Part shown: positions 1 through 64,000 of the stretch, in pieces | How positions within the stretch are numbered: position 1 is the stretch's first letter | How the letters are laid out: every line of letters starts with the position of its first letter | DNA from: Minisyncoccota bacterium | GTDB taxonomy: Bacteria > Patescibacteriota > Minisyncoccia > Phycocordibacterales > Phycocordibacteraceae | Direction: 5' to 3' | Length of the DNA: 64,000 nt | Assembly (NCBI GenBank): GCA_022841985.1 | Contig: JALHQL010000004.1 | Location: 1,726-65,725 of the forward strand | Translations under genes and position numbers: made by a program | The notes under the pieces: model-generated | Databases searched by the model: none | What the model was told of the DNA's origin: nothing | The model's input: the letters and a program-made list of their open reading frames with translations, nothing else

Positions 1-70
1 TGCCTTTTGCAGCCCTTACTCTTCCCGTATTCCCGTTCTGGCTAGTACTCTTCTCCTACGCGGGACTTAT

Positions 71-661
71 CTATAGTGCCTCCTCAAAACGATTTTCAAC
101 GACACTCCAGTTGAGGTTCGCAAAGAAGGCGTCAACATAATTTTTCTTCTCGGCAGGAACATAATCAACCATAAACGCATGTTCCCAGAGATCAAGAGCA
201 AGGATAATTGGCAATCCCGCAAGTTGCCCAACTTCGTGGTCATTCACAAACACTGTATGAAGAGTTTTTGCAACAGGGTCGGCATATACGACAACCCAAC
301 CAATACCGCGACTCCCAGCGACATCCTTTATATGCGCAATAAGATCTTGTGGGCTATATTTTTCCGCAACAGCTTTTGTAAGCGTACTATTGGCAGAGAA
401 GGGAACTGCTCCGCCCTCAAACTGAGCAAAGTAGTATTCGTGCATCCGCATGCCATCAAACTCAAATGCAAAACGACGTCGAAGCTCTGCAACCATGTAT
501 GGATCGAGCTCAAGTTTCCCAGTACGCACGAAGGCAAGCTTCTCCGCAATGAGATTCACGTGCTTTACATACCCTTCATAGAGAGCAAGATGCACCTTAA
601 TTTGCTTCTCCGAAATACCTGCAAGAACCGGTAGATTGAATGCTTTTGTTGGATATGTCAT
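71..661 (-). CDS. Fe/Mn-family superoxide dismutase
   Basis: 196 aa; C-terminal DLWEHAF(M)VDY motif typical of Fe/Mn SOD; overall length and His/Asp ligand spacing consistent. Confidence 0.85.
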   Translation of the reverse strand: MTYPTKAFNLPVLAGISEKQIKVHLALYEGYVKHVNLIAEKLAFVRTGKLELDPYMVAELRRRFAFEFDGMRMHEYYFAQFEGGAVPFSANSTLTKAVAEKYSPQDLIAHIKDVAGSRGIGWVVVYADPVAKTLHTVFVNDHEVGQLAGLPIILALDLWEHAFMVDYVPAEKKNYVDAFFANLNWSVVENRFEEAL

Positions 662-1137
662 ACGATAGAATCTATCACATGTTCAACTCTCTACCGAGAA
701 GTGTGTATCTCATACTTTTCGTCATACTCACCGCAGGAAATATAAGTGTGTACCGAACGATACTCGCGCCGCAGACACTCAAGACGTCAGTACTTGAGGT
801 AGGGAAGAAGGGGAGTGCGATTCTTGTGCGTAGCTCAGACGGCGCGATAATCCTCATCGATACAGGGCCAGACGCAAGCATTCTCCGCGCTCTTGGAAAA
901 GAATTGCCGCCATGGCAGAGAAAAATTGACGCGGTCCTGCTTACGAGCGAAAAGAATAGCGCCGTTGGCGGGCTACCGGATGTCCTCAGTCATTACCATG
1001 TGACACAGCAGATATCCCTGACACGCGATCAACGACTCACTTTTGGCACCGATACCTATATTGATATTGAAATACGTAAAAACGCCCCTGCGGGCGTTTT
1101 TGTTTCAGACGGAGTTTCGGTTCACTCAATTAGATAG
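640..1137 (+). CDS. ComEC-like metallo-beta-lactamase-fold domain protein, active site apparently degenerate
   Basis: 165 aa; '...SAILVRSSDGAIILIDTGPD...KIDAVLLTSEKNSAVGGLPDVL' resembles ComEC C-terminal MBL domain but HxHxDH replaced by TSEKNS; N-terminal hydrophobic segment. Confidence 0.4.
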   Translation: MLLLDMSYDRIYHMFNSLPRSVYLILFVILTAGNISVYRTILAPQTLKTSVLEVGKKGSAILVRSSDGAIILIDTGPDASILRALGKELPPWQRKIDAVLLTSEKNSAVGGLPDVLSHYHVTQQISLTRDQRLTFGTDTYIDIEIRKNAPAGVFVSDGVSVHSIR

Positions 1138-1372
1138 CTCCGGCCTTCTTCAGTGCTGCAAAAGCACCGTTCTTCTTAATAGTCTTGAGCCCCTTTATTG
1201 ATACGTCGACGATAATGGTCTTTTTAAGTTCTGGCACGTACACACGGCGCTTATGGAGATTTGCCTTACGACGGACCTTGCCAACCGGGTTAAATTGCGT
1301 TGCACGGGTGCGGTTAGAGTACCGCCCGCCAATTTGCGTGCTCTTGCCAGTTATTTCACAAGCTCGTGCCAT
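1130..1372 (-). CDS. rpmB: 50S ribosomal protein L28
   Basis: ORF trimmed to internal Met 'MARACEITGKSTQIGGRYSNRTRATQFNPVGKVRRKANLHKRRVYVPE...' = L28 signature; upstream part of ORF-track ORF is spurious. Confidence 0.8.
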   Translation of the reverse strand: MARACEITGKSTQIGGRYSNRTRATQFNPVGKVRRKANLHKRRVYVPELKKTIIVDVSIKGLKTIKKNGAFAALKKAGAI

Positions 1373-1411
1373 AGTCGTTGCATGGTAGCATAGGATACGA
1401 AACCAGCAAAT

Positions 1412-2047
1412 ATGGAAATCTTTCTCTCTCTTGTCGTTCTTGTTCTCTCTATTATCGCGCATGAAGTCGCGCACGGCTACGCCGCCAATTCGCTCGGCGA
1501 CCCAACTGCCCGTCTCGCCGGCCGCCTCACTCTCAATCCGATCCCGCACGTCGATCTTATGGGCTCTATTATCCTCCCCGCACTCCTTGTCTTCACAAGC
1601 TCGCCAATACTTTTCGGCTGGGCAAAACCTGTCCCTTATAACCCCTACAATCTCAGAAATCAGCGCTGGGGCGAAGCCTTTGTCGCAGTCGCTGGTAGCG
1701 CAACTAATATCCTTCTCGCAATTATTTTTGGTCTTATCGTCCGATTCGGGGGAGCGATCGGACTCGACGAAGCGGCACTTTCACTTGCTGCAACAATCGC
1801 ATTCATTAATCTTTTTCTTGGTCTTTTCAACCTTATTCCGTTTCCACCTCTTGATGGCTTCACCGTACTGCGCGCAGGGCTTCCGTGGCATCTCTCTTCC
1901 GGTTTGAGCCGTATTGAACAACAGGTTCGCGCTGCTGGTATTCTCTCGCTTGTCATTTTCCTTATTGTCTTCTCCTATGTCTTTGCCGGGCCATTCTTCA
2001 ATTTCGTCCGCTGGCTCTTTGGGCTTCTCATAGGCAGCGGTATATAA
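1412..2047 (+). CDS. site-2 protease family (M50) zinc metalloprotease
   Basis: 211 aa polytopic membrane protein with HEVAHG (HExxH) in first TM helix and downstream LDG motif. Confidence 0.75.
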   Translation: MEIFLSLVVLVLSIIAHEVAHGYAANSLGDPTARLAGRLTLNPIPHVDLMGSIILPALLVFTSSPILFGWAKPVPYNPYNLRNQRWGEAFVAVAGSATNILLAIIFGLIVRFGGAIGLDEAALSLAATIAFINLFLGLFNLIPFPPLDGFTVLRAGLPWHLSSGLSRIEQQVRAAGILSLVIFLIVFSYVFAGPFFNFVRWLFGLLIGSGI

Positions 2048-2313
2048 TGCACTCTATGGACTTCAATAAAATCCCGAAACAATTCTGCGAGAACGTCGTT
2101 GCGGGACACTCCGAAGAAAATTTCGTCATGATCATGAGCGTTGGCGAAACGGCAAATGCCTATGCGCTCACGCCGCCGCACATGAAGCGTCTTGTGCAAA
2201 GTCTCACACATCAAGTTGAGGAATATGAAAAAAAGTTTGGTCCCATACAAGCAACATGGTCACCCGGCATTGAGAGTCCTATTCAATCTAAAGATATTAA
2301 GGGGAATAGTTAA
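2047..2313 (+). CDS. small hypothetical protein (DUF3467-like)
   Basis: 88 aa; pattern '...NVVAGHSEENFVMIMSV...TPPHMKRLVQSLTHQVEEYEKKFG' resembles DUF3467 proteins; weak. Confidence 0.4.
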   Translation: MHSMDFNKIPKQFCENVVAGHSEENFVMIMSVGETANAYALTPPHMKRLVQSLTHQVEEYEKKFGPIQATWSPGIESPIQSKDIKGNS

Positions 2314-2347
2314 TGTTCGTTACATACGGCTGCTATACTAGAAAGGT

Positions 2348-2770
2348 ATGGAGTACCATGTGCCGCAATTCATTGAGGTTGAAGATAAGATAATCGGGCC
2401 TTTGACCTTGCGACAATTTATTTACATCGCTGGGGCGGGCGGGCTTTGCATTGTCTTCTTTGCCTATTTGCCAATCGTCTTTGCTCTTCTGCTCTCGGTA
2501 CCAGTCATAGCGTTCGCAGCAGCGCTCGCATTCTATAAAGTAAACGGCAAAGCGTTCATCGACATTCTTGAAGCTGGCTTTAATTACTACACAGGAGCAA
2601 AACTCTTCCTCTGGAAACAGCGCGAAATCAAGGCAGAGGAGCAGCATGCAGCAGCGACTGCAGCTGCCGCAGCTGCTACTGCTCTCCGAGAAGTTCGAAA
2701 CACCCCGAAACTGACACGGGGAAAACTCTCTGAACTCGCATGGTCGCTCGATGTTCGTTCCTCAAAATAA
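2348..2770 (+). CDS. PrgI-family membrane protein (T4SS VirB3-like)
   Basis: 140 aa; N-term 'MEYHVPQFIEVEDKIIGPLTLRQFIYI' followed by two hydrophobic helices, Ala-rich tail; typical PrgI family; directly upstream of VirB4-like ATPase. Confidence 0.6.
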   Translation: MEYHVPQFIEVEDKIIGPLTLRQFIYIAGAGGLCIVFFAYLPIVFALLLSVPVIAFAAALAFYKVNGKAFIDILEAGFNYYTGAKLFLWKQREIKAEEQHAAATAAAAAATALREVRNTPKLTRGKLSELAWSLDVRSSK

Positions 2771-2771
2771 T

Positions 2772-3407
2772 ATGGCGACAAAAATAGCAAGCGCGACCCA
2801 ACAATTTGTTCCCGTTAAAGAAATACGAAATGGCACCATCATTCTCAAAGATGGTAGTTATCGCGGTGTCGTCATCTGTTCGTCCATCAACTTCGGACTT
2901 AAATCAGCCGATGAGCAGCATGCCATCACTCTCGGTTTTCAAAATTTCCTCAATACGCTCGATTTTTCAATTCAGATTGTCGTAAACTCGCGGAAGATGG
3001 ACTTACGCCCCTACCTCGCGCTTCTTGCCGAGAAAGCTTCTGAACAGAAAACGGAGCTTATGCGAATTCAGCTTCGCGAATATATAGAATTTGTTCGATC
3101 TTTTGCCGACCAGGCGAACATTATGACGAAGTCATTTTATATCATCGTCCCCTATGCGCCGCATGTTTCTGTGTCTAGCGCTACCGGTTTCCTGCGGCGT
3201 GAGAGCGACTCTGCGAAGAGTGCTGCAGCTCAGACTTCCTTTGAAGAGAGTCGTGCGCAACTTGAACAGCGCCTCTCTCTTGTTATCGGGGGCCTTGCAG
3301 GTACCGGGGTGCGTGCAGTCCCACTTGGCACCGAAGAAATCATAGAGCTTCTCTATCGGTCATTTAATCCCGGAGAGCTCGAAAACCCTATTCGTTTGGA
3401 TAATTGA
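2772..3407 (+). CDS. hypothetical protein in VirB4 cluster
   Basis: 212 aa from ATG immediately after prgI stop; soluble, no recognisable motif; position matches separately-encoded N-terminal module seen next to some VirB4 homologues (inference). Confidence 0.45.
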   Translation: MATKIASATQQFVPVKEIRNGTIILKDGSYRGVVICSSINFGLKSADEQHAITLGFQNFLNTLDFSIQIVVNSRKMDLRPYLALLAEKASEQKTELMRIQLREYIEFVRSFADQANIMTKSFYIIVPYAPHVSVSSATGFLRRESDSAKSAAAQTSFEESRAQLEQRLSLVIGGLAGTGVRAVPLGTEEIIELLYRSFNPGELENPIRLDN

Positions 3408-3408
3408 T

Positions 3409-5229
3409 ATGTCATTACTTAATTTCCTCAATCGTAAAAAAGAAGAAGCTCCGGCAATAACACCGGTCCTACCGAAAGATATTTACCGACAAGGCTCATT
3501 GGATCTCGTCGATACTATCGCTCCGACGGCACTCAAGATCAGTTCACGCGAGATCGAACTTGGCGAAAAATTCGTCCGTACTTTTTATACCATCTCCTAC
3601 CCACGATTCCTCTCTGACAGCTGGTTCTCGCCCGTCATCAATCTCGACAAAGTGCTTGATGTCTCCATATTCATCCACCCGATAGAGACTGAGGTTGCGC
3701 TGCGCGGCTTCCAGAAGAAAGTTGCTGAGGTCCAGAGCCAAATCAGTGAGCGCGAAGCGAAAGGGTTGGTACGCGACCCTCTGCTCGATACCGCTTACCA
3801 AGATCTCGAGGATTTGCGAGACAGTCTGCAACAAGCGCAGGAAAAACTTTTTAATGTTGGATTGTACCTCGCCCTCTACGGCGACTCTAAAGAGGAAATC
3901 GATAAGACTGAAGGCGATATCCGCGGCATCCTCGACTCGAAACTTGTCTACACTAAGCCGGCGCTCTTCCAGCAAGAACAAGGGATTCGTTCTTGTCTGC
4001 CACTCGGCACCGACGAGCTCCTCGTTAATTCAAAACTCGATTCCTCGCCTCTTTCTTCGCTCTTTCCTTTCGTCTCCTTCGATCTCACAAGTGATCGCGG
4101 CATCCTCTACGGCATCAACCGCCATAATTCCTCTCTCATCCTTTTCGATCGCTTTTCGCTCGAAAACTACAATTCCGTCATTTTCGCAAAATCAGGCTCG
4201 GGCAAAAGCTATGCGACGAAGCTTGAGCTCCTACGTTCGCTCATGTTCGGCACTGACATCATCGTCATCGACCCTGAGCGGGAGTATGAACAACTTGCAG
4301 AAGCGACCGGTGGACGTTCTTTTAACATTTCGCTTTCCTCCGAGCACCATATCAATCCTTTTGATCTCCCGCCTGTCAAAGAGGATGAGGATCCGAAGAA
4401 TATTCTGCGCTCTAACATCATTGCGCTTGTCGGACTGTTTCGCATCATGCTCTCTGGTCTTACCCCCTCAGAGGATGCCATCATCGATCGCGCAATCAGC
4501 GAAACCTATGCGCTCAAAGATATCACCGGCGATACTGACTTTACGGGCGCCGAACCTCCATCTCTCTCCGACTTTGAGCAAGTGCTCTCCGGCATGGAGG
4601 GAAGCGAATCTTTGGTTGAACGCCTCTCAAAATACACGCGAGGTACCTGGGCAGGATTCCTCAACCAGCCGACCAACATCGACCTCAAGCAACAATTCGT
4701 CGTCTTCTCCGTGCGCGATATGGAGGATGAGCTTAAACCTGTGGCGATGTATATCATCACACACTACATCTGGAATGCGGTGCGCCACGAACTAAAGAAA
4801 CGCCTGCTCGTCATCGACGAAGCATGGTGGATGATGAAGAGTGAAGACACCGCCTCCTTCCTCTACTCAGTGGCAAAACGAGGACGCAAATATTATCTGG
4901 GTGTTTGCACGATTACCCAAGATGTTGAGGACTTCCTCAAGAGTCCGTATGGGCGGCCGATTCTTACCAACTCTTCTTTGCAATTGCTGCTAAAACAGTC
5001 GCCGACGACAATCGACGTGCTAAAAGAAACTTTCAGTCTCACTGAGGAAGAAAAATATCTCTTGCTCGAAGCCGGGGTGGGGGAGGGACTCTTCTTCGCA
5101 GGATTAAAACATGTTGCTATCAAGATAGTCGCGAGCTACACGGAAGACCAGATAATTACCTCCGATCCATCGCAAGTCCTCGCGATTAAACAGGAGAAGG
5201 ATCGCCATGTCCTTGCGCAGAAACAATAA
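3409..5229 (+). CDS. VirB4/TrsE/TraC-family type IV secretion ATPase
   Basis: 606 aa; Walker A 'FAKSGSGKSYATK', Walker B-like 'RLLVIDEAWWMM', C-terminal 'GVCTITQDVEDF' (Q-motif of VirB4/DUF87 ATPases). Confidence 0.8.
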   Translation: MSLLNFLNRKKEEAPAITPVLPKDIYRQGSLDLVDTIAPTALKISSREIELGEKFVRTFYTISYPRFLSDSWFSPVINLDKVLDVSIFIHPIETEVALRGFQKKVAEVQSQISEREAKGLVRDPLLDTAYQDLEDLRDSLQQAQEKLFNVGLYLALYGDSKEEIDKTEGDIRGILDSKLVYTKPALFQQEQGIRSCLPLGTDELLVNSKLDSSPLSSLFPFVSFDLTSDRGILYGINRHNSSLILFDRFSLENYNSVIFAKSGSGKSYATKLELLRSLMFGTDIIVIDPEREYEQLAEATGGRSFNISLSSEHHINPFDLPPVKEDEDPKNILRSNIIALVGLFRIMLSGLTPSEDAIIDRAISETYALKDITGDTDFTGAEPPSLSDFEQVLSGMEGSESLVERLSKYTRGTWAGFLNQPTNIDLKQQFVVFSVRDMEDELKPVAMYIITHYIWNAVRHELKKRLLVIDEAWWMMKSEDTASFLYSVAKRGRKYYLGVCTITQDVEDFLKSPYGRPILTNSSLQLLLKQSPTTIDVLKETFSLTEEEKYLLLEAGVGEGLFFAGLKHVAIKIVASYTEDQIITSDPSQVLAIKQEKDRHVLAQKQ

Positions 5230-5851
5230 GCCGACGGTGCCTGAAGCGATGACGTGGGGAAAAGCTGCGCCCGTCCTTGCAATCTCTGCCATTTTTGACG
5301 CGCTAGGATTTTTATTTGGGATGTTTTGGCTCTTCGGTCCGGCATTAGCCGCTGCATACTGTACTGCCGTGGCAGGTGAGACCTTAGCAACATGGACATT
5401 TGGATTATTAGGGACAAAAACTGCCGCAGCAGTGTGCACGGCTGGCGCGGCGACGGCGGGATCATTCCTCTCGGAGCCTCTCATTATCTTCGGTACTGTG
5501 ATGGCTATGGCCACCGAACTCTTTGGTTGGCTCACAATTGGACTCATACTTATGATGACCAATGCGCGCATATTTAAAGAACATCAGAGTCATTCGCTTT
5601 TATTTGTTTCTAGTCTTGGCCTGTCCGAAATTCCATTGATTGGCTCTCTTCCCGCGCTTACTGGAGCCACTATTAAGATGTATCATGCTCAAATTAAGAA
5701 AGACAAAGAGATTTTGCTGAAACATAAGAAAGAGAGTGCCAATGCACAACTGCAAGAGCGCCGACAGCAAGCTGCAAAACTTATGCAGGCACACTATGCA
5801 AAAGCAGCAAACGCCGAGAGAATCCCCGACGAACTGCGTGAAGCGGCATAA
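5207..5851 (+). CDS. polytopic membrane protein with C-terminal coiled-coil (possible VirB6-like component)
   Basis: 214 aa; 4-5 predicted TM helices then charged helical tail; overlaps virB4-like stop by 23 nt (coupled). Confidence 0.45.
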   Translation: MSLRRNNKPTVPEAMTWGKAAPVLAISAIFDALGFLFGMFWLFGPALAAAYCTAVAGETLATWTFGLLGTKTAAAVCTAGAATAGSFLSEPLIIFGTVMAMATELFGWLTIGLILMMTNARIFKEHQSHSLLFVSSLGLSEIPLIGSLPALTGATIKMYHAQIKKDKEILLKHKKESANAQLQERRQQAAKLMQAHYAKAANAERIPDELREAA

Positions 5852-6002
5852 GCGAAGCTTGCTCCCTGCGCGCGTTCGCAAGAGAAAAATCAGAATTTCT
5901 CTCTTGTCTCACTTGCTTGGTAGTAAGCGAAGCTTGCTCCCTGCGTTCGCTTCGAACAAATGAATGAAGACATTCATTTGTTACTCGACTCACTTGGTAG
6001 TG
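5849..6002. repeat. imperfect ~75-bp tandem duplication with internal hairpins
   Basis: 'taagcgaagcttgctccctgcg' at 5849-5870 and 5924-5945; 'ctcacttg(ctt)ggtag' at 5908-5922 and 5990-6002; palindrome caaatgaatgaagacattcatttg at 5958-5981. Confidence 0.6.
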
Positions 6003-6032
6003 AACACCTCGCGTAGGATATATACTATAGGC

Positions 6033-7028
6033 ATGCATTTTAATTTCGTCATCGCTTGTATCGGAATCATCTTTGCCGTTCCTTTTGCAGCGACGGCCCA
6101 ATCCATAGGAAGTGCTGCGCAAGGTACTCCTTTTACTATCTCGGTGCGTCCGCAGTATCCGTCGCCGGGCAGCAAAGCGACCATTTCGCTCGTTTCGACT
6201 TCTCTGGACCTCGCGAATGCGATTATGACCGTTTTGGTTGCAGGGAAGGAAATCTATAGAGGCGCCGTGCAGCCAGTCGCCATTCCGCTCGGCAAAACAG
6301 GAAGTGTCGCAAATACGAAAGTGACAATTTCTTCCGGCGGTGTGAACTACAGCCAAACAGTCTTTATACAACCGCAAGATGTTGTACTCATCGCTGAACC
6401 TGTTTCATCGACGCCTCCACTTTATCCTGGTAAGTCTCTGGTGCCGATCGGGGGAGATGTACGAGTCGTCGCAGCAGCGAACTTAAGAGATGCTCAAGGA
6501 AAGACAATTGATCCTGCTACTCTTTCTTATGTATGGATGGTCAACGATGCTCAAATTGCAGATGCCTCTGGTATTGGCAAACAAGCGATTATGGTTGCTT
6601 CACCGTTACAATACCGTGCGCGTTCAGTGGCAGTCGCCGTCACGAGCCAAGACGGAATCCTTGTAGGCGGAGCGTCGCTCTCTTTCACGGCTCAAGAACC
6701 GACCGTGCGCCTTTACCGAAACGACCCCTTGCTCGGTATTCGCTACAACCGAGCTCTTTCCGGAGAATATGCCATCAGTGATGTGGAGGCTGCCATTTAT
6801 GCAGCGCCCTTCTCCTTGCCGACAACAAGCGGAGTACCTTTGGTCCAATGGTTCTTAAACGGCGCTCCGGCACAGACAGGCAATTCAATAACCCTGCGAC
6901 CAACAGGGAAAGGCCAAGGAAATGCGACACTCTCACTTGTCGCTTCTGCGAATAGTAGTGCGTCAGCCACTGCAAACCTCTCACTCCTTTTTGGGAAAGA
7001 ACCGAGTTTTAACCTATTCGGCTTATGA
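6033..7028 (+). CDS. secreted hypothetical protein (Ig-like repeats)
   Basis: start moved to 'MHFNFVIACIGIIFAVPFAATAQS' signal peptide; beta-rich, Thr/Ser/Val-rich repeats. Confidence 0.5.
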   Translation: MHFNFVIACIGIIFAVPFAATAQSIGSAAQGTPFTISVRPQYPSPGSKATISLVSTSLDLANAIMTVLVAGKEIYRGAVQPVAIPLGKTGSVANTKVTISSGGVNYSQTVFIQPQDVVLIAEPVSSTPPLYPGKSLVPIGGDVRVVAAANLRDAQGKTIDPATLSYVWMVNDAQIADASGIGKQAIMVASPLQYRARSVAVAVTSQDGILVGGASLSFTAQEPTVRLYRNDPLLGIRYNRALSGEYAISDVEAAIYAAPFSLPTTSGVPLVQWFLNGAPAQTGNSITLRPTGKGQGNATLSLVASANSSASATANLSLLFGKEPSFNLFGL

Positions 7029-7519
7029 AAAAAATGAATTTTGTGGCAATCGTCCTGTTTCTTGGATTTACTCCTCTCTATGTGTTTGCTCAGGGTTTCG
7101 TCCCGCTCGCAGGAATTCCAGGACTTACCACAGGCGAGGTGGCGGGTTCAGGCAATCTTGCACTCTTTTTCAATAATCTCTATAAGTATCTCATTGGTCT
7201 CGCTGCCACGCTCGCAATCATTCAGATTATCTGGGGAGGAATTGCTATAGCAACCAACAAGGACGATGTCAGTAAAATACTTGACGAGAAAGGAAAAATT
7301 TACAATGCGATCTTCGGTCTTATACTAGTCCTCTCACCCGTACTTGTTTTTTCTATCATAAATCCGAACATCTTGAATCTCTCTCTTAACCTCCCGCCAC
7401 TTGGCACGACACCCCCAGCTCGTTCTTCGGCGCTATCTACAACAACTCCTACACAGGCGCTGCCTCAAACAGGAGAAACATCTGTCCTGTCTGGTACGGC
7501 CTTACCTATACAATTCTAA
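7025..7519 (+). CDS. pilin-like protein (VirB2/TrbC-like candidate)
   Basis: 164 aa; signal peptide 'MKKMNFVAIVLFLGFTPLYVFAQG', then two hydrophobic helices separated by short loop (IGLAATLAIIQIIWGGIAIA / IFGLILVLSPVLVFSII), Pro/Thr-rich tail. Confidence 0.45.
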   Translation: MKKMNFVAIVLFLGFTPLYVFAQGFVPLAGIPGLTTGEVAGSGNLALFFNNLYKYLIGLAATLAIIQIIWGGIAIATNKDDVSKILDEKGKIYNAIFGLILVLSPVLVFSIINPNILNLSLNLPPLGTTPPARSSALSTTTPTQALPQTGETSVLSGTALPIQF

Positions 7520-7522
7520 ATT

Positions 7523-8725
7523 ATGCGCCGCACACTTACCATCGTCTCTACCATAATAGTCCTCGTCGGGATCGGGACGGGAGTATATTTTTACTTCTTT
7601 GCGAATACCACAGGTGTCACAATCGCACCTCCTGAGGGAGGTGGTTTGCCGATAGCTGGGCAGGGGACAATGCCGATCACAGGAAATACTCCTGATACGG
7701 AAGCTCCAGTTGGTGCTCCCGTGTCAGTCTCTGCACGACTTGTGAAAATAAGTCCCGGACCAGTCGCACTTGGTGCGGTTGTCATTGACCATAAGGCGGT
7801 GAACGCAAGTTCTTCACCAGAAGTTGCTGTCTCCTACATCGAGCGACAAAGTGGCAATGTATTTTCCTATAAAGTTGGGGCCGCGACACTCACCCGTACT
7901 TCAAACAAGACCGTCCCTGGCATTCAGACGGCTTCATGGCTCCCTGACGGGTCACTCGCCTTCGTGCGCTACTTGTCGGGGACTGACTTTTCTACCATTA
8001 ATACGTATGCTCTTCCTTCAAACGGCTCGAATGGTTTTTTTCTACCCCAAAATCTTGCTGATGTAGCGGCTAGTCCGACAAGAGTCCTCACTCTCTCATC
8101 GGGCGTAAACGGATCGACTGTCTCACTCAGACGTATAGACGGCACCTCTCCCTCAACCGTATTTACAACACACCTCTCTGCGCTTCGATCTTCCTTTTCA
8201 GGAAAAAGTCAGTATCTCGTATTCACAAAACCTTCGATGACTCTTGCTGGCAATGCTTTTCTCATTGAGACTTCCGGCCGTTTCTCCCGTATTGCGGGAC
8301 CGCACAATGGTCTTGTAGCACTTGCGAGTCCGCTCGGGAAATGGATCCTTGTGAGTTTTGTACAAGAGGGTTCGATGCGTATGAACCTTATCAATACTGC
8401 GACAGCCGAGAGTATCCCTCTCCCTGTTGCGACCATCGCAGACAAATGCGTATGGACGGCCGATGATTCAGTTATCTATTGCGGCATTCCAGTAAATCCC
8501 CCCTCTGATTTTAATTATCCGGACGATTGGTACCAAGGAGCTGTGCCTTTCAATGATCGTCTATGGAAGATACAAGTTGATGGCCGTTATGCGCAACTGG
8601 TACTCGATTTTTCTGCAGAAACAAAAGATTCTCTTGATGCCGAGGCCCTTGCCATTAATCCCGCAAACACTGTCCTTGTATTCGTCAACAAGAACGATGG
8701 TTCTCTGTGGTCGTACTCACTGTGA
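7523..8725 (+). CDS. N-terminally membrane-anchored beta-propeller-like protein
   Basis: 400 aa; single N-terminal TM, repeated 'W/F-x-x-DGS' like blades (WLPDGSLAF, WTADDSVIY). Confidence 0.45.
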   Translation: MRRTLTIVSTIIVLVGIGTGVYFYFFANTTGVTIAPPEGGGLPIAGQGTMPITGNTPDTEAPVGAPVSVSARLVKISPGPVALGAVVIDHKAVNASSSPEVAVSYIERQSGNVFSYKVGAATLTRTSNKTVPGIQTASWLPDGSLAFVRYLSGTDFSTINTYALPSNGSNGFFLPQNLADVAASPTRVLTLSSGVNGSTVSLRRIDGTSPSTVFTTHLSALRSSFSGKSQYLVFTKPSMTLAGNAFLIETSGRFSRIAGPHNGLVALASPLGKWILVSFVQEGSMRMNLINTATAESIPLPVATIADKCVWTADDSVIYCGIPVNPPSDFNYPDDWYQGAVPFNDRLWKIQVDGRYAQLVLDFSAETKDSLDAEALAINPANTVLVFVNKNDGSLWSYSL

Positions 8726-9448
8726 TGCTTTGCTAGTCATTGCTCGGCGTACATACCATTCTTGCAATGCTCCTGCAATGTTTGTAGTGATGAAATAAAG
8801 CGCTATCGCGCTAGTTGTCGTGTAGGAAATAATTGCAATAATAAAAGGGAAGACGTATTTCAGCTGCAAACTCATGACTTTCTGAAAATCAGCCTGCATA
8901 CCGCCGAGCATCGAAGGCTTCATCGTCCCTGAAAGGGCCATATGTGCTTGAACAAACTGAGTGATGCCGGCCAATATCGCAAGAACAATACTTTTACCCA
9001 TCATTGAGATGAGCCCGAGAAATTCAAGAGAAATAGTATCTGGAACAGGAGTAAGCCCATAGAGCCGTGCGGTATTAATCACTGAAAATGGTTCATAAAA
9101 AAACACCCAATAGAGCGCGAACAGGACGGGAATCTGTATGAAAACCATGAGAATGCTTGCAAACGGGTTTACCTTTTCTGCACGATAGAGAGCGAGAGTT
9201 TCAAGCGCCTCTTTCTCTTTATTGCCCTTATATTTCTCTTTTAGATCCTTAATCTTTGGTTCCAGATCCCTCATCGCGATCTGTGTACGTGCTGCCGAAA
9301 GAGAGAAGGGAAGAAGAATAAGCCGAATAGCGACCGTGAGCAGAATAACGGCGATACCCACATCCGAACCGGGGATTAGAGCGGTCAGAGCGACTAGGGC
9401 ATTATAAATCGGATCATAGAAAGCACTGTAAAAGAAAGTTACAATCAC
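8717..9448 (-). CDS. yidC: membrane protein insertase YidC
   Basis: 243 aa; 'VILLTVAIRLILLPFS...', 'FIQIPVLFALYWVF' YidC/Oxa1 core; rpmH-rnpA-yidC synteny. Confidence 0.8.
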   Translation of the reverse strand: MIVTFFYSAFYDPIYNALVALTALIPGSDVGIAVILLTVAIRLILLPFSLSAARTQIAMRDLEPKIKDLKEKYKGNKEKEALETLALYRAEKVNPFASILMVFIQIPVLFALYWVFFYEPFSVINTARLYGLTPVPDTISLEFLGLISMMGKSIVLAILAGITQFVQAHMALSGTMKPSMLGGMQADFQKVMSLQLKYVFPFIIAIISYTTTSAIALYFITTNIAGALQEWYVRRAMTSKASQ

Positions 9449-9462
9449 AAGTCTATTCTACT

Positions 9463-9774
9463 CTATCGGCGAATTTTGGAAAGAAGATTGGCGAGTTCGC
9501 TTTTGACATCTTGATACGACATGCTGCTGACAGAGGATTTTGGGAAAACAATGAGTGACGCAGGGAGGGGGAGAGTTCGGAGCGCCGCAAGTACCCGACG
9601 CTTAATCAGGTGCCTGGTAACCGAGAGACGAGCAGTCTTTTTCGACACAATGACCGCATATCCTTTCGATTCTTTCGGAAAAATGATGCTTAGATTTGAG
9701 GACGAAAATCTCCGGCCTGTTGAAAGCGCTGTAGGGAAAACCGCACGCGAGAGCCGTTCTCGGCGAGGGAACAC
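9463..9774 (-). CDS. rnpA: ribonuclease P protein component
   Basis: 103 aa basic protein immediately downstream of rpmH; 'RLSRAVFPT...GRRFSSSNLSIIF...AVIVSKK..ARLSVTRHLIKRRV' matches RnpA layout. Confidence 0.65.
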   Translation of the reverse strand: MFPRRERLSRAVFPTALSTGRRFSSSNLSIIFPKESKGYAVIVSKKTARLSVTRHLIKRRVLAALRTLPLPASLIVFPKSSVSSMSYQDVKSELANLLSKIRR

Positions 9775-9779
9775 AAAAA

Positions 9780-9917
9780 TCAGGCAGTGAGGCGCGTACG
9801 GCCAATACGACGACGTTTCTGCACAATCTTACGGCCGGAGCTCGTTTTTGTTCGGACAAGGAAGCCGTGTGTTTTGGCTCGCTTACGTTTCTTCGGTTGA
9901 TAGGTTCGTTTGGACAT
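9780..9917 (-). CDS. rpmH: 50S ribosomal protein L34
   Basis: 45 aa not in ORF track (<60 aa): [45 protein letters not shown]; translated by hand from reverse complement. Confidence 0.85.
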
Positions 9918-9935
9918 GCTGGACGAAAAATTAGG

Positions 9936-9944
9936 TTATACACA
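9936..9944. promoter_or_regulatory. DnaA-box-like 9-mer (TTATACACA) upstream of dnaA
   Basis: matches TTWTNCACA consensus; single copy between rpmH and dnaA. Confidence 0.35.
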
Positions 9945-10015
9945 CAATACTAACAGTTTCTCCCCGAAACGCCAGAGTGCCTTGTCTAAAGAATCATCGT
10001 ATACTCCAAAGCATT

Positions 10016-11368
10016 ATGAACAAAGGGGATCCGAAGGAGTTGTGGGAATACGTTCTTACCCAGATCGAGTTATCTATATCCCCAGCAAACTTCAATACCT
10101 GGTTCCGTAACAGTTTTATCGTGAAGATTAGTGAGGATGGGGTGGTGCATATCGGCGTACCGAGTCAGTTCTTTAAGGATTGGTATCTTAAGAAATTTCA
10201 CACTTTGTTGTTGAAAATCATTCGAGATGTGTCGTATGAATTCCGTAATATCGAATATGTCATTGTAAAAGATGAAAATCGCAGACTCTCCAAAGAAGTT
10301 AAAAATGTGCGGGGAGCACTTGAGCTGCCTCTTGATGATTTTTATATCAATAAAAGCGACAATCTGAATCCGAGATATACATTTGATACATTTGTTATCG
10401 GATCCTTCAATAATCTCGCGTACGCGGCGGCACAAGCGGTGCTCGCACGTCCTGGAATAACCTACAACCCTCTTTTTATCTATGGTGATACTGGTCGCGG
10501 GAAAACACACCTTATCCAAGCTATTGGTAATCAATATAAGAAACAGTATCCCGGACAGAAAGTTTTCTATCTCACGTCTGAAAAATTTGTTGTTGATTAC
10601 ACCGATTCAGTGCAGGCAGGCACCGCCAACAGATTCAAAGATAAATATCGCCACTATGACCTTCTTATCATGGATGATATTCAATTTCTTTCAAAAAAAG
10701 AAAGGAGTGAGGAAGAATTGTTTCATCTCTTCAACGCTCTTCATGACATGAATAAGCAAATTATTTTCTCTTCCGATCGCTCTCCAATAGCCATTCCTGA
10801 TATTACTGAGCGTTTAAAGGGGCGATTAGCGAGTGGTATGACGATTGATATTGGGGAACCAGATCCGGAGTCACGGATGGCCATCGTACGGAAAAAAGCA
10901 GCTTCACATGGTGTATTACTATCGGATGAGGTTATTGAATATGTAGCGGTATCCATGAATGGTTCTATACGTGAATTAGAAGGTATGGTAAACAGTATTA
11001 TCTGTCACGCTCAAGTGAAAGGATTTGCGCCTGATATTATGGAAGTGCGACAATCCCTCCGCTCATTCACTCGTCCTCAAAAAAACATATCTATTAAAAA
11101 TATTGTTGATAAAATTGCGGAATTTTATAATATTGATGAAGAAAGTATCTATGAAAAAACAAGGAGGAGGGAAGTAGTACGGCCTCGACAGATCATTATG
11201 TATATTCTTCGAGAGGATTTTCATATATCCTATCCAACAATTGGCACAAAACTTGGTGGTCGTGATCATACAACTGTTATCCACTCCTGTGAGAAGATAA
11301 AGCGTGAAATGGTTGTGGATAGTGAACTTGAGAAAGAGATTCAAAATATTCGGACTCTTCTTGTATGA
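10016..11368 (+). CDS. dnaA: chromosomal replication initiator DnaA
   Basis: start at 'MNKGDPKELWEYVL'; AAA+ Walker A 'GDTGRGKTHL', Walker B 'LLIMDDIQFL', C-terminal DnaA-box-binding helix 'TTVIHSCEKI'. Confidence 0.9.
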   Translation: MNKGDPKELWEYVLTQIELSISPANFNTWFRNSFIVKISEDGVVHIGVPSQFFKDWYLKKFHTLLLKIIRDVSYEFRNIEYVIVKDENRRLSKEVKNVRGALELPLDDFYINKSDNLNPRYTFDTFVIGSFNNLAYAAAQAVLARPGITYNPLFIYGDTGRGKTHLIQAIGNQYKKQYPGQKVFYLTSEKFVVDYTDSVQAGTANRFKDKYRHYDLLIMDDIQFLSKKERSEEELFHLFNALHDMNKQIIFSSDRSPIAIPDITERLKGRLASGMTIDIGEPDPESRMAIVRKKAASHGVLLSDEVIEYVAVSMNGSIRELEGMVNSIICHAQVKGFAPDIMEVRQSLRSFTRPQKNISIKNIVDKIAEFYNIDEESIYEKTRRREVVRPRQIIMYILREDFHISYPTIGTKLGGRDHTTVIHSCEKIKREMVVDSELEKEIQNIRTLLV

Positions 11369-11480
11369 TTTTTATTTATACTCTATCCACATATTGTTTT
11401 AAAAATAAGGAATGTATATATCCAACTACTACCTCATATTTCAATGTTATCCACCTATCCACACCCTTAATAAGAATTGT
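11369..11480. promoter_or_regulatory. candidate oriC: AT-rich dnaA-dnaN spacer with three DnaA boxes
   Basis: ctatccaca (11383-11391), ttatccacc (11447-11455), ctatccaca (11455-11463); flanked by AT-rich stretches; classic dnaA-dnaN location. Confidence 0.6.
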
Positions 11481-12581
11481 ATGAATATTTCAATAGAAAA
11501 AAAGAAATTCTCAGAAGCTGTGCATATAGTGGCAAGATTCGCTCAACGAAAAATCACTACACTCCCCGCACTCTCTTCAATACTTATTATTGCAGGAGAT
11601 GATGGTATAAAAATGCGCGCAACAAATCTTGAAACAGGTATTGATTTTAAACTTAAAGGAGAATGTACGGAAAAAGGAGTTGTCGCAATTTCAGCATTAT
11701 TACTTCAACAAATAGCAAGTTCACTTACCCAAGAAGGGAAAATAATCCTAGAACACATAGGAGATATTGTTTCAATCACCAGCGGCACAAGTAAAAGTTC
11801 AATAAAAACGACACCTTATGATGATTTTCCCTCAATCCCATTTCCAGAAAGTTCAAAAAATAGAATAGTACTCCCTGGTAGTATTCTTCGTTCACTTTTT
11901 ACCACTATTGCCCCTTGCGCATCTTCTTCCACTGTTCGTCCTGAATTATCAAGTATATACCTCTCTATTGAAGGAGGAATATTAACTGCTGTGGCAACAG
12001 ATTCTTTTCGACTTGCTGAAAAGAAAGTACCGCTTACAAATAAAGGAATTCAAGGAAAGTTTCTTATTCCCGCAAAAAACGCTCTTGATATAGCCCAAGC
12101 ATTACCTAATGAGGATATTATTATGTCGTTTGATGAACACCAATGCGCGTTTATCTCAAATGATGGGATGCTTGTATCAAGATTAACAAATGCGGTATAT
12201 CCTGATTATCGGCAAATAATACCAAAAGAATCTGTTGTTGAAGCGATTGTTTTACGAAAAGATTTTGAAAATGCATTAAAACGAACAATTATCTTTTCAG
12301 ATTTATTTCAAAAAATACGCATCAATTTTGATCCAAAAAAGAATCTTTTTTCTTTTTTTACACGGAATGCTGATATTGGAGAATCAATAGAAACACTCCC
12401 AGCACGCATATCAGGAAGCGCTCTTGAACTCTCTTTTAATCATAGGTATCTTTCCGCCGTATTGTCGCTTACAGGATCGGAAAGCATTTCAATTCTTGCC
12501 GTAGGTATCGGACGCCCACTTATTATAAAAGGTGTTGGGGATACCTCTCTGCTTTATTTAGTATCTCCAATGAATCAATAA
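11481..12581 (+). CDS. dnaN: DNA polymerase III beta sliding clamp
   Basis: start at 'MNISIEKKKF'; three-domain ~366 aa clamp, 'IAPCASSSTVRPELSSIYLSIEGG' central region typical. Confidence 0.85.
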   Translation: MNISIEKKKFSEAVHIVARFAQRKITTLPALSSILIIAGDDGIKMRATNLETGIDFKLKGECTEKGVVAISALLLQQIASSLTQEGKIILEHIGDIVSITSGTSKSSIKTTPYDDFPSIPFPESSKNRIVLPGSILRSLFTTIAPCASSSTVRPELSSIYLSIEGGILTAVATDSFRLAEKKVPLTNKGIQGKFLIPAKNALDIAQALPNEDIIMSFDEHQCAFISNDGMLVSRLTNAVYPDYRQIIPKESVVEAIVLRKDFENALKRTIIFSDLFQKIRINFDPKKNLFSFFTRNADIGESIETLPARISGSALELSFNHRYLSAVLSLTGSESISILAVGIGRPLIIKGVGDTSLLYLVSPMNQ

Positions 12582-14737
12582 AAAGAAGTTGTAGAAGTTG
12601 AGGTTTTAGTAAGAGGCACTGGGAGCATAATCCCGCCTGAAAAAAGATCAGGGTGCATGGCATACCATGCAGTAACTCCATATTCCCAGTATTCAAATTG
12701 ACGATCCTCGGAAGGGTTAGTGGGAGTGGGTCCTTGAGGGTTATTTTTATCAGTCCAATATAATAAACTATGAGGAATAATACTTCCTTGTGTATCTGGA
12801 ATTCGCCAATTTCCTTGTAGCATCGGTGGAACAGAATCGAAGATAGGACTTGACTCACCAAAATATGTTTTTGGATATTTTGAGAGAGCGTAAGACATCA
12901 CTTTGTTCCACATTGGGGCCGCAATAAAACCTGCAACAGACTTCACCATAGGGGAGTTGTCGTTATTACCAACCCATACACCAATTGTAATAGAGGGGGT
13001 ATACCCAATAATCCATGCATCACGGGTGTCGTCTGTTGTACCTGTTTTCACAGCCACATCATATCCAGCGAAAGAAAGAGGGGAATTAAGAGGATATTCT
13101 GGAAGACGTGCGTAAGCGTTTGAGAGCATTGCAGACACATCTCGTGCGATATTTGTCGGTAGCACCACTGAAGATTCGGGTGAAAATTTGTAAAGCTCAT
13201 TTCCTGCCGCATCACTAATCTCAAGTACGCCAGTCGGAGTGTTGAGCACTCCATCATTTGCAAGAGCGGAATACGCGCCAGTAAGATCAAGTAGGCGCAC
13301 TTCGCCGCCTCCGAGTACGAATGTAAGTCCGTATTGGTTCGGGTCGCCAAGGGTTGTAAGGCCGAATGACTTCGCGAGATTGATAGCTTTTTGTATCCCA
13401 ACGAGATAGAGAGTTTTAATAGCTGGAATATTGATTGATTGGGCTAGTGCTGTTTCAAAAGTCATGGGCCCTCGGAAGGCATCGTCGTAGTTGGAGGGAG
13501 CATAACAAGGAGGGGTGTTATTTGTCGTATCCGACGGCTTGCATTCTGTCGAAAATTGCGTCGGGACGTCAAAAATGACGGTGTTGCGCGTGTAGCCGTT
13601 ACTCAGCGCAAGTGAGTAAATAAAAGGCTTCATGGTAGAACCAGGTTGGCGAGAGGATAGGGTGGCATTATATTGTCCGTCAATCTCGGTATCAAAGAAA
13701 TTGCGCGAACCAACCATTGTGAGGATTTGTCCGCTTGAAGGATCAATCGCAACAAGAGAGGCGTTCGAAGCGTTAAATTTTTTCACATTTTCAAGCGCAT
13801 ATGTACGGACAATTTCCTCAGCCTTTACTTGAAGATCCACATCAAGTGTCGTAGTAACTTTTAATCCGGACATAAGAGCTTTGGCGCCATACGTTTTCTC
13901 AAGTTGATCGAGGATATAAAAAACAAAATGAGGGGCGATGATTGCATTTCGGCCTGCGGGAGCAAAGGATACTTGTTCAGAAAGAGCTGCAGTATAGGCG
14001 GCCTCATCGATAAATCCGATTTCACGCATACGTTCGAGCACAAGATTTTTACGTGCAGTAAGCTCCGTTTGGTGGGTGCCATAGGGTGAATAATACGAAG
14101 GCGCTTGAATCATTGCTGCAAGGTATGCAGCTTGCGCGAGAGAAAGGTCTTTCGCAGGTTTGTTGAAGTACGCTGCGGCAGCAGCCTCGATGCCGTAGAG
14201 CGTACTCCCATACGGAATATTATTAAGATAGGTCTCAAGAATCTGATCTTTCGAATAGGATTGTTCTAATTTTATTGCAAGCATCCATTCGTTTATCTTT
14301 CGTATAACACTTTTTTGTCTGGTGAGAAGCTCATTCTTTACCACTTGCTGTGTGATGGTCGAACCTCCTTGCGAGAGAGCACCGCCAAGAGTGTTGGCGA
14401 ATAAGGCACGAATAATGGAGGTAATGCGAATGCCTCCATGCGCGTAGAAACTTGAATCCTCGATAGCGATAGTCGCGTTTATTGTATGTGGTGATATAGC
14501 ACTGAGTGGGACGATATTTCGTTTTGCATCTCGATTGTAATCATACAAAAGGACTTGCCCAGTACGGTCATAAATCTTAGTCGATTGATCGACTTGTCGA
14601 GAAGAAAATGAATTTATGTCCGGCACCTGGGTAGTGGCGACGACAAGCAGGATACCTCCTCCCACAAGGAATCCAAGTCCAAAAATAGTAAGCAGAGAAA
14701 CAAAAAGAATATGCCGCCATGAAGCCATACGCTTCAT
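12575..14737 (-). CDS. class A penicillin-binding protein (PBP1a: transglycosylase + transpeptidase)
   Basis: N-terminal TM; GT51 motifs 'IAIEDSSFYAHGGI', 'GGSTITQQVVKN'; transpeptidase 'STMKPF' (SxxK); ~80-aa Pro/Thr-rich C-terminal extension. Confidence 0.85.
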   Translation of the reverse strand: MKRMASWRHILFVSLLTIFGLGFLVGGGILLVVATTQVPDINSFSSRQVDQSTKIYDRTGQVLLYDYNRDAKRNIVPLSAISPHTINATIAIEDSSFYAHGGIRITSIIRALFANTLGGALSQGGSTITQQVVKNELLTRQKSVIRKINEWMLAIKLEQSYSKDQILETYLNNIPYGSTLYGIEAAAAAYFNKPAKDLSLAQAAYLAAMIQAPSYYSPYGTHQTELTARKNLVLERMREIGFIDEAAYTAALSEQVSFAPAGRNAIIAPHFVFYILDQLEKTYGAKALMSGLKVTTTLDVDLQVKAEEIVRTYALENVKKFNASNASLVAIDPSSGQILTMVGSRNFFDTEIDGQYNATLSSRQPGSTMKPFIYSLALSNGYTRNTVIFDVPTQFSTECKPSDTTNNTPPCYAPSNYDDAFRGPMTFETALAQSINIPAIKTLYLVGIQKAINLAKSFGLTTLGDPNQYGLTFVLGGGEVRLLDLTGAYSALANDGVLNTPTGVLEISDAAGNELYKFSPESSVVLPTNIARDVSAMLSNAYARLPEYPLNSPLSFAGYDVAVKTGTTDDTRDAWIIGYTPSITIGVWVGNNDNSPMVKSVAGFIAAPMWNKVMSYALSKYPKTYFGESSPIFDSVPPMLQGNWRIPDTQGSIIPHSLLYWTDKNNPQGPTPTNPSEDRQFEYWEYGVTAWYAMHPDLFSGGIMLPVPLTKTSTSTTSFY

Positions 14738-14991
14738 GCTATCACCAAGCGGGCGAAGAAGAAATTCCTACCACCAAGGAAGTCGACAGAGGCAATCCTG
14801 GTTTTGTAGACTTGTCACCCGTTTAGTATTTCTCTTCCTCTTCTTCAAGCTCCTCGAGCTCTTCAGTTTCCTCGAGATCCTCCTCGGTTTCTTCCAAAAT
14901 GAGACTCTCGTCGTTGATGTCATCAATCATCATAATGATATATGTAGCAAAAAATTATATTTCTGCAAGCAGCAGTACTTTGAAGTGGGGA

Positions 14992-15468
14992 TTATTTGCG
15001 GGGGAGCCCTGCAGCGAGTGCCGTAATGCCTATAGCAATCGCATCCATCTCATCATCAAGACGCTTCTTTGCAGGGAGAGAAAGAAGGCGTGGAATCATA
15101 GCCGCAACTGTCGATTTGTCTGAACCACCGTGGCCGGTGACAGCAAGTTTGACTTGTTGAGGGGAGCATTCTATGACTGGTAGAGAAACCATACCAGCAG
15201 CGGCGAGTATTGCTCCTCGTGCTTCTGCGACACCAATGGCTGTTTTTTTATTTGCACTAAAAAAGAGCGTTTCAATACCAAGTGCGTCGGGTAAGTGTTC
15301 CTTGATGACCTCAGTAATCGCGCGCGATACATGCGCAAGACGTTTCTCAGAAGATCCTTTGTCGGGGAGCACGCAATCGCTCATGACAAGCGTTGGTCGC
15401 GACGGATTTCCTTCGAGGACGGCAATACCGAGACGATCGTAGCCCGGGTCAATCGCCAGTATCCTCAT
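14992..15468 (-). CDS. ruvC: Holliday junction resolvase RuvC
   Basis: start at 'MRILAIDPGYDRLGIAVLEG'; RNase-H-like fold acidic residues (D..E..D..) present. Confidence 0.8.
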   Translation of the reverse strand: MRILAIDPGYDRLGIAVLEGNPSRPTLVMSDCVLPDKGSSEKRLAHVSRAITEVIKEHLPDALGIETLFFSANKKTAIGVAEARGAILAAAGMVSLPVIECSPQQVKLAVTGHGGSDKSTVAAMIPRLLSLPAKKRLDDEMDAIAIGITALAAGLPRK

Positions 15469-16003
15469 ATCCTTGCGCGTTGGTAAAGACTCTCTGGACA
15501 TCGTCATGCTCATCCAATGTTTCAAGTATTACGGAGAGTCTCTCTTCATCAGCTCCAGCGACTTCAATAAGTGGTTCATGCGGTGCGTACTTGTCGCCAT
15601 TTTTCGTAAATGCCCAACTTGCAGCGCCCGGAGCTGCCAGTGCGACCCCTTGAAGCGAGAGTAGATGCTTCACTTCCTGAGTCGTACGGTTTTTGTTGTC
15701 GGTAAGAGCTTCGATGAGGAGGGCGGTACCGCCTGGACCGTACGCTTCATAGACGACCTGCTCAAGATTCCCGGAGTCTTTCGAGATACCCTTTGCCACC
15801 GCACGCTCAATATTTTCCTTTGGCATATTTTCCGCTTTGGCGCGTGCGATAGCGACCGAAAGTCCTGGCGCTGAGAGAACACCCTGTGCTTTTTTTGATT
15901 CAAGAGTGATGAGGCGCGCATACCGTGAGAAGACGCGGCTTCTTGCTGCATCCGTTACCGACTTTTGGCGCTTGATTTGTGACCATTTACTGTGCCCTGA
16001 CAT
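15449..16003 (-). CDS. YebC/PmpR-family DNA-binding regulatory protein
   Basis: 'MSGHSKWSQIKRQKSVTDAARSRVFSRYARLI' hallmark N-terminus; only 184 aa (shorter than typical ~240); overlaps ruvC start by 20 nt. Confidence 0.7.
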   Translation of the reverse strand: MSGHSKWSQIKRQKSVTDAARSRVFSRYARLITLESKKAQGVLSAPGLSVAIARAKAENMPKENIERAVAKGISKDSGNLEQVVYEAYGPGGTALLIEALTDNKNRTTQEVKHLLSLQGVALAAPGAASWAFTKNGDKYAPHEPLIEVAGADEERLSVILETLDEHDDVQRVFTNAQGYEDTGD

Positions 16004-16047
16004 ATCTGCACTATATATCAAACTTACGCTAGTCAGAGCAACAGACC

Positions 16048-17025
16048 CTATTGAAGAAACGCACGGCCTTCGGAAGTGAGAATGCGGCCGCGCGGCGAAC
16101 GCTCAATGAATCCGAGACGAAGCAGATACGGCTCATATATGTATTCGACTGTGTCAGGGTCTTCATGAATTGCGGCTGCAAGCGCATGAACGCCTGCTGG
16201 CCCACCGCGGAAGCTCTTCAGAAGTGTTTCGAGATAGCGGCGGTCATCCTTGGTAAGGCCATAGGCATCAATGCCAAATAGTTCACACGCTTCGTCGCAC
16301 AACTTGGCGGAGAGTGCGCGCTCGTGTACTTCAGAAAAGTCACGAATGCGCTTTAGAAGAGCGTTTGCAACGCGTGGAGTCGCGCGACTTCTCGCCGCGA
16401 TACGATCAACGACCTCATCAGGAGCCTTAAGTCCAAGAAGAAGCGCCGAGCGGCGAATAATATCCTTCAAATCATCCTCATTATAAAAATCGAGCTGGTA
16501 TGTGCCGCCCCCGAAGCGCGAGCGAAGAGGTCCTGAAAGTTCCGCGACACGCGTGGTTGCTCCGACGAGGGTGAAAGGAGGGAGAGCAAGTTCGACTGTC
16601 CGCGCCGAGGGTCCTTTTCCTAGAATAATGTCGAGATGTCCCGACTCGAGTGCAGGATAGAGGAGTTCTTCTATCTTACGTGAGAGACGATGGATCTCAT
16701 CGATGAAGAGAACGGTGTTGGGTTCGAGATTGGTGAGTATTGCAGCAAGATCACCTGAACGCTCAATAGCGACCCCAGAAGTGCTCTTTAGAGGTGATCC
16801 GAGTGTTGCTGCGACCAGATGGGCGAGAGTCGTCTTTCCAACGCCTGGAGGGCCGTAGAAGAGAATATGCTCGGGCATGCCCCCACGCTTCTTTGCCGCA
16901 TCGATAGCGACACGCACATTCGCTTTTACCTGTTTTTGCCCGACATAGTCGTCCCAATGAGCAGGTCGCAACGCCGAATCGAGCGACTTCAAGAGAGCAG
17001 GGAGGGCTTCTGAAGGGGTTGACAT
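16048..17025 (-). CDS. ruvB: Holliday junction branch-migration helicase RuvB
   Basis: 325 aa; 'LFYGPPGVGKTTLAHLVA' Walker A, 'VLFIDEIHRL' Walker B, sensor motifs. Confidence 0.9.
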   Translation of the reverse strand: MSTPSEALPALLKSLDSALRPAHWDDYVGQKQVKANVRVAIDAAKKRGGMPEHILFYGPPGVGKTTLAHLVAATLGSPLKSTSGVAIERSGDLAAILTNLEPNTVLFIDEIHRLSRKIEELLYPALESGHLDIILGKGPSARTVELALPPFTLVGATTRVAELSGPLRSRFGGGTYQLDFYNEDDLKDIIRRSALLLGLKAPDEVVDRIAARSRATPRVANALLKRIRDFSEVHERALSAKLCDEACELFGIDAYGLTKDDRRYLETLLKSFRGGPAGVHALAAAIHEDPDTVEYIYEPYLLRLGFIERSPRGRILTSEGRAFLQ

Positions 17026-17053
17026 AAAAATAGTATGATGCTAGTATATTAGC

Positions 17054-17268
17054 ACAGTTTTGGCGTTCTGTTACTAGCCTGTTTTCCTATGGTTAGTGGC
17101 GAGACGCCAGTGCACGCTCCTTTCGAAATCCTCTTCATACTCCTCTAGGCAAGGCTTGACGGCTTTGGGCGTTTCCCCAAGGACTTTCTGGTCCATTCCT
17201 TTCGGGGAATGGCACTGGGAATCTCCTCAGGTGTCTCGTTCTCCCCGCGTTATTGCGGGTTTTTGCCT
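17054..17268 (+). ncRNA. candidate small RNA (class unknown) in ruvB/pilB-like intergenic region
   Basis: 275-bp GC-rich gap with no credible ORF; possible sigma70-like promoter TTGACA(17019-17024)-17 nt-TAGTAT; perfect hairpin ccattcc-tttcgg-ggaatgg (17193-17212); plus-strand intrinsic terminator ccccgcg-ttatt-gcggg + ttttt (17243-17268). Confidence 0.25.
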
Positions 17269-17300
17269 GGAGGATTATGGATGGGATTTTCGTTTCTATG

Positions 17301-18977
17301 TTAACGAGGGAGATCGACGGTCGCGGCGACTTCTGCAAGCGAAGTGATGCCAGTGAGGGCTTTGATAATGCCGTCTTGAGCCATCGTCAGATAGCCTTGT
17401 TTTCCAGCTAACTTCGCAATGTCATTTTCAGACGGATTGTCGCGCAGGAAGCTTGCGAGCTCGTCGTCCATGAATATCGCTTCATAGAGGCCGACACGAC
17501 CCTTGTAGCCAGTTTCGCCAGCATTGGTCGGAGCTGGTTCCCATACCGTCTCTATCTTTTCAGGAATCAATGATTTATCGGTAAGCGGCTCAAATACTTT
17601 AGCGATCATTTTTTTCTCGTCGTCCGTAAGAAGGCGTTCTTTCTTTTTATTTGGATCAAGTTTGCGTATAAGCCGTTGTGCCATTGAGACGGTGACCGAC
17701 GAACCGAAGGATTTCGGATCCGCGCCAAGATCAACAAGTCGCGGGAAAGTTCCAGCAGCGTTGTTTGTGTGAAGCGTCGAGAAGACAAAGTGTCCAGTGA
17801 GCGCCGCTTGAATGGCAATATTTGCCGTTTCACCATCGCGGATTTCGCCAACCATGATAATGTCTGGGTCCTGTCGCACGATCGACTTGAGTCCTTCGGC
17901 AAAGGTATACTTTTCTCCTTCAACCTGTGTCTGCACAATACCTTCGAGATGGTATTCAATAGGATCTTCTATGGTGATTACTTTTATCTCTGGCGAATGT
18001 ATCTCGCGGAGGAATGAGTAAAGTGTGGTCGTTTTGCCGCTTCCGGTAGGACCTGTCGTGAGGAGCATTCCGTTCGGCCGCCGTATCTCCGTCTCTAGTC
18101 GAGCGAGAAGTTTTGGATGGATACCGAGCTCTTTATAGGAAACTTTTGTAGCTTCGGGATCGAGAATACGCATCACGATAGACTCTCCGTAGTTTCCGGG
18201 AATAAAGGAAACGCGCATTTCGATCTGGTTTGCGCCTTTTATGATGCTGAAACGGCCGTCTTGCGCGCGATTAGTGATATTGAGCTTCGCTCCCGAGAGA
18301 AGTTTAATGCGCGAATTAATTTGATGGTATGTTGCCGGATCGAAGTGGTATGTATCAGAGAGGAGACCGTCGATACGCAGGCGAAGGAGCGCTTTCTCTT
18401 CGCTCGGCTCGAAATGGATGTCAGATGCTCGGAGTGCGAACGCTCCGGCAAGAACGAGCTCGAGCAAATGAGAGACACGTTCGAGAGACTTGAGGTTCAT
18501 GGCGGTATCAAATCCTTGTTCAAGGGTTTTACGTGATCCTTCTCCTTGAGTTATTTTTTCGAGTGTTTCGGGAGTAACGACAAACACGCCAGCTTTTGAT
18601 GTGGCAGCAAAGGAGAGGTCGCTATAGCGGGCAAATACCTTATCGAGACTTTTTTTCGAAACGAGAAATTTTTGCAGCAGAAACCCGCGAGTGGTGAGAT
18701 CTTCGATAAGGGTTGGAAGCGTTGGATTGTTTGGATTATGAATAGCAAGTGAAAGTGTTTTTGCTGTTTTTGCAAAAGCTGCCGCGTCAGCGAGATGTGC
18801 TTGTTCTTCTGGGATAATGCGAAGCGCATCATTGTCTACTTCCTTGAGCGAAAGGTCGATGTAGGACATTCCGTATTTGTCAGAAAGTATCTGCGCAACA
18901 TCTTCCTCTTCCCGCTCTCGTACCTGAGCAAGCTCTGCGTCCTCGTGTTCCGTATCAAAATGAGAATCCATGTGCAT
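17301..18977 (-). CDS. GspE/PilB-family type II/IV secretion ATPase
   Basis: Walker A 'LLTTGPTGSGKTTTLYS', 'IITIEDPIEY', 'VGEIRDGETA' Asp/His boxes; start placed at 'MHMDSHFD'; no pilC/pilM partner in window. Confidence 0.8.
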   Translation of the reverse strand: MHMDSHFDTEHEDAELAQVREREEEDVAQILSDKYGMSYIDLSLKEVDNDALRIIPEEQAHLADAAAFAKTAKTLSLAIHNPNNPTLPTLIEDLTTRGFLLQKFLVSKKSLDKVFARYSDLSFAATSKAGVFVVTPETLEKITQGEGSRKTLEQGFDTAMNLKSLERVSHLLELVLAGAFALRASDIHFEPSEEKALLRLRIDGLLSDTYHFDPATYHQINSRIKLLSGAKLNITNRAQDGRFSIIKGANQIEMRVSFIPGNYGESIVMRILDPEATKVSYKELGIHPKLLARLETEIRRPNGMLLTTGPTGSGKTTTLYSFLREIHSPEIKVITIEDPIEYHLEGIVQTQVEGEKYTFAEGLKSIVRQDPDIIMVGEIRDGETANIAIQAALTGHFVFSTLHTNNAAGTFPRLVDLGADPKSFGSSVTVSMAQRLIRKLDPNKKKERLLTDDEKKMIAKVFEPLTDKSLIPEKIETVWEPAPTNAGETGYKGRVGLYEAIFMDDELASFLRDNPSENDIAKLAGKQGYLTMAQDGIIKALTGITSLAEVAATVDLPR

Positions 18978-19117
18978 GAATGATAACAGAGTGATAATAC
19001 CATCCGGAAATGGATACAGGGAGCAGGACTTGACACCATGGCATAAGTGGTAGTATAATATACATAGATAATTGTTGTGAGCCAATAAATTAAAAAACTG
19101 AAAAAGGGGGGTGTGTT

Positions 19118-19462
19118 ATGAAGAGGGAATATCTCTCTGTGATTCTCGTTCTTCTTATCTCAACGACTCTTGGTGGCTGTGTGATCCAGGTCAATCAGCC
19201 GGAGCGTAAGGTGGCGCCGGTGCCCTTACATCAACCGCTCTCGAAAGACGATGTGAAAAAAGGGATTTCGGCAAAGCTGATTACGTTAGACGATGTGGGA
19301 TGCAAATCTCCAGCGAAATGGGAGTGGGAGAAGGGAAAGATGGTATGCGGAACGCCGGATACTCCCTCGTATATCTGGCCCAATAATAGGCCCTACGGGT
19401 ATCCTTATTATTATGGGTATGGATATTACCCGTACGGATACGGTCACGCGTATTATTGGTGA
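19118..19462 (+). CDS. small lipoprotein with Tyr/Gly-rich C-terminus
   Basis: 114 aa; lipobox 'LGGC'; tail 'PYGYPYYYGYGYYPYGYGHAYYW'. Confidence 0.5.
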   Translation: MKREYLSVILVLLISTTLGGCVIQVNQPERKVAPVPLHQPLSKDDVKKGISAKLITLDDVGCKSPAKWEWEKGKMVCGTPDTPSYIWPNNRPYGYPYYYGYGYYPYGYGHAYYW

Positions 19463-19477
19463 AATAGAACAATCTCA

Positions 19478-19513
19478 AAATGCGCTCTTTTCTTTGGAGA
19501 AAAGAGCGCATTT
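19478..19513 (+). terminator. hairpin (15-bp stem) downstream of lipoprotein gene
   Basis: aaatgcgctcttttc-tttgga-gaaaagagcgcattt; no strong U-tract. Confidence 0.4.
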
Positions 19514-19605
19514 CAGTTCTAAGTTCATAGACAGTTCAGTACGGCCGGTAGTATATCTCTCAACAAGTTAGAACATTCCGGTATCTCATAAAAACGGAGG
19601 TTTCT

Positions 19606-19962
19606 ATGAAGATCCCAGTAGTTCTTTTCATCTCAATTCTTTTCCTTGGAGTCGTGGTGCCAATCAAAACTCACTCCGGGGTGGTGCATTGCCCATTTCC
19701 CGAGTCCGAACCCGTGTGGAAGGTGGACAAATACGTTTGTGAACCTTCGGCGTCTTTTCGTCCGCCACCTCCGATTGAGAAAAAAGCGGCTTCGCCGCCT
19801 GTTGTGGCACGACAACCGCAGATCGTTGTGCAAACGATTCCTCATTACTACGTATACCCGTATCCAGTATGGAGAGAACGATATTGGTGGGGGTGGCCTG
19901 CGCTGTGTGGTTACGGTTTTTGGTCATACACTTACTTAGGTTGGGGAAGCTGTTATTGGTAG
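19606..19962 (+). CDS. small secreted protein with Tyr/Trp-rich C-terminus (paralogue of 19118..19462)
   Basis: 118 aa; signal peptide; shared 'W-x-V/W-x-K-x-VC-x-P' core and aromatic tail '...YYVYPYPVWRERYWWGWPALCGYGFWSYTYLGWGSCYW'. Confidence 0.5.
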   Translation: MKIPVVLFISILFLGVVVPIKTHSGVVHCPFPESEPVWKVDKYVCEPSASFRPPPPIEKKAASPPVVARQPQIVVQTIPHYYVYPYPVWRERYWWGWPALCGYGFWSYTYLGWGSCYW

Positions 19963-19990
19963 GTTTCTCACAAAGGCAAAATTGAATACA

Positions 19991-20030
19991 AACGCGCTCA
20001 TCCTTAGAAGGATGAGCGCGTTATCATTTT
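19991..20030 (+). terminator. rho-independent terminator
   Basis: aacgcgctcatcc-ttagaa-ggatgagcgcgtt followed by atcatttt. Confidence 0.6.
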
Positions 20031-20052
20031 CAGCGGTACAATTGCACGTATC

Positions 20053-20490
20053 ATGGAGAAGACGATTCGGACGCTAGAAGAGCTTAAGAAAGAGGCTGCA
20101 GGCTTTGTTGGCACGCTCATGCCGAGTGCGCAGGGCGCGACGCTTGTGACCCTCTCAGGAGAGCTTGGGGCGGGGAAGACTACTTTTACCAAGGCTGCTG
20201 CGAACGCGCTTGGGATCGAAGAGATTGTTACGAGTCCTACGTTTGTGCTCGAGAAAATCTATCAGCTTCCGGAAGGCAAGACATTTAAACGACTCATACA
20301 CATTGACGCATATCGGCTCGAACAAGGGAGTGATCTCGCTCCGCTCGGTTTTGATGAACTTATGCAGGACTCAGGAAATCTTATTTTGCTTGAGTGGCCG
20401 GAGAAAGTAGTCGACGCGCTCCCGAAGCCATCAAAAAAACTTTCTCTCACGGTGCAGTCTGACGGGTCGCGCATCATTTTGTATGGCTAA
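20053..20490 (+). CDS. tsaE: tRNA threonylcarbamoyladenosine biosynthesis protein TsaE
   Basis: 145 aa; P-loop 'LSGELGAGKTTFTK', 'SPTFVL' motif. Confidence 0.75.
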   Translation: MEKTIRTLEELKKEAAGFVGTLMPSAQGATLVTLSGELGAGKTTFTKAAANALGIEEIVTSPTFVLEKIYQLPEGKTFKRLIHIDAYRLEQGSDLAPLGFDELMQDSGNLILLEWPEKVVDALPKPSKKLSLTVQSDGSRIILYG

Positions 20491-22870
20491 AAGAATTCTC
20501 GGCAGGAAAAGAATCGTGCTCTTGGATACTCATGCAATCATTCATCGCGCGTACCACGCGCTCGCATCAGCAGAATTAACCGGTCCGACTGGTGCTCCGA
20601 CCGGAGCGCTCTACGGGCTCGTTACGATGTTGCTCAAGATTATTTCTGATCTCAAGCCGGATTACATCGCTGCTTGTCTTGATCTGCCTAAGCCGACAAT
20701 TCGGCACGAGGCGTATGAGGGATACAAAGGAACGCGCACCAAAACTGATGATGCGCTCGCACTTCAAATAAAAGAATCTCGAAAAGTGTTTGAGGCGTTT
20801 TCAATACCGATGTATGAACGTGAAGGGTACGAGGCGGACGATCTTCTTGGTACGATTGCGCACGAACTTTGCGATGAGGGTGTCGACGTCATTATCGCGT
20901 CCGGAGATATGGATATGCTGCAGCTTGTTGACGATGATCGTGTTCGTGTTTTTACGTTGAAAAAAGGCATTAACGACACGATCCTGTATGACGAAAAAGC
21001 GGTTACTGAAAGATTCGGTTTCGTGCCGGCACTCATTCCTGACTGGAAAGGGCTTCGTGGCGACCCATCCGATAATATTAAGGGCGTTCCGGGTATTGGA
21101 GAAAAGACTGCTACTGAGCTTGTGAAAGGGTTTGGTACGATCGAAAAAATATATGCGGCCCTGGAAAAAGGCGACGACCTCCTTCTGGAGAAGGGGATCA
21201 AAGCGCGCATAATCGCGCTGCTAAAGGAGCATGAAGAAGAGGCGCGATTATCAAAATCCATCGCGACCATACGACTTGATGCGCCGATTGCATTCACGCT
21301 TCCAGAGCATCTATGGCGCGAGACTGTTGCCGTACAGAAAGTACTTCTGATGTGTGATGAATTTGGATTCCGCTCGTTGCGCGATCGTGTGCAGAGACTT
21401 TTTGCGAATGTGGTTAACGAAGGAGAAGATTCCGTGAGGTACGAAGAGATAGTTCCTGAAGAGGTGGATTCGACAGCGCTTGCAGAGGCTAAAGTTATGC
21501 TTTGGCTCATTTCTTCTGAATTCACGAATCCGTCGCTCGATGACATTCTTGCTTTCACAAAGAAGCGCGTGTTTACTGATGCTCGCGCCGAACTCGAAAA
21601 ACAATTGTCGGGAATGGGTAAGACAATAGAGGTGTATGAGCACATAGAAAGGCCGCTTATTCCGGTTATTCATAAGATGGAATCACGAGGCATACTTGTC
21701 GATCCAAATGTTCTTAAAGCGTTAGCTGAGAAATATACAACTGAACTCGAAATGATCGAGAAGCGTATTTATGTCGCTGCCGGGCGGGAATTCAATGTGA
21801 ATTCCCCAAAGCAGCTCGGGGAAGTGCTCTTTGATGAATTGAAAATTATTCCCGAGAAACAAAAGAAGACCGCTGGCGGCCAGCGTTCGACACGCGAGAG
21901 CGAACTTGAGAAAATTCGAGAGATGCACCCTGTCATAAACGATATTCTTGAATACCGCGAGTTGAAAAAACTACTCTCGACGTACATTCAAAATTTGCCA
22001 CCTCTGCTTGATACAGAGAATCGCTTGCATGCGGAGTTTCTCCAAACAGGGACGACGACTGGTCGTATGGCCTCTCAGAATCCAAATCTTCAAAATATTC
22101 CACTCCATTCCGAACGTGGCCGCGCGATACGCCACGCCTTTGTTGCGCCGTCAGGATTTACTCTCGTCGCACTCGACTATTCGCAGATTGAATTGCGGCT
22201 CGCAGCCATTCTTTCAGGTGATGAAAAACTGTGCGGCATATTTCGAAGTGGCAGGGATGTGCATCAAGAGGTTGCGGCACAAGTGTTTCATGTCGCTCCC
22301 GAAGCGGTCGATGCCGAGATGCGACGGCGAGCGAAAGTCATAAATTTCGGCATCCTCTACGGCATGGGAGTGAACGCCCTCCGCGCCCAACTCGGTTCGA
22401 CCATTGCCGAGGCGCATCAGTATCTTGAAGAATATTTTACGACGTTTAAGACGCTTTCGGAGTATCTTGAGAGTACGCGCGGCTTCGCAAGAAAGCATGG
22501 TTACACAGAGACGCTCTTTGGCCGCCGCCGGCAGTTTCCAGAAATGAAGTCGTCTTTGCCATATGTGCGGGCACAGGCTGAACGCATGGCGGTCAATGCG
22601 CCGATACAAGGAACACAATCAGACATCATTAAACTGGCGATGGTACACGTACATGAGATGCTTGAAAAAGAGGGTGCCTCTGAGGACGCGTACCTGCTCC
22701 TTCAGGTGCATGACGAACTCGTGTACGAGATTCGTACTGCGCGCGCTGCGATACTCAGTGCAAAGATAAAAGAGATCATGGAATCTGTCTTGCCGACGAC
22801 CGCAACGCATGGCGTGCCGGTTCTGGCTGTAGTGAAATCCGGCCCCGATTGGGGATCGTTGCGCGTATGA
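20483..22870 (+). CDS. polA: DNA polymerase I (5'-3' exonuclease + polymerase; 3'-5' exonuclease domain apparently degenerate)
   Basis: 795 aa; FEN-like N-terminus; pol motifs 'DYSQIELR' (A), 'RRRAKVINFGILYG' (B), 'LQVHDELVYE' (C); no DxE ExoI motif in middle domain. Confidence 0.9.
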   Translation: MAKRILGRKRIVLLDTHAIIHRAYHALASAELTGPTGAPTGALYGLVTMLLKIISDLKPDYIAACLDLPKPTIRHEAYEGYKGTRTKTDDALALQIKESRKVFEAFSIPMYEREGYEADDLLGTIAHELCDEGVDVIIASGDMDMLQLVDDDRVRVFTLKKGINDTILYDEKAVTERFGFVPALIPDWKGLRGDPSDNIKGVPGIGEKTATELVKGFGTIEKIYAALEKGDDLLLEKGIKARIIALLKEHEEEARLSKSIATIRLDAPIAFTLPEHLWRETVAVQKVLLMCDEFGFRSLRDRVQRLFANVVNEGEDSVRYEEIVPEEVDSTALAEAKVMLWLISSEFTNPSLDDILAFTKKRVFTDARAELEKQLSGMGKTIEVYEHIERPLIPVIHKMESRGILVDPNVLKALAEKYTTELEMIEKRIYVAAGREFNVNSPKQLGEVLFDELKIIPEKQKKTAGGQRSTRESELEKIREMHPVINDILEYRELKKLLSTYIQNLPPLLDTENRLHAEFLQTGTTTGRMASQNPNLQNIPLHSERGRAIRHAFVAPSGFTLVALDYSQIELRLAAILSGDEKLCGIFRSGRDVHQEVAAQVFHVAPEAVDAEMRRRAKVINFGILYGMGVNALRAQLGSTIAEAHQYLEEYFTTFKTLSEYLESTRGFARKHGYTETLFGRRRQFPEMKSSLPYVRAQAERMAVNAPIQGTQSDIIKLAMVHVHEMLEKEGASEDAYLLLQVHDELVYEIRTARAAILSAKIKEIMESVLPTTATHGVPVLAVVKSGPDWGSLRV

Positions 22871-23559
22871 TCTATCTTTTTCATGGCAGTGATGTTGAAA
22901 GGGTGCGCACGAAAGCATTTGAGTGGGTCGCAAAAGCTCGCGCGAAAGAGCCGAATCTCGCGTATGCGCGCCTGATGCGCGAAGAACTTTCCACGGCAAC
23001 ACTCGAGGATGCCGCGCTTTCAGGAGGACTTTTCGTTTCGCGACTCCTCGTGCTTATTGATGATCCGTTTCCGGCTGTGCGCACGGCAAGCGAAGAGAGC
23101 GAGGATGAAGAAAAAGAGGTTTCGAGCAGTGTTCTTGAAGAATATCTTACGGTTCTTGCTTCTTCTGATAATGCAATCTTAATCCTCGCTCCAAAGCTCG
23201 CAGCAGCGAAAGCGAAGAAGCTCATTGCGAAAGCGAAGGTCGAATACAAATTCGATACGATCGTTCCTCGCGAAGCCGTGCGAGGATTCAATGGAAATTT
23301 GGTGAACGCACTCGCTTCTCGCTCGCGTGAAAAGCTCTGGCTTGAGATTCATCGCGCGCTTCGCGCCGGAGATGCTCCTGAAATGTTGCACGGACTTTTA
23401 CATTGGAAGGCTCGTGACTTGATGGAGAAGGGAAGTCGCGTGTGGACTCAGAAGGAGTCGCGGCAATTATCACTCGTGCTTATCGAACTCCTGCAAAATT
23501 CTCGTCGGGGAGGTCTTGAGCTATCTCTTTCGTTAGAGCGTTTCGCACTTTCGGTGTAA
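22867..23559 (+). CDS. DNA polymerase III delta subunit-like (HolA, short)
   Basis: 'MIYLFHGSD...SGGLFVSRLLVLIDDPF' resembles HolA N-terminal domain; ATGA overlap with polA stop. Confidence 0.45.
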   Translation: MIYLFHGSDVERVRTKAFEWVAKARAKEPNLAYARLMREELSTATLEDAALSGGLFVSRLLVLIDDPFPAVRTASEESEDEEKEVSSSVLEEYLTVLASSDNAILILAPKLAAAKAKKLIAKAKVEYKFDTIVPREAVRGFNGNLVNALASRSREKLWLEIHRALRAGDAPEMLHGLLHWKARDLMEKGSRVWTQKESRQLSLVLIELLQNSRRGGLELSLSLERFALSV

Positions 23560-23567
23560 TTGAAAAT

Positions 23568-24335
23568 ATGCGAATCATTTCGCTCAATACGTGGGGCGGG
23601 AAGGGAGGTAAGAAAAAACTTTTAGAATTTTTTAAAGCTCATGCGGATACGACAGACGTGTTTTGTCTTCAGGAAATATGGTCTGAGCCGTATCCTCATT
23701 TAGAAGGACGTCTTGCTGGCGGTGTTGCGCTGAATAATGAACAGACCATGGTATACGCTTTGCGAGAAATATCTGCAGCGCTACCAAACCATGTGGCATT
23801 TTTTCGTCCGCTCCTCGGAAACAATTATGGTTTGTTGATGCTCATTCGGAAAGAACTCCGGGCAATCGAGGAAGGAGAATTTTTTGTGTATAAGCAAAAA
23901 GGATTTTATTCAGAAGCTGACGTGGGTGATCATGCGAGACTCATTCAATATGTCACGATTGCTGCAGGCACTAAGATGATCACAATCATAAATTTTCATG
24001 GTCTGTGGAATGGAAAGGGAAAGACGGACACCGAAGATAGAATTCAGCAGTCTAAAAACATTCTTGAATTTACTTCGAAACTCGACGGGGAATATATTCT
24101 ATGTGGGGATTTCAATCTATTACCCGATACTGAAAGTTTGAAATTATTTGAAATGGCAGGCTTAAGAAATTTAATAAAGGAGTATGGCATATCCTCCACG
24201 CGCACCTCGTTTTATACGAAACCTGAAAAACACGCTGACTATATGTTTGTAACGAAGGGAATACAAGTGAAAGATTTTAAGGTTTTACCGGATGAGGTTT
24301 CGGACCATGCACCGCTCTTGATTGAGACGGAGTAA
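23568..24335 (+). CDS. endonuclease/exonuclease/phosphatase (EEP) family protein
   Basis: 255 aa; 'ISLNTWGG', 'FCLQE', 'ILCGDFN', C-terminal 'SDHAPL' motifs. Confidence 0.7.
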   Translation: MRIISLNTWGGKGGKKKLLEFFKAHADTTDVFCLQEIWSEPYPHLEGRLAGGVALNNEQTMVYALREISAALPNHVAFFRPLLGNNYGLLMLIRKELRAIEEGEFFVYKQKGFYSEADVGDHARLIQYVTIAAGTKMITIINFHGLWNGKGKTDTEDRIQQSKNILEFTSKLDGEYILCGDFNLLPDTESLKLFEMAGLRNLIKEYGISSTRTSFYTKPEKHADYMFVTKGIQVKDFKVLPDEVSDHAPLLIETE

Positions 24336-24435
24336 TTGAAATTCATGCGGTAAGTAAAATACAAACCAGCGTATGGTACTATGTAAAGGTGGTCGTAAAT
24401 CATGAGCATGAATGCTAATGTGTTCCAAGAAAAAT

Positions 24436-24508
24436 GCGCCCGTAGCTCAGTTGGTAGAGCAGATCCCTTTTAAGGATAAGGTCCCGCGTTCGATCCGCGG
24501 CGGGCGCA
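24436..24508 (+). tRNA. tRNA-Lys (anticodon TTT)
   Basis: 73 nt cloverleaf folded by hand: acceptor GCGCCCG/CGGGCGC, D-arm GCTC-AGTTGGTA-GAGC, anticodon loop CTTTTAA, T-arm CCGCG-TTCGATC-CGCGG; CCA not encoded. Confidence 0.85.
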
Positions 24509-24509
24509 C

Positions 24510-25334
24510 ATGAACGATTTCAAGAAGCAGTGTATAGCCCTGCGAAAGAAGGGTTACAGCATTAACGAAATCATGAAAGCGACGGGGAAAGCGAAGGGTT
24601 CTATCTATGTACATATAAAAGATATCCCATTGAGCAAGAAGCGCCTGAAGCAGTATAGAGAAGCTTCTGGGAAATGGATCAGGAAATTTGCACTCGCACG
24701 AAAAGGCAGGAGTGCGCGCTCATTCCGGCCATTTGATACATGGTCTGCAGAGACTGTTCTTTTGGTTGCCCACCTGCTTTTTGACGGTGAGATTGCAAAA
24801 GGGAAATGCGTGTATAACAATCGTAGTCGAGTGCTCATCGAGCGTGTCGAAAGGCTCCTGCGCGTAGTATATGACTTTGAGCCAAAACGATACAAAAATG
24901 AAGCGACAGGAGTGTGGAAAACAAATTACTATAATGTAGCTCTCAGTGCGTATTTGAAAGGCAAATCGAAAGAATTGCTGCGACAAATCAAAGGAATGCC
25001 GCTCGATTTAAAACTGGAGTTTGTGCGTGCATTTTTTGACGACGAAGGATGTATGGATTTCCGACCGGGGCGCAAAAAAGTTCGCGGATATCAGAAAGAT
25101 ATGCGGATCCTAAAGTTAGTCAAAGCACTTTTAATTGATTTTGGCATCACTGCGCGTATAGCACTTCCTAACGAAGTGGTAATCGTGGGAAAAGAAAATT
25201 TAATTCGATTTGAACAAAAAATAAATTTCTCGCCGGGTGTTTCCATAAACGGGGATCGCACCAACAGCATCTGGAAGAAACATATAGAGAAAAGAGAACT
25301 GCTCAAACAAGCTATAAAATCTTTTAAAAGCTAG
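24510..25334 (+). CDS. LAGLIDADG-family homing endonuclease (two motifs) with N-terminal HTH-like region
   Basis: 274 aa; motif 1 'LVAHLLFDGEIAKG', motif 2 'FVRAFFDDEGCMDF'; ATG starts 2 nt after tRNA-Lys 3' end; AT-rich relative to neighbours. Confidence 0.6.
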   Translation: MNDFKKQCIALRKKGYSINEIMKATGKAKGSIYVHIKDIPLSKKRLKQYREASGKWIRKFALARKGRSARSFRPFDTWSAETVLLVAHLLFDGEIAKGKCVYNNRSRVLIERVERLLRVVYDFEPKRYKNEATGVWKTNYYNVALSAYLKGKSKELLRQIKGMPLDLKLEFVRAFFDDEGCMDFRPGRKKVRGYQKDMRILKLVKALLIDFGITARIALPNEVVIVGKENLIRFEQKINFSPGVSINGDRTNSIWKKHIEKRELLKQAIKSFKS

Positions 25335-26281
25335 TAGCTAAATGCATCGACCGTTTTGCCGTTTATATCCAAGAGCTTCACAACTTCATGTTTGGTGCGC
25401 CACATTGAGTTTGTACGGCCGAGATAGATGCGCCAAGTGTTGCCTTCGAAATTGGTATCATTTTTGTGTGCGTTAACACATCCGTTGTAATTGAGGTAGG
25501 TCATCACAAAGTTTTGACAAGTGTTTGATACGCCATCTGGCGGTGTGAGCGTTACCTGACAGCGTTGGATTTTGTTCACTTGATCGATGCAAAATGAGTC
25601 GCGGATATAGGTAGGTCCATAAAAAGAAATAAGATCGTCGGACGGTATAGGGCAGTTTTGAGGCAGGGAAGGAGAAAATTTTTGGAAGGTGCTGAAATAG
25701 CCGATACACTTATTTTCGCGGAAGGAAGCTCCGATGGGGGATTGTCCGGAAATTAGTATTGCTCGAGTGCCGGGAGCAAGTACGATGTCTTGCTCCGCAT
25801 TCACCACGCCAGAGGTCGGCACTTCGGTTCCCTTAGGAATGCTGGCGGAATTACCTGTTGCATCACTCAAGAGTTTCCATCCAGTAATGTTGACCGGGAC
25901 TCGTGCATTTTGCGAGAGAGATATTTCGATGTATTCGTTTCCCGGATTTGCTCCGCCGGCACCCGAGACGTACTGATTCATTCTGACAATATCTCGATAG
26001 GGCGACGGTGTCCCAAAGACAGTACCGCCTACAAATGTCGGAACCAATGTCGCGGAACTTCCTGAATTGTCTGAAGAGCCAGGTAGTGAAACGTTCGTAC
26101 CTCCAATAACGAATGGTGCTCGTGGGAGTTGCAGGTAGGTGCCTCCGCCGAGTACTCCCGGCTGCGCGAGTGTTGGTCCAGAGAAGGCGAGCGGACGCAA
26201 CGGGCCGCCGGTCGCTATCCAAATAAGGAATATAAAGACGAAAACGCCTATGAAAAACCATGCATCATGTGCATCCCCCAT
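25331..26281 (-). CDS. secreted lamin-tail-domain (LTD) protein with Cys-rich C-terminal domain
   Basis: 316 aa; N-terminal TM/signal; 'NEYIEISLSQNARVPVNITGWKLLSDATGNSASIPKGTEVPTSGVV...LAPGTRAILISG' LTD-like; 10 Cys in C-terminal third. Confidence 0.5.
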   Translation of the reverse strand: MGDAHDAWFFIGVFVFIFLIWIATGGPLRPLAFSGPTLAQPGVLGGGTYLQLPRAPFVIGGTNVSLPGSSDNSGSSATLVPTFVGGTVFGTPSPYRDIVRMNQYVSGAGGANPGNEYIEISLSQNARVPVNITGWKLLSDATGNSASIPKGTEVPTSGVVNAEQDIVLAPGTRAILISGQSPIGASFRENKCIGYFSTFQKFSPSLPQNCPIPSDDLISFYGPTYIRDSFCIDQVNKIQRCQVTLTPPDGVSNTCQNFVMTYLNYNGCVNAHKNDTNFEGNTWRIYLGRTNSMWRTKHEVVKLLDINGKTVDAFSY

Positions 26282-26293
26282 AACGGTATAGTA

Positions 26294-27571
26294 TCAAAAT
26301 TTACTAATAAGTCGCTCAAGCTCTTCACGGACAACCCGAGCATCGCTCCAGGCTTCACGCTGGCCTTTCGGCCCCATGATGAAAGGGTCAGTGCCTTTAC
26401 CGGAGATAAGAACTGCGTCACCGGGGCGTGCTGCGGCAAGCGCGTATCGGATAGCCTCCCGTCGATCCATAATAATTTCGGGTGTATGGTTCATTCCTCT
26501 TGCCATGGCGTCAACGATGGCACGAGGGTCCTCATCGTAGGGGTCCTCGTTTGTGAGAATAACTTTTTCGCACTCTTCGTCTGCAATACGACCCATCTCC
26601 GGTCGTTTCCAAGTATCACGTCCGCCACCAGTATTTCCTAGGACGCAGATTTTTCTTTGTTTTGGAAAAGCACTGTAAAGCGCACGGAGTGAATCTGGCG
26701 TATGCGCGTAGTCGACTATAACCGTGAAGTTTTGATTCGCCTCAATGCGCTCGACGCGACCTTGTACGGGAGGGAGTGCGGCAAGGGCGTTCGCGGCAGT
26801 AGCCAGTGGGACGCCAAGCGCCATGCTCATTTTTATAGTGGCGAGAGCGTTCATTGCGTTAAAAGTACCAGGTATCGGAAGAGAGAAACGTTCTCCTGCG
26901 TATTCAAAACCGACACTTTTTTCGTCTCCTTGCAAAGACTTAAATTCTTTTTCACTGAATGCAATTGTTTTTGGAACGTGAGCAGAAAGAAATGCGCGAG
27001 TTTCTTGAATGTCCTCGTTGGCTACTAAGATTTTATTTTGTTTAGGGGAGTGAACGAGTGTGTCGACGATAGTGCGTTTAGCGGCAACATAGTTTTCAAA
27101 TGAGCCGTGACTCTCAATATGCTCCGGGTGAATATTCGTTACGATGAGTCCATTGAGATCAAGAAATGAGTGTCGATACTGCAGAACACTTTCCGAAGTT
27201 ACTTCAATGACGAGATGTGTGCATCCGGCTTTGAGCGCACGGCGCATAAATGCTTGTGCAAATCCACGTCCTTGCAGAGTCATCTTGTAACGGTTTGGTT
27301 CCGAATCATCCCCTATAGCGAATCGGATTGTGGAAATTAGCGCAGTCGTATACCCCGCCTCACGCAAAATTGAAAAAAGCATGTCAGCCGTCGTAGATTT
27401 TCCTTTTGTTCCGGTGATTCCTATGACAGTAAGTTTTCGCGCAGGGAAGCCATAAGAAAGCGCCATGAAATAAGAGAGGTAGCGATGATAGGCGGGGCGT
27501 AGTTGTCGCACTACCGATTCCGGTACAATTTTTTTCAGAATACTGACAATACTGTTGACCAGTCCGTACAT
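26294..27571 (-). CDS. murE: UDP-N-acetylmuramoyl-tripeptide synthetase MurE-like Mur ligase
   Basis: 425 aa; 'VIGITGTKGKSTT' P-loop, 'DYAHTPDSL' and C-terminal 'GKGTDPF' motifs characteristic of MurE; short N-terminal domain. Confidence 0.65.
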   Translation of the reverse strand: MYGLVNSIVSILKKIVPESVVRQLRPAYHRYLSYFMALSYGFPARKLTVIGITGTKGKSTTADMLFSILREAGYTTALISTIRFAIGDDSEPNRYKMTLQGRGFAQAFMRRALKAGCTHLVIEVTSESVLQYRHSFLDLNGLIVTNIHPEHIESHGSFENYVAAKRTIVDTLVHSPKQNKILVANEDIQETRAFLSAHVPKTIAFSEKEFKSLQGDEKSVGFEYAGERFSLPIPGTFNAMNALATIKMSMALGVPLATAANALAALPPVQGRVERIEANQNFTVIVDYAHTPDSLRALYSAFPKQRKICVLGNTGGGRDTWKRPEMGRIADEECEKVILTNEDPYDEDPRAIVDAMARGMNHTPEIIMDRREAIRYALAAARPGDAVLISGKGTDPFIMGPKGQREAWSDARVVREELERLISKF

Positions 27572-27580
27572 AAGTGGGTA

Positions 27581-28126
27581 TCAATGACCTGAAGACAGGG
27601 CTGCCTTAAGACGTAAGTCCTTTCCAACGATAGTATCTGGCAGTGACTGCAGAGCTTTTCGTGCTTCGCGGTCGGTGTAGCCCAGTGCGACGAGCGTGTC
27701 GAATACTTCGCCATCGGCGTTATCATGCGAGCGCGGACCGACCTTATCAGCTAGCTCAACCAACATTTTCTCCGCACCTTTCTTTCCAAGGCCAACAACT
27801 TTGGTGAGGTAGGCAAGATCGCGTTTGCCGATAGCTCCTTCCAAAGCCTCACGCGGGGAGCGGCGCAAAACCGAAAGAGCTGTTTTCGGGCCAATGCCTG
27901 ACACGGAGAGAACAAGTTCGAAGAAGTCGCGATCGGCACTGTCGGTAAATCCATAAAGCTCGAGCCCATCCTGTTTGAGAGTGAGATGTGTCGCGAGACT
28001 CGCTTCGTTTCCTTCCGAAAGCGTTTGTGGCGAGCTCATACGTACCTCTACACCAAAGCCTGCAACCTCAATAGTGGCGCTTATCGGACCAATCGAAAGT
28101 ACTCGTCCTCGAATCTGTCGGATCAT
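27581..28126 (-). CDS. ruvA: Holliday junction DNA helicase RuvA
   Basis: 181 aa; 'MIRQIRGRVLSIGPISATIEVAGFGVEV' OB-fold N-terminus, HhH 'SVSGIGPKTALSVL'. Confidence 0.8.
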   Translation of the reverse strand: MIRQIRGRVLSIGPISATIEVAGFGVEVRMSSPQTLSEGNEASLATHLTLKQDGLELYGFTDSADRDFFELVLSVSGIGPKTALSVLRRSPREALEGAIGKRDLAYLTKVVGLGKKGAEKMLVELADKVGPRSHDNADGEVFDTLVALGYTDREARKALQSLPDTIVGKDLRLKAALSSGH

Positions 28127-28185
28127 GTCGTCTATCGTACAACTATTTGCCAGGAAGCGGGAGATAGCGTATATATGTGTGATAT

Positions 28186-28455
28186 ATGGCTATCACCAGT
28201 TCTGCGAAGAAAGCGATACGTTCTTCTGCGAAGAAGCACGTTTTCAATCTGCGCCGCAAGGTCGCTCTTTATGATGCGACTAAATCGCTTACGAAGGCGC
28301 TTGCCGCGAAGGATATTACAGGGGCGGAGAAGCTTCTTCCTGCGGCTTATGCTGCAATCGACAAGGCGGCCAAGCGCGGCGTCATCAAAGACAATACTGC
28401 CGATCGCAAGAAAGCTCGTCTCGCAGCGGCCATCAAGAGAGCTCAAAAAAATTAA
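28186..28455 (+). CDS. rpsT: 30S ribosomal protein S20
   Basis: 89 aa; 'SAKKAIRSSAKKHVFNLRRKVALYDATK...AAIDKAAKRGVIKDNTADRKKARL'. Confidence 0.85.
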   Translation: MAITSSAKKAIRSSAKKHVFNLRRKVALYDATKSLTKALAAKDITGAEKLLPAAYAAIDKAAKRGVIKDNTADRKKARLAAAIKRAQKN

Positions 28456-28466
28456 TCATCAAATAA

Positions 28467-28497
28467 CAAAAACGCCCCTTATGGGGCGTTTTTGTTA
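28467..28497. terminator. rho-independent terminator (rpsT / tRNA-Arg, bidirectional)
   Basis: aacgcccc-ttat-ggggcgtt flanked by A-run and T-run. Confidence 0.7.
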
Positions 28498-28501
28498 TTT
28501 G

Positions 28502-28573
28502 TGCTCTCGGCCGGAATCGAACCGGCATCAGCCCCTTCGGAGGGGGCTATCCTATCCGTTGAACGACGAGAGC
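28502..28573 (-). tRNA. tRNA-Arg (anticodon CCG)
   Basis: 72 nt on reverse strand: acceptor GCTCTCG/CGAGAGC, anticodon stem GCCCC/GGGGC with loop CTCCGAA, T-arm GCCGG-TTCGATT-CCGGC; folded by hand. Confidence 0.8.
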
Positions 28574-28705
28574 GACATTAGTTTCTTAGGGAGCGGAGCG
28601 AGTTAGAGACTAAGAAGTGCCACATGCCGGATTTGAGTATTTGGCATGTGGCCGTAACTCACAATACTATAATTCCTCGAGAGGATTGCGGTTAGACTTG
28701 CCGAT

Positions 28706-28727
28706 CGGTATACCTGGTATACTACCG
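28706..28727. promoter_or_regulatory. palindromic element upstream of cupredoxin gene
   Basis: cGGTATACCtGGTATACtaccg (GGTATACC self-complementary, repeated half-site); also 10-bp inverted repeat gccacatgcc...ggcatgtggc at 28621-28657. Confidence 0.3.
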
Positions 28728-28759
28728 TGCATAGAGATTATTTCTTGTAAAAATACAGT

Positions 28760-29188
28760 ATGAACACAAAAATTATTTCAGCATTTGTCATTATTGTTTT
28801 CGCGGGAATAGCGGTGTCTATGTTTAACAGTCAAGATAAGGGTTCTGAAATGAACGCAAATGAGATTCAGGAGCAAAATAAAGAGCAGACAGTTAAGGAA
28901 TTCTCGATGGATTCGTATGTGAATATGGTTGACGGAAAGCCAGCTCCGAGATTTTCACTCGAGAATATTACGGTTAAAAAAGGGGACAAGGTAAAAATAA
29001 AAATAAACACAATCAATGGGACTCACGACTTCGTCATAGACGAGTTTAATGTGCGTTCCGAGACTCCGACTGGCAAAGAAACAGTAGTAGAATTCACTGC
29101 CGATAAAGCGGGTGAGTTTGTGTATTACTGCAATATGCCAGGACATCGCGCAAATGGTCACTGGGGAACGCTGACCGTGCTTGAATAA
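28760..29188 (+). CDS. membrane-anchored cupredoxin-like (type-1 copper) domain protein
   Basis: 142 aa; N-terminal TM; 'GTHDFVIDEF' and 'YYCNMPGHRANGHWGTL' (His...Cys-x4-His ligand set typical of plastocyanin/azurin-like fold); AT-rich gene. Confidence 0.55.
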   Translation: MNTKIISAFVIIVFAGIAVSMFNSQDKGSEMNANEIQEQNKEQTVKEFSMDSYVNMVDGKPAPRFSLENITVKKGDKVKIKINTINGTHDFVIDEFNVRSETPTGKETVVEFTADKAGEFVYYCNMPGHRANGHWGTLTVLE

Positions 29189-29190
29189 AA

Positions 29191-30492
29191 ATGCTACTGG
29201 GAACTAAGAGCAGGAAAACGCTTTTACTGCGTCATATTCTAGTCGGATCGACCGCTACGGCACTGGCGTACGGCATATTCCTTTCGCGGGACGAGTTTCC
29301 ATTTGACGTCAGTATATGGCGAGCTTTGGGAGACACTGCTTTTATTTTTTTATTTTTCACTTTAGCGGTTGGCCCGTTAGCAAAGTTGTGGAAGCCGGCC
29401 TTGCGATTTGTGTCGTGGCGCCGCGAAACAGGTATCTGGTTTGCTCTTCTTGCGCTTGCTCACTTTATTCGCGTAATCGATTATGCGCTCCTAGAGCCGG
29501 GTATTGAACTGGCGCGACTCCTTGGTTTCGTGGCTCTTTTCTGGGCTCTAGTACTTGCGGCAACATCTTCAGATCGCGCGGTGAATTTCTTGGGTCCTTC
29601 TGCATGGAAGTGGTTGCATGGAATGGCATATGTGATTTTTTATCTTGTCGCCGCCCATGCGATGTATTTTCTATTTTGGCACTACCCGGAAACAAACTGG
29701 TTTCAGTATGCATATGTAGGTATGGTGTTCGCTGTACCACTGCTTCAGATTGCCGCTTTTGTTAAGGAGGTAGTTCGACAAAGAGCCGGGAAAGTTATTC
29801 TTGAAACCAAGAAACTACAGCTGCCAATTTTGGAACAAAGAATTATTGCAGAAAAAACATGTGAAATTTCCTTTGATCTGTCTGGGAAAGAATTTGAATT
29901 TTTAGCGGGGCAATATATTCGAGTGGGCGTACCTACGCTTCTGCACCCTGATCCAAGAGGGTCATCGCGGCTTTTCTCTCTCACTTCTTCGCCAACAGAT
30001 GTAAAAAGAATTACAGTGGCATTTCGAAATTCCGGTAGTGGATTTAAAAAAACTCTAATGGAATTACTGCCTGGTTCTCCTGTCAGTATAGAAGGTCCGT
30101 TCGGATACCTTACTCTTCCCAAAGACGATACTCGCCCTTTGGTTTTTATAGCTGGGGGAATTGGCATTACTCCATTCATGAGCATGATTCGTTTTGTTAC
30201 CAAGCAAAAAACTCCTCACAAGATAACTTTGTTGTATGCCAATAGGACTGTCGAAAACGCTGCATATATCGAAGAATTGACAACAATTGCTAAACAAAAT
30301 CCGCTTTTTTCATTACAGAATCGGTTTGGACGTATTGATGCAGAGTTTATACAGAAAACAGTACAGGATCTTGATAGCGCGGCGTGGTATATCGTCGGAC
30401 TCCCAGTCATGGTAGCTGATATGCACAGCCTTCTTTTGCAGCTCGGTGTGAAAGAAGACGCAATTTATTTCGAGGATTTTACTGGCTACTGA
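29191..30492 (+). CDS. ferric-reductase-like transmembrane domain fused to FAD/NAD(P)-binding (FNR-like) oxidoreductase (NOX/Fre/MsrQ-FNR family)
   Basis: 433 aa; 6 TM with His in TM3 and His-x13-His pair 'HGMAYVIFYLVAAH'; FAD motif 'RLFSLTSSP'; NAD motif 'FIAGGIGITPF' and 'GPFG'. Confidence 0.65.
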   Translation: MLLGTKSRKTLLLRHILVGSTATALAYGIFLSRDEFPFDVSIWRALGDTAFIFLFFTLAVGPLAKLWKPALRFVSWRRETGIWFALLALAHFIRVIDYALLEPGIELARLLGFVALFWALVLAATSSDRAVNFLGPSAWKWLHGMAYVIFYLVAAHAMYFLFWHYPETNWFQYAYVGMVFAVPLLQIAAFVKEVVRQRAGKVILETKKLQLPILEQRIIAEKTCEISFDLSGKEFEFLAGQYIRVGVPTLLHPDPRGSSRLFSLTSSPTDVKRITVAFRNSGSGFKKTLMELLPGSPVSIEGPFGYLTLPKDDTRPLVFIAGGIGITPFMSMIRFVTKQKTPHKITLLYANRTVENAAYIEELTTIAKQNPLFSLQNRFGRIDAEFIQKTVQDLDSAAWYIVGLPVMVADMHSLLLQLGVKEDAIYFEDFTGY

Positions 30493-30550
30493 TACTAAGT
30501 TGTCACGGGTACGCTGCGGGATAATAGATTTTAGGTTAGAGTGGTGCTAT

Positions 30551-30623
30551 GGGCGATTAGCTCAGTTGGTAGAGCAACCCCTTTACACGGGGAAGGTCAC
30601 AGGTTCGAGTCCTGTATCGCCCA
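30551..30623 (+). tRNA. tRNA-Val (anticodon TAC)
   Basis: 73 nt: acceptor GGGCGAT/ATCGCCC, D-arm GCTC-AGTTGGTA-GAGC, anticodon loop TTTACAC, T-arm ACAGG-TTCGAGT-CCTGT. Confidence 0.85.
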
Positions 30624-30662
30624 CTTGAAACCATAAGTAATATCGGACAGGTTGGAACAACT

Positions 30663-31367
30663 ATGCTCGCGCACGAAAAATCGAAAGATGTCTCTCATCC
30701 AACCTGCGTTGGCATCATTATGGACGGCAATCGCCGATGGGCAAAGGAGAATGCCGTGTCAGCATATGAGGGGCACTCAGAGGGTTATAAAAAACTAAAA
30801 GAGATAATGAGTTGGGCGCGTGAAGGGCATATTTCTCATGTGGTGATCTATGCTTTCTCGACAGAAAACTGGCAACGCTCGGAAGAAGAAGTTAACTATT
30901 TGATGCAGATTTTTCGTTTCATTTTGAAAAATGAGATAAAAAATATGGTTGATAAGGGAGTGAGAGTGCGTTTCATTGGTGATATCACGCGCTTTCCAGA
31001 CGATATTAGAAACATGATAAAGGATGCGGAAACGCAAATCGCCGCGACATACGATATCACCCTGCATCTCGCAGTGTCTTATGGCGGTCGCGCGGAAATT
31101 GTCGCTGGAGTAAACGCGCTGCTCACTGAAGGGGCGACGACTCTTACTGAAGAATCTTTTGCGGAAAAACTGTGGTCGCATGATATGCCCGATCCTGATC
31201 TCATCATCCGTACCGGCGGAGAAAAGCGTTTGTCAAATTTCCTGCCTTGGCAGTCAGTCTATAGCGAGCTTTTTTTTACTGATACAAAATGGCCAGCTTT
31301 TACAAAGGAGGAGTTTAATGCAATTCTCGCGGAGTTTTCTACTCGGGAACGTCGGCGCGGAAAATGA
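30663..31367 (+). CDS. uppS: isoprenyl transferase (undecaprenyl diphosphate synthase)
   Basis: 234 aa; 'HVGIIMDGNRRWA', 'YAFSTENWQR', 'RTGGEKRLSNFLPWQ' motifs. Confidence 0.85.
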   Translation: MLAHEKSKDVSHPTCVGIIMDGNRRWAKENAVSAYEGHSEGYKKLKEIMSWAREGHISHVVIYAFSTENWQRSEEEVNYLMQIFRFILKNEIKNMVDKGVRVRFIGDITRFPDDIRNMIKDAETQIAATYDITLHLAVSYGGRAEIVAGVNALLTEGATTLTEESFAEKLWSHDMPDPDLIIRTGGEKRLSNFLPWQSVYSELFFTDTKWPAFTKEEFNAILAEFSTRERRRGK

Positions 31368-31375
31368 AGGGAAGA

Positions 31376-31408
31376 AAGCTCGCAGAACCGAGCTTTCTTC
31401 CTGCGCTC
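31376..31408 (+). terminator. hairpin downstream of uppS
   Basis: ggaagaaagctcg-cagaacc-gagctttcttcc (13-bp stem); weak U-tract. Confidence 0.35.
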
Positions 31409-31474
31409 GCCGCGGACAAATGTGTGCAAACACACTTTGTCGCTCAGCTAGCTTGGTAGTGATACTGTTGGGAT

Positions 31475-32185
31475 ATGGAACTCCCCATTCTCTATGAAGA
31501 CGCTGATATCGTCGCAATCGCAAAACCCGCGGGGCTTATTACACATTCTGACGGTCGGACAAAAGAAGAAACCGCTGAAGAATGGTTTCTAGAAAAATAT
31601 AAAGTTGGAATCACCGACCCTCCTTCTTCAGGATATGTGCATAGACTTGATCGCGATACCTCAGGCGTACTTGTCTTTGCAAAACATGCAGCGGCGTACT
31701 CTTTCTTGCGCAAAGCTTTTCATGATCGGGATGTAAAGAAAGAGTACTTAGCGTTTGTGCATGGTGCACCAAAAGAGAAAAAGGGAACTATCGATTTTGA
31801 TATCGGACGTTCGCGCAGCGACTTTCGTCTCCGAAGTGCCCAACCAAAAGCAAAAGGACTTTTGCGCGATGCTCGTACTCACTATGAGGTGCTTGCGGAG
31901 ACAGACAGGTACGCTCTTATGAAGATGACACCGGAAACCGGCAGGACCCATCAGATTCGGGTGCATCTAAAGGCAATTCATCATCCGATTGTTGGGGATG
32001 TGCTGTACGCCCCGAATCACCCTGCAGCACTTGGTATCAAGCGACTTGGCTTACATGCGTATGCTCTCGATATTCCGCTTCCTTCGGGTACTCGTGTGCG
32101 CATTATTGCGCCGGTGCCGGGCGATCTCGTGTCCGCTTTTGCACAGTTTCCTGACGCAAATACTATCCTTGCGTCGCTCGCGTAG
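31475..32185 (+). CDS. RluA-family pseudouridine synthase
   Basis: 236 aa; 'VHRLDRDTSGVLVFAK', 'RTHQIRVHL' motifs. Confidence 0.8.
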   Translation: MELPILYEDADIVAIAKPAGLITHSDGRTKEETAEEWFLEKYKVGITDPPSSGYVHRLDRDTSGVLVFAKHAAAYSFLRKAFHDRDVKKEYLAFVHGAPKEKKGTIDFDIGRSRSDFRLRSAQPKAKGLLRDARTHYEVLAETDRYALMKMTPETGRTHQIRVHLKAIHHPIVGDVLYAPNHPAALGIKRLGLHAYALDIPLPSGTRVRIIAPVPGDLVSAFAQFPDANTILASLA

Positions 32186-32228
32186 CGAATTTGCTCTCTC
32201 TTATAACGCGTGCTAGAGTGCAGGGCAC

Positions 32229-32690
32229 ATGCAAAAGGTCATAACTCCGGTCAATGTAGAAGGGCGCGCGAAGCTCGGCATCCGCTCGGGTGATACCGTG
32301 CGCGTCGTGCAGAACATTGTCGAGCTTAAGAAGGGCCGCGGTACTGATAAGAAGGAGAAGACGACCAAGAATGTTCGTAAGCAGACTTTTGAAGGACTCG
32401 TTCTCTCGACCAAGCACGGCACTGAAGCCGGAGCGATGTTCACTGTCCGTGCGACGCTTTCTGGTGTCGGTGTTGAGAAGACTTTTCCGCTCTATACACC
32501 CTCAATCGATTCGATAGAGATCGTCAAACGCTCCAAAGTTCGTCGCGCAAAGCTCTATTTCATTCGCGAGAAGGCGACCAAGGCGGTTCGTCGCCAGCTG
32601 CGCAATGCACGCATGATGAATATGAAGAGCGACGAGTCACTCATGCAAGCAGAAGCGGTAGCGGAAGAGAAGACGGAGGTTGCGGCGTAA
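32229..32690 (+). CDS. rplS: 50S ribosomal protein L19 (with ~30-aa acidic C-terminal extension)
   Basis: 'GDTVRVVQNIVE...RKQTFEGLVLSTKHGTEAGAMFTVR...GVGVEKTFPLYTPSIDSIEIVKRSKVRRAKLYFIR'. Confidence 0.85.
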   Translation: MQKVITPVNVEGRAKLGIRSGDTVRVVQNIVELKKGRGTDKKEKTTKNVRKQTFEGLVLSTKHGTEAGAMFTVRATLSGVGVEKTFPLYTPSIDSIEIVKRSKVRRAKLYFIREKATKAVRRQLRNARMMNMKSDESLMQAEAVAEEKTEVAA

Positions 32691-32701
32691 ATTTTTGTAG
32701 G

Positions 32702-32738
32702 AAAAACCGCCAATCGCTTTGCGATTGGCGGTTTTTCG
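32702..32738 (+). terminator. rho-independent terminator after rplS
   Basis: ccgccaatcgc-ttt-gcgattggcgg + ttttt. Confidence 0.75.
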
Positions 32739-32757
32739 TTTATAGTGTCCCGCAGTT

Positions 32758-32841
32758 GCCCAGGTGGCGAAATTGGTAGACGTACTACCTTGAGGTGGTA
32801 GCGCCCGCAAGGGCTTGGAGGTTCGAGTCCTCTCCTGGGCA
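32758..32841 (+). tRNA. tRNA-Leu (anticodon GAG)
   Basis: 84 nt: acceptor GCCCAGG/CCTGGGC, anticodon loop CTTGAGG, long variable arm, T-loop TTCGAGT. Confidence 0.85.
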
Positions 32842-32930
32842 CAGATAGTAATTTATTCCGCATTTTCGACAATCTGTTATCCTGAAAGGGGGGTATAGCA
32901 CATTGAACAATCTCTCGTGGAAGAAAGGAG

Positions 32931-33836
32931 GTGGTAGTGATGGTGCAGAGAAAAGAAGAACTGTACCCAAAGAACGCTCTCTTCATGCTCGTTGCGCATG
33001 TTGTTGGTCTCTACGGTTTCTACGCCGCGATATCTGGCCAATGGGGAAAAGAAACACTCATCCTTGGGGCAGTTATGTTCTGTGTCAGCGGACTTGGTAT
33101 CACTGTCGGGTACCATCGCTACTTTACCCATCGTTCTTTCAAGTGCGGAAAAGTACTGCAGACAATCCTCATGATTTGTGGAACGACTGCAGTTCAGGAC
33201 AGTATCATGAACTGGGTTTCGGATCACAAGATGCATCATACGAATACTGACAGAGATGGGGATCCGTACAATGCTGCGCGAGGTTCCTTGTGGGCACATT
33301 GCGGCTGGATCCTTTACAAGGATCTGACGAGAAAGAAGGATTACAGCACAGCTGCTCATTTGATGGAGGACTCGGAGACTAGAAGGATTGTAAATTTTCA
33401 GCATGCGTATTATCACACGCTGGCGATCCTGTTCTCGGGGTTCGTTCCCGTTCTTATAGCGTCTCTCTGGAACGATCCTCTTGGCGGTCTTGTGTTCGCC
33501 GGATTCTCGCGGTTGATTGCTGTGTGGCATATGACCTTCTGCATAAACAGTCTTGCTCACAGGAAGCATTGGGGAAGCAGACAGCCATATACGCGAGCAA
33601 ATTCATCTCAGGACAGTTGGCTGGTTTCCCTCGTTACGTTCGGAGAGGGGTATCACAATTACCACCACGCTTTTCCAGGGGATTATCGAAATGGTCCGTA
33701 TTGGTACAACTTCGATCCATCCAAGTGGTTGATTTTCTGCTTGTTAAATTTTGGATTGACCTGGGATCTTAATCGGGTGCCCAAGGAGAAGATAGAAAGA
33801 GCTCGTAACGCAGTTCTTCGCTCGGATAATAATTAG
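32931..33836 (+). CDS. membrane fatty-acid desaturase (acyl-CoA/acyl-lipid delta-9 desaturase family)
   Basis: 301 aa; three His boxes 'HRYFTH', 'HKMHH', 'HNYHHAFP'; 4 TM helices. Confidence 0.8.
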   Translation: MVVMVQRKEELYPKNALFMLVAHVVGLYGFYAAISGQWGKETLILGAVMFCVSGLGITVGYHRYFTHRSFKCGKVLQTILMICGTTAVQDSIMNWVSDHKMHHTNTDRDGDPYNAARGSLWAHCGWILYKDLTRKKDYSTAAHLMEDSETRRIVNFQHAYYHTLAILFSGFVPVLIASLWNDPLGGLVFAGFSRLIAVWHMTFCINSLAHRKHWGSRQPYTRANSSQDSWLVSLVTFGEGYHNYHHAFPGDYRNGPYWYNFDPSKWLIFCLLNFGLTWDLNRVPKEKIERARNAVLRSDNN

Positions 33837-33871
33837 GGGCGTGTCTTATGAAAGACACGCCCCGTTCTTTT
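33837..33871 (+). terminator. rho-independent terminator after desaturase
   Basis: ggggcgtgtctt-atgaa-agacacgcccc + gttctttt. Confidence 0.65.
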
Positions 33872-33911
33872 GATATTTCGAAAAGGTATACTGTACACAG
33901 CTATTACTTAT

Positions 33912-34445
33912 ATGTTCTACACTGGTAAAGGAGATACGGGAACGACAAAAACATTTGGCTGCAATCAGCAGCGTATTTCAAAATCTTCAGAGATACCGGA
34001 AGCGTTGGGTGCTCTTGATGAAGTAAATGCGTTCTTAGGATTTGTAAAAATGCGTAGCACAGAGATATCGCGTATTCAGGTAGTGCTGCGCGATACGCAA
34101 GAAACTCTTTTCATTATTCAAGCACAGGTTGCCGGAGCAGATAAAAAATTAAAAGAAGGTGCCGTAGCGCAGGTCGAGGTTCTGGTGAATAGTATTGAAA
34201 AAGAAATTCCTCCAATCACCGGGTTCTCTATAGCTGGAGGAACGGAGATTTCCGCGCTTCTTGATGTGGCTCGAACCATTGCGCGCCGCGCCGAGCGAAA
34301 ACTCATCGCAGCAAGGGAGGTCGGTGCCTGTGTCCTGGCGGATGAAACTATGGCATACATGAATCGTCTTTCGTCGCTTCTGTTTGCGCTCGCACGACTT
34401 GCGAATCATGTGGCCGGAATTAAAGATGAATCCCCGCGGTATTAG
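33912..34445 (+). CDS. PduO-type ATP:cob(I)alamin adenosyltransferase
   Basis: start at 'MFYTGKGDTGTT'; '...LFIIQAQVAG...', C-terminal helical bundle; ~177 aa. Confidence 0.65.
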   Translation: MFYTGKGDTGTTKTFGCNQQRISKSSEIPEALGALDEVNAFLGFVKMRSTEISRIQVVLRDTQETLFIIQAQVAGADKKLKEGAVAQVEVLVNSIEKEIPPITGFSIAGGTEISALLDVARTIARRAERKLIAAREVGACVLADETMAYMNRLSSLLFALARLANHVAGIKDESPRY

Positions 34446-34504
34446 ATCGCGAGTAGAGAAGTAGGCAGATAGTCACTATTCGTGGTATAAAAAATCTCGT
34501 GCAT

Positions 34505-34577
34505 GGCGACTATGGTGTAACGGTTAACACTGGAGCTTGTGGAGCTCTCAATTCGGGTTCGATTCCCGATAGTCGCC
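34505..34577 (+). tRNA. tRNA-His (anticodon GTG) with encoded G-1
   Basis: extra 5' G (34505) pairing with discriminator C (34577); acceptor GCGACTA/TAGTCGC, D-arm GTGT-AACGGTTA-ACAC, anticodon loop TTGTGGA, T-arm TCGGG-TTCGATT-CCCGA. Confidence 0.85.
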
Positions 34578-34609
34578 CTAGGTTATTAATCGCGTGGTAA
34601 CATTTACGA

Positions 34610-35257
34610 ATGAAAAGCTTATTTCTCGGTATTTTTATCATCATAATTGTTGGTATCGGTGGATTCATATACCGGAATGTGGTTGAACATCCAGCACAGC
34701 CGATCGTGTGTCCAGTCAGTGATTTTATTTGCCCAGACGGCACTCGTATTTCGCGCATCGGTTCCGCTTGTGTATTCCCTGCATGTCCGCCGCCGAACAT
34801 CTCGCTCTCAGAGATCGGTATCGCTTTTGCAGTGCCGGAAAATTTTGTTTCCGCAGAATCTCAAGATGGTGCGACTGTTGCGGCCTATGCATTACCAGTC
34901 ATGGCCTCTTCGACAAATAATGCGAGCATTATCATCCGTCGTTTTGCAATCACCGCGTCTTCAACTGCGCTTGCGACCATACAACAGACTGCCATCGGAG
35001 GAGCTACCGGATTACCTGTCAGCGCGACGGAATATTCTTCTAGTAGTTTCGGGATATATCGGTTTACTGTTGTTCGTGTAGAGCGTTTTGAGGGCGTCAT
35101 AGACACTGCCTACTATCTCGCCCGAGCGACAGACGTGCTGCGCTTCGATGCCATTGATACTGGTGTTATGAACTGGACTGACAAAAACCTCGATACTTCG
35201 ACGCTTCCGGCCCATGCAGCCCTGCGGAAGCTTCTCACAACTCTCCAGGGAGGGTGA
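34610..35257 (+). CDS. membrane-anchored hypothetical protein
   Basis: 215 aa; N-terminal TM, Cys-rich stretch 'CPVSDFICPDGTRISRIGSACVFPACPPP'. Confidence 0.4.
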   Translation: MKSLFLGIFIIIIVGIGGFIYRNVVEHPAQPIVCPVSDFICPDGTRISRIGSACVFPACPPPNISLSEIGIAFAVPENFVSAESQDGATVAAYALPVMASSTNNASIIIRRFAITASSTALATIQQTAIGGATGLPVSATEYSSSSFGIYRFTVVRVERFEGVIDTAYYLARATDVLRFDAIDTGVMNWTDKNLDTSTLPAHAALRKLLTTLQGG

Positions 35258-35303
35258 TTTGTGCTATACTCTTCGCATTAATTCATAATGTATTGATTCC
35301 GAT

Positions 35304-36113
35304 ATGAACAACAATCCTCTCTATGAAATTTTTGACCAACGAGGTGCGCGTATCGCGTTTGTCGGCGTTCTTTCTATTCTTGCACTCTTCTTACTTGCAC
35401 AAACTATAGCTACTGTTGGAAACCTCGGACGCTCGGGCACTCCAGCGACCGATACAGTTACAGTACAGGGTTCTGGTCAAGCAACGCTTCCGCCAGATGT
35501 TGCTCGGGTTTCTTTCACTGTCGAAAACACCGCGGCGACTGTTTCGCTTGCTCAGGAGGCGACGACAAAACAGGCAAATACGGCAATTGAGTATGTAAAA
35601 AGTCAGCGTATTGCTGAGAAAGACGTAAAGACGCTCTCGTACAATATTTCACCGCAATACTCGTACCCAAATCCTTGTCCGCTCGGAGGGAGTTGTCCAG
35701 ACTATAATCGTGCGCCAAAGATAATCGGTTATCAAGTCTCGCAGACGATTCAGGTAACGATGCGTGATCTCTCCGCCGTCGGCACCCTCCTCGGCGGGCT
35801 TGGCAAACTCGAAGTACAGAATGTAAACGGTCCTGCCTTTGCACTCGACGATGCAACCGCTGGTTATGATGCTGCGCGCGCTGATGCAATCAATAAAGCA
35901 AAAGCACAAGCAAAACTCCTTTCAAAGCAGCTGGGCGTCCGTCTCGGAAAGATCGTGAATTTCAGCGAATCATCAGGAGGATATGCTTATCCGATGTACA
36001 GCATGCTCGGTAGGGGAGGTGCAGAGGATTCGAAGGCTGCGTTAACGCCAGAACTTCCGGTTGGCGAGAATACCTACAATGCATCAGTTTCGATTACCTA
36101 CGAAATCAGATAA
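35304..36113 (+). CDS. SIMPL (DUF541) domain protein
   Basis: 269 aa; N-terminal TM, 'VTVQGSGQATLPPDVARVSFTVE...A...A...NTAIEYVKSQ' pattern of SIMPL/26-kDa periplasmic immunogenic protein family. Confidence 0.65.
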   Translation: MNNNPLYEIFDQRGARIAFVGVLSILALFLLAQTIATVGNLGRSGTPATDTVTVQGSGQATLPPDVARVSFTVENTAATVSLAQEATTKQANTAIEYVKSQRIAEKDVKTLSYNISPQYSYPNPCPLGGSCPDYNRAPKIIGYQVSQTIQVTMRDLSAVGTLLGGLGKLEVQNVNGPAFALDDATAGYDAARADAINKAKAQAKLLSKQLGVRLGKIVNFSESSGGYAYPMYSMLGRGGAEDSKAALTPELPVGENTYNASVSITYEIR

Positions 36114-36137
36114 TCACTTTCTTGATTATTAAAATAA

Positions 36138-36173
36138 AAAGGGCCCTGCTGGTGCGGGGCCCTTTGTCTTTCT
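36138..36173. terminator. bidirectional terminator hairpin
   Basis: aaagggccc-tgctggtgcg-gggcccttt flanked by A-run / T-rich. Confidence 0.6.
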
Positions 36174-36181
36174 TCGACGCA

Positions 36182-36637
36182 TTAGTTTTTTGCGGTGGCA
36201 GCAAGTCCGAATTCTTTTTTGAGAGCCGTCGTGAATCTTTCTACGGTTTCCCTCGCTAAAGAAGTATTCGTCTCGCCAAAATTTCCCTTCTGTTCGACGA
36301 TGATTTTAATCGTATTTCCAACCAGTTGCAGCGTAATCATCGTTGAGTCCTGAGCGCCGTACGCGGCGGCCTTCAGGAACCCTACAGCATCCAGATTCTT
36401 TGTGAATACGACAAGATTCTGTCCAGTATTCTCACTGAGCATTGGATACTCGAGAGCCTCACCAACCCGGATTGCTCTACTCAGGAAGTTGGTCGGCGGT
36501 TCTTTAAGGACAAGTCCACCCTCGTTCGTAATGGACTGAACCCTAGTGTGCTGTCCAAGATTTGGACAGCCTGTCAAACCAAGACCGGATGCGAGGACCA
36601 ACATCGAGAGCAGGGCACGACGCGTGAAGGTGTTCAT
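36182..36637 (-). CDS. lipoprotein, possible Tat signal (hypothetical)
   Basis: 151 aa; 'RRALLSMLVLASGLGLTGC' (RR + lipobox); GC-richer than flanks. Confidence 0.45.
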   Translation of the reverse strand: MNTFTRRALLSMLVLASGLGLTGCPNLGQHTRVQSITNEGGLVLKEPPTNFLSRAIRVGEALEYPMLSENTGQNLVVFTKNLDAVGFLKAAAYGAQDSTMITLQLVGNTIKIIVEQKGNFGETNTSLARETVERFTTALKKEFGLAATAKN

Positions 36638-36714
36638 GACACACTCCTTGGTTAAAGTTTGCTGTAACGAACCCAGAACCCTCTAAGAGACAGAGTAGCA
36701 TCTTTAAATTGAAA

Positions 36715-36757
36715 TGTCAAGTAGTTATACAGTACAACTACTTGACATACCATGTCA
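36715..36757. promoter_or_regulatory. nested inverted repeats (candidate operator) upstream of 36182..36637
   Basis: gtcaagtagtt-atacagtac-aactacttgac (11-bp arms) overlapping ttgacat-acc-atgtcaa. Confidence 0.3.
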
Positions 36758-37268
36758 ATGGGTATATATCATATCGAGGATAAATAAGTTCTTTCACGAT
36801 ACGGATATAGAAAGGAGGTGCCGCATGAATCACGACCGGTCCCCATAGATAGGTTCTCCAAGAGGGGAATAAACGATTTAAGCCAATTTTGTTTGGTAGT
36901 GGGAGAGACAATATCATGGGGAAGCAGGGAGTTTTAGTCGGAAGAGTCGGAAGGACATTTCCCAAGTCCGAAGACAGTGGTGGAGTGGAAGGGGCGTTGG
37001 ACCCACAACGAAAATTCTATTCCGCACTCGACGGCCGAGGGAAACACGTGGAGATTCCTTGTCCGAATGCACACTGCAAAAAACCAGTTTGCTTAGCTGA
37101 TAGAGCTGAGTGTACCCATTCGGGTGAGGAATTCGTCTGAGGATGTATCGCCGACGCCACGTACGTCTTCGGGGGAGCACTTCCTCGATAGACATGTTCT
37201 AAAAGAAAGGAGAAAATAAAAACAAAAAGCTCGGCTGTCGTGAGACATCTGGGCTTTTCTTTTTGGTA

Positions 37269-37297
37269 TTGACGTATTTAGGGCGTTGTACTACAAT
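37269..37297 (+). promoter_or_regulatory. sigma70-like promoter upstream of secE-nusG-rplK
   Basis: TTGACG - 17 nt - TACAAT. Confidence 0.45.
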
Positions 37298-37305
37298 ACC
37301 CACAT

Positions 37306-37330
37306 CGAAAGCCCGGAGGGCTTTTTTATT
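37306..37330 (+). terminator. leader hairpin + U-tract between promoter and secE (possible attenuator)
   Basis: aagccc-gga-gggctt + ttttatt, ~10 nt downstream of predicted TSS and 18 nt before secE ATG. Confidence 0.35.
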
Positions 37331-37347
37331 TACCTGACATATCCGCT

Positions 37348-37533
37348 ATGTACGCACCCTTCACTTATCTGAAGCATGTTCGCGAAGAATTCACGCACAT
37401 CGTCTGGCCGACGAATCGGACAGCCTTGGCGCACACTCTTGTTGTTATTCTTATCGCGGTTATTATCGCACTGATTGTTGCATTAATGGATTACGTCTTC
37501 GGCGCGATGGTAAGCAACTTCGTTATCGGATGA
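37348..37533 (+). CDS. secE: preprotein translocase subunit SecE
   Basis: 61 aa; 'EFTHIVWPTNRTALAHT' + single TM; precedes nusG. Confidence 0.75.
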   Translation: MYAPFTYLKHVREEFTHIVWPTNRTALAHTLVVILIAVIIALIVALMDYVFGAMVSNFVIG

Positions 37534-38180
37534 TTTTTATGAATGATACTCAACATATGCATGGTGGCGAGATGGATCTTCCTGAAGAAATCGGGATGGC
37601 GGACATTGCTCCTTCGGTACGTAAAGAAATGAGAGACGAAACGGTGCCGCAGGAAAAGGATGCGCGCTGGTACACGGTGCATACGTATGCCGGCTATGAG
37701 AATGCTGTTGAACGCAACTTGAAACAGCGCATTGAGTCACTCGGCATGGAAGGGAAGATCTTCGATGTTATCGTTCCGACTGAGAAAAAGATTCATGTGA
37801 AAGGAGGGAAGCGTATGGTCGAAGAAGAAAAAATCTATCCGGGGTATATTCTCGTACGGATGATTGTCGACGATGATTCATGGTTCGTGGTGCGTAATAC
37901 ACCGCGTGTTACGGGATTCGTCGGTGCGGGCAATACTCCGGTCCCGATGGAAGAATCAGAGGTCGCGCTACTCATGAAGCGGATGACGGCAGAGGCGCCG
38001 AAACACCGCATTGATCTCATGAAGGATGATCCGATAGTTATTGCGGACGGTCCTTTTAAGGATTTGGAAGGCAAAGTTGGCGAGATTGATGAGGATCGTG
38101 GAAAGGTAAAAGTCATGGTTTCGATGTTCGGTCGCGAGACGCCGGTCGAGCTCGACTTTCTTCAAATACGCAAGCTGTAA
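37530..38180 (+). CDS. nusG: transcription termination/antitermination factor NusG (with ~40-aa N-terminal extension)
   Basis: 'RWYTVHTYAGYENAV' NGN domain; KOW 'IADGPFKDLEGKVGEID'; ATGA overlap with secE stop. Confidence 0.85.
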   Translation: MIFMNDTQHMHGGEMDLPEEIGMADIAPSVRKEMRDETVPQEKDARWYTVHTYAGYENAVERNLKQRIESLGMEGKIFDVIVPTEKKIHVKGGKRMVEEEKIYPGYILVRMIVDDDSWFVVRNTPRVTGFVGAGNTPVPMEESEVALLMKRMTAEAPKHRIDLMKDDPIVIADGPFKDLEGKVGEIDEDRGKVKVMVSMFGRETPVELDFLQIRKL

Positions 38181-38230
38181 TTGCTGCTGCATTTGACCTA
38201 GAACGCTTATTAATATAGTTTCATCTTTAT

Positions 38231-38650
38231 ATGGCTAAGATAGTTAAGAAAATAAAGCTCCAGATTCCAGGCGGTGCCGCAACACCGGCTCCTCCTGTTG
38301 GTACCGCGCTCGGCCCTGCTGGTGTGAACATCGGTCAGTTCGTGTCTCAGTTTAATGAGGCGACGAAGGACAAGCGTGGAACAATCATCCCAGTCGAGCT
38401 CTTGGTCTTTGATGACCGTACGTTCACCTTCACGATGAAGAATCCGCCAGCATCTCGTCTCATTTTGAAGGCTGTCGGTCTTGATAAGGCAGCGCATAAG
38501 CCGGGTGAAGAGAAAGCGGGAACTATCACTCAAGCGCAGATTGCAAAGATCGTTGAGGAAAAGATTGCTGACATGAATGCGACTTCTCCAGAGGCAGCGG
38601 CTCGCACTATTGCCGGTACTGCACGTTCGATGGGAATTGAGGTAAAGTAA
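38231..38650 (+). CDS. rplK: 50S ribosomal protein L11
   Basis: 'MAKIVKKIKLQIPGGAATPAPPVGTALGPAGVNIGQF' canonical L11. Confidence 0.9.
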   Translation: MAKIVKKIKLQIPGGAATPAPPVGTALGPAGVNIGQFVSQFNEATKDKRGTIIPVELLVFDDRTFTFTMKNPPASRLILKAVGLDKAAHKPGEEKAGTITQAQIAKIVEEKIADMNATSPEAAARTIAGTARSMGIEVK

Positions 38651-38667
38651 ATTTGTACGACAGTTAA

Positions 38668-38698
38668 TGAAAACGGCGCCTTTATGGGCGTCGTTTTC
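38668..38698 (+). terminator. terminator hairpin after rplK
   Basis: aaaacggcgcc-ttta-tgggcgtcgtttt (imperfect). Confidence 0.5.
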
Positions 38699-38806
38699 AT
38701 TATATAGAGATGATATTGCAGGGCGTCTGTTTTTTTGGTACTGTCCGGTCGGATAGATGTTCGACGCAAAAATCAACACAACCTTAACTTTTGCAAGGAG
38801 GAAGAA

Positions 38807-40204
38807 ATGAAGAGATCTGTATTGGAGTTACAACATGTGACTCGCGGACTTCCACACGGTGGATTTGTGCTTGTTTTGAATACCGGAGCTATTATTGATC
38901 CGGAAGCTGAGGCGATGTTACAAGCCCTTCATTCACGTTCAGTCGGCGGTATTCGTGCGCATCTGAAGACTCTCGCAGAAAAAGGCCCCGAGAGGTTCAT
39001 GGAAAACTTCTACGTTGGATATGGACACAAATCAATCGGGGATTGTGGTACAGGAACGATATTTATTGAGGGCGTCTCGATGCTCGTTGCCAAAGCTATA
39101 CAAGATTGGCTCTTGTATTCTGGGCAAGAGGCGTCAACTCGGTATATCGATTTCTCGACACAGAGGTTTGTCGACCCAGTCGGTCTGCCAGGTTCTACGG
39201 AAATACTCGAAGCGTGGCGAAGTTTCTATTTGTCGTCACAAGAACCAATCCGCGCACATCTTCGAGGATGTTTCCCAATAAAAACAGGGGAAGATGTGAA
39301 AGTGTATGACAAAGCGATCAACGCACGAAGCTTTGACATCTTGCGTGGATTTCTTCCGGCAGGTGCCTCCACAAATCTCGCTTGGCATACTAATCTGCGC
39401 CAGGCAGCGGATCACATACTGATGCTGCGCCAGCATCCGCTTCGTGAGGTTAAGATTGTTGCCGAGGCAATGGAAAGCGCTCTGCAAGAAACATTTCCAA
39501 GTTCATTTGGGCAAAAGCGTTACGAATCGACCGAGGAATACCATGCGTTATGGATGCGAGAAGGGTATTACTTCTCTGGCACAAAACATCATGATGTTTG
39601 TTTGCCTGGCAGGGTTGGTGCAGCGCGTAAGAAAGTAGTGTTGACGAGGGACTCAATTGATAGAAGTCTCTTGCCTGAATACGCGCACTTCCTCTTGTTG
39701 CGACCGGAAAAAACGGAATTACCAAAACAGATATCAGAATGCGGGACGATGCAATTCGAGTTTCTTATCGATTTCGGTTCATTCCGGGACATTCAGCGGC
39801 ATCGTTCTGTGATACAGCGTATGCCACTTCTTTCAAGTAGTTTCGGCATGCATTCGTGGTATCTCGAATCACTTCCGGACAAATTAAGACAGGAGGCAGA
39901 AAATCTTGTACGTCGACAACTTATAGCTATAGACACGCTCCCGCAAGACAAGTTCGTACGGCAGTACTATTTCCCCATGGGAATGTGTGTACCATGTCGT
40001 TTGACGGGTGACTTGCCGGCGCTTGTGTATGTGGTTGAACGACGCGCACAAAGAGACGTCCACCCAACGCTTCACGAGGTCGCGCTTGAGGTGGCAGACG
40101 AACTTATTACACAGTTTGGCAGCAATGGTCTTGCGTTGAGTATCGATCGTGAGAAAGGACGGTTTGATACGAAACGTGGACTTCAGGACATTGTGCAGAA
40201 ATAG
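38807..40204 (+). CDS. long-form flavin-dependent thymidylate synthase (ThyX)-like protein
   Basis: 466 aa from ATG after RBS aaggagg; 'DIQRHRSVIQRMPLLSS' fits ThyX RHR-x7-8-S signature; long forms (~500 aa) known e.g. in Chlamydia; operon context with dcd-like, tmk, glyA. Confidence 0.4.
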   Translation: MKRSVLELQHVTRGLPHGGFVLVLNTGAIIDPEAEAMLQALHSRSVGGIRAHLKTLAEKGPERFMENFYVGYGHKSIGDCGTGTIFIEGVSMLVAKAIQDWLLYSGQEASTRYIDFSTQRFVDPVGLPGSTEILEAWRSFYLSSQEPIRAHLRGCFPIKTGEDVKVYDKAINARSFDILRGFLPAGASTNLAWHTNLRQAADHILMLRQHPLREVKIVAEAMESALQETFPSSFGQKRYESTEEYHALWMREGYYFSGTKHHDVCLPGRVGAARKKVVLTRDSIDRSLLPEYAHFLLLRPEKTELPKQISECGTMQFEFLIDFGSFRDIQRHRSVIQRMPLLSSSFGMHSWYLESLPDKLRQEAENLVRRQLIAIDTLPQDKFVRQYYFPMGMCVPCRLTGDLPALVYVVERRAQRDVHPTLHEVALEVADELITQFGSNGLALSIDREKGRFDTKRGLQDIVQK

Positions 40205-40216
40205 CTCATGCATTCT

Positions 40217-40246
40217 AGCGACGGCCCCCGGCCGTCGCTTTTTTAT
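40217..40246 (+). terminator. rho-independent terminator
   Basis: agcgacggcc-ccc-ggccgtcgct + tttttt. Confidence 0.7.
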
Positions 40247-40329
40247 AGTTGCCTTTTACTTTCAGAGCGCGTAGAGTTTCGTTGGACTGTACAACACAAC
40301 AACCAAGAAACCACAAAAAGGAGAGCATC

Positions 40330-41427
40330 ATGCCGAAATCAAAGACAGGAGTTCTTCCAAAACAAGATCTTCGAGGCTTGCTCGTGCCAGGATACATCGG
40401 GGACGTGACGGAAAAGTATTTAAACCCGGCGTCAATCGACATGCCTCTTTCAGACGAGGCCTACCGAGTCGAGGCAATCTTCCTCCCTCAGGAAAATGAG
40501 GCCGTTCGTGATCTCTTGCCGTCTCTCGGTGCTACGAAGCATAATCTCGACAATCCTCTGGAGGTTGGCGTGCCGTATCTGATTCGTGTTGTTGACAGAT
40601 GGAAACTGCCAAGCATGGTCTACGGATACGCAAATCCGAAGTCATCAACCGGCCGAATTGGATTCTTTTGTCGAACGGTGGCTGACAAAGTCAGTATGTA
40701 TGATGCAATTCCAACTCCAGGATGGAGCGGAGAGATCTGGATGCTTGTTCGTCCGGATTTTATGCCGGTCCTGGTTACACCCGGATTAGCATTGTCGCAG
40801 TTGCGGCTGTTCGATGGGAAATCCTTTCTCGATAGTTTGCACAGCGAATTGGCAATAACAAAATCCGGGCTTCTTTTTACCGAAGACGGAAGAAAATTGT
40901 CACTTTCTGAAACTCATCGGCACGATGACTCGTTCGTACTGACCATCCATGTTGGCGAAATGATGGGGTGGGAGTGCTGGGGAACTCGAAAAGTTCTCGA
41001 TATGAATAAAAAGCACTTCTATACTCCGGAGGATTTTTTCACGCCACTTCAGGTATCAAATGGTAAGTTCACGCTAAGAAAGAGCTGTTTCTATGTTCTC
41101 ACGACCAAAGAACGGATCATGGTACCGCCGTATCTCTCGGCGGAACTGCGCGCAATCGAACCGAGGTTTGGCGAGTTTCGGTCACATGCGGCCGGTTACA
41201 TCGATCCTGGCTGGGGGTACGGCGTGAACGGCGAAGCATGCGGACGTCCAATCACCCTTGAGGTGACGACACAGGAAGACATGCTCATACGAGACGGGCA
41301 AACTATTGCCCGAATCCGTTATGAGCATATGAAGGATATTCCTGAAACTGCGTACGACCAAGCAGCGTCGCACTATACGGAGCAGCGAACAGCGCAACTC
41401 TCGAAACACTTCAAGGTAGTTGGGTAA
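40330..41427 (+). CDS. long-form 2'-deoxycytidine 5'-triphosphate deaminase-like protein (dUTPase/Dcd fold)
   Basis: 365 aa; 'GYANPKSSTGRIGFF' resembles Dcd/dUTPase motif III; size fits DCD long-form family (~360-370 aa). Confidence 0.5.
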   Translation: MPKSKTGVLPKQDLRGLLVPGYIGDVTEKYLNPASIDMPLSDEAYRVEAIFLPQENEAVRDLLPSLGATKHNLDNPLEVGVPYLIRVVDRWKLPSMVYGYANPKSSTGRIGFFCRTVADKVSMYDAIPTPGWSGEIWMLVRPDFMPVLVTPGLALSQLRLFDGKSFLDSLHSELAITKSGLLFTEDGRKLSLSETHRHDDSFVLTIHVGEMMGWECWGTRKVLDMNKKHFYTPEDFFTPLQVSNGKFTLRKSCFYVLTTKERIMVPPYLSAELRAIEPRFGEFRSHAAGYIDPGWGYGVNGEACGRPITLEVTTQEDMLIRDGQTIARIRYEHMKDIPETAYDQAASHYTEQRTAQLSKHFKVVG

Positions 41428-41440
41428 TTTTGGTTTTTGG

Positions 41441-41478
41441 GCCCGCGACGATTCTCATCGTCGCGGGCTTCTCTTTTT
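41441..41478 (+). terminator. rho-independent terminator
   Basis: gcccgcgacga-ttctca-tcgtcgcgggc + ttctcttttt. Confidence 0.7.
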
Positions 41479-41541
41479 ATAATTTTATGTAAGGATGTAC
41501 CCGGACTTGTTCATAAAATAAAACTAAGGAGGGCTGTCATT

Positions 41542-42186
41542 ATGATGCAAGGACAGTACATTGTATTTGATGGCATGGATGGCTCGGGAAAAGGTACGCA
41601 GATTGAGTTCTTGCAAAAGAAATTCATCGGCACAGTGGTTTTCACTCGTGAACCAGGCGGCACACCATTTGCCGAAGAAATACGGAAAATCGTCCGCGAC
41701 AATCCTCTCGCTGGAAAATCGACCCCACTCAATAACTTCCTGCTATTCTGGGCGGCTCGTGAAGAGTTGTTGCACAACCTTATCGTCCCAACACGTAAGT
41801 CTGGCAAGCATGTATTTTCAGATCGAGGCGATTCATCAACATTTGCATATCAAATTTATGGTGAAGCGAACAATGGGTTGATCACTCCATTTTTCGAAAT
41901 GAGAAAACTCGTTTTCGAAAAGGCTGGACGTCAACCACCACATCTCTATATTGTGTTCGACTTACCAGCGGAAGTCGCACACAGTCGTGTCATGGCTGCC
42001 GGCGGTAGTAAAAGAAATCACTTCGACACTCGAAAGCTCGACTACTATGAACGGGTGCGTTGCGGGTTTCGTAATTTTAGTGCCCATATTCAAAACGTTG
42101 TTCTCGTGAATGCGGAAGGATCGCCAGAAGCGGTTCACGAGTCTGTTCTCAATGTTCTTGCTGAGAGAGGCATTCTCCCCAAATGA
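41542..42186 (+). CDS. tmk: thymidylate kinase
   Basis: 'MMQGQYIVFDGMDGSGKGTQ' P-loop, 'TREPGGT', DRxxxS 'SDRGDSST' LID. Confidence 0.85.
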   Translation: MMQGQYIVFDGMDGSGKGTQIEFLQKKFIGTVVFTREPGGTPFAEEIRKIVRDNPLAGKSTPLNNFLLFWAAREELLHNLIVPTRKSGKHVFSDRGDSSTFAYQIYGEANNGLITPFFEMRKLVFEKAGRQPPHLYIVFDLPAEVAHSRVMAAGGSKRNHFDTRKLDYYERVRCGFRNFSAHIQNVVLVNAEGSPEAVHESVLNVLAERGILPK

Positions 42187-42204
42187 GTGATTCCAACACA
42201 AAAT

Positions 42205-42237
42205 ACCGACGCACTTGTAGTGCGTCGGTTCTGTTTT
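42205..42237 (+). terminator. rho-independent terminator
   Basis: accgacgcac-ttgta-gtgcgtcggt + tctgtttt. Confidence 0.65.
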
Positions 42238-42256
42238 CAGTGATACAATCACGCAC

Positions 42257-43522
42257 GTGAATTCCTACCATCATATAGAAAAGGAGGATCCCGAGCTTTT
42301 CACTGCGCTCGACGGGGAAGAGAATCGGCAGGCGGAGGGCCTGGAGCTTATTCCCTCTGAGAATTATGTGTCGCGAGCTGTAAAGGAAGCAATGGCGTCC
42401 TCGCTTACGAATAAGTATGCGGAAGGGTATCCCGGGAAGCGTTACTACGGGGGACAGGAATTTACTGATGCGGTCGAAACACTCGCCATCGAACGCGCGA
42501 AAAAACTATTTGGTGCGGCATATGCGAACGTGCAACCGCTCGGCGGTGCGAACGCGAATATCGCCATGTATATGGCACTTCTTGAACCGGGGGACACGGT
42601 GCTCGGCATGGATCTCTCGCATGGCGGGCATCTGACTCATGGTCACCCAGTAACTTACCTCACCAAGATTTTCAATTTTGTACGGTACGGAATGAAAGAT
42701 GTTGAAACGGGAGAGATAGATTATGACGACATGTGTCGCGTCGCAAAAGAGGTGAGGCCAAAAATAATCCTCGCAGGGTTCTCAGCGTATCCGCGTGAGC
42801 TTGAGTATGTGAAATTCATCGAGATTGCTCGCGAAGTTGGTGCGCTTGCGGTGATGGACATTGCGCACATTGCCGGACTTATTGCGGGAAAGGTGGCCAA
42901 GAATCCGTTCGACTATGGATTTGATGTCATGACCACCACGACGCACAAGACGCTGCGCGGTCCGCGCGGCGGCATGATTCTCACCAGAGAGTCTGAAGAT
43001 ATTGCGAAAAAAATAGATAAAGCAGTCTTCCCGGGATTTCAGGGCGGCCCGCACATGCATCAAATAGCGGCAAAGGCAGTTTCATTCCATGAAGCGCTTC
43101 ACCCCTCATTCGCACTTTATGCAAAACAGATCATCGCAAATACGCACGCGATGGAAAAAGTATTTAAGGCACATGCTATACGCATGATCACGGGCGGCTC
43201 TGACAATCACTTGCTCCTACTCGATGCGTGGAAGTCATTTGGCATTTCTGGTGGGGAAGCAGAGTCTCTCTTGGATCGTGCAGGCATCACACTCAACAAA
43301 AATACGATTGCAGATGATACACGCAAACCGATGGATCCTTCGGGCATTCGTTTGGGTACTCCTGCGATAACGACGCGCGGTCTTCGCGAACCCGAATCAG
43401 CACGGGTGGCCTCGCTCATGGTCGAGATTCTCACAAAACGCGATGATATTACTGTCGAGCACGTAAAAAAAGAGGTGCGGAATCTCGCACTCGCGCACCC
43501 TATTCCAGAATCATTTATATAA
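42257..43522 (+). CDS. glyA: serine hydroxymethyltransferase (GTG start)
   Basis: 421 aa; 'LIPSENYVSRAV', 'GGHLTHGH', PLP-Lys region 'TTTTHKTLRGPRGG'. Confidence 0.9.
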   Translation: MNSYHHIEKEDPELFTALDGEENRQAEGLELIPSENYVSRAVKEAMASSLTNKYAEGYPGKRYYGGQEFTDAVETLAIERAKKLFGAAYANVQPLGGANANIAMYMALLEPGDTVLGMDLSHGGHLTHGHPVTYLTKIFNFVRYGMKDVETGEIDYDDMCRVAKEVRPKIILAGFSAYPRELEYVKFIEIAREVGALAVMDIAHIAGLIAGKVAKNPFDYGFDVMTTTTHKTLRGPRGGMILTRESEDIAKKIDKAVFPGFQGGPHMHQIAAKAVSFHEALHPSFALYAKQIIANTHAMEKVFKAHAIRMITGGSDNHLLLLDAWKSFGISGGEAESLLDRAGITLNKNTIADDTRKPMDPSGIRLGTPAITTRGLREPESARVASLMVEILTKRDDITVEHVKKEVRNLALAHPIPESFI

Positions 43523-43543
43523 ATTTTCTGGTACACTCGCCGC

Positions 43544-45196
43544 ATGGAGCAGCAGATCAGAAAAGCTGTCAGCGAGGCGCTTAAGACTTTGAATGCCGGC
43601 GAAGTTCCGTTTTCGGTTGAAAGACCGACTGATCTCGTGCATGGCGATTACATGACAAACGCTGCGCTTGTGGCAGCAAAGGTTATTGGTAAAAACCCTC
43701 ATGACGTTGCTGAGCAAATTGCCGATTCTCTTACGAAGTCTCTTGGTGGATCTGTGGGTCGGATTGAAGTAGCCGGTCCTGGTTTTGTAAATATTGCTCT
43801 TTCAATAGAAGCTATTGCGCTTGCTGTTAGAGAAGCTGGGGCGCAGGGTGCGGAATGGGGAAAAGGGTCTGGAGATGTAGGACAGCGAGTAGTTATTGAA
43901 TACACCGACCCGAATCCGTTTAAGGAAATGCATATTGGGCACCTCATGAGCAATGTTGTGGGGGAGTCACTCGCGCGGCTCATTGGTAATGAAGGAGCGA
44001 CAGTTATTCGTGCTAATTATCAGGGCGACGTTGGTCCCCATGTAGCTAAGGCTATATGGGGCTTGCAGAAGGCAGGCATTACCGAACCAGTGACCGCAAA
44101 AGAGATTGGAGAGGCATACGCAGAAGGTTCTCGTGCATACGAAGAGTCTCCAGAAGCGAAAGCCGAAATCGATGTATTGAACCAGGCAATCTACATGGGC
44201 AATGATAAGAACGTCATGGAATTTTGGCGAAAGGGCCGCGACATATCGCTTGCGGCTTTCGAGCGACTCTACAAAATTCTCGGAACACATTTCGATTATT
44301 ATTTTTTTGAAAGTGAGACCGCCGAATCCGGAACTCGCATAGTGAAGGATGGTCTCGAAAAGGGAATTTTTGAGGAAAGCGAAGGCGCGGTGATTTACCC
44401 GGGCGAGAAGAAAGGTCTCCACACGCTCGTATTTATTACGAGCAGAGGCACACCGACGTACGAGGCGAAAGATATTGGACTCGCATTTCTAAAAGAGGAA
44501 CGTATTCAAAGCGATCGTTCGATTATCGTGACGGCTGCCGAGCAGATAGGTCATTTCAAAATAGTATTTGCTGCTCTTGAAGATATTGCTCCTACGATTG
44601 CACAGAAAACTACACACGTGCCGCACGGGTTCCTGCGTCTTTCGACAGGGAAGATGTCCTCGCGGGCCGGAAATGTGATTACCGCAGAAGGACTTATTCG
44701 GGAGGTTGTTAGAAAAGCGAGTGAGAAAAACGAAGATCCGCTCATTGCGGAGCAGGTTGCGCTCGGGGCGATCAAGTACATGATTCTGCGTCAAGCTCCT
44801 GGATCAGATATTATCTTCGACGAAGAGAAATCACTTTCGCTTGAAGGTGACTCCGGGCCGTATCTGCAGTACGCACTTGTGCGTGCGCGGTCGGTATTGG
44901 CAGCAGCAGAGAAGGGTAGAACGCCCGTTGGTGGCGCTTCCGCGGCTCCGTATGTACTGGAGAGAATTATTTTGCATTTCCCAGAGGTCGCCGCTCGTGC
45001 TGCGCGCGAGCTCTCTCCAAATCTTCTTGCAAGTTATCTTACCGAGCTTGCAGGAGAGTGGAATTCTTTCTACGCGCAGGAGCGCATTATTGGCGGCGAT
45101 TACGAAGCGCACAAACTCATGCTTGCACGAGCGTTTATAAATACTATGAAGAACGGTCTTACTGTTCTCGGTATTCCCACGCCGGAAAGGATGTGA
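43544..45196 (+). CDS. argS: arginine--tRNA ligase
   Basis: 550 aa; 'EYTDPNPFKEMHIGHLMSNVVGE' HIGH region; ArgRS N-terminal add-1 and C-terminal DALR-like helices. Confidence 0.85.
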   Translation: MEQQIRKAVSEALKTLNAGEVPFSVERPTDLVHGDYMTNAALVAAKVIGKNPHDVAEQIADSLTKSLGGSVGRIEVAGPGFVNIALSIEAIALAVREAGAQGAEWGKGSGDVGQRVVIEYTDPNPFKEMHIGHLMSNVVGESLARLIGNEGATVIRANYQGDVGPHVAKAIWGLQKAGITEPVTAKEIGEAYAEGSRAYEESPEAKAEIDVLNQAIYMGNDKNVMEFWRKGRDISLAAFERLYKILGTHFDYYFFESETAESGTRIVKDGLEKGIFEESEGAVIYPGEKKGLHTLVFITSRGTPTYEAKDIGLAFLKEERIQSDRSIIVTAAEQIGHFKIVFAALEDIAPTIAQKTTHVPHGFLRLSTGKMSSRAGNVITAEGLIREVVRKASEKNEDPLIAEQVALGAIKYMILRQAPGSDIIFDEEKSLSLEGDSGPYLQYALVRARSVLAAAEKGRTPVGGASAAPYVLERIILHFPEVAARAARELSPNLLASYLTELAGEWNSFYAQERIIGGDYEAHKLMLARAFINTMKNGLTVLGIPTPERM

Positions 45197-45225
45197 TTGA
45201 GCACAATCACCTACTGGGTGAAAAG

Positions 45226-45262
45226 TTGACAGTTGCGAGTAGATGTATCGCGTGTTAAAATT
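45226..45262 (+). promoter_or_regulatory. sigma70-like promoter
   Basis: TTGACA - 17/18 nt - TGTTAAAAT (extended -10). Confidence 0.4.
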
Positions 45263-45325
45263 TTTTGCGGACTGCTCAGATCAGATGCACAATTCCGTGC
45301 ATCTTGAAATGTGGGGAGGTTAAGC

Positions 45326-45781
45326 ATGGCGAAAGTGTCACTGCGAACAAGGAGAATTCCTCGTAAAAAGAAGCCGGTGCCGCAGGTATCTTCAAATGGT
45401 CACCTGCATGGGAAGCCGAATGGCCAAGGAACTGCACAGCGTGTGGGAGAGGCTATAAGGCTTGGCGGCTGCTCCTCGGTAAGAGAATTCTTTCGTGTAG
45501 CAAGATGCACATTTCCAGATCATGCTCCGGAACAATGCGTCACAACAGACGATCAGCGAAGTTGGATGGAAAGGGAGCTAAGTTGGTTTGAATCTCTGGG
45601 GAGTGGGAATCCCGTTCCAAGAGGTTACAAGATTCCGGAATGTGTTCGTCTTCTTGCCGATAGGGTGCTCGAAAGCAAGAGTCGGAGAAAGTGCTTTGGG
45701 GAGTTGAGTCTTTTGAACGAAAGAAGGCTTATGCGGGCGTCATTTTCGTCAGGTCCTGCTGAGGCAGTACAGACCTCCTAG
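45326..45781 (+). CDS. hypothetical basic protein (GC-rich gene; coding status uncertain)
   Basis: 151 aa from 'MAKVSLRTRRIPRKKK'; no motif recognised; region noticeably GC-richer than flanks; followed by hairpin cggctgcagg-aataaatc-cctgcagccg (45790-45817). Confidence 0.3.
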   Translation: MAKVSLRTRRIPRKKKPVPQVSSNGHLHGKPNGQGTAQRVGEAIRLGGCSSVREFFRVARCTFPDHAPEQCVTTDDQRSWMERELSWFESLGSGNPVPRGYKIPECVRLLADRVLESKSRRKCFGELSLLNERRLMRASFSSGPAEAVQTS

Positions 45782-45856
45782 TGCGATTGCGGCTGCAGGA
45801 ATAAATCCCTGCAGCCGTTTCCATTTTTACCTTGTAAACGATACTATAAGGAAATT

Positions 45857-48800
45857 ATGGGAGTTCCGGAAAAGTCAGAGGCGACAAAACGGGAGGAGTC
45901 CATCCTCGCGTTTTGGGAGCGCGACCGCATTTTCGAAAAAACGCTGCAGAAGAAATCACCGAAGGGCGACTTTGTTTTTTATGAGGGGCCGCCAACGGCC
46001 AATGGAAAGCCGGGTATTCATCATCTTGAAAGTCGTGCTTTTAAAGACGCTATTCCACGCTATAAGACGATGCGCGGCTATCGTGTGAATCGTCGCGCTG
46101 GTTGGGATACTCACGGGCTTCCTGTAGAACTTCAAATCGAGAAAGAATTAGGTTTTTCTGGCAAGAAAGACATCGAGCAGTACGGCATCGCCGCGTTTAA
46201 CAAGAAGTGTCGAGAGAGTGTCTTTACCTACATCGATCTTTGGGAGAAGTTTACCAAACGCATCGGCTACTGGGTCGATGAGAGCAAAGCTTACTTTACG
46301 TTTGATAGCGCATATATGGAGGTGGTGTGGCATCTCTTTGCTCAGACAGCAAAGGACGGACGACTGTATAAAGATTATAGAATTGTGCCGTGGTGTCCGC
46401 GCTGTGGGACGGCGCTTTCTTCCCACGAACTTGCTCAGGGCTATGCGGATGTAAAGGATCTAACTATTATCGCTAGGTTTGAATTGGCAGATGAGCCAGG
46501 GACGTATCTGCTTGCGTGGACGACAACCCCATGGACTCTTCCAGGGAATGTCGCGCTTGCGGTTAATTCGGACTTGACATACGCGAAATATACGTGGGAG
46601 GGAGAATCTTTTATCATGGCAAAAGATCTTGCACATAAATACCCAGGACAGTTAGTTGAGGAGTTTTTGGGAAAAAATCTTGTCGGGAAGAGATATAAAC
46701 CCTTGTATACTTTTGCAAAAGATCTTGCAGCTGCAAGTGAGATGTCAAAATTTGAGAAGGCGTTTCAAGTGTATGCGGCAGATTTTGTAACAACCGAAGA
46801 CGGCACGGGGATCGTACATATCGCGCCGATGTATGGACAGGACGATTTTGAACTCGGAAATAAAAACGGATTGCCGAAAGTGCACCTTGTTTCTCCGGAA
46901 GGGAAATTTGTTACGGGCACCGGCCCTTTAGAAGGAATGATGGTTACCGAAGAGGGGACGTCGGTCGAAATATTAAAAGATCTCCAGGTGCGAAGTCTAG
47001 TATTCAAAAAAGAGTCATACGCACACACGTATCCGTTTTGCTGGCGCTGCAAGACACGGCTCATCTATTACGCACGTGACTCGTGGTATATCCGCATGCA
47101 GGATTTGCGGGCAAAGCTCGTAGCTGAGAATAAAAAGATTCATTGGGAACCGGAATATATACGCGAAGGTCGCATGGGTGAGTGGCTTTCAAATGCAAAA
47201 GATTGGGCGATAAGTCGAGAGCGGTATTGGGGTACGCCGCTTCCGGTGTGGCGCAGTGCAGAGGGAAACGAACAGCTTGTTATTGGTTCGGTTGATGAGT
47301 TGAAAAAATATACGAAGAAATCCGGTAATACGTATTTCGTCATGCGGCATGGCGAAGCTGAGAATAATGTGAAGAGGGTCGTAAGTTCAGACCCTTCTGT
47401 CAGCAAGTTAACAGAGATGGGGAGAGGTCAGGTCTATGCATCCGCCGCCTCCCTTAAGAGAACTGGTATCGATGTGATATTTGCGTCTCCATTTCTTCGC
47501 ACGAAGGAAACTGCAGAAATTGTCGCCGCTGAACTTGGTGTTGATAAGACATCAATTGTTTTTGATGAGCGTTTGCGTGAGCTTGGTTTCGGTCAGCTTT
47601 CCGGGAAATCGTACGATGAATTTCTTGCCTATCGTGTAAAGCATAACCCAGGTCCTGCGGAGCCTATGATGGATGGAGAAAGTTATGAAGATGTGAAGCG
47701 TCGTTTCGGGGAGTTCATTTACGAGATAGAAAAGTCAGAAAAAAATAAGCGCATTCTTATTGTGACCCACACCGTGGGTATCGAGGCTCTTACGGCGGTT
47801 GCGCAAGGCGGGGATGCGGATGTTTTTTTAGAGATTGGAAGAACTTCTCATTTCAAAATGGGCGGTGTCCATGATTTGAATTTCGTTTCATTGCCGCACA
47901 ATGAGGAGTATGAGCTCGATCTGCACAGGCCGTATATCGATGATGTGGTGCTCGTATCCGAGAAGGGGACTGAGTTACGACGGGTTTCTGAGGTTATGGA
48001 TGTTTGGTTTGACTCCGGAGCAATGCCGTTTGCACAGGCGGCAAAGGATCGAAAGAATGAGTCGCTTGAAACGTTCTTAAAGAAAATTGAGTACCCCGCT
48101 GACTTCATTAGTGAAGCTATTGATCAAACTCGTGGGTGGTTCTATACACTTCTTGCTGTGGGAACTCTTTCAGGACGAGGCGCCGCTTTCAAGAATGTTA
48201 TTTCCCTCGGGCACTTGCTCGACGCTGCTGGACAGAAGATGAGCAAGTCGAAGGGTAATGTAGTTGATCCATGGGTAGAGATGGAGAGGTGGGGCGCTGA
48301 TACGATTCGTTTTTGGATGTACAGCGTTACTCAGCCAGGCGATTCGAAAAATTACGATGAGAAGACGGTAAAGGAGTCTGCAAAGGTTCTTTCATGGGTC
48401 GAGAACAGTGCAAAGTTTTTTGAGCTCTTCAAAGAGGTGTCCAAAAAACAAAGCCCAGTGTCTGTTATGGATCAGTGGATGATAGTGCGCACAAATCAAA
48501 CGATTTCAGTCGTTACGAAATCTATGGATGCATACCAGCCATTTGAAGCTACGCGAGCGATAGCGAACTTAGCGGAAGATCTTTCTCAGTGGTACGTACG
48601 GCGTGTTCGTGACCGTGTGCGTGAGGGTGATAGTGCTGCAATTGCGACCCTCCAGGGCGTACTTCGTAATTTGGCTCTCATGCTTGCGCCTTTTGCTCCT
48701 TTTTTGGCGGAAGATATTTTTGCAAGGGTTAAAGAAGAGGGTGATCCTGTCAGTGTGCATCTTGCTCACTGGCCTCGAGGATCCGAGACATTTTGGCAGA

Positions 48801-49216
48801 AATTATTTGCCCAGGGGAGGAAAGGGGTTTTGCTTGAGGATATGGCGCGAGTGCGTTCTCTTGCATCAGAAGCGCTTCAAATGCGTCAAAAGTCGGGTAT
48901 TAAAGTGCGCCAGCCCCTCGCGACTCTCACGGTTCCAGACGCTCTTTCGCCAGAGCTTGCACACATTCTTGCTGAAGAGGTGAATGTAAAAGAAGTTGTT
49001 GTGGGTACAGAGCTTGTACTCGATACGAATCTCACGCCGGAGCTTATTAAGGAGGGTGACGAGCGAGATTTTGCGCGCGCAGTCGCCGAGGCACGCAAGG
49101 CAGAAGGATTTTCTCCGAAAGATAAGGCGCGTGCGGAAATGACTATAGAAGGGAAACATTCCGTCACACTCTCAACTGGGGTGACTCGGTTCAATCTCAT
49201 TCGCGATGCGACATAA
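45857..49216 (+). CDS. ileS: isoleucine--tRNA ligase with inserted histidine-phosphatase (PGAM-like) domain
   Basis: 1119 aa; '[13 protein letters not shown]' (HIGH-like), 'WDTHGLPVE', 'KMSKSKGN'; ~190-aa insert (nt ~47325-47900) with '[11 protein letters not shown]', '[11 protein letters not shown]', 'IVTHTVGI' = histidine phosphatase superfamily motifs, between 'SVDELKKY' and 'DLHRPYIDD'. Confidence 0.9.
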
Positions 49217-49775
49217 ATACGAAACCCGCGGCATTATACTTTCCCGAACGCCGTCCGGAGAAGCGAATGCATTTGTGACTCTTCTTACCCCGACTCTTGG
49301 GTTGGTTCGTGCTCGTGCGCAGAGCGTGCGTCGTTCTGGCGCCAAACTCTCCGCTGCGCTCGTAACATTTGCCGAAAGTGACTTGGTGCTAGTGCGCGGG
49401 AAAGAAGGGTGGCGCATTGTCGGGGCGGTTCTTTCAGAAAATTGGTTTATGAAAATGGAGCAGACCGCGTCGCGTCGCAGAGCAGCGCGTGTCTCGGGAC
49501 TTCTAGTACGACTAGTAGCAGGGGAAGCGCATGATCCGGAGCTTTTCCCGATCATCAGAAGCTTTTTAGAAGCACTTGTGACGCTGCCCGAAGATACACA
49601 CGAAGCTGTCGAGATGCTTGCTGCGCTTCGTGCGCTTGCAGCGCTCGGGCTTGATTCAGGAGAGATTCCTGGCGAGGTATCTGCGTTTACTGCGCCACTC
49701 CTCACTTCGGTCGAAGCTGAGCGTACAAGTTACGTGGCGCGCATCAATCGCGGTATTACCGCTTCAGGTCTTTGA
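49206..49775 (+). CDS. DNA repair protein RecO-like (short)
   Basis: 189 aa; '[28 protein letters not shown]' OB-fold N-terminus typical of RecO; lacks zinc-finger region. Confidence 0.5.
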
Positions 49776-49788
49776 TATACTGCATCTG

Positions 49789-51678
49789 ATGCCACAACCC
49801 GTTGAAGACGATACTGGTTTGCTTGAACGAGCGCGCGAGCGCCTTTATATTCCTGGCGTTACGATACATGATGTACGTGCACCGATGGCTGCCTCCGATA
49901 AGCCGTCATTGCCGCACGCGTGGAAAGAAGATTCGATTCCGGATGTACTCCCGCCTCGTAGAGCGCGACAGGTACACGTTGCGGGCATATTTTTCATGGC
50001 CTCCTTCATATTTTTTCTTGTCTCACTTGGTGGCGTCGGCTATTTCTTTTACTATGGCGGTAATTCAGTATCGATAGATAAAATTGCCATTGATATACAG
50101 GGCCCGACGACGATTGCTGGTGGTGATACGGTGCCTCTCTCACTTACCGTTACGAATAAAAATGCAGTCGCAATCGAGAATGTGACCATTGAGATTGATT
50201 TCCCGAGCAGCGCGAGAAGTGCGACTGATGTGTTGAGTCCGTATCCACGCTATGTCGAGACGCTTGGTACTCTGGCGAGCGGCGCGACAATAACACGCTC
50301 GGTGAAAGCCGTCATGTTTGGAGGGGAAGGACAGAGTCTAACGTTGCCTATTTCTCTTTCCTACAGTACGGCCGGTTCCAATGCGGTGTTTGTCAAAAAA
50401 ACTTCCTATATACTCGCGATTTCTTCGACGCCGCTTTCATTATCGGTCGATACACCCACTGAGACCGTGTCAGGAAAGCTAGTCACACTTACGCTCTCAG
50501 TTCGTTCAAATGCAACCACACCACTCTCGGATGTTGTATTGACTCCTTCTTTCCCTTTTGGTTTCTCGATTGCTTCATCTTCAATCCAGATACAGAACTC
50601 AAGTTTTTTTATCGGCACCATGCTGCCGGGCGCGAGCAAGACGATAACGGTTACCGGAAGGCTTGTTGGGCAAGATAAAGAACAGAGAGTCTTTCGTTTT
50701 GCTGTCGGGACCGCGAAAACCACGCAAGATCACACTCTTGGAATCGCGTATGTGACTCAAGAGGCGACGATGACGATTGCTGCACCATTCATCAACACGA
50801 GTATCACGATCAACGGTGATACAAGAGACTCTGCCGTTGTTTCTTCTGGAAGCTCTCAAAATGTCACTGTTTCTTATGTGAATACGCTTCCCACAAGTGT
50901 TACTAATGCAACGATTGAAATTAAGATTTCAGGTCCCGCTGTCGATTATGAAAGCATTCGCACGCAAAGCGGTTTTTACCGTTCTGCCGACCGCACAATA
51001 GTCTTCAGTCGTGACACAGAGTCCACGCTTGCGATGCTTGCACCCGGCGCTTCTGGTACTGGTTCTTTTACATTCTCGACACTGCCACTTGACGCTATTA
51101 TTTCCGCGCCAGTAATCACTTTTACTGCCTCTGTGTCGGGCACTCGTGTGGGACAAAGCAATGTACCGGAACAGGTAAGCGCCTCCGTGATTAAAACCGC
51201 GAAAGTTTCTACCGCAGTCGCACTCTCGGCATTCGCGCTCCATAGTTCGGGGCCTCTGAGTACGAGCGGCCCGATTCCTCCTCGCGTCAATATGCCGACG
51301 ACCTACACTATTGTCTGGAATGTACAAAATAAAGGTAGTGCCATCGCCGACGGCTCTGTGAGTGCGACCTTACCGAGCTATGTTTCTTATACGGATGCGA
51401 CCGCAGGTGTTGGCTCTTTCTCCTACAATAAGGCAGCGCATACCGTCTCATGGAATGTTGGCGATCTTGCACAAGGGGCGTCTGCACAAGGGGTTTTCCA
51501 GGTGTCTCTTACACCCTCGACCTCTCAGAAGGGTACGGCACCTGCTCTCACGGGAGGAGTGTCTTTTTCGGGATACGATCGTTTTGCGGGGATAACGATT
51601 AAGGGGACGGCAGATCCAGCGACAACCGATACGAAAGGAGACCCGGGGTATGTCGGAGCGAACGCAATTGTGCAATAA
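49789..51678 (+). CDS. large membrane-anchored surface protein with tandem beta-sandwich (CARDB/DUF11-like) repeats
   Basis: 630 aa; N-terminal TM 'MASFIFFLVSLGGVGYFFYY'; repeated '...TVTNKNAVAIENVTIEIDFP' / '...TIEIKISGPAVDYESI' / 'WNVQNKGSAIADGSVSATLP' modules. Confidence 0.5.
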   Translation: MPQPVEDDTGLLERARERLYIPGVTIHDVRAPMAASDKPSLPHAWKEDSIPDVLPPRRARQVHVAGIFFMASFIFFLVSLGGVGYFFYYGGNSVSIDKIAIDIQGPTTIAGGDTVPLSLTVTNKNAVAIENVTIEIDFPSSARSATDVLSPYPRYVETLGTLASGATITRSVKAVMFGGEGQSLTLPISLSYSTAGSNAVFVKKTSYILAISSTPLSLSVDTPTETVSGKLVTLTLSVRSNATTPLSDVVLTPSFPFGFSIASSSIQIQNSSFFIGTMLPGASKTITVTGRLVGQDKEQRVFRFAVGTAKTTQDHTLGIAYVTQEATMTIAAPFINTSITINGDTRDSAVVSSGSSQNVTVSYVNTLPTSVTNATIEIKISGPAVDYESIRTQSGFYRSADRTIVFSRDTESTLAMLAPGASGTGSFTFSTLPLDAIISAPVITFTASVSGTRVGQSNVPEQVSASVIKTAKVSTAVALSAFALHSSGPLSTSGPIPPRVNMPTTYTIVWNVQNKGSAIADGSVSATLPSYVSYTDATAGVGSFSYNKAAHTVSWNVGDLAQGASAQGVFQVSLTPSTSQKGTAPALTGGVSFSGYDRFAGITIKGTADPATTDTKGDPGYVGANAIVQ

Positions 51679-51682
51679 TGCC

Positions 51683-53014
51683 ATGTCTATGACCGAATTG
51701 AATCTCATGGAAAAGATAATCTCTCTCACGAAGAGGCGAGGCTTTGTGTTCCCTGGCTCAGAGATCTATGGCGGCCTTGCTGGTACGTTTGATTACGGGC
51801 CTCTTGGGGTTGTTCTGAAAGAAAATGTCGAACGTCTCTGGCTCCAGATGTTTCGTGAAGAGCGTGATGATATGTACGGCGTTGACGCCGCAATTCTCAT
51901 GAATCCAAAAATATGGGAAGCAAGCGGTCATGTGGCTGGCTTTTCCGACCCGCTTGTTGAGTGTCAGAAATGCAAGAAGCGTTTCCGCGCGGATCATCTC
52001 GATGGTTCAGGAAAGTGTCCCGAATGCGAAGGGAAATTAGGGGCTATGCGGCAGTTCAACATGATGTTCAAGACGCATGCTGGCGCAAATGAGGATACCT
52101 CATCGGTCGTGTATTTACGTCCGGAGACCGCTGGTGGCATCTTCGCGAATTTTAAGAATGTCGTGGACTCGATACATCCGAAATTGCCGTTTGGCATCGC
52201 ACAGATAGGGAAGGCGTTCCGAAATGAAATTGCTCCTAGAGATTTCATTTTCCGTTTGCGTGAACTGTCGCAAATGGAGGTGGAGTATTTTGTGCATCCG
52301 TCAGCTTGGGAACAGTCATTTGAAGAGTGGCGTAAGACGATGCATCTTTTCGCGAAAGCGGTCGGAATACCAGAGGACTCTGTGCACGAACTTGAAGTCG
52401 CAGATGAAGATCGTGCGCACTACAGCAAGCGCACTATCGACTTCGAATTCGACTATCCCTTCGGCCGCAAGGAGCTTTGGGGTCTCGCATATCGTACCGA
52501 TTTCGATCTCTCTGCCCATGAAAAGAGTTCCAACGTCGAACTCAAGTATCTTGATGAGGTGTCGGGAGAAAAATTTACGCCGCACGTGATCGAGCCGTCT
52601 CTCGGGGTTGATCGCACAATACTTGCCATACTTGCGAGTGCGTACCGCGAAGACGATATGGGAGGCGAAGTGCGGACATATCTCGCACTTGCACCAAAGA
52701 TTGCACCGGTAAAGGCGATGGTCTCGCCACTTCTTAAGAATAAACCTGAACTCATTGCGAAAGCCCGAGAGGTTAGAGCAGAACTTAAGCGAATTCATCC
52801 GGCAATCGCTTGGGATGATAATGGCAACATCGGTAAACGCTATCGCCGTCAAGATGAGATTGGTACGCCGTTTTGCATCACGATCGACTTCGATACGCTC
52901 GGCGAAACGCCAGAGCTCAAAGAGACAGTGACATTGCGTGATCGTGATACAGGGAGGCAGGAGCGTCTCACCGTTCCTGAAGTCGCAGAACGCATCCGCG
53001 CATCCATTCAATAG
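51683..53014 (+). CDS. glycine--tRNA ligase (homodimeric class II)
   Basis: 'MEKIISLTKRRGFVFPGSEIYGGLAGTFDYGPLGV', motif 2 'FRNEIAPRDFIFRLREL', zinc-knuckle 'CQKCKKRFRADH...CPEC'. Confidence 0.85.
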   Translation: MSMTELNLMEKIISLTKRRGFVFPGSEIYGGLAGTFDYGPLGVVLKENVERLWLQMFREERDDMYGVDAAILMNPKIWEASGHVAGFSDPLVECQKCKKRFRADHLDGSGKCPECEGKLGAMRQFNMMFKTHAGANEDTSSVVYLRPETAGGIFANFKNVVDSIHPKLPFGIAQIGKAFRNEIAPRDFIFRLRELSQMEVEYFVHPSAWEQSFEEWRKTMHLFAKAVGIPEDSVHELEVADEDRAHYSKRTIDFEFDYPFGRKELWGLAYRTDFDLSAHEKSSNVELKYLDEVSGEKFTPHVIEPSLGVDRTILAILASAYREDDMGGEVRTYLALAPKIAPVKAMVSPLLKNKPELIAKAREVRAELKRIHPAIAWDDNGNIGKRYRRQDEIGTPFCITIDFDTLGETPELKETVTLRDRDTGRQERLTVPEVAERIRASIQ

Positions 53015-53038
53015 GAGAGTTCATGCTAGAATGTTCGT

Positions 53039-54103
53039 ATGGGAAAAGAGACACGAATTTCCATCTCAGTAGGTACGGTTATTACGACGCTTCTGATTAT
53101 GGCGGGGGCGTATGTGCTCTGGCTTTTGCGGGATCTCGTGCTTCTCGTTCTTACGGCCATAATTATTGCATCAGCAATTGAGCCGCAAATCGCATTCCTC
53201 ATCAGGCTGAGTATACCGCGCTTCATGGCGGCGCTACTCGTCTACGCGGCCGTGTTCGGTTTTACATTTTCGCTTCTCTTTTTCTTCTTTCCACCGATCA
53301 TTGCTGATGCTACGAATTTCTTCTCGGCGATGCCGAGGTATCTCGATACGATAAATGTGCCTTCGTCGTTCCCAAGTATTTCAAGTGCGGCAAATTTTTC
53401 GGTTGAACAGCACGGTCTGCAATCTTTTGTAGAGACACTTCTTTCGTTTCAGTCAGTCTTTACTGCCGGTTCAGAAGGAGTGCTGCAAATTCTCGTGACG
53501 TTTTTCGGAGGCGTCTTTTCGCTTGCGTTAGTGATCGTTCTCTCATTTTACTTTGCGCTTCAGTCCACCGGAGTCAATGATTTCCTTCGTATGGTGATGC
53601 CAGTCAGATATGAGGAGTATTCTATTGACCTATGGAAGCGTTCCCAGAAGAAGATCGCGCTTTGGATGCAGGGCCAAATACTTCTTTCCGTCATTGTGGG
53701 TATTCTTGTGTATCTCGGACTCCTTATCATCGGTATACCATACGCACTTCTCATTGCAGTGTTTACGGCCTTGATGGAAATTATCCCGGTGTTCGGATCT
53801 CTCATAGCAGGAACGGTGGCCGTCATTGTCGGATTTTCGGAGGGCGGCGTTTCTCTTGCGACAATCGTGCTAGGTCTCTATATTGTTGTGAATCAATTTG
53901 AATCAAATCTCATTTATCCGCTTATCGTGAAAAAAATTATTGGCATCCCGCCACTCTTGGTCATTGTGGCTCTTATAGCAGGATACACGCTCGCTGGTTT
54001 TCTTGGAGTATTGCTGTCGGTACCTCTTGCGGCGGTCGCATTGGAGTTCATCTCGGATTTCGATAAGAAGAAACGCAATCTATCCGTACAATCGGTAGAT
54101 TGA
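53039..54103 (+). CDS. AI-2E family transporter (PerM/UPF0118)
   Basis: 354 aa; 8 TM; 'LLVLTAIIIASAIEP', 'ALMEIIPVFGSLIAG' conserved blocks. Confidence 0.75.
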   Translation: MGKETRISISVGTVITTLLIMAGAYVLWLLRDLVLLVLTAIIIASAIEPQIAFLIRLSIPRFMAALLVYAAVFGFTFSLLFFFFPPIIADATNFFSAMPRYLDTINVPSSFPSISSAANFSVEQHGLQSFVETLLSFQSVFTAGSEGVLQILVTFFGGVFSLALVIVLSFYFALQSTGVNDFLRMVMPVRYEEYSIDLWKRSQKKIALWMQGQILLSVIVGILVYLGLLIIGIPYALLIAVFTALMEIIPVFGSLIAGTVAVIVGFSEGGVSLATIVLGLYIVVNQFESNLIYPLIVKKIIGIPPLLVIVALIAGYTLAGFLGVLLSVPLAAVALEFISDFDKKKRNLSVQSVD

Positions 54104-54106
54104 AAT

Positions 54107-55540
54107 ATGAGTGCGCGCTACATTACCACCACGTTACCCTATGTGAATGCGGATCCGCACCTGGGTCATGCGCTCGAATTTGTAGAGGCAGACTTTCTTG
54201 CTCGCACATTGCGCGTACAGAATACTGAAGTTTTTTTTAACATCGGCACCGACGAGCATGGCGCTAAAGTCGCGCAGAAAGCAAAGGAAGAAGGGAAGGA
54301 TCCTCACGCATATGTTGATGAGTACGCCAAGCGTTTCAAGGCTTTTGCTGATCAGTTGGATATTTCTTACGACTCATTTATTCGCACTACTGACCCCGTA
54401 CATATTGCTGCAGCTCAGGCGTTCTGGGCGCGCTGTTTCGATGCTGGCGATATTTACAAAGCTTCCTATAAGGTGAAGTATTGTACCGGCTGTGAGCTTG
54501 AAAAAACCGATTCAGAACTTACTCAGGGTCGCTGTTTACTACATCCGAATCTAAATATAGAGTCGCGTGAAGAGGAAAATTACTATTTCAGATTTTCAAA
54601 GTATCAAGAGGCGCTGCTTGCGCACTATGCGAAACAGCAGGATTTTGTGATGCCCGAAGAGCGCATGCGAGAGCTCACGTCTTTTGTTACTGCAGGGCTG
54701 AAGGATTTCAGCGTTTCTCGCCGGAGAGAAAAACTCGCGTGGGGTGTGCCTGTGCCAAATGATCCGGAGCAAGTCATGTATGTCTGGTTTGATGCGCTAG
54801 TGAACTATGTTTCAGCAATTGGCTGGCCACAGAATGAGCAACGTTTTTTGAAATGGTGGCCAGTTACGCAGCTTGCAGGGAAGGATAACTTGCGCCAGCA
54901 GGCGGCAATGTGGCAGGCGATGCTGCTGTCGGCAGGATTCCCGTTCTCGCGAAATATATTCATACACGGATTCATTACCTCAGGCGGCCAGAAGATGAGT
55001 AAGTCATTGGGGAATGTCATACATCCGCTCGAACTTGTAGAAAAGTATGGAGTCGATGCTGTCCGGTACGTTCTTTTGCGGCATGTGAGCCATGTCGAGG
55101 ATTCAGATCTTACTCTTACCGCAATCCACGAACACTATACTGCTCATCTCGCCAATGGTCTGGGGAATCTTGTCGCGCGCGTGATGACACTCGCTGAACA
55201 GCATTTTCCTGCTCCTATTGAACTCGGACCGGAGGAGGCGTCAATAGAACCATTATTTCTAGAAAAGATAGAGGAATTTCGTTTCAATGAAGCAATGGAT
55301 ATTATATTCGAGCATGTGAACAAGGGAGATGTGTATATGACCGAGCGAACCCCTTACAAAAAAATAAAAAGTGAAAATAAGAGTGAACAAGAAGAGGCAA
55401 AAAAAGATATAGAAAAACTGGTCCGACATCTTGCAAAAATAGCGGTACATCTCACCTTCGCAATGCCAAGTACTGCGGACAGTATTCTTAATGCTGTTCG
55501 TTCAAATAAAAAACCAACCAATCTTTTCCCGCGCATATGA
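54107..55540 (+). CDS. metG: methionine--tRNA ligase
   Basis: 'TTLPYVNADPHLGHALE' HLGH, 'CTGCELEK' zinc knuckle, 'KMSKSLGN'. Confidence 0.9.
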   Translation: MSARYITTTLPYVNADPHLGHALEFVEADFLARTLRVQNTEVFFNIGTDEHGAKVAQKAKEEGKDPHAYVDEYAKRFKAFADQLDISYDSFIRTTDPVHIAAAQAFWARCFDAGDIYKASYKVKYCTGCELEKTDSELTQGRCLLHPNLNIESREEENYYFRFSKYQEALLAHYAKQQDFVMPEERMRELTSFVTAGLKDFSVSRRREKLAWGVPVPNDPEQVMYVWFDALVNYVSAIGWPQNEQRFLKWWPVTQLAGKDNLRQQAAMWQAMLLSAGFPFSRNIFIHGFITSGGQKMSKSLGNVIHPLELVEKYGVDAVRYVLLRHVSHVEDSDLTLTAIHEHYTAHLANGLGNLVARVMTLAEQHFPAPIELGPEEASIEPLFLEKIEEFRFNEAMDIIFEHVNKGDVYMTERTPYKKIKSENKSEQEEAKKDIEKLVRHLAKIAVHLTFAMPSTADSILNAVRSNKKPTNLFPRI

Positions 55541-56337
55541 GTATGCGATGTTTTGATGTGCACTGTCACATACAGTTCGATCAGTACGCGCACGATGCGG
55601 ACGAGCTTATCGTGAAGATGGGTAGTGATGGTGTCGGAGGCATTGTGGTTGGTGTCGACGAAAAATCTTCAAAGAAGGCATTGGCTCTGGCGGAAAAATA
55701 TGGGCATATATACGCCTCTGTCGGCTTGCATCCGAACCATGCTCCAGATGAAGTATTTGATGCGGAGACATACCGCTCACTTGCAAGTCATCCAAAAGTC
55801 GTTGCGCTCGGGGAGTGCGGGCTCGATTTCTTTCGTCCTGTCGAAATAAATGAGGAAGTGAAGCGTATGCAGAAGGAGACTTTCAAAAAACATATTAAGC
55901 TCGCGGCGGAACTTGATAAGCCACTTATCATTCATGCACGTCCGAGCAAAGGAACGCAGGATGCATACCATGACGTAATCGAGCTACTGGAAGAAGCTAA
56001 GGTGGTATACCCGAAGTTGCGCGGCGATATTCATTTCTTCGTTGGCGGTATTGCTGAGGCTAAAGCATTTATCGCACTCGATTTCACCATTTCTTTCACC
56101 GCGGTCATTACATTTGCTCGTGACTATGATGAAGTCATAAAAAAAGTCCCTTTAACAAGTATTCTGTCGGAGACAGATGCACCCTATCTTGCTCCCGCCT
56201 CGAGGCGTGGACAGCGTAATGATCCACTCGCAATTCATGAGATTATCGCTAAAATTGCAGAAATTAGAGGCGAAAACCTCGAAAACGTCCGCACGGTGCT
56301 TTTTTCGAGCGCACAGCATCTGTTCAGGCTTCACTAA
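55537..56337 (+). CDS. TatD-family metal-dependent hydrolase
   Basis: 'CFDVHCHIQF', 'ALGECGLDF', 'IIHARPS' motifs; ATGA overlap with metG. Confidence 0.8.
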   Translation: MSMRCFDVHCHIQFDQYAHDADELIVKMGSDGVGGIVVGVDEKSSKKALALAEKYGHIYASVGLHPNHAPDEVFDAETYRSLASHPKVVALGECGLDFFRPVEINEEVKRMQKETFKKHIKLAAELDKPLIIHARPSKGTQDAYHDVIELLEEAKVVYPKLRGDIHFFVGGIAEAKAFIALDFTISFTAVITFARDYDEVIKKVPLTSILSETDAPYLAPASRRGQRNDPLAIHEIIAKIAEIRGENLENVRTVLFSSAQHLFRLH

Positions 56338-56398
56338 TGATGATGCCATACGCCGCGCTCTTGCGGCCACAAAAAACTCGTGCTAGGATGCCGCTATT

Positions 56399-56890
56399 AT
56401 GGCTAAAAATCAGGACGAGAAGAGACACGCCCGAGAGACTCTTGAAAGCGAGGGTTCGGAATCGCGCGTCTACGAGCTTGGTTTTCATCTCGATCCCGAG
56501 CTGCCTATCGAGGAAGTAAAAAAGGCCTTTCAAGCGATGAAGAGTGTCATTACAGAGAAGGGGACACTTGTCGCCGAAAGCGAGCCCGTCAAGATTCAGC
56601 TCGCCTACACTATTTCTCGTCAGGAAGTTTCGGGTCGTCGCGACTTCGATTCCGCCTATTTCTCTTGGATCGTGTATGAAGTTTCGGCAGAGGATCATGC
56701 TGAGATAGTAAAGACCGCAAGTACTGATAAGCGCATTGTTCGCTTTATCGATCTCTGCACGACGAAAGACGCCGCTCGTCACTCTGTTGAGTTGCGCGAA
56801 CTCTCCCTGAAGACTCCGACGACGCGAGAGGAGCAAGAAGCGGCCATTGGCGCAGAGCTCGATATCGCACTTGAGAGTGCCACGATATAA
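56399..56890 (+). CDS. rpsF: 30S ribosomal protein S6 (N-terminally extended)
   Basis: 'RVYELGFHLDPELP...KSVITEKGTLVAESEPVKIQLAYTI' S6 core; rpsF-ssb-rpsR synteny. Confidence 0.7.
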   Translation: MAKNQDEKRHARETLESEGSESRVYELGFHLDPELPIEEVKKAFQAMKSVITEKGTLVAESEPVKIQLAYTISRQEVSGRRDFDSAYFSWIVYEVSAEDHAEIVKTASTDKRIVRFIDLCTTKDAARHSVELRELSLKTPTTREEQEAAIGAELDIALESATI

Positions 56891-56893
56891 GAT

Positions 56894-57340
56894 ATGTATC
56901 TCAACAAAGTACTTCTCTATGGAAATCTCACCCGTGACCCAGAGCTGAAAGCTCTTCCGTCTGGGAGCCAGGTTGCGAATTTCGGTCTTGCAACAAATCG
57001 CACCTATAAGGATAAGAATGGCGCAAAACAAGAGGCCACAGAGTTTCATAATATCGTCGCATTCGGCCGTACGGCAGAAGTAATCGCGCAATACTGTAAG
57101 AAAGGGCGCCCAATTTTTGTCGAAGGACGTCTTCAGACGCGTTCATGGGACGATAAAGAAAACGGCAAGAAAAATTATCGTACCGAGATCATTGTTGATA
57201 CATTCCAGTTTGGTGCTGATGGGGGTAAGGGTGGTACTTCTAGTGCAAATAGTGCTGCCGGAGAGCAGCCAGCATCAAGCGATGGGGAAGCAATTAAGTA
57301 TCCGGACGAAGAGATTAATCCGGAAGACATTCCGTTTTAA
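56894..57340 (+). CDS. ssb: single-stranded DNA-binding protein
   Basis: 'MYLNKVLLYGNLTRDPEL' OB fold, Gly-rich linker, acidic tail ending 'DIPF'. Confidence 0.9.
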   Translation: MYLNKVLLYGNLTRDPELKALPSGSQVANFGLATNRTYKDKNGAKQEATEFHNIVAFGRTAEVIAQYCKKGRPIFVEGRLQTRSWDDKENGKKNYRTEIIVDTFQFGADGGKGGTSSANSAAGEQPASSDGEAIKYPDEEINPEDIPF

Positions 57341-57349
57341 ATTAATTTT

Positions 57350-57556
57350 ATGGCATACCAATCACAGCGCGAAGAAATAGAGCTTAAAAAGTTTATCGAC
57401 TACAAAGATGTGGCGTATTTGAAATTGTTTACTAATCCGCATGCGAAGATACTTGCAAAAAAGCGCACTGGCATTCCCGCAGGAAAGCAGCGCGATATTG
57501 CGCAGGCTATCAAGCACGCGCGCTACATGGCGCTTCTTCCCTACGTCGCGGCATAA
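57350..57556 (+). CDS. rpsR: 30S ribosomal protein S18
   Basis: 'KKFIDYKDVAYLKLFTNPHAKILAKKRTGIPAGKQRDIAQAIKHARYMALLPY'. Confidence 0.85.
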   Translation: MAYQSQREEIELKKFIDYKDVAYLKLFTNPHAKILAKKRTGIPAGKQRDIAQAIKHARYMALLPYVAA

Positions 57557-57565
57557 AAAACAGAA

Positions 57566-57616
57566 CATCGAGCACACAAAAAAGCCGCTTCAAGCGGCTT
57601 TTTTGTGTGCTCGATG
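57566..57616. terminator. bidirectional terminator: 23-bp perfect inverted repeat
   Basis: catcgagcacacaaaaaagccgc-ttcaa-gcggcttttttgtgtgctcgatg between rpsR (+) and efp (-). Confidence 0.8.
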
Positions 57617-57617
57617 T

Positions 57618-58193
57618 CTATGCCTTCTCGACCCGCTCGGTGTAGTCGCCTGAGTCGGTGTTAATGCGGATAATGTCCCCTGTATTTATGAAGAGCGGAA
57701 CATTCACTTTTGCACCCGTGGAGAGTATGGCAAGTTTGTTGCCGCCCGAAACCGTGTTGCCCTTCACTGCGGGCGGAGCATCTTTTACTTGAAGTTCAAC
57801 TTTCACTGGTATCTTCACTGTCATCGGTTTGTCTTCATAGGTCAGTATTTCGACTAAAGCATTCGGCATGAGCCACTGCACTTTGTCGTACACAGAATCT
57901 GCAGGGAATGAAAAGCGATTTTTTGGATTACCTTCTTCTGCAAACCAACTCTCATTTTTGTTCGAGTAAAGATACTGCGCCTGCATCTTTCCAATGTCTG
58001 CTTCGGTTACGGTCTCGTTCTGATGAAAGGATATCTCAGTAACCTTTCCGGAAATGAGGTGGCGGAGCTTCGTTTGATTCACCGGCTTACGTTGCTGCAT
58101 GCGGAAGATGTGTGCCGAGAGCACTTCATAGGGCTCATTATTGTAGTTAATGATGCTTCCTTTGAGAATGTCATTATATGAGAGTACGGACAT
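57618..58193 (-). CDS. efp: elongation factor P
   Basis: 191 aa; 'IRMQQRKPVNQTKLRHLISGKV' with conserved beta3-beta4 loop Lys; three OB-like domains. Confidence 0.9.
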   Translation of the reverse strand: MSVLSYNDILKGSIINYNNEPYEVLSAHIFRMQQRKPVNQTKLRHLISGKVTEISFHQNETVTEADIGKMQAQYLYSNKNESWFAEEGNPKNRFSFPADSVYDKVQWLMPNALVEILTYEDKPMTVKIPVKVELQVKDAPPAVKGNTVSGGNKLAILSTGAKVNVPLFINTGDIIRINTDSGDYTERVEKA

Positions 58194-58241
58194 ATTTTTG
58201 AAACTAATAGGTAATAAGGTTTGTTATAAAAAGTACCGCTT

Positions 58242-58853
58242 TTGGCGGATAAGCGTATGATACAGGGCATCATGAGTTTTTCAACTACTGAGGATCTGAG
58301 CACACTTTCTGATGCGGAAATACTTGCGCGTTCGCACAAGGAGTCCGAGTTTTTCGCTATTCTCGTCCGTCGTTATGAAGCGGCACTCTTGCGACGAGCC
58401 CGGATGATTTTGAAGTCCCCTGAGGATGCGGAAGAAGCAGTACAGGACGCTTTTACGAAAATGTATCTGTATGCGGATAAGTACCATCCGCAGGAGGGTG
58501 CGACCTTCTCCTCGTGGGCGTACACTATCCTCAATCGCGTTGCGTACACGAAATATCGCGCGAAGATGACTGAGTTCGGGAAGCGTGCCGAGCTCTTACC
58601 CGAGCATTACGAGTCGTTGCCAGACACACGATCCGAATTTCTCGAAGACTTGTCGCTTCGGAGCGAGGTTCTCGCGGCACTCTCGAAGATTCCTGAAGCC
58701 GCAGCAAAAATTTTACGATTGCAGTTTATCGAAGGGAAGACTCAGGAAGAGATTGCCGAATCGGAACATCTCTCGATTCCTGCCGTTAAAACGCGTGTTC
58801 ACCGCGCTAAAAAACTTTTCAAGCAAACTTATGACAAACAACACTATGAATAA
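58242..58853 (+). CDS. ECF-type RNA polymerase sigma factor
   Basis: 203 aa; region 2 'EEAVQDAFTKMYLY...SWAYTI', region 4 'EEIAESEHLSIPAVKTRVHRAKKL'. Confidence 0.8.
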   Translation: MADKRMIQGIMSFSTTEDLSTLSDAEILARSHKESEFFAILVRRYEAALLRRARMILKSPEDAEEAVQDAFTKMYLYADKYHPQEGATFSSWAYTILNRVAYTKYRAKMTEFGKRAELLPEHYESLPDTRSEFLEDLSLRSEVLAALSKIPEAAAKILRLQFIEGKTQEEIAESEHLSIPAVKTRVHRAKKLFKQTYDKQHYE

Positions 58854-59172
58854 TCCATCTGACATGGAGCGCGTCGTTATGCGTCGCGTACGCATTATCC
58901 GCATATTGGGTTTCATCATTTCGACGACGGTTCTCGCGGTACTAACGCTTGTTGCGACTCTCTGGGGTATCGGCAGGGAAGTCTGGGTCGCTCGCGTTTT
59001 CCAAAATGCTCCTGCTGACATCTTGCATCTCCCAAATTTCTTCGTCGCGGCATTCACACACACGCGCTTTATCGTTCAGGCTCTGGCGGTCTTGACCTTC
59101 GTTTCTCTCGTCTTTCTTATTCGCGAGATGCTACGTTTAGCAGCAAGTGTTTTCTTCCATAAGGCTGCTTAA
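58846..59172 (+). CDS. putative anti-sigma factor / small membrane protein
   Basis: ~108 aa 'MNNPSDMERVVMRRVRIIRILGFIISTTVLAVLTL...' with 2 TM; overlaps sigma gene 3' end; start ambiguous (58831/58846/58864). Confidence 0.35.
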   Translation: MNNPSDMERVVMRRVRIIRILGFIISTTVLAVLTLVATLWGIGREVWVARVFQNAPADILHLPNFFVAAFTHTRFIVQALAVLTFVSLVFLIREMLRLAASVFFHKAA

Positions 59173-59216
59173 TGATAGAGGAGTTTCGTACTTCAAAGTC
59201 AGGTAGAGACGATAGA

Positions 59217-60263
59217 TTATACTTCTTCTAGTTTTTCTTGGATTTGTTTAAGAAGATCCTTTGCAATAGGTTTATTTTCGCGTAGATAGACTCGCGTTGC
59301 ATCGTAACCGACGCCGAGTTTAGTATCGCCCATCTTGTAGGTGGCGCCGGACTTCGTTACAAGGTCAAATTTCTCTCCGAGTGCGACAAGCTCTCCTTCG
59401 CGGCTGATACCTTCATTATAGAGAAGGTCAAATTCGGTGGTCTTAAAGGGTGCGGCAACTTTATTTTTCACTACCTTCACGCGTACGCGACCACCCACCA
59501 CTTCCTCACCTTTCTTTATTGACGCAATACGGCGAATGTCGAGACGCACCGAGGTATAAAACTTGAGCGCTTTGCCGCCTGGCGTTGTTTCCGGGTTGCC
59601 GAACATGACACCTATCTGCATACGGATCTGATTAATAAAGATGACGATGGTTTTACTGCGTGCGGCGATGGCAGTAAGCTTGCGGAGCGCTTGGCTCATA
59701 AGTCGAGCTTGTTTGCCCATATGTTGCTGGCCCATCTCGCCCTCGATTTCATCTTTGGGCGTGAGTGCGGCGACAGAGTCGACGACAATCACATCGACAT
59801 TTCCACTCCTGACAAGACTCTCGACGATATCGAGCGCCTGCTCGCCAGTATCTGGCTGTGAAATAAGGAGTTCAGGGAGCTTCACACCGATGCGGTGCGC
59901 GTATTCCGGATCGAGAGCGTGTTCGGCGTCGATAAATGCTGCAATGCCGCCCGCTTTTTGCGCCTCGGCGATAACATGGAGCGCGAGCGTTGTTTTTCCG
60001 GAGGATTCCGGCCCGAATATCTCGATGATGCGTCCGCGAGGGAGCCCACCTACGCCGAGAATTGCATCAAGACCGATAGAGCCCGTCGATACTGCGGGTA
60101 TCTTTTGCGGTGTGCCGGTACCGTAGGTCGTGATAGATTCATCTCCAAACTTCGTACGGATTTCTTTTAGTGCTTGATCGATTGATTTTTGTTTCTCACT
60201 CTTGTCGGCGCTTGCCGCGGTAACAGTTTTGAGCACTTTCTCTTTTGCTTTTTTAAAAGCCAT
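59217..60263 (-). CDS. recA: recombinase RecA
   Basis: '[18 protein letters not shown]' Walker A, '[10 protein letters not shown]' Walker B, L1/L2 loops. Confidence 0.95.
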
Positions 60264-60287
60264 AAAATTGTATTTAGTAGGGGACAG

Positions 60288-60611
60288 TTAAGGAATGAAA
60301 ATAGAACGAGTTTCGGTTGCTATTCGACCGAACCGATCGGTGGCTTTGAAGGTAAGGATAGATCCTCCGCGAGGGAATGTGAGAGTGGTCGAAAAGTCAC
60401 CGTTCTTTTCGCGGAGGATTGATGTACCATTGAGCGAGAGTTCTATAGCGCGGACGGCTTTTCCCGTTATAGTTACAATACCGCCCGCTACGGATTCGTT
60501 ATGCATAGGAGATTCAATCGAAAGAATTGGGCCGGCAATGAGCGGCCACGCCTCTCTAGTGCCATAGCCGGCGAGAATAAGAAAGACAGCGAGGGTGAAA
60601 TATTTGATCAT
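60288..60611 (-). CDS. small membrane-anchored hypothetical protein
   Basis: 107 aa; N-terminal TM then beta-rich domain; overlaps ftsK stop. Confidence 0.4.
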   Translation of the reverse strand: MIKYFTLAVFLILAGYGTREAWPLIAGPILSIESPMHNESVAGGIVTITGKAVRAIELSLNGTSILREKNGDFSTTLTFPRGGSILTFKATDRFGRIATETRSIFIP

Positions 60612-62872
60612 AAGTATTTATTTGAAGACCGACTTTCATTTTCATCGTCAAGAACCTCATCAGAAGCAGATGCGATTCCTTGCCGTCCGACAGGCAGGGC
60701 GGTGAGTACTTCGCGCGGCTTTGATCCGTCTGCTGCACCAATTACTCCCTTCGCTTCAAGTACATCCATCAATCGCGCCGCTCGGGAGTATCCGATTTTT
60801 AATTTGCGCTGCAGGTAAGAGGTCGAGGCACGACCAACTTCTTCCACCGCAGTTCGCGCATCTTCGTACAAGTCGTCGTCGATCTCATCGTCATTAAAAC
60901 TGTCGTTTGCAAGTCCGATAACATCGTTTGATTCTGTCGTTCCGTTAGTGCCGCTGCCTCCGAAGTCGATGCTAGAGAGGTCTCCAGCATTATGACTCTT
61001 GATATAGCTCACTACTTTTTTTACCTCACTCTCGCTTATAAAGGCTGTTTGTATACGCACGGGTTTTTGCATATCGCTCGAGAGATAGAGCATATCGCCC
61101 GCACCAAGAAGCGACTCCGCACCCGCACCATCGATAATGGTGCGAGAGTCTATTTGGGAAGCGACTTGCAGCGCCATGCGTGTCGGCACGTTTGCTTTGA
61201 TGAGGCCGGTAATGACATTAACTGATGGTCGTTGAGTGGAGAGGACTAAGTGAATTCCGACGGCACGCGACATCTGCGCGAGTCGAACGATAGAGGCTTC
61301 AAGTTCTCGTGGATAGCTGTGCATGATATCCGCAAGCTCGTCGATGACGATGACGATATAGGGAAGTGCCTCAGGCATTTCTTCAGCACCTTTTTTCTTT
61401 GCTGGCTCGAAGATGGTTGTGTGATAGGAGTTGATATCGCGCACATGTTCCGCTTCGAGGATATTATAACGTCGCTCCATCTCCTTTGCTGCCCATTTGA
61501 GAGAGAAGATCGCTTTTTTCGGATCGGTAATCACGGGCGTGAGGAGGTGGGGGATGCCGTTGTACGCAGTGAGTTCGACGCGCTTCGGGTCAATCATGAT
61601 AAAGCGTAGTTGATTTGGGCCGTTCCGGTATAGAAGCGAAGTAATAATCGCATGTATGGCCACTGACTTACCGGAACCTGTTGCGCCGGCGACAAGGCCG
61701 TGCGGCATCTTCGCGATATTCACGTAGTGCGGAGTGCCGGTGATATCTCGACCGAGTGCGGCGAGAAGCGGCTTACTGCTGTCGCTCCATTCCGGTGCGC
61801 CGAGGAGTCCACCGAGACCGACCATTGCCTTAACCGTGTTCGGCACCTCAATACCGACGAGCGACTTTCCCGGGATAGGTGCCTCGATGCGTACTGGGTG
61901 CGCAGCGAGTGCGAGTTCAAGATTGTTTGCAAGCGAGACTATCTTTGAGAGGCGCACTCCTTCGGCGGGTTTCACCGCATAGCGCGTGACCGTAGGACCC
62001 ACCGAAACCTCGTCCATTTCAAGATTGATACCGAAGTTTTGAAAGGTGCGTTTGATGATGTTTGCATTTGCTTTGATATCTCCTACGCCAGGCTTGCCAC
62101 GATCTGCGCCGAGAATTGAGAGCGGCGGTGCCTCATACTCCGCATCAAAATTCGCTATGCCTGTCCCTTGCTTACCTTCGCCACGATTAAAGATGGTAAC
62201 TACCGGCTCATGCTCAGGGCGTATGGGGGTTTCAGTCTCTGTTTCAGATTCTTCCGGTCGATACGTTTCTTCATCTTCGGGTACGCCAACCACAGCAAGC
62301 TCTTCTTCAAAAGGCTCCTCCTCATCTTTTTTTCTGTACGAACGTACTCTTTCCCAGAGCGAGAGCACGTTCTGACCAAGGAATGCCCCGAGTGCTTCGA
62401 TATCGCTCACGATAGCAATGCCGATAGAGATGATTGCGACTAGCAGCACCGCTGCACCCCAGAAACCGAAAAATCCGGTAAGCATTTCTCCTTGCCATGT
62501 TCCGGCAATCCCGCCGATGTCTGTGCCGGGGAAGAGTCCTGCAAAAGCGAGAACGGAAGCGCTGATGATAAGAATGCCGGAAGTAGTCAAAGGTTCAAGT
62601 GTTGGCCGTCCGAAGCCCGCATACAGTCCTGTCAAAATTAAAGCGATTGGAAGAAGAAATGCGCCTATACCGACGATCGCATAGCTCGTGGTAAAAATTG
62701 CTGTGCCGACCGGTCCCGCTGCGTCAAATATTGCAAGCACGAGGAGGATCCCTACAGCAAGGAGGACGATGGCCGAAGCGTAGCGGATAAGCATGTCGTA
62801 TTCTTTGACATTTTCTTCACGCGCACGTCCGCGTTTTCCGTTGCTGTTTCTGCGACTCATATATATGAGCAT
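60608..62872 (-). CDS. ftsK: DNA translocase FtsK/SpoIIIE
   Basis: N-terminal 4 TM; 'GHLLVAGATGSGKSVAIHAII' Walker A; 'IVIVIDELADI'; C-terminal winged-helix gamma domain 'YLQRKLKIGYSRAARLMDVLE'. Confidence 0.85.
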   Translation of the reverse strand: MLIYMSRRNSNGKRGRAREENVKEYDMLIRYASAIVLLAVGILLVLAIFDAAGPVGTAIFTTSYAIVGIGAFLLPIALILTGLYAGFGRPTLEPLTTSGILIISASVLAFAGLFPGTDIGGIAGTWQGEMLTGFFGFWGAAVLLVAIISIGIAIVSDIEALGAFLGQNVLSLWERVRSYRKKDEEEPFEEELAVVGVPEDEETYRPEESETETETPIRPEHEPVVTIFNRGEGKQGTGIANFDAEYEAPPLSILGADRGKPGVGDIKANANIIKRTFQNFGINLEMDEVSVGPTVTRYAVKPAEGVRLSKIVSLANNLELALAAHPVRIEAPIPGKSLVGIEVPNTVKAMVGLGGLLGAPEWSDSSKPLLAALGRDITGTPHYVNIAKMPHGLVAGATGSGKSVAIHAIITSLLYRNGPNQLRFIMIDPKRVELTAYNGIPHLLTPVITDPKKAIFSLKWAAKEMERRYNILEAEHVRDINSYHTTIFEPAKKKGAEEMPEALPYIVIVIDELADIMHSYPRELEASIVRLAQMSRAVGIHLVLSTQRPSVNVITGLIKANVPTRMALQVASQIDSRTIIDGAGAESLLGAGDMLYLSSDMQKPVRIQTAFISESEVKKVVSYIKSHNAGDLSSIDFGGSGTNGTTESNDVIGLANDSFNDDEIDDDLYEDARTAVEEVGRASTSYLQRKLKIGYSRAARLMDVLEAKGVIGAADGSKPREVLTALPVGRQGIASASDEVLDDENESRSSNKYL

Positions 62873-63120
62873 TATAGCACTCACGACATGTTGGTAGGGT
62901 AAAACAGTCCGTCTCGCCGTCCCCACTGCAAGCGGACGGGGTATTGGCGGACGGACGCCATGGTGTTTTGTTGGATAAGGATGCAGGCTCCGCTTCACAT
63001 ATTTGATTTCAGCTATTCATCCTCGCCACAAAGCAGGCGAGGCACCCTGGTCAAGACCAGCAAAGACTAGAGCAAGGAACTTGCGCGCCGTTTTCACGGA
63101 CGTATACTGTCCGATACGGT

Positions 63121-63912
63121 ATGAGACACGGACTATCAGATATAGGACACAATGCCGAAATCCGGAAAAACCAGATTAAAGGTAAAGACGCGTTATCGGA
63201 GGATTTTGTCTTAGAAAAAAGCATATTTACTAACATTTTTGAAAAGGACATACGAAGGGTATTTATATATAAAAAGACCGAGCGGCTCGCAAAAGCAATT
63301 CACCTCATCACCCCGGCTTTTGCCGGTTCGGTGTCCTTAAGAAATCGTATCGACATGATAGCGGTCGGTCTTATTGATGCTGCGATACTCCCGCCCGCTG
63401 TTGCTCGCACAGCGCTTTCGCGCGAACTTCTGGCTCTGTCCTCAATACTTTCTCTGTCACGCACTGGAGGACTGCTTTCTTCCATGAATGCTGAGATCAT
63501 CGCGCATGAGGCGCATATTCTGCTTCAAGAAGTCGCCGCATATGAAGAGCCACGGCTTTTCCTTGATGAGGGTTTGACACTTGCTGATATTGCTAAGAGC
63601 ACCGCAAAAAAAGATTCTATACAGAGCTCTGCGCCAACCATAATGCCCAAGCGCAATACTCGTGTAGCCCCAAACGGAAGTAAAGGACATATAAAAGACA
63701 CTGAAAATGTAGAGGACATTCATATAAAGGACAGAAGTGAGGCTATATTGTCCGTTATAAAAAATAAGGGGAGTGCAAGCATAAAGGACATTTCAACTCT
63801 TATTCGTAATGTCTCAGAGAAAACCATTCAACGCGAACTCATTTCTCTCATTGAGGCTGGAATAGTATTAAAGAAAGGCGAGCGTCGATGGAGTGTCTAC
63901 TCCATTGTCTGA
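63121..63912 (+). CDS. hypothetical protein with C-terminal winged-helix DNA-binding domain
   Basis: 263 aa; C-terminus 'SIKDISTLIRNVSEKTIQRELISLIEAGIVLKKGERRWSVY' DeoR/MarR-like wHTH; true start uncertain. Confidence 0.4.
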   Translation: MRHGLSDIGHNAEIRKNQIKGKDALSEDFVLEKSIFTNIFEKDIRRVFIYKKTERLAKAIHLITPAFAGSVSLRNRIDMIAVGLIDAAILPPAVARTALSRELLALSSILSLSRTGGLLSSMNAEIIAHEAHILLQEVAAYEEPRLFLDEGLTLADIAKSTAKKDSIQSSAPTIMPKRNTRVAPNGSKGHIKDTENVEDIHIKDRSEAILSVIKNKGSASIKDISTLIRNVSEKTIQRELISLIEAGIVLKKGERRWSVYSIV

Positions 63913-64000
63913 GAGTTTTAAGGTAGGTTTGTTTTGACTTAAAATCGCGTTTTTGGTAAGGTGTGTCTGTGGTATCGACTGGGGCATAGATATTGTGACT

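Follow-up and report, generated by a model that had tools for sequence, protein, structure and literature searches.

A compact, chromosome-fixed and non-conjugative type IV secretion system (T4SS)/pilus cluster lies near the replication origin in almost all ultra-small Patescibacteria and was published in 2023–2025 (Wang et al., Cell; Quinonero-Coronel et al., Microb Genom). The system itself is therefore no discovery, and the locus described here adds a member to a known type. It is a descendant of the conjugation machinery of single-membrane bacteria (the MPF-FATA class), and its composition, its proximity to dnaA, the absence of a relaxase and its distribution have been described across 2,417 genomes (PMC12102498). 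Tn-seq in a Saccharibacterium showed the T4SS to be essential for epibiotic growth (PMC10633639); the genes concerned include homologous PrgI–TrsD–VirB4 genes and pilins, with comEC dispensable (PMC10633639, PMC12857230). Tubular structures have been reported at the parasite–host interface and their authors suggest that these may be T4SS pili (bioRxiv 10.64898/2026.06.21.733656). A previous sequence-only reading of the DNA studied here had called the function of such clusters essentially uncharacterised, a statement that these publications put out of date.

The locus described here lies in a window of 64 kb (the whole stretch of DNA that was analysed) and is very probably the Paceibacteria (Kaiserbacteria-like) version of this vertically inherited chromosomal system, of MPF-FATA descent. 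It consists of seven co-directional genes in 6.4 kb (Table 1), not eight as first counted; all the ORFs were found again at the coordinates originally assigned to them on the plus strand, and the packing is tight, neighbours overlapping or lying 1–3 nt apart with a single larger spacer of 181 nt ahead of position 6033. HMM searches support the reading of the cluster as a VirB4-centred, non-conjugative T4SS-like apparatus with PrgI and a VirB2 pilin. What is new is the predicted fold of two accessory proteins (the Ig protein and the propeller), two conserved candidate leaderless-type promoters that would separate a membrane/ATPase unit from an extracellular one, and the hypervariable C-terminal tail of the pilin.

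Table 1. Features of the cluster and of other loci in the window (positions counted from the first nucleotide of the window).
Feature	Position	Strand	Product size	Basis or remark
Extended −10-like element TGcTATACT	2331..2339	+		8 nt upstream of PrgI ATG; candidate leaderless promoter, unit 1
PrgI-family (VirB3-like) membrane protein	2348..2770	+	140 aa	PF12666; N-terminal hydrophobic hairpin
ORF2, TrsD-like protein (free-standing VirB4 N-terminal domain)	2751..3407 (alternative start 2769)	+	212–218 aa by start	NCBIfam
ORF3, VirB4-family ATPase without its own N-terminal domain	3409..5229	+	606 aa	conju_CD1110
ORF4, small polytopic membrane protein with charged helical tail	5207..5851 (alternative start 5249)	+		Hydropathy
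Structured intergenic insert, lineage-specific	5852..6010	+		21-nt direct repeat and hairpins
−10-like hexamer TATACT	6021..6026	+		6 nt upstream of ORF5 ATG; candidate internal promoter, unit 2
ORF5, secreted protein with three Ig-like domains	6033..7028	+	331 aa	Predicted structure
ORF6, VirB2/TrbC-like T4SS pilin	7025..7519	+	164 aa	Family-level PF18895
ORF7, membrane-anchored seven-bladed beta-propeller	7523..8725	+	400 aa	Predicted structure
yidC	8717-9448			Downstream neighbour of cluster
rnpA	9463-9774			Downstream neighbour of cluster
dnaA	9977-11368			Downstream neighbour of cluster
dnaN	11412-12581			Downstream neighbour of cluster
PilB	17301-19085			

The inner module is made up of PrgI (a VirB3-like anchor), TrsD and the VirB4 ATPase, with the small polytopic membrane protein added in this lineage. 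The PrgI-family assignment made from the sequence holds, as the product scores above the Pfam cut-off for PF12666 (E=2e-11, 44.7 bits against 27); its hydrophobic segments fall by hydropathy within residues 21–51 and an orthologue lies directly upstream of TrsD in 77/80 loci. ORF2, previously listed as a 212-aa unknown, is of TrsD type: it matches the NCBIfam model VirB4_plasma at profile positions 98–233 (E=5.5e-9), the CD1110 VirB4 model at positions 1–163 (E=2.8e-6) and TrsD (E=2.7e-3), and among 38 orthologues both VirB4 N-terminal regions were matched in every one and TrsD in 35 (best 1.5e-9). ORF3 is a VirB4 ATPase as proposed, scoring 375.1 bits against NCBIfam conju_CD1110 (cut-off 325) over profile positions 183–733 of 752 and 6.3e-27 against Pfam P-loop_TraG, and the two motifs that had been named, AKSGSGKS for Walker A and LLVIDEAWW for Walker B, are found at residues 260 and 466. 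The N-terminal domain (VirB3-binding and membrane-proximal) is absent from this polypeptide, and ORF2 followed by ORF3 are collinear and complementary along two full-length VirB4 profiles, a split that is kept in 79/80 loci. The closest solved structure is that of Thermoanaerobacter VirB4 (PDB 4ag5, 3.6e-46; TrwK gave 1.6e-5), and both it and the best curated models come from monoderm systems.

Among the closest described systems, the Patescibacteria-clade T4SS of Southlakia epibionticum (SEML1_0006-0019) shares the PrgI–TrsD-like–VirB4 order (SEML1_0010, 0009, 0008), VirB2-like PF18895 pilins, an adjacent dnaA, the lack of a relaxase and an exported Ig-like protein whose gene closes the operon (SEML1_0005, PEGA/Ig-like). 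It has, however, 14 genes in about 19 kb, an array of six pilins in place of one and a PrgI of 300 aa, and the present cluster lacks its lysozyme-like VirB1 and large VirB6-like proteins, having instead as conserved lineage-specific parts the membrane-anchored beta-propeller and the three-Ig protein. In the Staphylococcus MPF-FATA systems of the pGO1/pSK41 type (TrsC-TrsD-TrsE) a VirB3-like protein, a separate TrsD and VirB4 follow in the same order, in hosts that likewise have a single-membrane envelope, but those plasmids have no VirB2 pilin and carry a peptidoglycan hydrolase as well as a relaxase and a coupling protein, the reverse of what is found here. The Gram-negative VirB/TrwK systems (R388, Agrobacterium) have in common with the cluster the VirB3–VirB4 inner-membrane motor and a VirB2 pilin with two hydrophobic helices, whereas the cluster has its VirB4 split in two (with the similarity to TrwK only at E=1.6e-5) and is without VirB5–VirB11, VirD4 and an outer-membrane complex.

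The gene order PrgI–TrsD–VirB4–(small membrane protein)–Ig–pilin–propeller–yidC–rnpA–dnaA–dnaN is kept in 80 species-level genomes, and synteny supports the recurrence of PrgI+VirB4 clusters in Patescibacteria that had been suggested; the species-representative genome collection contains at least 569 stretches that code for a relative, and the nearest relatives carry the names Kaiserbacteria, Paceibacterota or Minisyncoccota. The chromosomal virB4 stands beside genes for TrsD, PrgI/VirB3 and a VirB2-like pilin and close to yidC, rnpA, dnaA and dnaN, in line with the proximity to dnaA, dnaN, rnpA and rpmH described for Paceibacteria. The GC-skew minimum is at about 8.5–9 kb and a DnaA-box cluster at 11277–11463; the gene cluster keeps a fixed position 1–2.6 kb from oriC. 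Identity of VirB4 across the 80 species is 74–96% (Paceibacteria VirB4 proteins), and the median identities in the near, mid and far groups are 91/83/75% for VirB4, 87/76/54% for DnaA and 79/55/36% for DnaN, so VirB4 is conserved more than DnaA. The exported parts evolve fast (far-group medians of 28% for the Ig protein, 30% for the pilin and 27% for the propeller), and the genes upstream of the cluster are conserved in the closest relatives only.

These data bear on whether the cluster is an ordinary conjugative element (an ICE or plasmid remnant) with its relaxase and VirD4 outside the window, as its VirB4, PrgI and TrsD families originate in Gram-positive conjugative elements and inspection covered 64 kb. 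Against this, the core occupies the same site beside yidC–rnpA–dnaA in 80 species, its VirB4 is more conserved than DnaA, its GC content (0.48–0.50) is the same as that of its flanks, and the window ORFs of at least 250 aa include neither an integrase nor, as the sequence-only reading had also concluded, a relaxase, VirD4 or VirB11 (of 32 smaller candidates of 83–236 aa, some were scanned). On integrase content within this scope, base composition and position alike, the cluster does not look like a mobile element. The other scanned ORFs of this size with a family match are all housekeeping genes, and no coupling protein of the VirD4/TcpA type occurs among all window ORFs of at least 450 aa; the only FtsK-like protein, at 60608–62998, was considered for this role and rejected, since it has the alpha and gamma domains of a true FtsK. 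Relaxases are present in only 103/3,035 genomes (PMC12102498). On the other side, with 64 kb of the genome in view a distant coupling protein or relaxase is conceivable, and according to the literature VirD4-like genes lie far from virB4 in many Patescibacteria. We regard a conjugative element as highly improbable.

The outer module comprises the secreted three-Ig protein, a single VirB2-type pilin and the membrane-tethered beta-propeller. ORF5 has the signal peptide originally noted, and its length had been given essentially correctly (332 aa): we prefer 331 aa from the start at 6033, the length of the matching database protein, since an alternative upstream start at 5964 falls within a hairpin. 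Pfam searches assigned no family to this protein, which is syntenic in 74/80 loci; an AlphaFold2 model built from 82 homologues (pLDDT 77) predicts three tandem Ig-like beta-sandwich domains ahead of a conserved C-terminal FG...FGL motif, and Foldseek matched the model to multi-Ig proteins in the PDB (CD22, Hoc, SGBP-B) at E of about 1e-6. ORF7 was correctly described as an N-anchored, propeller-like protein: a TM helix (residues 2–26) and a disordered P/G/T-rich linker (26–70) precede an all-beta domain predicted to be a seven-bladed propeller, and a search seeded with the propeller found VirB4 linked in every case. A VirB8/PrgL identity (NTF2-like fold) was rejected for both proteins on the basis of these predicted folds. 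The top Foldseek match of ORF7, the PL22 oligogalacturonate lyase, is a generic structural match (TM about 0.5), and identity with this enzyme, which would call for conserved metal-binding His residues in the centre of the propeller, was likewise rejected: none of the three His positions of ORF7 is invariant in an 84-sequence alignment (conservation 0.93, 0.50 and 0.43).

The pilin is the sole copy within the window. It has a signal peptide and two hydrophobic helices with a short polar loop between them, and it ends in a hypervariable tail of 50 aa that is rich in S/T/P and free of Cys. An INP motif is conserved; the hydrophobic segments (residues 4–22, 52–70 and 94–112) keep this layout in the orthologue alignment. 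The copy in the window falls just below the cut-offs of PF18895 (25.3 bits against 26.6) and TrbC PF04956 (22.8 against 27.9); its proposed VirB2/TrbC-like identity is supported at family level, all 23 orthologues examined matching PF18895 at E<=0.01 (best 3e-11) and 12/23 matching TrbC.

From this composition we propose that PrgI and TrsD would dock a VirB4 hexamer at the membrane, and that VirB4 may pull the Sec-inserted pilin out of the membrane and polymerise it into a VirB2-type tube that crosses the cell wall, with the Ig-domain protein and the propeller as putative extracellular scaffold or host-contact parts. Such a tube would serve contact-dependent exchange with the host cell, not conjugation. 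As to what is exchanged, we tentatively favour the uptake of host macromolecules or nutrients, effector export seems doubtful, and a role in adhesion only is less likely again.

A more specific form of import is that of the archaeal Ced system, in which a VirB4-type ATPase, a VirB2-like pilin and a small membrane protein would pull in host or environmental DNA as a supply of nucleotides or genes. The minimal set without relaxase or coupling protein resembles Ced (CedA, CedA1, CedA2, CedB), which is also chromosomal and not self-transmissible, and VirB4 resembles CedB and CedD weakly, at the level of the P-loop. The literature describes these genomes as lacking nucleotide synthesis, and import of DNA or other macromolecules was proposed by the authors of PMC12102498. 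Ced, however, lacks PrgI and TrsD and differs in its extracellular accessory proteins, and its CedB family was not matched (NF041017, 34.6 bits where the cut-off is 700, in the P-loop region only), so the cluster is no member of it; the conserved module contains no DNA-binding or nuclease component, and Southlakia can do without comEC-dependent DNA uptake but not without its T4SS, DNA not being established as the substrate of the latter (PMC10633639, PMC12857230). DNA import of this kind is on balance unlikely. The DNA-uptake/cell-surface theme that had been read into the window is also unsupported, as PilB, a lamin-tail ORF (32.5 bits, below the Pfam cut-off of 34.3) and an MBL fragment (weak, E about 1e-3) lie dispersed between the genes for RuvABC, PolA, a Mur ligase and aaRSs and have no physical or evolutionary link to the cluster.

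Export of effectors or toxins that remodel or kill the host, as by the coupling-protein-less Ptl or Brucella VirB systems, would agree with the fast evolution of the extracellular parts, which suits a host interface; protein-secreting T4SSs without a coupling protein are known (reviewed in PMC12857230) and protein export is among the options suggested by Wang et al. None of the genes linked to the conserved module, however, is a candidate for an effector, chaperone or immunity function, and Pfam and PDB profile searches with ORF4 detected no channel protein, so we consider this explanation improbable too. ORF4 has about three to five hydrophobic segments followed by a charged helical tail (hydropathy), and a multi-TM ORF comes after VirB4 in about 60/71 loci; the gene is missing from one locus and three more leave no room for it, so it has a conserved position and fast evolution and is not universal. 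It cannot be called a substitute for a VirB6/TrbL/PrgH channel protein, which would be expected to have five or more TM helices, since no TrbL/VirB6 Pfam match at E<=1 was found in 60 orthologues and the gene is missing in some loci; the PDB profile search matched no VirB6 chain. ORF4 occupies the place that a VirB6 might take, with no homology detected. As VirB6, VirB8 and VirB1 homologues are not detectable in the cluster and ORF4, the only candidate channel protein, is missing in some relatives, a translocation channel is hypothetical, and the machine could be solely a pilus assembler.

The inner and outer modules appear, from sequence geometry, to be separate leaderless transcription units. 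Unit 1 (PrgI–TrsD–VirB4–ORF4) is a candidate leaderless transcript from the extended −10-like element, a −10-like hexamer being present 5–8 nt before the PrgI start in 24/25 of the near loci, 20/22 of the mid and 19/30 of the far ones; in the window's internal start codons, used as a control, such a hexamer occurs at this spacing in 2/597. Unit 2 (Ig protein–pilin–propeller) would likewise start from the TATACT before ORF5, which is conserved in 23/25 loci of the near group and 14/22 of the mid group. Before ORF2, ORF3 and ORF6 the hexamer was found in 0–2 per 19–26 near/mid loci and 0–3 per 11–30 far loci. Against the promoter reading, a general scan of the region for promoter consensus sequences gave no enrichment over shuffles. 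If the units are separate, the pilin and surface parts could be made in excess over the motor. Between them lies the structured insert, which contains a 21-nt direct repeat (5850–5870 and 5925–5945; two copies against 0.00 expected by chance) and has an RNA fold z of −3.9; in most relatives this position is about 29 nt long and one locus has part of the insert.

ORF calling placed seven genes, all on the + strand, within 2348–8725 (Table), whereas an earlier account made from the sequence alone (the sequence-only reading) had counted eight; its description of the genes as co-directional and tightly packed was accurate, the junctions being overlaps or gaps of 1–3 nt with the sole exception of a 181-nt spacer 5′ of 6033. 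An alternative start for ORF5 at 5964, given by the ORF finder, falls within a hairpin, and the matching database protein has the length listed. Profiles of the cluster genes, run against every six-frame ORF, found no additional paralogue in the window. The last gene, that of the propeller, converges with yidC and shares 9 nt with it at the 3′ ends (8717–8725), which leaves no space for a terminator.

Table. Genes of the secretion cluster and the adjoining replication region, and examples of other genes preceded by a −10-like hexamer
Feature	Coordinates	Strand	Length or remark
ORF1, PrgI	2348–2770	+	140 aa
ORF2, TrsD-like	2751 or 2769–3407	+	218 or 212 aa, by start
ORF3, VirB4	3409–5229	+	606 aa
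ORF4, small membrane protein	5207 or 5249–5851	+	214 or 200 aa, by start
ORF5, Ig protein	6033–7028	+	331 aa
ORF6, pilin	7025–7519	+	164 aa
ORF7, propeller	7523–8725	+	400 aa
yidC	8717–9448	−	overlaps end of propeller gene
rnpA	9463–9774	−
rpmH			between rnpA and dnaA in listed order; read off the sequence
dnaA	9977–11368
dnaN	11412–12581
Non-cluster gene with hexamer	15449–16003	−	one of eight with TATACT, TAGAAT or TACAAT (often TG before) 6–8 nt 5′ of the start
Non-cluster gene with hexamer	42257–43522	+	as preceding row
Non-cluster gene with hexamer	49789–51678	+	as preceding row
Non-cluster gene with hexamer	53039–54103	+	as preceding row

Profile searches confirmed the two identifications on which the sequence-only reading was centred: ORF1 belongs to the VirB3-like PrgI family (PF12666, 44.7 bits, cut-off 27) and ORF3 is a VirB4 ATPase (375 bits with the NCBIfam CD1110 VirB4 family, cut-off 325; 6.3e-27 with the Pfam TraG P-loop) with the Walker A and B motifs that had been reported. 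The best solved relative of ORF3 is 4ag5, the VirB4 of the monoderm Thermoanaerobacter (3.6e-46), with TrwK far behind (1.6e-5). ORF2, which had been left as an unknown 212-aa protein, matches the TrsD/TraD family and also the N-terminal part of two full-length VirB4 models, Mbov_0397 (positions 98–233, E=5.5e-9) and CD1110 (positions 1–163, E=2.8e-6), and ORF3 spans the rest of both (281–893 and 183–733 respectively). As ORF2 and ORF3 cover complementary parts of the same models, VirB4 is split here into TrsD and a truncated ATPase. The VirB4 N-terminal matches recur in all 38 sampled ORF2 orthologues, 35 of which match TrsD (best 1.5e-9); single-sequence and profile searches of PDB sequences gave no solved TrsD relative. 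PrgI (aa 14–79) and TrsD (aa 157–209) show weak collinear matches to one 477-aa NCBIfam family, SCO6880, which may be a natural PrgI–TrsD fusion in Actinobacteria, and this joint match is a weak hint that the two proteins might act together. ORF4 encodes a small membrane protein with several hydrophobic segments and a charged tail. It was considered as a VirB6 and set aside as a demonstrated case, since none of 60 positional orthologues matches VirB6/TrbL in Pfam and a profile search of PDB sequences returned compositional membrane-protein noise only. In about 60 of 71 loci VirB4 is followed by a multi-TM ORF, which one related locus (L064) lacks and for which three others (L051, L074 and L078) have no space; this puts ORF4 outside the universal gene set.

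The pilin candidate ORF6 falls just under the cut-offs of both T4SS_pilin (25.3 bits, cut-off 26.6) and TrbC/VirB2 (22.8 bits, cut-off 27.9), but all 23 aligned orthologues match T4SS_pilin (best 3e-11) and 12 of them TrbC, so that the earlier suggestion of a VirB2/TrbC-like pilin holds for the family while the window copy alone does not reach either threshold. The layout is conserved (signal peptide, helix, polar loop, helix, invariant INP), and searches of PDB sequences with the pilin gave nothing significant. The C-terminal tail is hypervariable (16–124 residues among the orthologues in loci L001–L079; 7385–7519 in the window) and carries an even number of cysteines (2–8) in 16 of 23, which suggests a disulfide-bonded surface domain; the window tail is a Cys-free S/T/P-rich 50-mer, and such a domain is wholly missing from both the window copy and one relative, L025. 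ORF5 and ORF7 matched no Pfam or NCBIfam family and were modelled with AlphaFold2 on 82 and 84 homologues respectively. In the ORF5 model (pLDDT 77) three Ig-like beta-sandwich domains come after a signal peptide, and the protein ends in a conserved FG...FGL peptide. In a structure search it resembles multi-Ig adhesion proteins (E about 1e-6). The ORF7 model (pLDDT 78, pTM 0.74) shows an N-terminal TM helix, a disordered P/G/T-rich linker of roughly 45 residues and a seven-bladed beta-propeller, in agreement with the N-anchored, propeller-like protein proposed beforehand. An assignment of ORF7 as oligogalacturonate lyase was rejected: the top match is a generic propeller, and no His is invariant.

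VirB4 relatives were sought in one genome per species, and at least 569 stretches encode one; the best 80 of these show 74–96% identity and belong to Kaiserbacteria, Paceibacterota, Parcubacteria or Minisyncoccota MAGs. Comparison of synteny, which the sequence-only reading had proposed, showed the order PrgI–TrsD–VirB4–(membrane ORF)–Ig protein–pilin–propeller–yidC–rnpA–dnaA–dnaN–PBP1 to be shared by essentially every related locus long enough to judge. With the sample divided into thirds by closeness (near/mid/far), median identities were 91/83/75% for VirB4, 82/63/52% for TrsD, 70/52/45% for PrgI, 60/36/28% for the Ig protein, 63/44/30% for the pilin and 64/41/27% for the propeller, the corresponding values for DnaA and DnaN being 87/76/54% and 79/55/36%. 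The motor is conserved above the replication initiator and the exported parts are fast-evolving; this difference between a near-frozen ATPase and its exported partners points to the latter as the likely seat of host specificity. A second scan, of metagenomes with the propeller as seed, returned 80 loci, with VirB4 upstream in all 33 that have at least 4.5 kb of upstream DNA and yidC downstream in 62 of 63; as these are fairly close relatives the scan is a test of consistency and not of independence. The genes 5′ of PrgI (DUF3467, M50 protease, L28, SodA and a weak MBL fragment) are kept only in the nearest relatives and lie outside the system.

The cluster is the system studied by Wang et al. 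(2023; PMC10633639) and surveyed by Quinonero-Coronel et al. (2025; PMC12102498), and the sequence-only reading, whose observation stands with the corrections given above, is largely right in its interpretation but not novel. Southlakia epibionticum, a Saccharibacterium, requires the homologous PrgI, TrsD-like, VirB4 and pilin genes to grow on its host but can do without comEC (Wang et al., 2023). VirB4 occurs in 2,417 of 3,035 Patescibacteria genomes as a monophyletic clade nested in MPF-FATA, virB4 being adjoined by TrsD, PrgI and VirB2-like genes, with relaxases scarce and, in Paceibacteria, the system lying near dnaA, dnaN, rnpA and rpmH (Quinonero-Coronel et al., 2025). A 2025 review singles the system out among those of monoderm (Gram-positive) species as being required for on-host growth and possibly making a pilus, and a 2026 preprint (bioRxiv 10.64898/2026.06.21.733656) describes tubular structures at the parasite–host interface that are perhaps such pili. 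Compared with its Southlakia counterpart the present cluster is much smaller, has one pilin and lacks both the lysozyme and the large VirB6-like proteins; its conserved lineage-specific parts are the Ig protein and the propeller. Among the new details of the present analysis is the putative regulation by two leaderless-type units.

VirB3 is a membrane anchor for VirB4, acting through the VirB4 N-domain, and VirB4 supplies the power by which VirB2 pilin is pulled out of the membrane and the pilus grows; in conjugative pili of solved structure the termini of the pilin point outward, and the lumen is lined by the loop between its helices. By this scheme PrgI and TrsD would dock a VirB4 hexamer, the single pilin would be polymerised into a tube across the wall with its hypervariable C-terminal tail decorating the filament exterior, and the Ig-domain protein and tethered propeller could form a wall-spanning scaffold or host-contact parts. 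The function would then be contact-dependent exchange with the host cell. No relaxase, VirD4-type coupling protein, VirB11 or integrase was found among window ORFs of at least 250 aa, as had been remarked earlier for the first three, and relaxase-dependent conjugation seems to us highly improbable. We favour uptake of host material over the other functions, while rating it somewhat short of an even chance; effector export comes next and is distinctly less probable, followed by adhesion as the sole function, which we consider unlikely. What moves, and in which direction, is an important question that the present locus alone does not make more testable. We would also raise, with considerable doubt, the idea that the Paceibacteria machine is the smallest VirB2-pilus system known, with a universal set of six genes (PrgI, TrsD, VirB4, three-Ig protein, pilin and tethered propeller) making a conduit without VirB6, VirB8, VirB1, VirB5, VirB11 or coupling protein, and with the Ig protein and beta-propeller as new lineage-specific parts that stand in functionally for the base and the tip of the pilus. 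The Ig protein might, for instance, dock into the propeller by its C-terminal FG...FGL peptide, and the often disulfide-rich pilin tail, on the pilus surface, might be the determinant of host specificity.

The system is probably central to the life on other cells of ultra-small, host-dependent bacteria, whose share of bacterial diversity is put at about a quarter. In the sole genetically tested species, Southlakia, the homologous system is essential (PMC10633639). The present locus is one more example and leaves the general picture unchanged, but its compactness (seven genes, one pilin, two fold-assigned accessory proteins) means that Kaiserbacteria-type clusters could be a convenient minimal model, as so small a gene set is tractable for complex structure prediction, heterologous expression and, once a host is found, cryo-ET.

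Comparison of related loci revealed a TATACT hexamer (often TGnTATACT) conserved 5–8 nt 5′ of two start codons, those of PrgI (2334–2339 in the window; 24/25 near, 20/22 mid and 19/30 far loci) and of the Ig protein (6021–6026; 23/25, 14/22 and 3/25), and essentially missing in these loci before TrsD, VirB4, pilin, propeller and dnaA. It should be noted that the conserved hexamers emerged from this comparison only; when the region was scanned generically for sigma-70 promoters and terminators, there was no enrichment over shuffles. As the spacing is that of a −10 element to a transcription start, both mRNAs would be leaderless, starting with the start codon itself, and from the sequence we infer two transcription units, one for motor and membrane proteins and one for extracellular proteins. 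The same geometry is found at 10 of 63 putative window genes as against 2 of 597 internal start codons, and is therefore a genome-wide habit rather than a speciality of the secretion genes; the present genome may accordingly be rich in leaderless mRNAs, of which our literature search found no published account for Patescibacteria. Between the two units (ORF4–ORF5) lies a structured insert of roughly 150 nt (5850–6010). In it a 21-nt sequence, AAGCGAAGCTTGCTCCCTGCG, is perfectly and directly repeated, with copies starting at 5850 and 5925, and there are several hairpins (RNA fold z = −3.9). In most relatives this site spans about 29 nt, without the insert, and part of it is shared by L001; Rfam gave just the five tRNAs as RNA elements in the window.

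The GC skew switches sign at about 8.5–9 kb and is positive rightward from there, and five DnaA-box-like sites at 11277–11463 span the dnaA 3′ end, the dnaA–dnaN spacer and the dnaN 5′ end, which together place the end of the cluster 1–2.6 kb from the replication origin. With oriC at about 9.8–11.5 kb, transcription of the whole cluster runs toward the origin and meets the fork head-on, an orientation kept in all related loci with both virB4 and dnaA. The dnaA–dnaN region (10000–12500) has a GC content of 0.36–0.40, markedly below that of the rest of the window (about 0.48).

In the rest of the window all ORFs of at least 250 aa with a family match are housekeeping genes, including PBP1, RuvA, RuvB, RuvC, YebC, PolA, a Mur ligase, several aminoacyl-tRNA synthetases, ThyX, dCTP deaminase, thymidylate kinase, SHMT, RecA, TatD and a true FtsK with gamma domain. 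A lone PilB-type ATPase (17301–19085) has RuvB and PolA as its larger neighbours, none of the scanned ORFs around it being recognised as a pilus gene; small ORFs fill the stretch from there to polA (19118–20490). The lamin-tail ORF scores under the Pfam cut-off. The 165-aa ORF at 640–1137, with an N-terminal hydrophobic segment and weak metallo-beta-lactamase and ComEC C-terminal matches (E about 1e-3), is conserved only in the closest relatives (37–52% identity) and could represent a remnant or else a free-standing small MBL protein. The DNA-uptake theme earlier drawn from these three genes is without support as a linked feature, since they lie dispersed amid housekeeping genes and their conservation does not follow that of the cluster. 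A 489-aa ORF (38735–40204) matches ThyX (Thy1) at residues 75–256 only, the remaining half or so being without a family. At 45857–49216 a class I aminoacyl-tRNA synthetase of 1119 aa, of isoleucyl type judging by its domains, has a histidine-phosphatase domain (His_Phos_1) inserted at residues 494–657, between the halves of the catalytic domain, and a 274-aa ORF with a LAGLIDADG homing-endonuclease domain (24436–25334) starts one base 3′ of tRNA-Lys(UUU).

Follow-up and report, generated by a model that had tools for sequence, protein, structure and literature searches.

A cupredoxin coupled to an MsrQ-type ferric reductase-FNR fusion: a candidate quinone-independent electron-export module in a CPR bacterium

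How could a CPR bacterium deliver electrons from NAD(P)H to a copper protein outside its membrane? In two CPR genomics papers, the electron route to the CPR cupredoxin that is thought to feed NirK is given as unknown ("by an unknown means"; PMC5581439). The question is raised anew by two adjacent genes in a 64-kb stretch of DNA, here called the window, from a host that is Kaiserbacteria-like as judged by RecA. The nearest named RecA matches are to Patescibacteria, Kaiserbacteria and Paceibacterota at 88-93% identity, in agreement with the CPR-type genome surmised in an earlier note on this DNA. Such a host presumably has neither an outer membrane nor a quinone pool. We argue below that the two genes probably form one operon for a minimal, quinone-independent transmembrane electron-export module.

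Both genes are encoded on the forward strand and are separated by a stop-to-start gap of 2 nt (TAA-AA-ATG). The first (28760..29188) encodes a membrane-anchored extracytoplasmic cupredoxin of 142 aa, and the second (29191..30492) a protein of 433 aa in which an MsrQ/YedZ-type domain is fused to a Fre/FNR-like module. The pair is bounded upstream by tRNA-Arg(CCG) on the reverse strand (28501..28573) and downstream by tRNA-Val(TAC) on the forward strand (30551..30624), with the 5' ends of both tRNAs pointing toward the gene pair. ORF calls and ARAGORN placed the two ORFs and both tRNAs where the earlier note had located them, and the motifs it had quoted (GTHDF, YYCNMPGHRANGHW, RLFSLTSSP, GGIGITPF and GPFG) were each found in the translations. 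A perfect inverted repeat of 19 bp between rpsT and tRNA-Arg (28460..28501) resembles a bidirectional terminator. The promoter region contains the sequence TGGTATACT on the forward strand (28715..28723), which aligns with TG-TTATAAT in the related loci L088 (88% identity) and L089 and probably acts as an extended -10 box. The GGTATACC-based palindrome previously described at 28706..28727 reads CGGTATACCTGGTATACTACCG, that is, two copies of GGTATAC with 9 nt between them, and a role as a regulatory element finds no backing in the relative with 88% identity, which has TG-TTATAAT at the aligned positions. We discarded it as an operator because it is absent from L088 and L089 and overlaps the -10 box. 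Likewise, an inverted repeat of 10 bp at 28619..28652, which is stronger than the supposed palindrome, is not conserved.

It had also been proposed that the pair is an AT-rich islet acquired horizontally between tRNA-Arg and tRNA-Val. Its GC content is indeed below the window mean (43.5% vs 47.9%, the 6th percentile of sliding windows), but the deviation is weak, since dnaA and dnaN in the same window have a higher AT content and codon usage is typical: the two genes have codon-usage distances B of 0.29 and 0.30 as compared to a mean of 0.34 (61 window genes compared), and their GC3 z-scores are -0.65 and -1.3. No att-like repeats other than 10-nt chance matches flank the pair, and no integrase was found in the annotation of the window. 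In L088, the downstream context including tRNA-Val is kept in the same place, but the upstream tRNAs differ, and across about 90 loci of the family adjacency to a tRNA is seen in only three lineages. The native-like composition and codon usage, the lack of att repeats and the different upstream tRNAs in the relative thus speak against horizontal acquisition at these tRNAs. A tRNA-targeted genomic island fails on the integrase, on direct att repeats from a tRNA 3' end and on foreign composition.

In the smaller protein, aa 7-22 form an N-terminal anchor and aa 28-40 a disordered acidic linker, which is followed by the cupredoxin domain (aa 45-141). The domain is recognized by Pfam (Cupredoxin_1, PF13473, 1.9e-10, 41.1 bits vs a cut-off of 27; Copper-bind, PF00127, 8e-6, 26.6 vs 21.2), and its core is modeled by AlphaFold with a pLDDT above 94. 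Its closest solved relatives in both sequence and fold searches are 6tfd, 2dv6 and 1iby, and the nearest of these is the electron-donating tethered domain of a NirK (6e-22), which supports a role for the cupredoxin as an electron carrier. The N-terminus has a Lys followed by the TM helix and the acidic linker, and a possible lipobox was seen in 25 of 120 homologs; from the signal anchor and the lipobox variants, the cupredoxin domain is predicted to face outward.

The codons for the predicted copper ligands fall within 29024..29161 on the forward strand: H89 (29024-26), C124 (29129-31), H129 (29144-46) and the axial H134 (29159-61). The first three do not vary among 35 cupredoxin sequences and, together with the fold match, represent the equatorial His-Cys-His set of type 1 (blue) copper proteins. 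The axial position is occupied by His in 97 and by Gln in 23 of the 120 homologs and by Met in none; in alignments, H134 takes the place of the axial Met in the tethered domain of HdNiR (6tfd, 2dv6) and pairs with the His of the HPKNIH loop in nitrosocyanin. The plastocyanin/azurin-like arrangement described earlier therefore holds for the two His and the Cys but not for the axial Met, which is replaced by His or Gln. The predicted copper site would be a natural 2His+Cys site with an axial His or Gln, and such an axial-His site could be catalytic or copper-handling rather than purely an electron carrier, as in the debate on nitrosocyanin. Membership in two other families was rejected. Some sources name the homologs as CuA domains or cytochrome oxidase subunit II, but the binuclear CuA site has two Cys (C-x3-C), whereas here a single Cys is invariant, the loop reads C-x4-H and the CoxB score is 27 against a cut-off of 148. 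Nitrosocyanin itself requires a ligand set of Cys, two His and Glu, with the Glu where this protein has H89, and TIGR03096 scores 37 against a cut-off of 143. The cupredoxin family comprises 644 matches at E <= 0.001, and its named members come from CPR, DPANN archaea and WOR-3. In most of these genomes no fusion gene adjoins the cupredoxin, which must there rely on other donors or serve other roles.

The membrane half of the larger protein (aa 1-198; 29191..29784, forward strand) was identified as an MsrQ/YedZ-type ferric-reductase domain by BLASTP, NCBIfam and AlphaFold. The six TM helices previously proposed are borne out by the AlphaFold model, which shows six long helices (pLDDT 88.9). 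BLASTP against E. coli MsrQ gave 32% identity (E 5e-9) with the RR pair, H91, H151 and H164 in register. The NCBIfam MsrQ match (5e-9) reaches 36 bits, with the cut-off at 130, and MsrQ proper (NF003831) was rejected on this score and on the lack of an MsrP-like gene in the window or at close loci. Ferric_reduct (PF01794) scores 20.7 bits against a cut-off of 28 and more distant family members carry precomputed hits to it; the MsrQ alignment and the fold agree with a ferric-reductase identity. A single-sequence search of the PDB with the TM domain gave no match.

Seven residues of this half, R77, R78, H91, S127, W139, H143 and H156, are invariant in 32 homologs. The earlier note had read the domain as a di-haem NOX type with a His-x13-His pair in TM5, but the spacing is H143-x12-H156, and only H91 is invariant in TM3, with R77 located 14 residues N-terminal of it. 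An Arg in place of the first TM3 His defines the YedZ/STEAP signature (PMC3591440), and by the criteria for the YedZ/MsrQ/STEAP group (Zhang et al. 2013; FEBS J 2025) the fusion carries this signature, with the conserved Arg and three retained His. The published NOX filters (Hajjar et al. 2017, PMC5676040) demand four haem His, arranged as His-x12/14-His in TM3 and TM5, of which the fusion has three, and an FAD motif H[PSA]F[TS][LIMV], where it reads R260-L-F-S-L with an R260 that is invariant across homologs; only the third filter agrees, through G323-I-G-I-T-P328 and the six modeled helices. H143 and H156 align with H129 and H142 of SpNOX. The flavin-pocket set of MsrQ (R77, R78, S135, W147, H151) is matched by R77, R78, S127, W139 and H143. 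E. coli MsrQ binds a single haem b (-250 mV) together with FMN (-340 mV), and the substitutions R77A, R78A and H151A each lead to the loss of FMN (PMC12525009). By homology to this protein, we infer that the membrane domain has one outer haem b and a flavin pocket, although H143, which we assign to the pocket on the MsrQ model, could help to ligate a second haem.

The remaining half (aa ~205-433; 29803..30492, forward strand) is a Fre/FNR-like NAD(P)H:flavin oxidoreductase according to Pfam, NCBIfam and PDB searches, with the features RLFS (260-263), GGIGITP (322-328) and a C-terminal F430-x-G-Y433. Of the Pfam families anticipated in the earlier note, those for the cupredoxin were recovered, Ferric_reduct stayed below its cut-off and FAD_binding_8 was absent from the matches of the fusion. 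The NAD-binding domain matched NAD_binding_1 (2e-13, 51 bits vs a cut-off of 22), and FAD_binding_6 was weak (E 2e-3; 18.7 bits, just below the 21.1 cut-off). With RLFS as the RxYS/T-type flavin motif, GGIGITP as the GxGxxP nucleotide motif and NAD_binding_1, in addition to FAD_binding_6 just under its cut-off, the protein has the hallmarks of an FNR-like flavin reductase. NCBIfam matches were of the BenC, Hmp and Fre types, and PDB matches were the SpNOX DH domain, T4moF, the BenC reductase and Fre. The positively charged N-terminus and the six TM helices place the FNR half in the cytoplasm.

The coupling of the two genes extends beyond the window. Several CPR lineages have kept the pair in close linkage, with gaps between partner and fusion of 1-33 nt in the window, L001, L002, L088 and L103, and in L003 a cupredoxin of the family with an axial Gln is located directly downstream of the fusion. 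A full-length alignment scan of GTDB genomes gave mostly FNR-only proteins among the matches listed, and metagenomes were scanned with a TM-only alignment. In six loci (L007, L097, L098, L099, L104, L105), the upstream slot instead holds a membrane-anchored cytochrome b5, in which the HPP and PHS histidines are invariant and which is predicted from its N-terminal signal anchor to face outward. The replacement of the cupredoxin by cytochrome b5 argues for outward delivery to a one-electron carrier. The core path suggested in the earlier note, from cytoplasmic NAD(P)H via the transmembrane FRD-FNR protein to an extracytoplasmic copper protein, thus gains support from synteny in CPR lineages and from this exchange of partners. 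Other neighbors of family members include a glutaredoxin in L001, an MsrB and a DsbA-like protein in L003, a rhodanese, a ZIP transporter close to L005, and SOD within 5 kb in L002, L104/L105 and L162. The wider split family is located in clusters rich in copper proteins, including Cys-less DUF7282-cupredoxin-like proteins in 35 loci, a Cupredoxin_1 protein of 130 aa in 20, DUF305, and a MauE-multicopper oxidase in six.

In the mechanism that we propose, NAD(P)H would be oxidised in the cytoplasm by the Fre/FNR-like half of the 433-aa protein, and flavin would carry the electrons into the inner pocket of the MsrQ/STEAP-type six-helix domain (R77, R78, S127, W139, H143). They would next pass to the single outer haem b, with H91 and H156 as ligands, and the exposed haem would reduce the anchored cupredoxin encoded immediately upstream. 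The cupredoxin would in turn hand single electrons on to an acceptor whose gene lies elsewhere, most likely a surface copper enzyme such as NirK or, failing that, a target in oxidant defence or repair. The annotation of the whole window shows no NirK, multicopper oxidase or oxidase that could serve as terminal acceptor, and NirK is absent within 5 kb at all of the about 90 family loci. Likewise, neither NirK nor FRD or FNR genes occur near the cupredoxins in the neighborhoods inspected in Magasanikbacteria, SR1/Absconditabacteria, Aenigmarchaeota and Nomurabacteria, or around the cupredoxin on an 826-kb CPR contig. Our most far-reaching suggestion is tentative and rather doubtful: the pair might be the missing entry point of a minimal, quinone- and bc1-free extracytoplasmic chain in CPR, running from NAD(P)H through a Fre-MsrQ-type mono-haem flavocytochrome and a surface cupredoxin or cytochrome b5 to NirK or another surface copper enzyme.

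We also considered the possibility that the pair is an analogue of MsrPQ, exporting reducing power for oxidant defence or repair at the surface, with the cupredoxin as an adaptor rather than a respiratory-type sink and with oxidised surface proteins, Cu(II), superoxide or peroxide-derived species as targets. The TM domain is of the MsrQ type, and periplasmic repair of Met sulfoxide is the only established role of MsrQ. Furthermore, the glutaredoxin, SOD, MsrB, DsbA-like and rhodanese neighbors point in this direction, as do the Fe/Mn SOD (71..661) and the O2-dependent desaturase encoded in the window, from which we conclude that the organism meets oxygen. However, the SOD, to which the earlier note had linked the pair, is present but 28 kb away, which makes the link weak; no MsrP-like molybdoenzyme or secreted Msr is encoded in the window or at close loci; the MsrB in L003 has no N-terminal signal or anchor sequence; and both cupredoxins and cytochrome b5 carry single electrons and do not act as reductases of thiols or sulfoxides. 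We regard this explanation as unlikely. Less probable still is a FRE/STEAP-like metal reductase for uptake or homeostasis, in which the cupredoxin-like protein would bind or pass on Cu(I)/Cu(II) or Fe at the surface. The STEAP/YedZ-type signature, the copper-protein-rich clusters of the wider split family and the ZIP transporter near L005 would fit such a function, but the complete buried-type 2His+Cys+axial site is electron-carrier-like rather than chaperone-like, the exchange for cytochrome b5 in sister lineages suits electron transfer and not metal hand-over, and no metal transporter adjoins the pair in the window.

That the fusion is a true bacterial NOX, turning O2 into superoxide at the outer haem with an unrelated or regulatory cupredoxin, seems very improbable to us. 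S. pneumoniae NOX is its nearest solved structure by sequence (1e-24) and fold (Foldseek 1e-18) and has the same TM, FAD and NAD(P)H architecture; yet two of the three published filters disagree (three His; RLFSL), the Arg signature separates YedZ/STEAP from NOX, and the conserved close linkage to the gene of an acceptor protein speaks against O2 being the intended target of the electrons. A donor for the membrane fatty-acid desaturase, analogous to the chain of cytochrome b5 reductase, b5 and desaturase, is harder still to credit. An FA_desaturase gene lies 2.4 kb downstream of the pair in the window and in L088, an FA_hydroxylase gene lies two genes downstream in L005, cytochrome b5 is the partner in sister lineages, and the FNR half shares Pfam families with cytochrome b5 reductase. 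However, the di-iron sites of desaturases face the cytoplasm, whereas an outward orientation is predicted for the domains of the cupredoxin and b5, and the linkage to the desaturase is confined to one lineage (2 of the 90 loci), with two tRNAs and three housekeeping genes in between.

A conserved NAD(P)H-driven transmembrane reductase in translational coupling with such a cupredoxin, in a Kaiserbacteria-like genome, represents a concrete and testable candidate for the missing electron route to CPR cupredoxins. In both structure papers on SpNOX from 2024, the physiological acceptor of bacterial FRD-FNR fusions is left open and a protein acceptor is suspected; the genomic coupling described here names two candidates, cupredoxin and cytochrome b5. 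The fusion joins a NOX architecture to a membrane domain of the MsrQ/STEAP mono-haem/flavin type, a combination not found among the long forms by Zhang et al. (2013), and as, in effect, a natural single-chain Fre-MsrQ it may be of use for studying the mechanism of flavin shuttling in MsrQ. The natural 2His+Cys+His/Gln copper site, if real, bears on redox tuning in bioinorganic chemistry. Should the pair turn out to be the entry point suggested above, supposedly purely fermentative CPR cells could dump reducing equivalents, physiological protein acceptors would be known for the first time for a bacterial FRD-FNR ("NOX-like") fusion, and the 2His+Cys+axial-His site would be an unprecedented natural copper site.

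Among known systems, E. coli Fre-MsrQ(-MsrP), a NOX-like chain of two components in which MsrQ is the membrane flavocytochrome, shares with the fusion the TM signature (RR77/78, H91, and S135, W147, H151 and H164 as counterparts of S127, W139, H143 and H156), a donor that is an FNR-family NAD(P)H flavin reductase, and an exposed outer haem from which electrons pass to an acceptor protein beyond the membrane. Here, however, the TM domain carries the reductase as a covalent C-terminal extension, a cupredoxin or cytochrome b5, not the molybdoenzyme MsrP, is encoded as the acceptor, and the host is a CPR bacterium. SpNOX (8qq7/8qt6) likewise has a six-TM FRD followed by a C-terminal FAD/NAD(P)H dehydrogenase, and an exposed outer haem with a suspected protein acceptor; its exposed haem directly reduces cytochrome c, and its authors suggest a protein acceptor. 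In contrast to the fusion, it has four haem His (H69/H129, H82/H142) and two haems, whereas the fusion has Arg at the equivalent of H69, a flavin pocket on the MsrQ model and an FAD motif of RLFS rather than HPFT type. The STEAP metalloreductases, eukaryotic proteins related to YedZ, resemble the fusion in having one haem and an inner flavin site (on the MsrQ model for the fusion), the conserved Arg in place of the first TM3 His and an NAD(P)H dehydrogenase fused on the cytoplasmic side, but this dehydrogenase lies at the N-terminus and belongs to another type than FNR, Gln occupies the position of H143, and electrons go to chelates of Fe(III) or Cu(II) instead of to a dedicated protein.

The best match to the cupredoxin, also by fold (Foldseek 2e-10), is the tethered domain of the three-domain NirK from Hyphomicrobium denitrificans (6tfd, 2dv6), with which it shares an identical loop spacing, YYC-x4-H-x4-X, and the same upstream His motif. 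The tethered domain is fused to NirK and has an axial Met, whereas the protein in the window is free-standing and membrane-anchored, and its axial residue is His, replaced by Gln in 19% of the homologs. Nitrosocyanin from Nitrosomonas europaea (1iby), described as the sole natural cupredoxin with His as fourth ligand, is the third-best match (1e-11), and that His aligns with H134. It differs in its C-x2-H spacing and in a Glu that replaces the equatorial His aligned with H89, whereas both equatorial His are kept in the family studied here. The cupredoxin falls between the tethered domain of the three-domain NirK and nitrosocyanin.

The cupredoxin ORF (142 aa; 28760..29188, plus strand) and the fusion ORF (433 aa; 29191..30492, plus strand) meet at the junction TAA-AA-ATG, with two bases between them, and the pair is flanked by tRNA-Arg(ccg) on one side (28501..28573, minus strand) and by tRNA-Val(tac) on the other (30551..30624, plus strand). 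The coordinates and sequence features recorded for the pair in the earlier note were accurate, and every motif quoted there was found. In the Pfam searches, the fusion begins with a ferric-reductase-like membrane domain, for which the Ferric_reduct score of 20.7 bits falls under the threshold of 28. FAD and NAD(P)H domains come next, with FAD_binding_6 and NAD_binding_1 (2e-13) as the best-fitting models; the FAD_binding_8 domain named in the note was not among the matches. The AlphaFold model (pLDDT 88.9) has six long transmembrane helices and then an FNR fold, and since the N-terminus is positively charged (MLLGTKSRKTLLLRH) and the number of helices is even, the FNR half is predicted to reside in the cytoplasm.

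The fusion had been taken for a di-haem NOX-type protein, and its closest solved structure is that of the S. pneumoniae NOX (1e-24 by sequence; 1e-18 by Foldseek). In a profile alignment H143 and H156 of the fusion correspond to H129 and H142 of SpNOX, the residues through which TM5 ligates the inner and the outer haem; the histidine pair in TM5 is present, but with the spacing H143-x12-H156 and not x13. TM3 contains the outer-haem histidine (H91) only, with an arginine at the inner position. Arginine in place of the first TM3 histidine is the YedZ/STEAP signature, and all four histidines are found in the bacterial long, FNR-fused forms (Zhang et al., 2013; PMC3591440). Published search filters for NOX proteins combine four histidines, the FAD motif H[PSA]F[TS][LIMV] and an NADPH motif (PMC5676040). 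The fusion has the NADPH motif (GIGITP), but it lacks the four histidines and reads RLFSL in place of the FAD motif. The arginine and the two failed filters speak against the di-haem interpretation, and we consider it highly improbable that the fusion is a true NOX.

Residues 1-200 of the fusion are 32% identical to E. coli MsrQ (BLASTP, E 5e-9), with RR77/78, H91, H143 and H156 in register with RR77/78, H91, H151 and H164 of MsrQ. Mutagenesis of the E. coli protein showed one haem b (-250 mV) and an FMN (-340 mV) in the inner pocket, which is lined by S135 and W147, and the binding of FMN was abolished by each of the substitutions R77A, R78A and H151A (PMC12525009). The counterparts of these pocket residues in the fusion (R77, R78, S127, W139 and H143) are all invariant. 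Across an alignment of 32 full-length homologs, the invariant positions were R77, R78, E79, H91, T125-S-S-D128, W139-K-W-L-H143 and H156 in the membrane half and R260, S263, G323/G325/P328 and F430 in the cytoplasmic half, while Y433 was kept in at least 90% of the sequences. Based on the MsrQ register, the YedZ/STEAP arginine, the invariant pocket and the two failed NOX filters, we suggest that the di-haem NOX reading should be replaced by that of a putative single-chain Fre-MsrQ, which by homology would contain one outer haem and an inner flavin site.

The partner protein matched Cupredoxin_1 (1.9e-10) and Copper-bind (8e-6), both beyond their cut-offs, and in its model an N-terminal helix (aa 7-22) is joined through a disordered acidic linker to a cupredoxin domain with pLDDT >94. 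Because of this helix, and because a possible lipobox replaces the anchor in many homologs, the domain is predicted to be extracytoplasmic. The copper ligands had been described as plastocyanin/azurin-like, and this holds for H89, C124 and H129, which are invariant in 35 sequences; the axial methionine is missing, since M126 of the quoted CNMPGH loop varies across these sequences and position 134 is His in 97 of 120 homologs, Gln in the remaining 23 and never Met. The spacing C-x4-H-x4-Q is that of stellacyanin. Some sources label the homologs as "cytochrome oxidase subunit II" or "nitrous oxide reductase"; these labels are wrong, as the presence of only one Cys excludes a CuA site. The nearest solved relative is the cupredoxin domain tethered at the N-terminus of three-domain Cu nitrite reductases from Hyphomicrobium denitrificans (6tfd, 6e-22; 2dv6, 1.5e-19), in which the loop reads YYC-SLPG-H-RQAG-M, so that the axial Met aligns with H134. 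Nitrosocyanin is also among the closest solved relatives (1e-11), and its fourth-ligand His likewise aligns with H134. The Foldseek ordering of these relatives broadly agrees with the ordering by sequence.

The order of cupredoxin followed by fusion recurs in the CPR-type contigs of L001, L002, L088/L089 and L103, with gaps of 1-33 nt and with flanking genes that vary between loci. L164 is similar, with the membrane and FNR halves in separate, overlapping ORFs, and in L003, a 43%-identical relative, a family cupredoxin with an axial Gln forms the C-terminal domain of the next gene downstream. In the upstream slot of six loci (L007, L097, L098, L099, L104 and L105), which represent at least four lineages, there is instead a cytochrome b5-domain protein of the same construction, with an N-terminal anchor, an acidic linker and a redox domain, in which the HPP and PHS histidines are invariant. 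Two unrelated one-electron carriers, cupredoxin and cytochrome b5, both predicted to face outward, can take each other's place in the translationally coupled slot, and this swap is the strongest argument that the task of the fusion is to reduce its partner carrier.

More distant relatives are usually adjacent split genes for an MsrQ-like protein (~237 aa) and an FNR (~226 aa), as in L003 (3434..8592), L005 (334..7276) and about 35 of the loci L097-L176. Their neighbors, which form a recurrent cluster, include DUF7282-cupredoxin-like proteins (35 loci), which are Cys-less with the motif MWVASDxHPAH...HDH, 130-aa Cupredoxin_1 proteins (20), DsbA-like proteins (19), DUF3105 (18), rhodanese (10) and a MauE-multicopper oxidase fusion (6), and now and then GSDH, DUF305 or SOD. 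Taken with the pair, these neighbors point to a general theme of NAD(P)H-driven electron supply to predicted extra-membrane, mostly copper-type or redox proteins, of which the pair in the window is the minimal version. GSDH-family genes (PQQ-type sugar dehydrogenase-like) adjoin family members in L002 (7312..8469), L003 (11788..13050) and L100 (3827..4999), the last with an apparent N-terminal membrane anchor and situated in the upstream partner slot. In the metagenomic locus L162 (1768..3406), 3 nt separate a gene for an Fe/Mn SOD from a stand-alone MsrQ-like gene downstream of it, and a cupredoxin gene follows directly, an arrangement that looks like an SOD-FRD-cupredoxin operon.

The host had been attributed to the CPR, rightly so: the RecA encoded in the window shares 88-93% identity with proteins named Patescibacteria, Candidatus Kaiserbacteria or Paceibacterota by the sources, and the T4SS-pilin/PrgI genes, the LAGLIDADG ORF and the LTD-domain protein that the window also carries are, in our view, typical of CPR genomes. 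The type-IV-secretion-like block (2348..8725) contains, besides the PrgI-family and T4SS pilin-like proteins, a TraG/VirB4-like ATPase and several membrane proteins that lack annotation. The LAGLIDADG_3 homing-endonuclease-like ORF (24510..25334) begins at the very next base after tRNA-Lys(ttt) (24436..24509). Elsewhere in the window, a class I aminoacyl-tRNA synthetase of 1119 aa (45857..49216) has a histidine-phosphatase domain (His_Phos_1) inserted at aa 494-657, between the halves of its catalytic domain.

We found little to suggest that the pair is a horizontally acquired islet bounded by tRNAs. Its GC content is low, as claimed (43.5%, the 6th percentile of sliding windows), but GC3 is unremarkable for both the cupredoxin gene (0.434, z -0.65) and the fusion gene (0.392, z -1.3), the codon-usage distances of 0.29 and 0.30 are under the mean of 0.34, and two core genes, dnaA and dnaN, have a higher AT content. 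The latter (9977..11368 and 11412..12581) form the most AT-rich part of the window (8000..12600; GC 0.36-0.40), with a GC3 of 0.215 in dnaN, and, as the cumulative GC skew has its minimum at about 8-9 kb, replication probably starts near 9-10 kb. Neither att-like repeats nor an integrase were found at the pair, and the 5' ends of both tRNAs face it. The 88%-identical relative, L088, keeps the downstream context (tRNA-Val, uppS, rluD, rplS, tRNA-Leu and the desaturase), but its upstream tRNAs differ. A tRNA or tmRNA lies beside family loci in three lineages and is absent at L003, L005, L097, L098, L103, L104 and L108. The data thus lend no support to a recent horizontal acquisition; given the varied contexts, the genes may have moved within the CPR at an earlier time. 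The supposed palindrome upstream of the cupredoxin gene consists of two GGTATAC copies that are not conserved; as it aligns with TG-TTATAAT in the relative, it is probably an extended -10 box. Between tRNA-Arg and the cupredoxin gene there is also a perfect 10-bp inverted repeat, GCCACATGCC-N14-GGCATGTGGC (28619..28652), which is not conserved in L088. The membrane fatty-acid desaturase, conserved downstream of rplS and tRNA-Leu in this CPR lineage (32931..33836 in the window; 4726..5619 in L088), is an O2-dependent di-iron enzyme, and together with a Fe/Mn SOD (71..661) it suggests that the host meets oxygen.

In the proposed mechanism and ALTERNATIVES, electrons would pass from NAD(P)H to the FNR flavin, the inner flavin pocket, the H91/H156 haem and finally the surface cupredoxin, a core path that we regard as fairly probable. 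It would be comfortably downhill if the haem resembles that of MsrQ (-250 mV), since reported cupredoxin potentials range from +90 to +680 mV. For the next step, we favor a surface copper enzyme such as NirK as the acceptor, because the closest structural relative of the cupredoxin is a NirK electron-donor domain, because the host is Kaiserbacteria-like and because published accounts have a gap at precisely this point; nirK plus cupredoxin was reported in two CPR groups, one of them the Kaiserbacteria (Danczak et al.). What speaks against such an acceptor is that the genes show no linkage to NirK: there were no NirK-like ORFs within 5 kb of about 90 family loci, and no FRD, FNR or NirK near stand-alone family cupredoxins in Magasanikbacteria, SR1, Aenigmarchaeota, Nomurabacteria and an 826-kb CPR contig. 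The full annotation of the 64-kb window contained no NirK, multicopper oxidase, haem-copper oxidase, bd oxidase or MsrP. The pair might otherwise be a surface supply line for oxidant defence or repair, which seems unlikely to us, and a role as a metal reductase or in copper handling is more doubtful still, while we give hardly any credence to the idea that it donates electrons to the desaturase.

Among 1.84 billion representatives at 50% identity, full-length fusions formed only five clusters, with two more high-scoring matches that are shorter and lack the N-terminal part. Otherwise, the FNR module is frequent as a stand-alone protein of ~228 aa, and the same subfamily is N-terminal in proteins of 500-900 aa, several with PAS and histidine-kinase domains. 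Those with a Pfam annotation (among P0169-P0172, P0175, P0183 and many matches of 500-900 aa) are from Patescibacteria and have PAS domains, in some cases with histidine-kinase domains as well, which suggests redox sensors linked to NAD(P)H or flavin.

Every domain of the fusion is known, and relatives are already auto-labelled "ferredoxin-NADP reductase / YedYZ haem-binding subunit"; a full-text search found no literature joining Patescibacteria with ferric reductase. In the searchable literature, three features appear to be undescribed: a "long form," with an FNR fused at its C-terminus, whose membrane domain bears the MsrQ/STEAP signature; the conserved coupling of this fusion, in CPR bacteria, to an extracytoplasmic partner that can be either a cupredoxin or a cytochrome b5; and the Met-less cupredoxin family with an axial His or Gln, which with 644 matches at E <= 0.001 is far more widespread than the fusion. 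We found no description of the predicted ligand set, two equatorial His, Cys and an axial His, for a natural protein. A recent review-style introduction names nitrosocyanin as the one natural cupredoxin whose fourth ligand is a His, and in nitrosocyanin a Glu stands for one equatorial His, whereas the family described here keeps both.

Follow-up and report, generated by a model that had tools for sequence, protein, structure and literature searches.

Few known enzymes are as conserved as the aminoacyl-tRNA synthetases, and extra catalytic domains on them are rare in bacteria. We know of no described synthetase that carries such a domain inside a connective peptide of its catalytic domain. In the type-2, eukaryote-like isoleucyl-tRNA synthetases of bacteria (IleRS2; 8c8u-8c8w and 1ile; PMC10485003) the HUP/Rossmann core is split by CP1, which is the editing domain, and by CP2. 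None of the described IleRS2 enzymes has an enzyme domain of about 195 residues in its zinc knuckle, and in the P. megaterium enzyme (PmIleRS2) the residues that flank this position are about 2 residues apart. A G/AXHH form of the class I signature has been described for IleRS2 and occurs only there; experiments show the swapped variant to be functional and tie it to mupirocin hyper-resistance (Brkic et al. 2023, PMC10485003). A curated NCBIfam family, NF040702, describes bacterial IleRS that have taken up an extra catalytic domain, in this case an N-acetyltransferase (GNAT). The mycobacterial protein RnhC (MSMEG_4305/Rv2228c; PMC7466739) likewise unites a nucleic-acid enzyme, RNase HI, covalently with a CobC-like His_Phos_1 acid phosphatase. 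That fusion is end-to-end, with a linker that varies greatly, and is confined to Actinomycetales, whereas the domain described below is internal, has conserved junctions and belongs to an aminoacyl-tRNA synthetase. Mycobacterial MutT1 (PMC11784022) joins a Nudix domain to a C-terminal RHG histidine phosphatase, and Patescibacteria hold both domain types in or beside IleRS; the host protein is a different one, however, and the insert resembles the MutT1 model very weakly (21 bits; cutoff 475). Literature searches for IleRS with a histidine phosphatase, for aminoacyl-tRNA synthetases with PGAM domains in Patescibacteria and for insertions in synthetases of the CPR did not retrieve a description of the architecture reported here.

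The window, a stretch of 64,000 nucleotides from a Minisyncoccota bacterium, contains an ileS gene (45857..49216, + strand) for a 1119-aa type-2 IleRS with an embedded phosphatase domain, as identified from the list of open reading frames, TIGR00392 and matches in the PDB. Its frame is continuous, with neither frameshifts nor internal stops, as the initial annotation had reported, and the GC content across both junctions of the insert is uniform (0.46-0.49). The synteny partners of ileS are argS upstream (43544..45196, +) and a recO-like gene downstream (49206..49775, +; RecO_N, E = 2e-12), which overlaps the ileS stop by 11 nt. The 660-nt gap between argS and ileS was searched for pseudogene traces of a free-standing phosphatase and of the small 47-61-aa ORF, and neither was found in it; an Rfam search of the same gap gave no match. 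No second IleRS and no second His_Phos domain were detected in the 64-kb window. The sole other class I match in the window is MetRS (54107-55540).

The window protein passes the TIGR00392 ileS equivalog cutoff (819.5 versus 621.4 bits). Its best matches in the PDB are the IleRS2 structures 8c8w and 1ile (E ~1e-210), with scores of ~705-714 bits compared to ~300-314 bits for the IleRS1 structures 8c9f and 1ffy, and by these scores and its GIHH motif the protein is assigned to IleRS2. Membership in NF040702 was considered and rejected (293 bits versus a cutoff of 1999). The CP1/editing domain and the opening halves of both the catalytic core and the connective-peptide knuckle lie in the N-terminal part (aa 1-486; 45857..47314, +), which aligns with residues 9-478 of 8c8w. 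Pfam tRNA-synt_1 was detected on aa 16-488, and aa 195-393 match the isolated IleRS editing domain 1wk8 (E = 5e-33). The class I HIGH signature is present in the non-canonical, swapped form G-I-H-H (aa 53-56; 46013..46024, +; PGIHHLES), here a natural variant, and H56 is invariant among carriers of the insert. The C-terminal part (aa 682-1119; 47900..49213, +) aligns with residues 481-908 of 8c8w and contains the remainder of the knuckle, the second half of the core from DVWFDSG onward, the KMSKS loop (aa 794-798; 48236..48250, +; K794, M795, S796, K797 and S798 invariant), and the anticodon-binding and C-terminal domains; Anticodon_1 (PF08264) was found on aa 872-1022 and DUF5915 was matched too. 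The IleRS body is invariant at KMSKS, GIHH, the editing-domain motifs, WTTTPWT and the first Zn site, and KMSKS, the anticodon-binding domain and the type-2 C-terminal subdomains are shared with the described IleRS2 (PMC10485003). The score above the cutoff and the invariant motifs indicate an intact IleRS, which is predicted to be a working synthetase.

Alignment to P. megaterium IleRS2 (8c8w) pairs query residues 8-486 with chain residues 9-478 and query residues 682-1109 with chain residues 481-908, and hence about 195 residues (aa 487-681; 47315..47899, +) take the place of about 2. The insert consists of an N-terminal linker (KKSG), a complete His_Phos_1 domain and a C-terminal linker (VSLPH), and it is located inside the zinc knuckle of the connective peptide (CP2/CP3), just ahead of the point where the catalytic core restarts, which is residue 513 in PmIleRS2 (PMC10485003). 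Pfam His_Phos_1 (PF00300) matches aa 494-657 (E = 6.9e-33; 114.4 bits versus a gathering cutoff of 21.7) and splits the tRNA-synt_1 match. AF2 modelled the isolated insert with a pLDDT of 94 and a pTM of 0.91, and Foldseek searches with this model returned many members of the superfamily with a probability of 1.00 and TM scores of 0.73-0.81, among them PspA (4ij6, TM 0.81) and PhoE (1h2e). The full-length AF2 model had a pTM of 0.51, with a poorly modelled Rossmann core. In the model of the isolated domain, the insert is shown to fold independently as a branch-1 histidine phosphatase.

The initial annotation had recognized a true in-frame histidine-phosphatase (PGAM-superfamily) insertion, and both the PF00300 match and the 8c8w alignment agree. 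The motifs it had quoted are at the positions given (RHGEAENN at aa 497-504, nt 47345-47368; an 11-residue motif at aa 544-554; IVTHTVGI at aa 635-642), as are the flanking blocks PVWRS...ELKKY (aa 463-485) and DLHRPYIDD (aa 688-696), and the catalytic histidines it had named correspond to H498 and H638. Its span of 47325-47900 was accurate within about 10 nt. The distance of 20-40 aa that it took as normal between the flanking blocks needs correction, as these blocks are nearly adjacent in IleRS2 without an insert. Among the checks it had proposed, alignment to type-2 IleRS, an HMM search against PF00300, structure prediction of the isolated domain and a survey of orthologues in related genomes support the insertion.

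The predicted catalytic residues of the phosphatase domain were compared with those of E. coli dPGM (1E58) and among 120 carriers. The R497-H498-G499 motif (47345..47353, +) provides a phosphate-binding Arg and a predicted nucleophilic His that would form the phospho-enzyme, corresponding to R9 and H10 of 1E58; R497 and H498 are present in 120 of 120 carriers and G499 in 117. R548 (47498..47500, +; R61 of 1E58), the second arginine of the phosphate pocket, and H638 (47768..47770, +; H183 of 1E58), the second histidine of the catalytic pocket, are both found in every one of the 120. The predicted general acid/base E575 (47579..47581, +; E88 of 1E58) is Glu in 118 carriers and Asp in the other 2. 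Mean identity among carriers is 48% for the insert and 75% for the IleRS body, and an invariant catalytic set on a background of 48% identity argues for retained catalysis rather than mere scaffolding. Together with the AF2 and Foldseek results, this set indicates that the insert is apparently active as a phosphatase.

The zinc knuckle bears on whether the domain might have a structural role. PmIleRS2 has four cysteines in its knuckle, and the window protein has lost all of them: the former first half (aa 466-471, RSAEGN; 47252..47269, +; ECEGCQ in PmIleRS2) lacks the CxxC ligands and the former second half (aa 700-706, VSEKGTE; 47954..47974, +; TCPVCSGE in PmIleRS2) lacks the CxC ligands. The CxxC motif is lost in the window's clade and kept in 50 of 107 carriers; the second Cys pair is kept in many carriers (KCSCGG is an example), and both pairs flanking the insert are kept in 50 of 107. 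The loss of all four ligands in the window's clade suggests that the domain may now hold the knuckle subdomain together, and the insert could be a non-catalytic module, either a scaffold that replaces the zinc knuckle or a sensor of a phospho-ligand that tunes IleRS. The junction peptides, which are short and strongly conserved across 100 deeply diverged carriers, would fit such a role. We nevertheless consider it very unlikely given the invariance of the full catalytic set on its divergent background, the coexistence of zinc ligands and insert in half of the carriers, and the presence of the same catalytic residues in free-standing relatives.

The phosphatase was not assigned to any of the curated NCBIfam equivalogs, as none of their cutoffs was reached by the insert. 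For the insert and its free relatives the best curated match was the archaeal short dPGM family NF038349 (101-118 bits; cutoff 225), and the second-best match of the insert was the RNase H/acid phosphatase family PRK07238 (90.5 versus 326 bits). Also rejected were dPGM TIGR01258 (26.5 versus 81.7 bits; PRK14115 and other dPGM families scored lower still), CobC TIGR03162 (75.6 versus 162.9), PspA NF045917 (65 versus 350), GpmB PRK03482 (65.4 versus 261) and SixA TIGR00249 (39.6 versus 74.5). The fold of the insert is that of the short branch-1 phosphatases PhoE/YhfR (1h2e), the phosphoserine phosphatase PspA (4ij5), mycobacterial GpgP Rv2419c (4pz9), CobC and the riboflavin-pathway phosphatase HFP (9mmh), with TM scores of 0.76-0.81. 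It shares with them the R-H-G…R…E…H pattern, a length of ~190-210 aa and the lack of the dPGM-specific segment, but only 22-30% identity, and while these enzymes are free-standing and mostly dimeric, the insert is embedded in another enzyme.

Several observations would fit a glycolytic phosphoglycerate mutase (PGM) that seems to be missing in some clades of Parcubacteria because an ileS annotation conceals it. Jaffe et al. 2020 (PMC7304191) found PGM to be absent in several shallow Parcubacteria clades and suspected that divergent forms had been missed, the curated family that best matches the insert and its free relatives is a dPGM family, the 211-aa monomeric S. pombe PGAM (1fzt) was among the Foldseek matches, and some free relatives are labelled 'probable phosphoglycerate mutase' in their source databases. 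A mutase is nonetheless quite improbable in our estimation. The 225-bit cutoff of NF038349 was not reached, and the nearest structures are the phosphatases PspA, HFP, GpgP and PhoE. A canonical dPGM was rejected since none of 120 inserts and none of 17 free relatives has the mutase-specific substrate features of the validated E. coli enzyme 1E58, namely K99, R115/R116 with the segment of about 30 aa that bears them, N185 and the C-terminal capping tail. The absence of these dPGM-specific substrate residues points to a PhoE/PspA/CobC-like phosphatase rather than a canonical mutase.

The insert is present in hundreds of species across a large part of the uncultivated Patescibacteria (Paceibacteria/Parcubacteria); it was seen in over 200 independent carrier sequences, which represent at least 80 GTDB species. 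PF00300 is present in all 120 of the nearest homologues, and the insert was found in 67 of 80 metagenome loci. A word-indexed search with the insert alone gave 332 candidates, of which none was a full-length IleRS carrier; exhaustive phmmer revealed that most close relatives are embedded, with IleRS-embedded phosphatases making up 92 of the 150 nearest cluster representatives at 50% identity. The initial annotation had raised the possibility of an assembly chimera. The recurrence of the architecture on many independent contigs from NCBI, JGI, ENA and Logan rules this out, and we give virtually no credence to an artefact of assembly or gene calling, for which nothing was found in favour: the frame is continuous, the composition is uniform, and the same junctions, with conserved junction peptides, recur across projects and assemblers in more than 200 independent sequences.

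Relatives without the insert share the argS-ileS-recO synteny and have a free-standing homologue of ~190 aa between the first two of these genes. Such argS-ileS-flanked homologues, with 35-45% identity, were observed at loci L001-3, L004-5, L008, L094, L102, L111, L114 and L115, and among the free-standing homologues with adequate flanks three (L007, L156 and L164) are located away from ileS. No free copy was found within 6 kb in any of 80 carriers, in which the argS/recO synteny is conserved and recO is downstream of ileS at 67 loci. The distributions of the insert and of the free-standing argS-ileS homologue are therefore complementary. The ends of the insert match the termini of the free-standing protein, and the inserts form one clade that adjoins the P0123 group of homologues. 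As judged from these sequence comparisons, the most likely origin of the phosphatase domain is capture of the neighbouring gene. The insertion is ancient and predates the divergence of the carrier lineages. The ancestral neighbour would have entered ileS in a single event, by copying or by relocation, early in the history of the lineage, after which the free copy was presumably lost; the zinc ligands would have been lost later, within the sub-clade of the window.

This distribution also bears on an immunity function, in which the domain would dephosphorylate or otherwise destroy an antibiotic directed at IleRS or an adenylate analogue. The initial annotation had proposed that the domain confers immunity to mupirocin-like or phosphorylated inhibitors or has a signalling nucleotide as its substrate. 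Mupirocin, however, contains no phosphate. The GXHH motif of the host IleRS, associated with mupirocin hyper-resistance (PMC10485003), suggests past antibiotic pressure on IleRS. The idea that the insert tracks this motif was rejected, because IleRS of the HxGH type carry the insert equally, which makes the two independent. Moreover, the domain descends from a free-standing gene of housekeeping type in the conserved argS-ileS-recO operon, it is fixed across hundreds of species rather than patchy, as resistance traits usually are, and no feature points to adenylate analogues. We regard an immunity device as highly improbable and find the proposal unsupported. Action on a signalling nucleotide is equally unsupported, given the housekeeping-type origin and the promiscuous fusion of small enzymes to translation genes in this lineage.

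Fusions of this kind are frequent in Patescibacteria. Sua5/TsaC proteins are fused to MGMT, TruB, CPDase, a glycosylase, GNAT, NUDIX and His_Phos_1 domains, and P0259, a close relative of the insert, is one of the phosphatases fused to Sua5/TsaC. In some lineages two to four copies of the phosphatase are present inside IleRS. The IleRS of locus L004 contains a NUDIX insert at a different site (CP1), with no detectable closeness to the adjacent free NUDIX gene, and the Nudix and His_Phos inserts are found in different IleRS lineages.

One reading of these fusions is a functional coupling of the phosphatase to the chemistry of IleRS or of tRNA, in which it would act on pyrophosphate, AMP/ADP, by-products of the Ap4A type, or 3'-phosphate or 2',3'-cyclic-phosphate ends of tRNA before charging. 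The same phosphatase is tied to ileS by neighbourhood and by fusion in many lineages, its short conserved junctions imply a fixed pose, and its multiplication within IleRS suggests selection on the phosphatase in that context. Sua5/TsaC, the fusion partner of P0259, is like IleRS a maker of an acyl-adenylate and PPi (ATP → acyl-AMP + PPi) and acts on ANN-decoding tRNAs, which could indicate a shared substrate. The alternative IleRS insert, NUDIX, is a nucleotide pyrophosphohydrolase, and mycobacterial MutT1, with the same pair of domains, has nucleotide and phosphoprotein substrates (PMC11784022). On the other hand, a shared substrate cannot be read reliably from fusion in this lineage, since DNA-repair enzymes (MGMT and a glycosylase) are among the partners of Sua5; the NUDIX insert occupies a different site in IleRS; and the free-standing homologues L007, L156 and L164 are not near ileS. 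To our knowledge, no branch-1 histidine phosphatase has been shown to hydrolyse PPi or RNA 3'-phosphates, which also counts against coupling. Overall we consider coupling possible but doubtful. Also unlikely is a proposal that makes the phosphatase the working partner of the synthetase, clearing the PPi or nucleotide polyphosphate by-product of adenylate formation or healing tRNA 3' ends, in a role shared by the Sua5/TsaC fusion, or, in a metabolic version, supplying the missing PGM of Parcubacteria.

The explanation that we prefer, with a confidence modestly above even, is a bifunctional protein in which a working type-2 IleRS carries a catalytically competent branch-1 histidine phosphatase, looped out from the zinc-knuckle connective peptide, that has kept its ancestral stand-alone job. 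A phosphomonoester would be hydrolysed through a phospho-His498 intermediate, with R497, R548 and H638 holding the phosphate and E575 serving as the general acid. The domain would most likely retain the task of the free-standing enzyme, that of a small-molecule phosphatase of the PhoE/PspA/CobC type, and its placement in an essential, constitutively expressed gene would guarantee its expression in a streamlined genome. On this explanation the phosphatase probably does not serve aminoacylation itself. The many fusions of small enzymes (NUDIX, GNAT, MGMT, TruB) to patescibacterial IleRS and Sua5/TsaC favour two independent jobs, as does a mycobacterial precedent, the RNase HI-CobC fusion, whose domains proved functionally dissociated in experiments (PMC7466739). 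Several observations count against the preferred explanation: the scores of the insert below every curated NCBIfam equivalog cutoff, the phosphatase copies multiplied inside IleRS, the membership of the Sua5/TsaC-fused domain in the same subfamily, and the conserved junctions, which, compared to the variable linker of the drift-fixed mycobacterial case, suggest that the domain is held in one orientation on IleRS and may be functionally integrated.

The carrier proteins are named 'class I tRNA ligase family protein' at NCBI and 'isoleucyl-tRNA synthetase' at JGI, and because these names mention only the synthetase, metabolic reconstructions will miss the phosphatase. If the two activities are coupled, the architecture would represent a new auxiliary reaction in tRNA charging and an accessory activity of a kind new to aminoacyl-tRNA synthetases. 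If each works on its own, it would show that a streamlined genome can bury a captured neighbouring housekeeping enzyme inside an essential gene, and that the tip of the IleRS zinc knuckle tolerates from one to four whole inserted domains, which would be useful for protein engineering.

The ileS gene (45857-49216, + strand) is one continuous open reading frame of 1119 codons, and its product passes the NCBIfam ileS equivalog model (819.5 bits vs 621.4). Its best matches among solved structures are type-2 enzymes, P. megaterium IleRS2 (8c8u-w) and T. thermophilus IleRS (1ile), both with E ~1e-210; type-1 IleRS structures in the PDB reach less than half of their score. The alignment to the type-2 structure is broken cleanly, with residues 8-486 matching chain residues 9-478 and residues 682-1109 matching 481-908; between them, ~195 residues (aa 487-681, nt 47315-47899) take the place of two in an ordinary IleRS2. 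Pfam recovers the class I synthetase domain (PF00133) in separated pieces, with a branch-1 histidine phosphatase domain (PF00300) at aa 494-657 (E=6.9e-33, 114 bits vs a gathering score of 21.7) and, further on, the anticodon-binding domain and DUF5915. GC content is flat over both junctions. The initial annotation had described an in-frame PGAM-like insertion at 47325-47900; its coordinates are correct to ~10 nt, all the peptide motifs it cited are found in the frame at the positions it gave, and the profile match and the comparison with type-1 and type-2 enzymes confirm it.

The catalytic core of PmIleRS2 comprises residues 40-168 and 513-632, with CP1 (including the editing domain) and CP2 in between (Brkic et al., PMC10485003); a paper on yeast IleRS names CP2 and CP3 as well (PMC11685878). 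The insertion point corresponds to PmIleRS2 478/481, in the last connective-peptide element and shortly N-terminal of the restart of the core at DVWFDSG. The element forms a zinc knuckle, with one CxxC and one CxC/CxxC pair, both in PmIleRS2 and in Patescibacteria IleRS that lack the insert. Among 107 insert-bearing IleRS genes in fetched genomic loci, 50 retain both cysteine pairs, two retain one and 55, the window protein included, have none. Where both are kept, one pair lies on either side of the insert, which argues that the phosphatase is looped out from within the knuckle and that zinc ligands were lost later in the sub-clade of the window protein, where the former sites read RSAEGN (aa 466-471) and VSEKGTE (aa 700-706).

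The remainder of the synthetase looks fully functional: carriers conserve KMSKS and the motifs of the editing domain, as well as the first zinc site (C180/C183/C395/C398) and the anticodon-binding domain. The class I HIGH motif is replaced by G-I-H-H (46013-46024, aa 53-56). This swapped G/AXHH variant raises the mupirocin Ki of IleRS2 up to 1000-fold (PMC10485003) and could be thought to favor the proposal in the initial annotation that the insert confers immunity against an IleRS-directed antibiotic. That proposal finds no support, as the insert is present regardless of the motif: insert-bearing IleRS of the fetched loci have G/AxHH in 44 cases, HxGH in 30 and other sequences in three (including HYGS and HFGT). 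The insert-less IleRS encoded beside free phosphatase genes in three loci (L008, 8618-11683; L102; L111) are ~40% identical to the window enzyme and have HYGH together with KLSKK, KMSKK or no recognizable KMSKS. This low identity and the different motifs point to two or more IleRS lineages within Patescibacteria that have diverged considerably.

The 120 nearest homologues all have lengths of 1086-1152 aa, with overall identities of 65-100%; their mean identity to the window protein is 75% in the IleRS body and 48% in the insert. Within the insert, R497, H498, R548, R616 and H638 are conserved in 120/120, E575 in 118/120 (the other two have Asp), and several glycines and S544/P545 are essentially invariant. 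R497, H498, R548, E575 and H638 align with R9, H10, R61, E88 and H183 of E. coli dPGM (reference sequence verified identical to PDB 1E58). Modeled alone from an alignment of 70 free-standing relatives, the insert is predicted with a pLDDT of 94 and a pTM of 0.91, consistent with independent folding, and it is the best-predicted part of an otherwise mediocre full-length model. Foldseek places it among short ~200-aa histidine phosphatases (TM 0.76-0.81), namely the phosphoserine phosphatase PspA, a riboflavin-pathway HFP, mycobacterial glucosyl-3-phosphoglycerate phosphatase, PhoE, CobC and the monomeric S. pombe PGAM. Conservation and model together are as expected of a catalytically active enzyme under purifying selection.

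The insert reached no curated NCBIfam equivalog cutoff. The best match was a short archaeal dPGM model (101 bits vs 225), followed by the mycobacterial bifunctional RNase H/acid phosphatase (90 vs 326) and CobC (76 vs 163), with GpmB and PspA below CobC. That the domain is a hidden phosphoglycerate mutase would fit this ranking and the seeming absence of PGM from some shallow Parcubacteria clades (Jaffe et al., PMC7304191). Residue-level comparison with E. coli dPGM found the catalytic core present, but K99, N185, R115/R116 with their ~30-residue segment and the C-terminal capping tail are missing from all 120 inserts and from all 17 free relatives. We therefore reject a canonical mutase identity and consider a hidden mutase quite improbable; the missing substrate-binding features indicate a phosphatase-type member of the superfamily.

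PF00300 is present in all 120 top matches of the full-length search, which are labeled Parcubacteria, Paceibacterota, Kaiserbacteria, Minisyncoccia or Patescibacteria and which NCBI names only 'class I tRNA ligase family protein'. Scanning GTDB (one genome per species) with a junction-insert-junction alignment matched at least 587 genomes through IleRS patterns. The best 80 matches cover the entire query at 37-61% identity and include Paceibacteria, Nomurabacteria, Zambryskibacteria, Adlerbacteria and Wolfebacteria. When 1.84 billion cluster representatives were searched exhaustively with the insert (phmmer), 999 proteins matched at E≤1e-10; 92 of the best 150 are IleRS, full length or fragments, and none of these 150 is another synthetase. 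With so many labeled groups and species, and both HxGH and G/AxHH enzymes, carrying it, the insert spans deep divergence in the lineage and is not an assembly artifact, which the initial annotation had allowed for.

The nearest free-standing relatives (~186-196 aa, 35-45% identity) point to where the insert came from. In loci L001-L003 the gene order is AA-kinase, argS, His_Phos_1 and ileS, which starts 3 nt after the phosphatase gene, and in L004/5 a free phosphatase gene again lies between argS and ileS. Locus L008 has argS, a 61-aa ORF, His_Phos_1, AOX, ileS, recO and a large surface protein, parallel to argS, ileS, recO and a DUF11 protein in the window; its 1021-aa IleRS is without insert and has an intact zinc knuckle. 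Metagenomes scanned with the free-standing family as the seed yielded 80 loci, 67 with the insert within ileS and 13 with a free gene. Five of these 13 adjoin ileS (L094, L102, L111, L114, L115). No ileS lies within 8 kb of two others (L156, L164), and for the remaining six the contig is too short to tell. In 80/80 GTDB carrier loci no histidine-phosphatase signal was found outside ileS within ±6 kb; argS is upstream in 60/80 and recO downstream in 67/80. At both termini, the free proteins (...NNTYFVLRHGEAESN... and ...KGELIELN) match the ends of the insert (C-end ...GGVHDLNF), which suggests that the entire protein was captured. In a neighbor-joining tree that has no support values and is indicative only, the inserts group in a single clade, next to the P0123 group, which is ileS-adjacent. 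Most economically, a neighboring housekeeping phosphatase gene would have been relocated into ileS in a single event, and the free copy lost afterwards. A further 'free' protein, P0122 (226 aa, 2.2-kb JGI contig), is 45% identical to the insert and ends in FKFVPLHVNEDFELIKV, the C-terminal junction of the insert plus the first IleRS residues. Its N-terminus is unrelated, and the protein may stem from a broken ileS, from an error in gene calling or from a copy that left ileS again.

In the window, neither a phosphatase remnant in the 660-nt argS-ileS gap (45197-45856) nor a further copy within the 64 kb was found. The gap has no Rfam match and contains a 156-codon ORF with a GTG start (45311-45781) and no Pfam match. 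Similarity to relatives (L013, L016) is confined to its last ~60 nt, where a strong 11-bp hairpin and the T-run after it (45789-45818), right upstream of the ileS start, could be the terminator of an upstream unit or a leader element. Downstream, a recO-like ORF overlaps the end of ileS by 11 nt (49206-49216), suggesting translational coupling in an argS-ileS-recO operon; its product is short (189 aa), with RecO_N the only domain detected. Elsewhere, a 489-aa ThyX-like ORF (38735-40204), clustered with dCTP deaminase, thymidylate kinase and SHMT genes (40249-43522), has its Thy1 domain only at aa 75-256 and ~230 C-terminal residues without assignment, and may be another fusion or extension.

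The phosphatase could be a passenger or a partner of IleRS. Coupling to adenylate or tRNA chemistry, which we rank second and regard as rather unlikely, is favored by junction peptides that are short and conserved over 100 diverse carriers: K-K-S-G-N-x-Y on the N-side (N 96/100, Y/F 100/100) and F-x-P-L-P-H-N-x-x-Y-E-L-D on the C-side (P 94, H 83, N 84, E 87, D 100). It would also suit the lineages with two phosphatase domains in this one subdomain (L166, 2905-7428; L167, 3-4064; P0234; P0239), the four domains in fragment P0203, and the fusion of the same subfamily to Sua5/TsaC (P0259), another tRNA-biology enzyme that turns ATP into an acyl-adenylate and PPi. Double domains are seen in P0258 and P0319 as well, and free tandem doubles exist (P0274, P0337). 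In L166, where both copies keep R-H...R...E...H, a DLH-like motif stands between them, so that a second insertion seems likelier than a simple tandem duplication. P0270 (416 aa) joins a domain of the insert subfamily to a weak AlkB-like 2OG-Fe(II) oxygenase match (27 bits vs a gathering score of 31.2) that, if real, would be another nucleic-acid-repair fusion partner.

Against coupling, Patescibacterial Sua5/TsaC (P0259, P0347-P0349 and further matches) has many small enzymes as fusion partners. MGMT (PF01035), present in most matches, far outnumbers the rest, which are TruB, 2H-type CPDase, 3-methyladenine glycosylase, GNAT, NUDIX and, in only four clusters, His_Phos_1. IleRS of the lineage takes NUDIX also, at a different site, the editing domain (L004, E=6e-18), and NCBIfam curates an IleRS-with-GNAT family. 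These streamlined genomes thus seem prone to fuse small housekeeping enzymes promiscuously with essential translation genes, which weakens a Rosetta-stone argument. The L004 enzyme (8066-11515, 1149 aa) has an intact Nudix box within aa 327-452 of CP1; a 170-aa NUDIX gene (7548-8060) lies immediately upstream, with no detectable closeness between the two NUDIX domains, and a free His_Phos_1 gene is found further upstream. Sua5/TsaC functions in t6A synthesis, and the variety of its fusions deserves a separate survey. Among experimental precedents, mycobacterial RNase HI-CobC comes closest; its domains were found to be functionally dissociated in vivo and its fixation was ascribed to drift (PMC7466739), although its linker is variable whereas the junctions here are conserved. 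Given the fusion habit and this precedent, we rank first, as somewhat probable, a bifunctional protein in which the phosphatase keeps its ancestral stand-alone role.

Full-text literature searches returned no paper on a histidine phosphatase in IleRS or in any Patescibacteria aminoacyl-tRNA synthetase. The carrier sequences are public and precomputed Pfam strings already display the architecture, so it is undescribed, not unseen. Synthetases and other housekeeping enzymes bearing accessory catalytic domains are a known theme. Unusual here are the internal insertion into a connective peptide of the catalytic domain, a passenger that is an intact enzyme, a traceable origin from a neighboring gene, and fixation across a large uncultivated lineage. 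The arrangement is real, clean and surprising to a synthetase specialist; its leading explanation, an independent phosphatase carried by IleRS, is the less exciting one.
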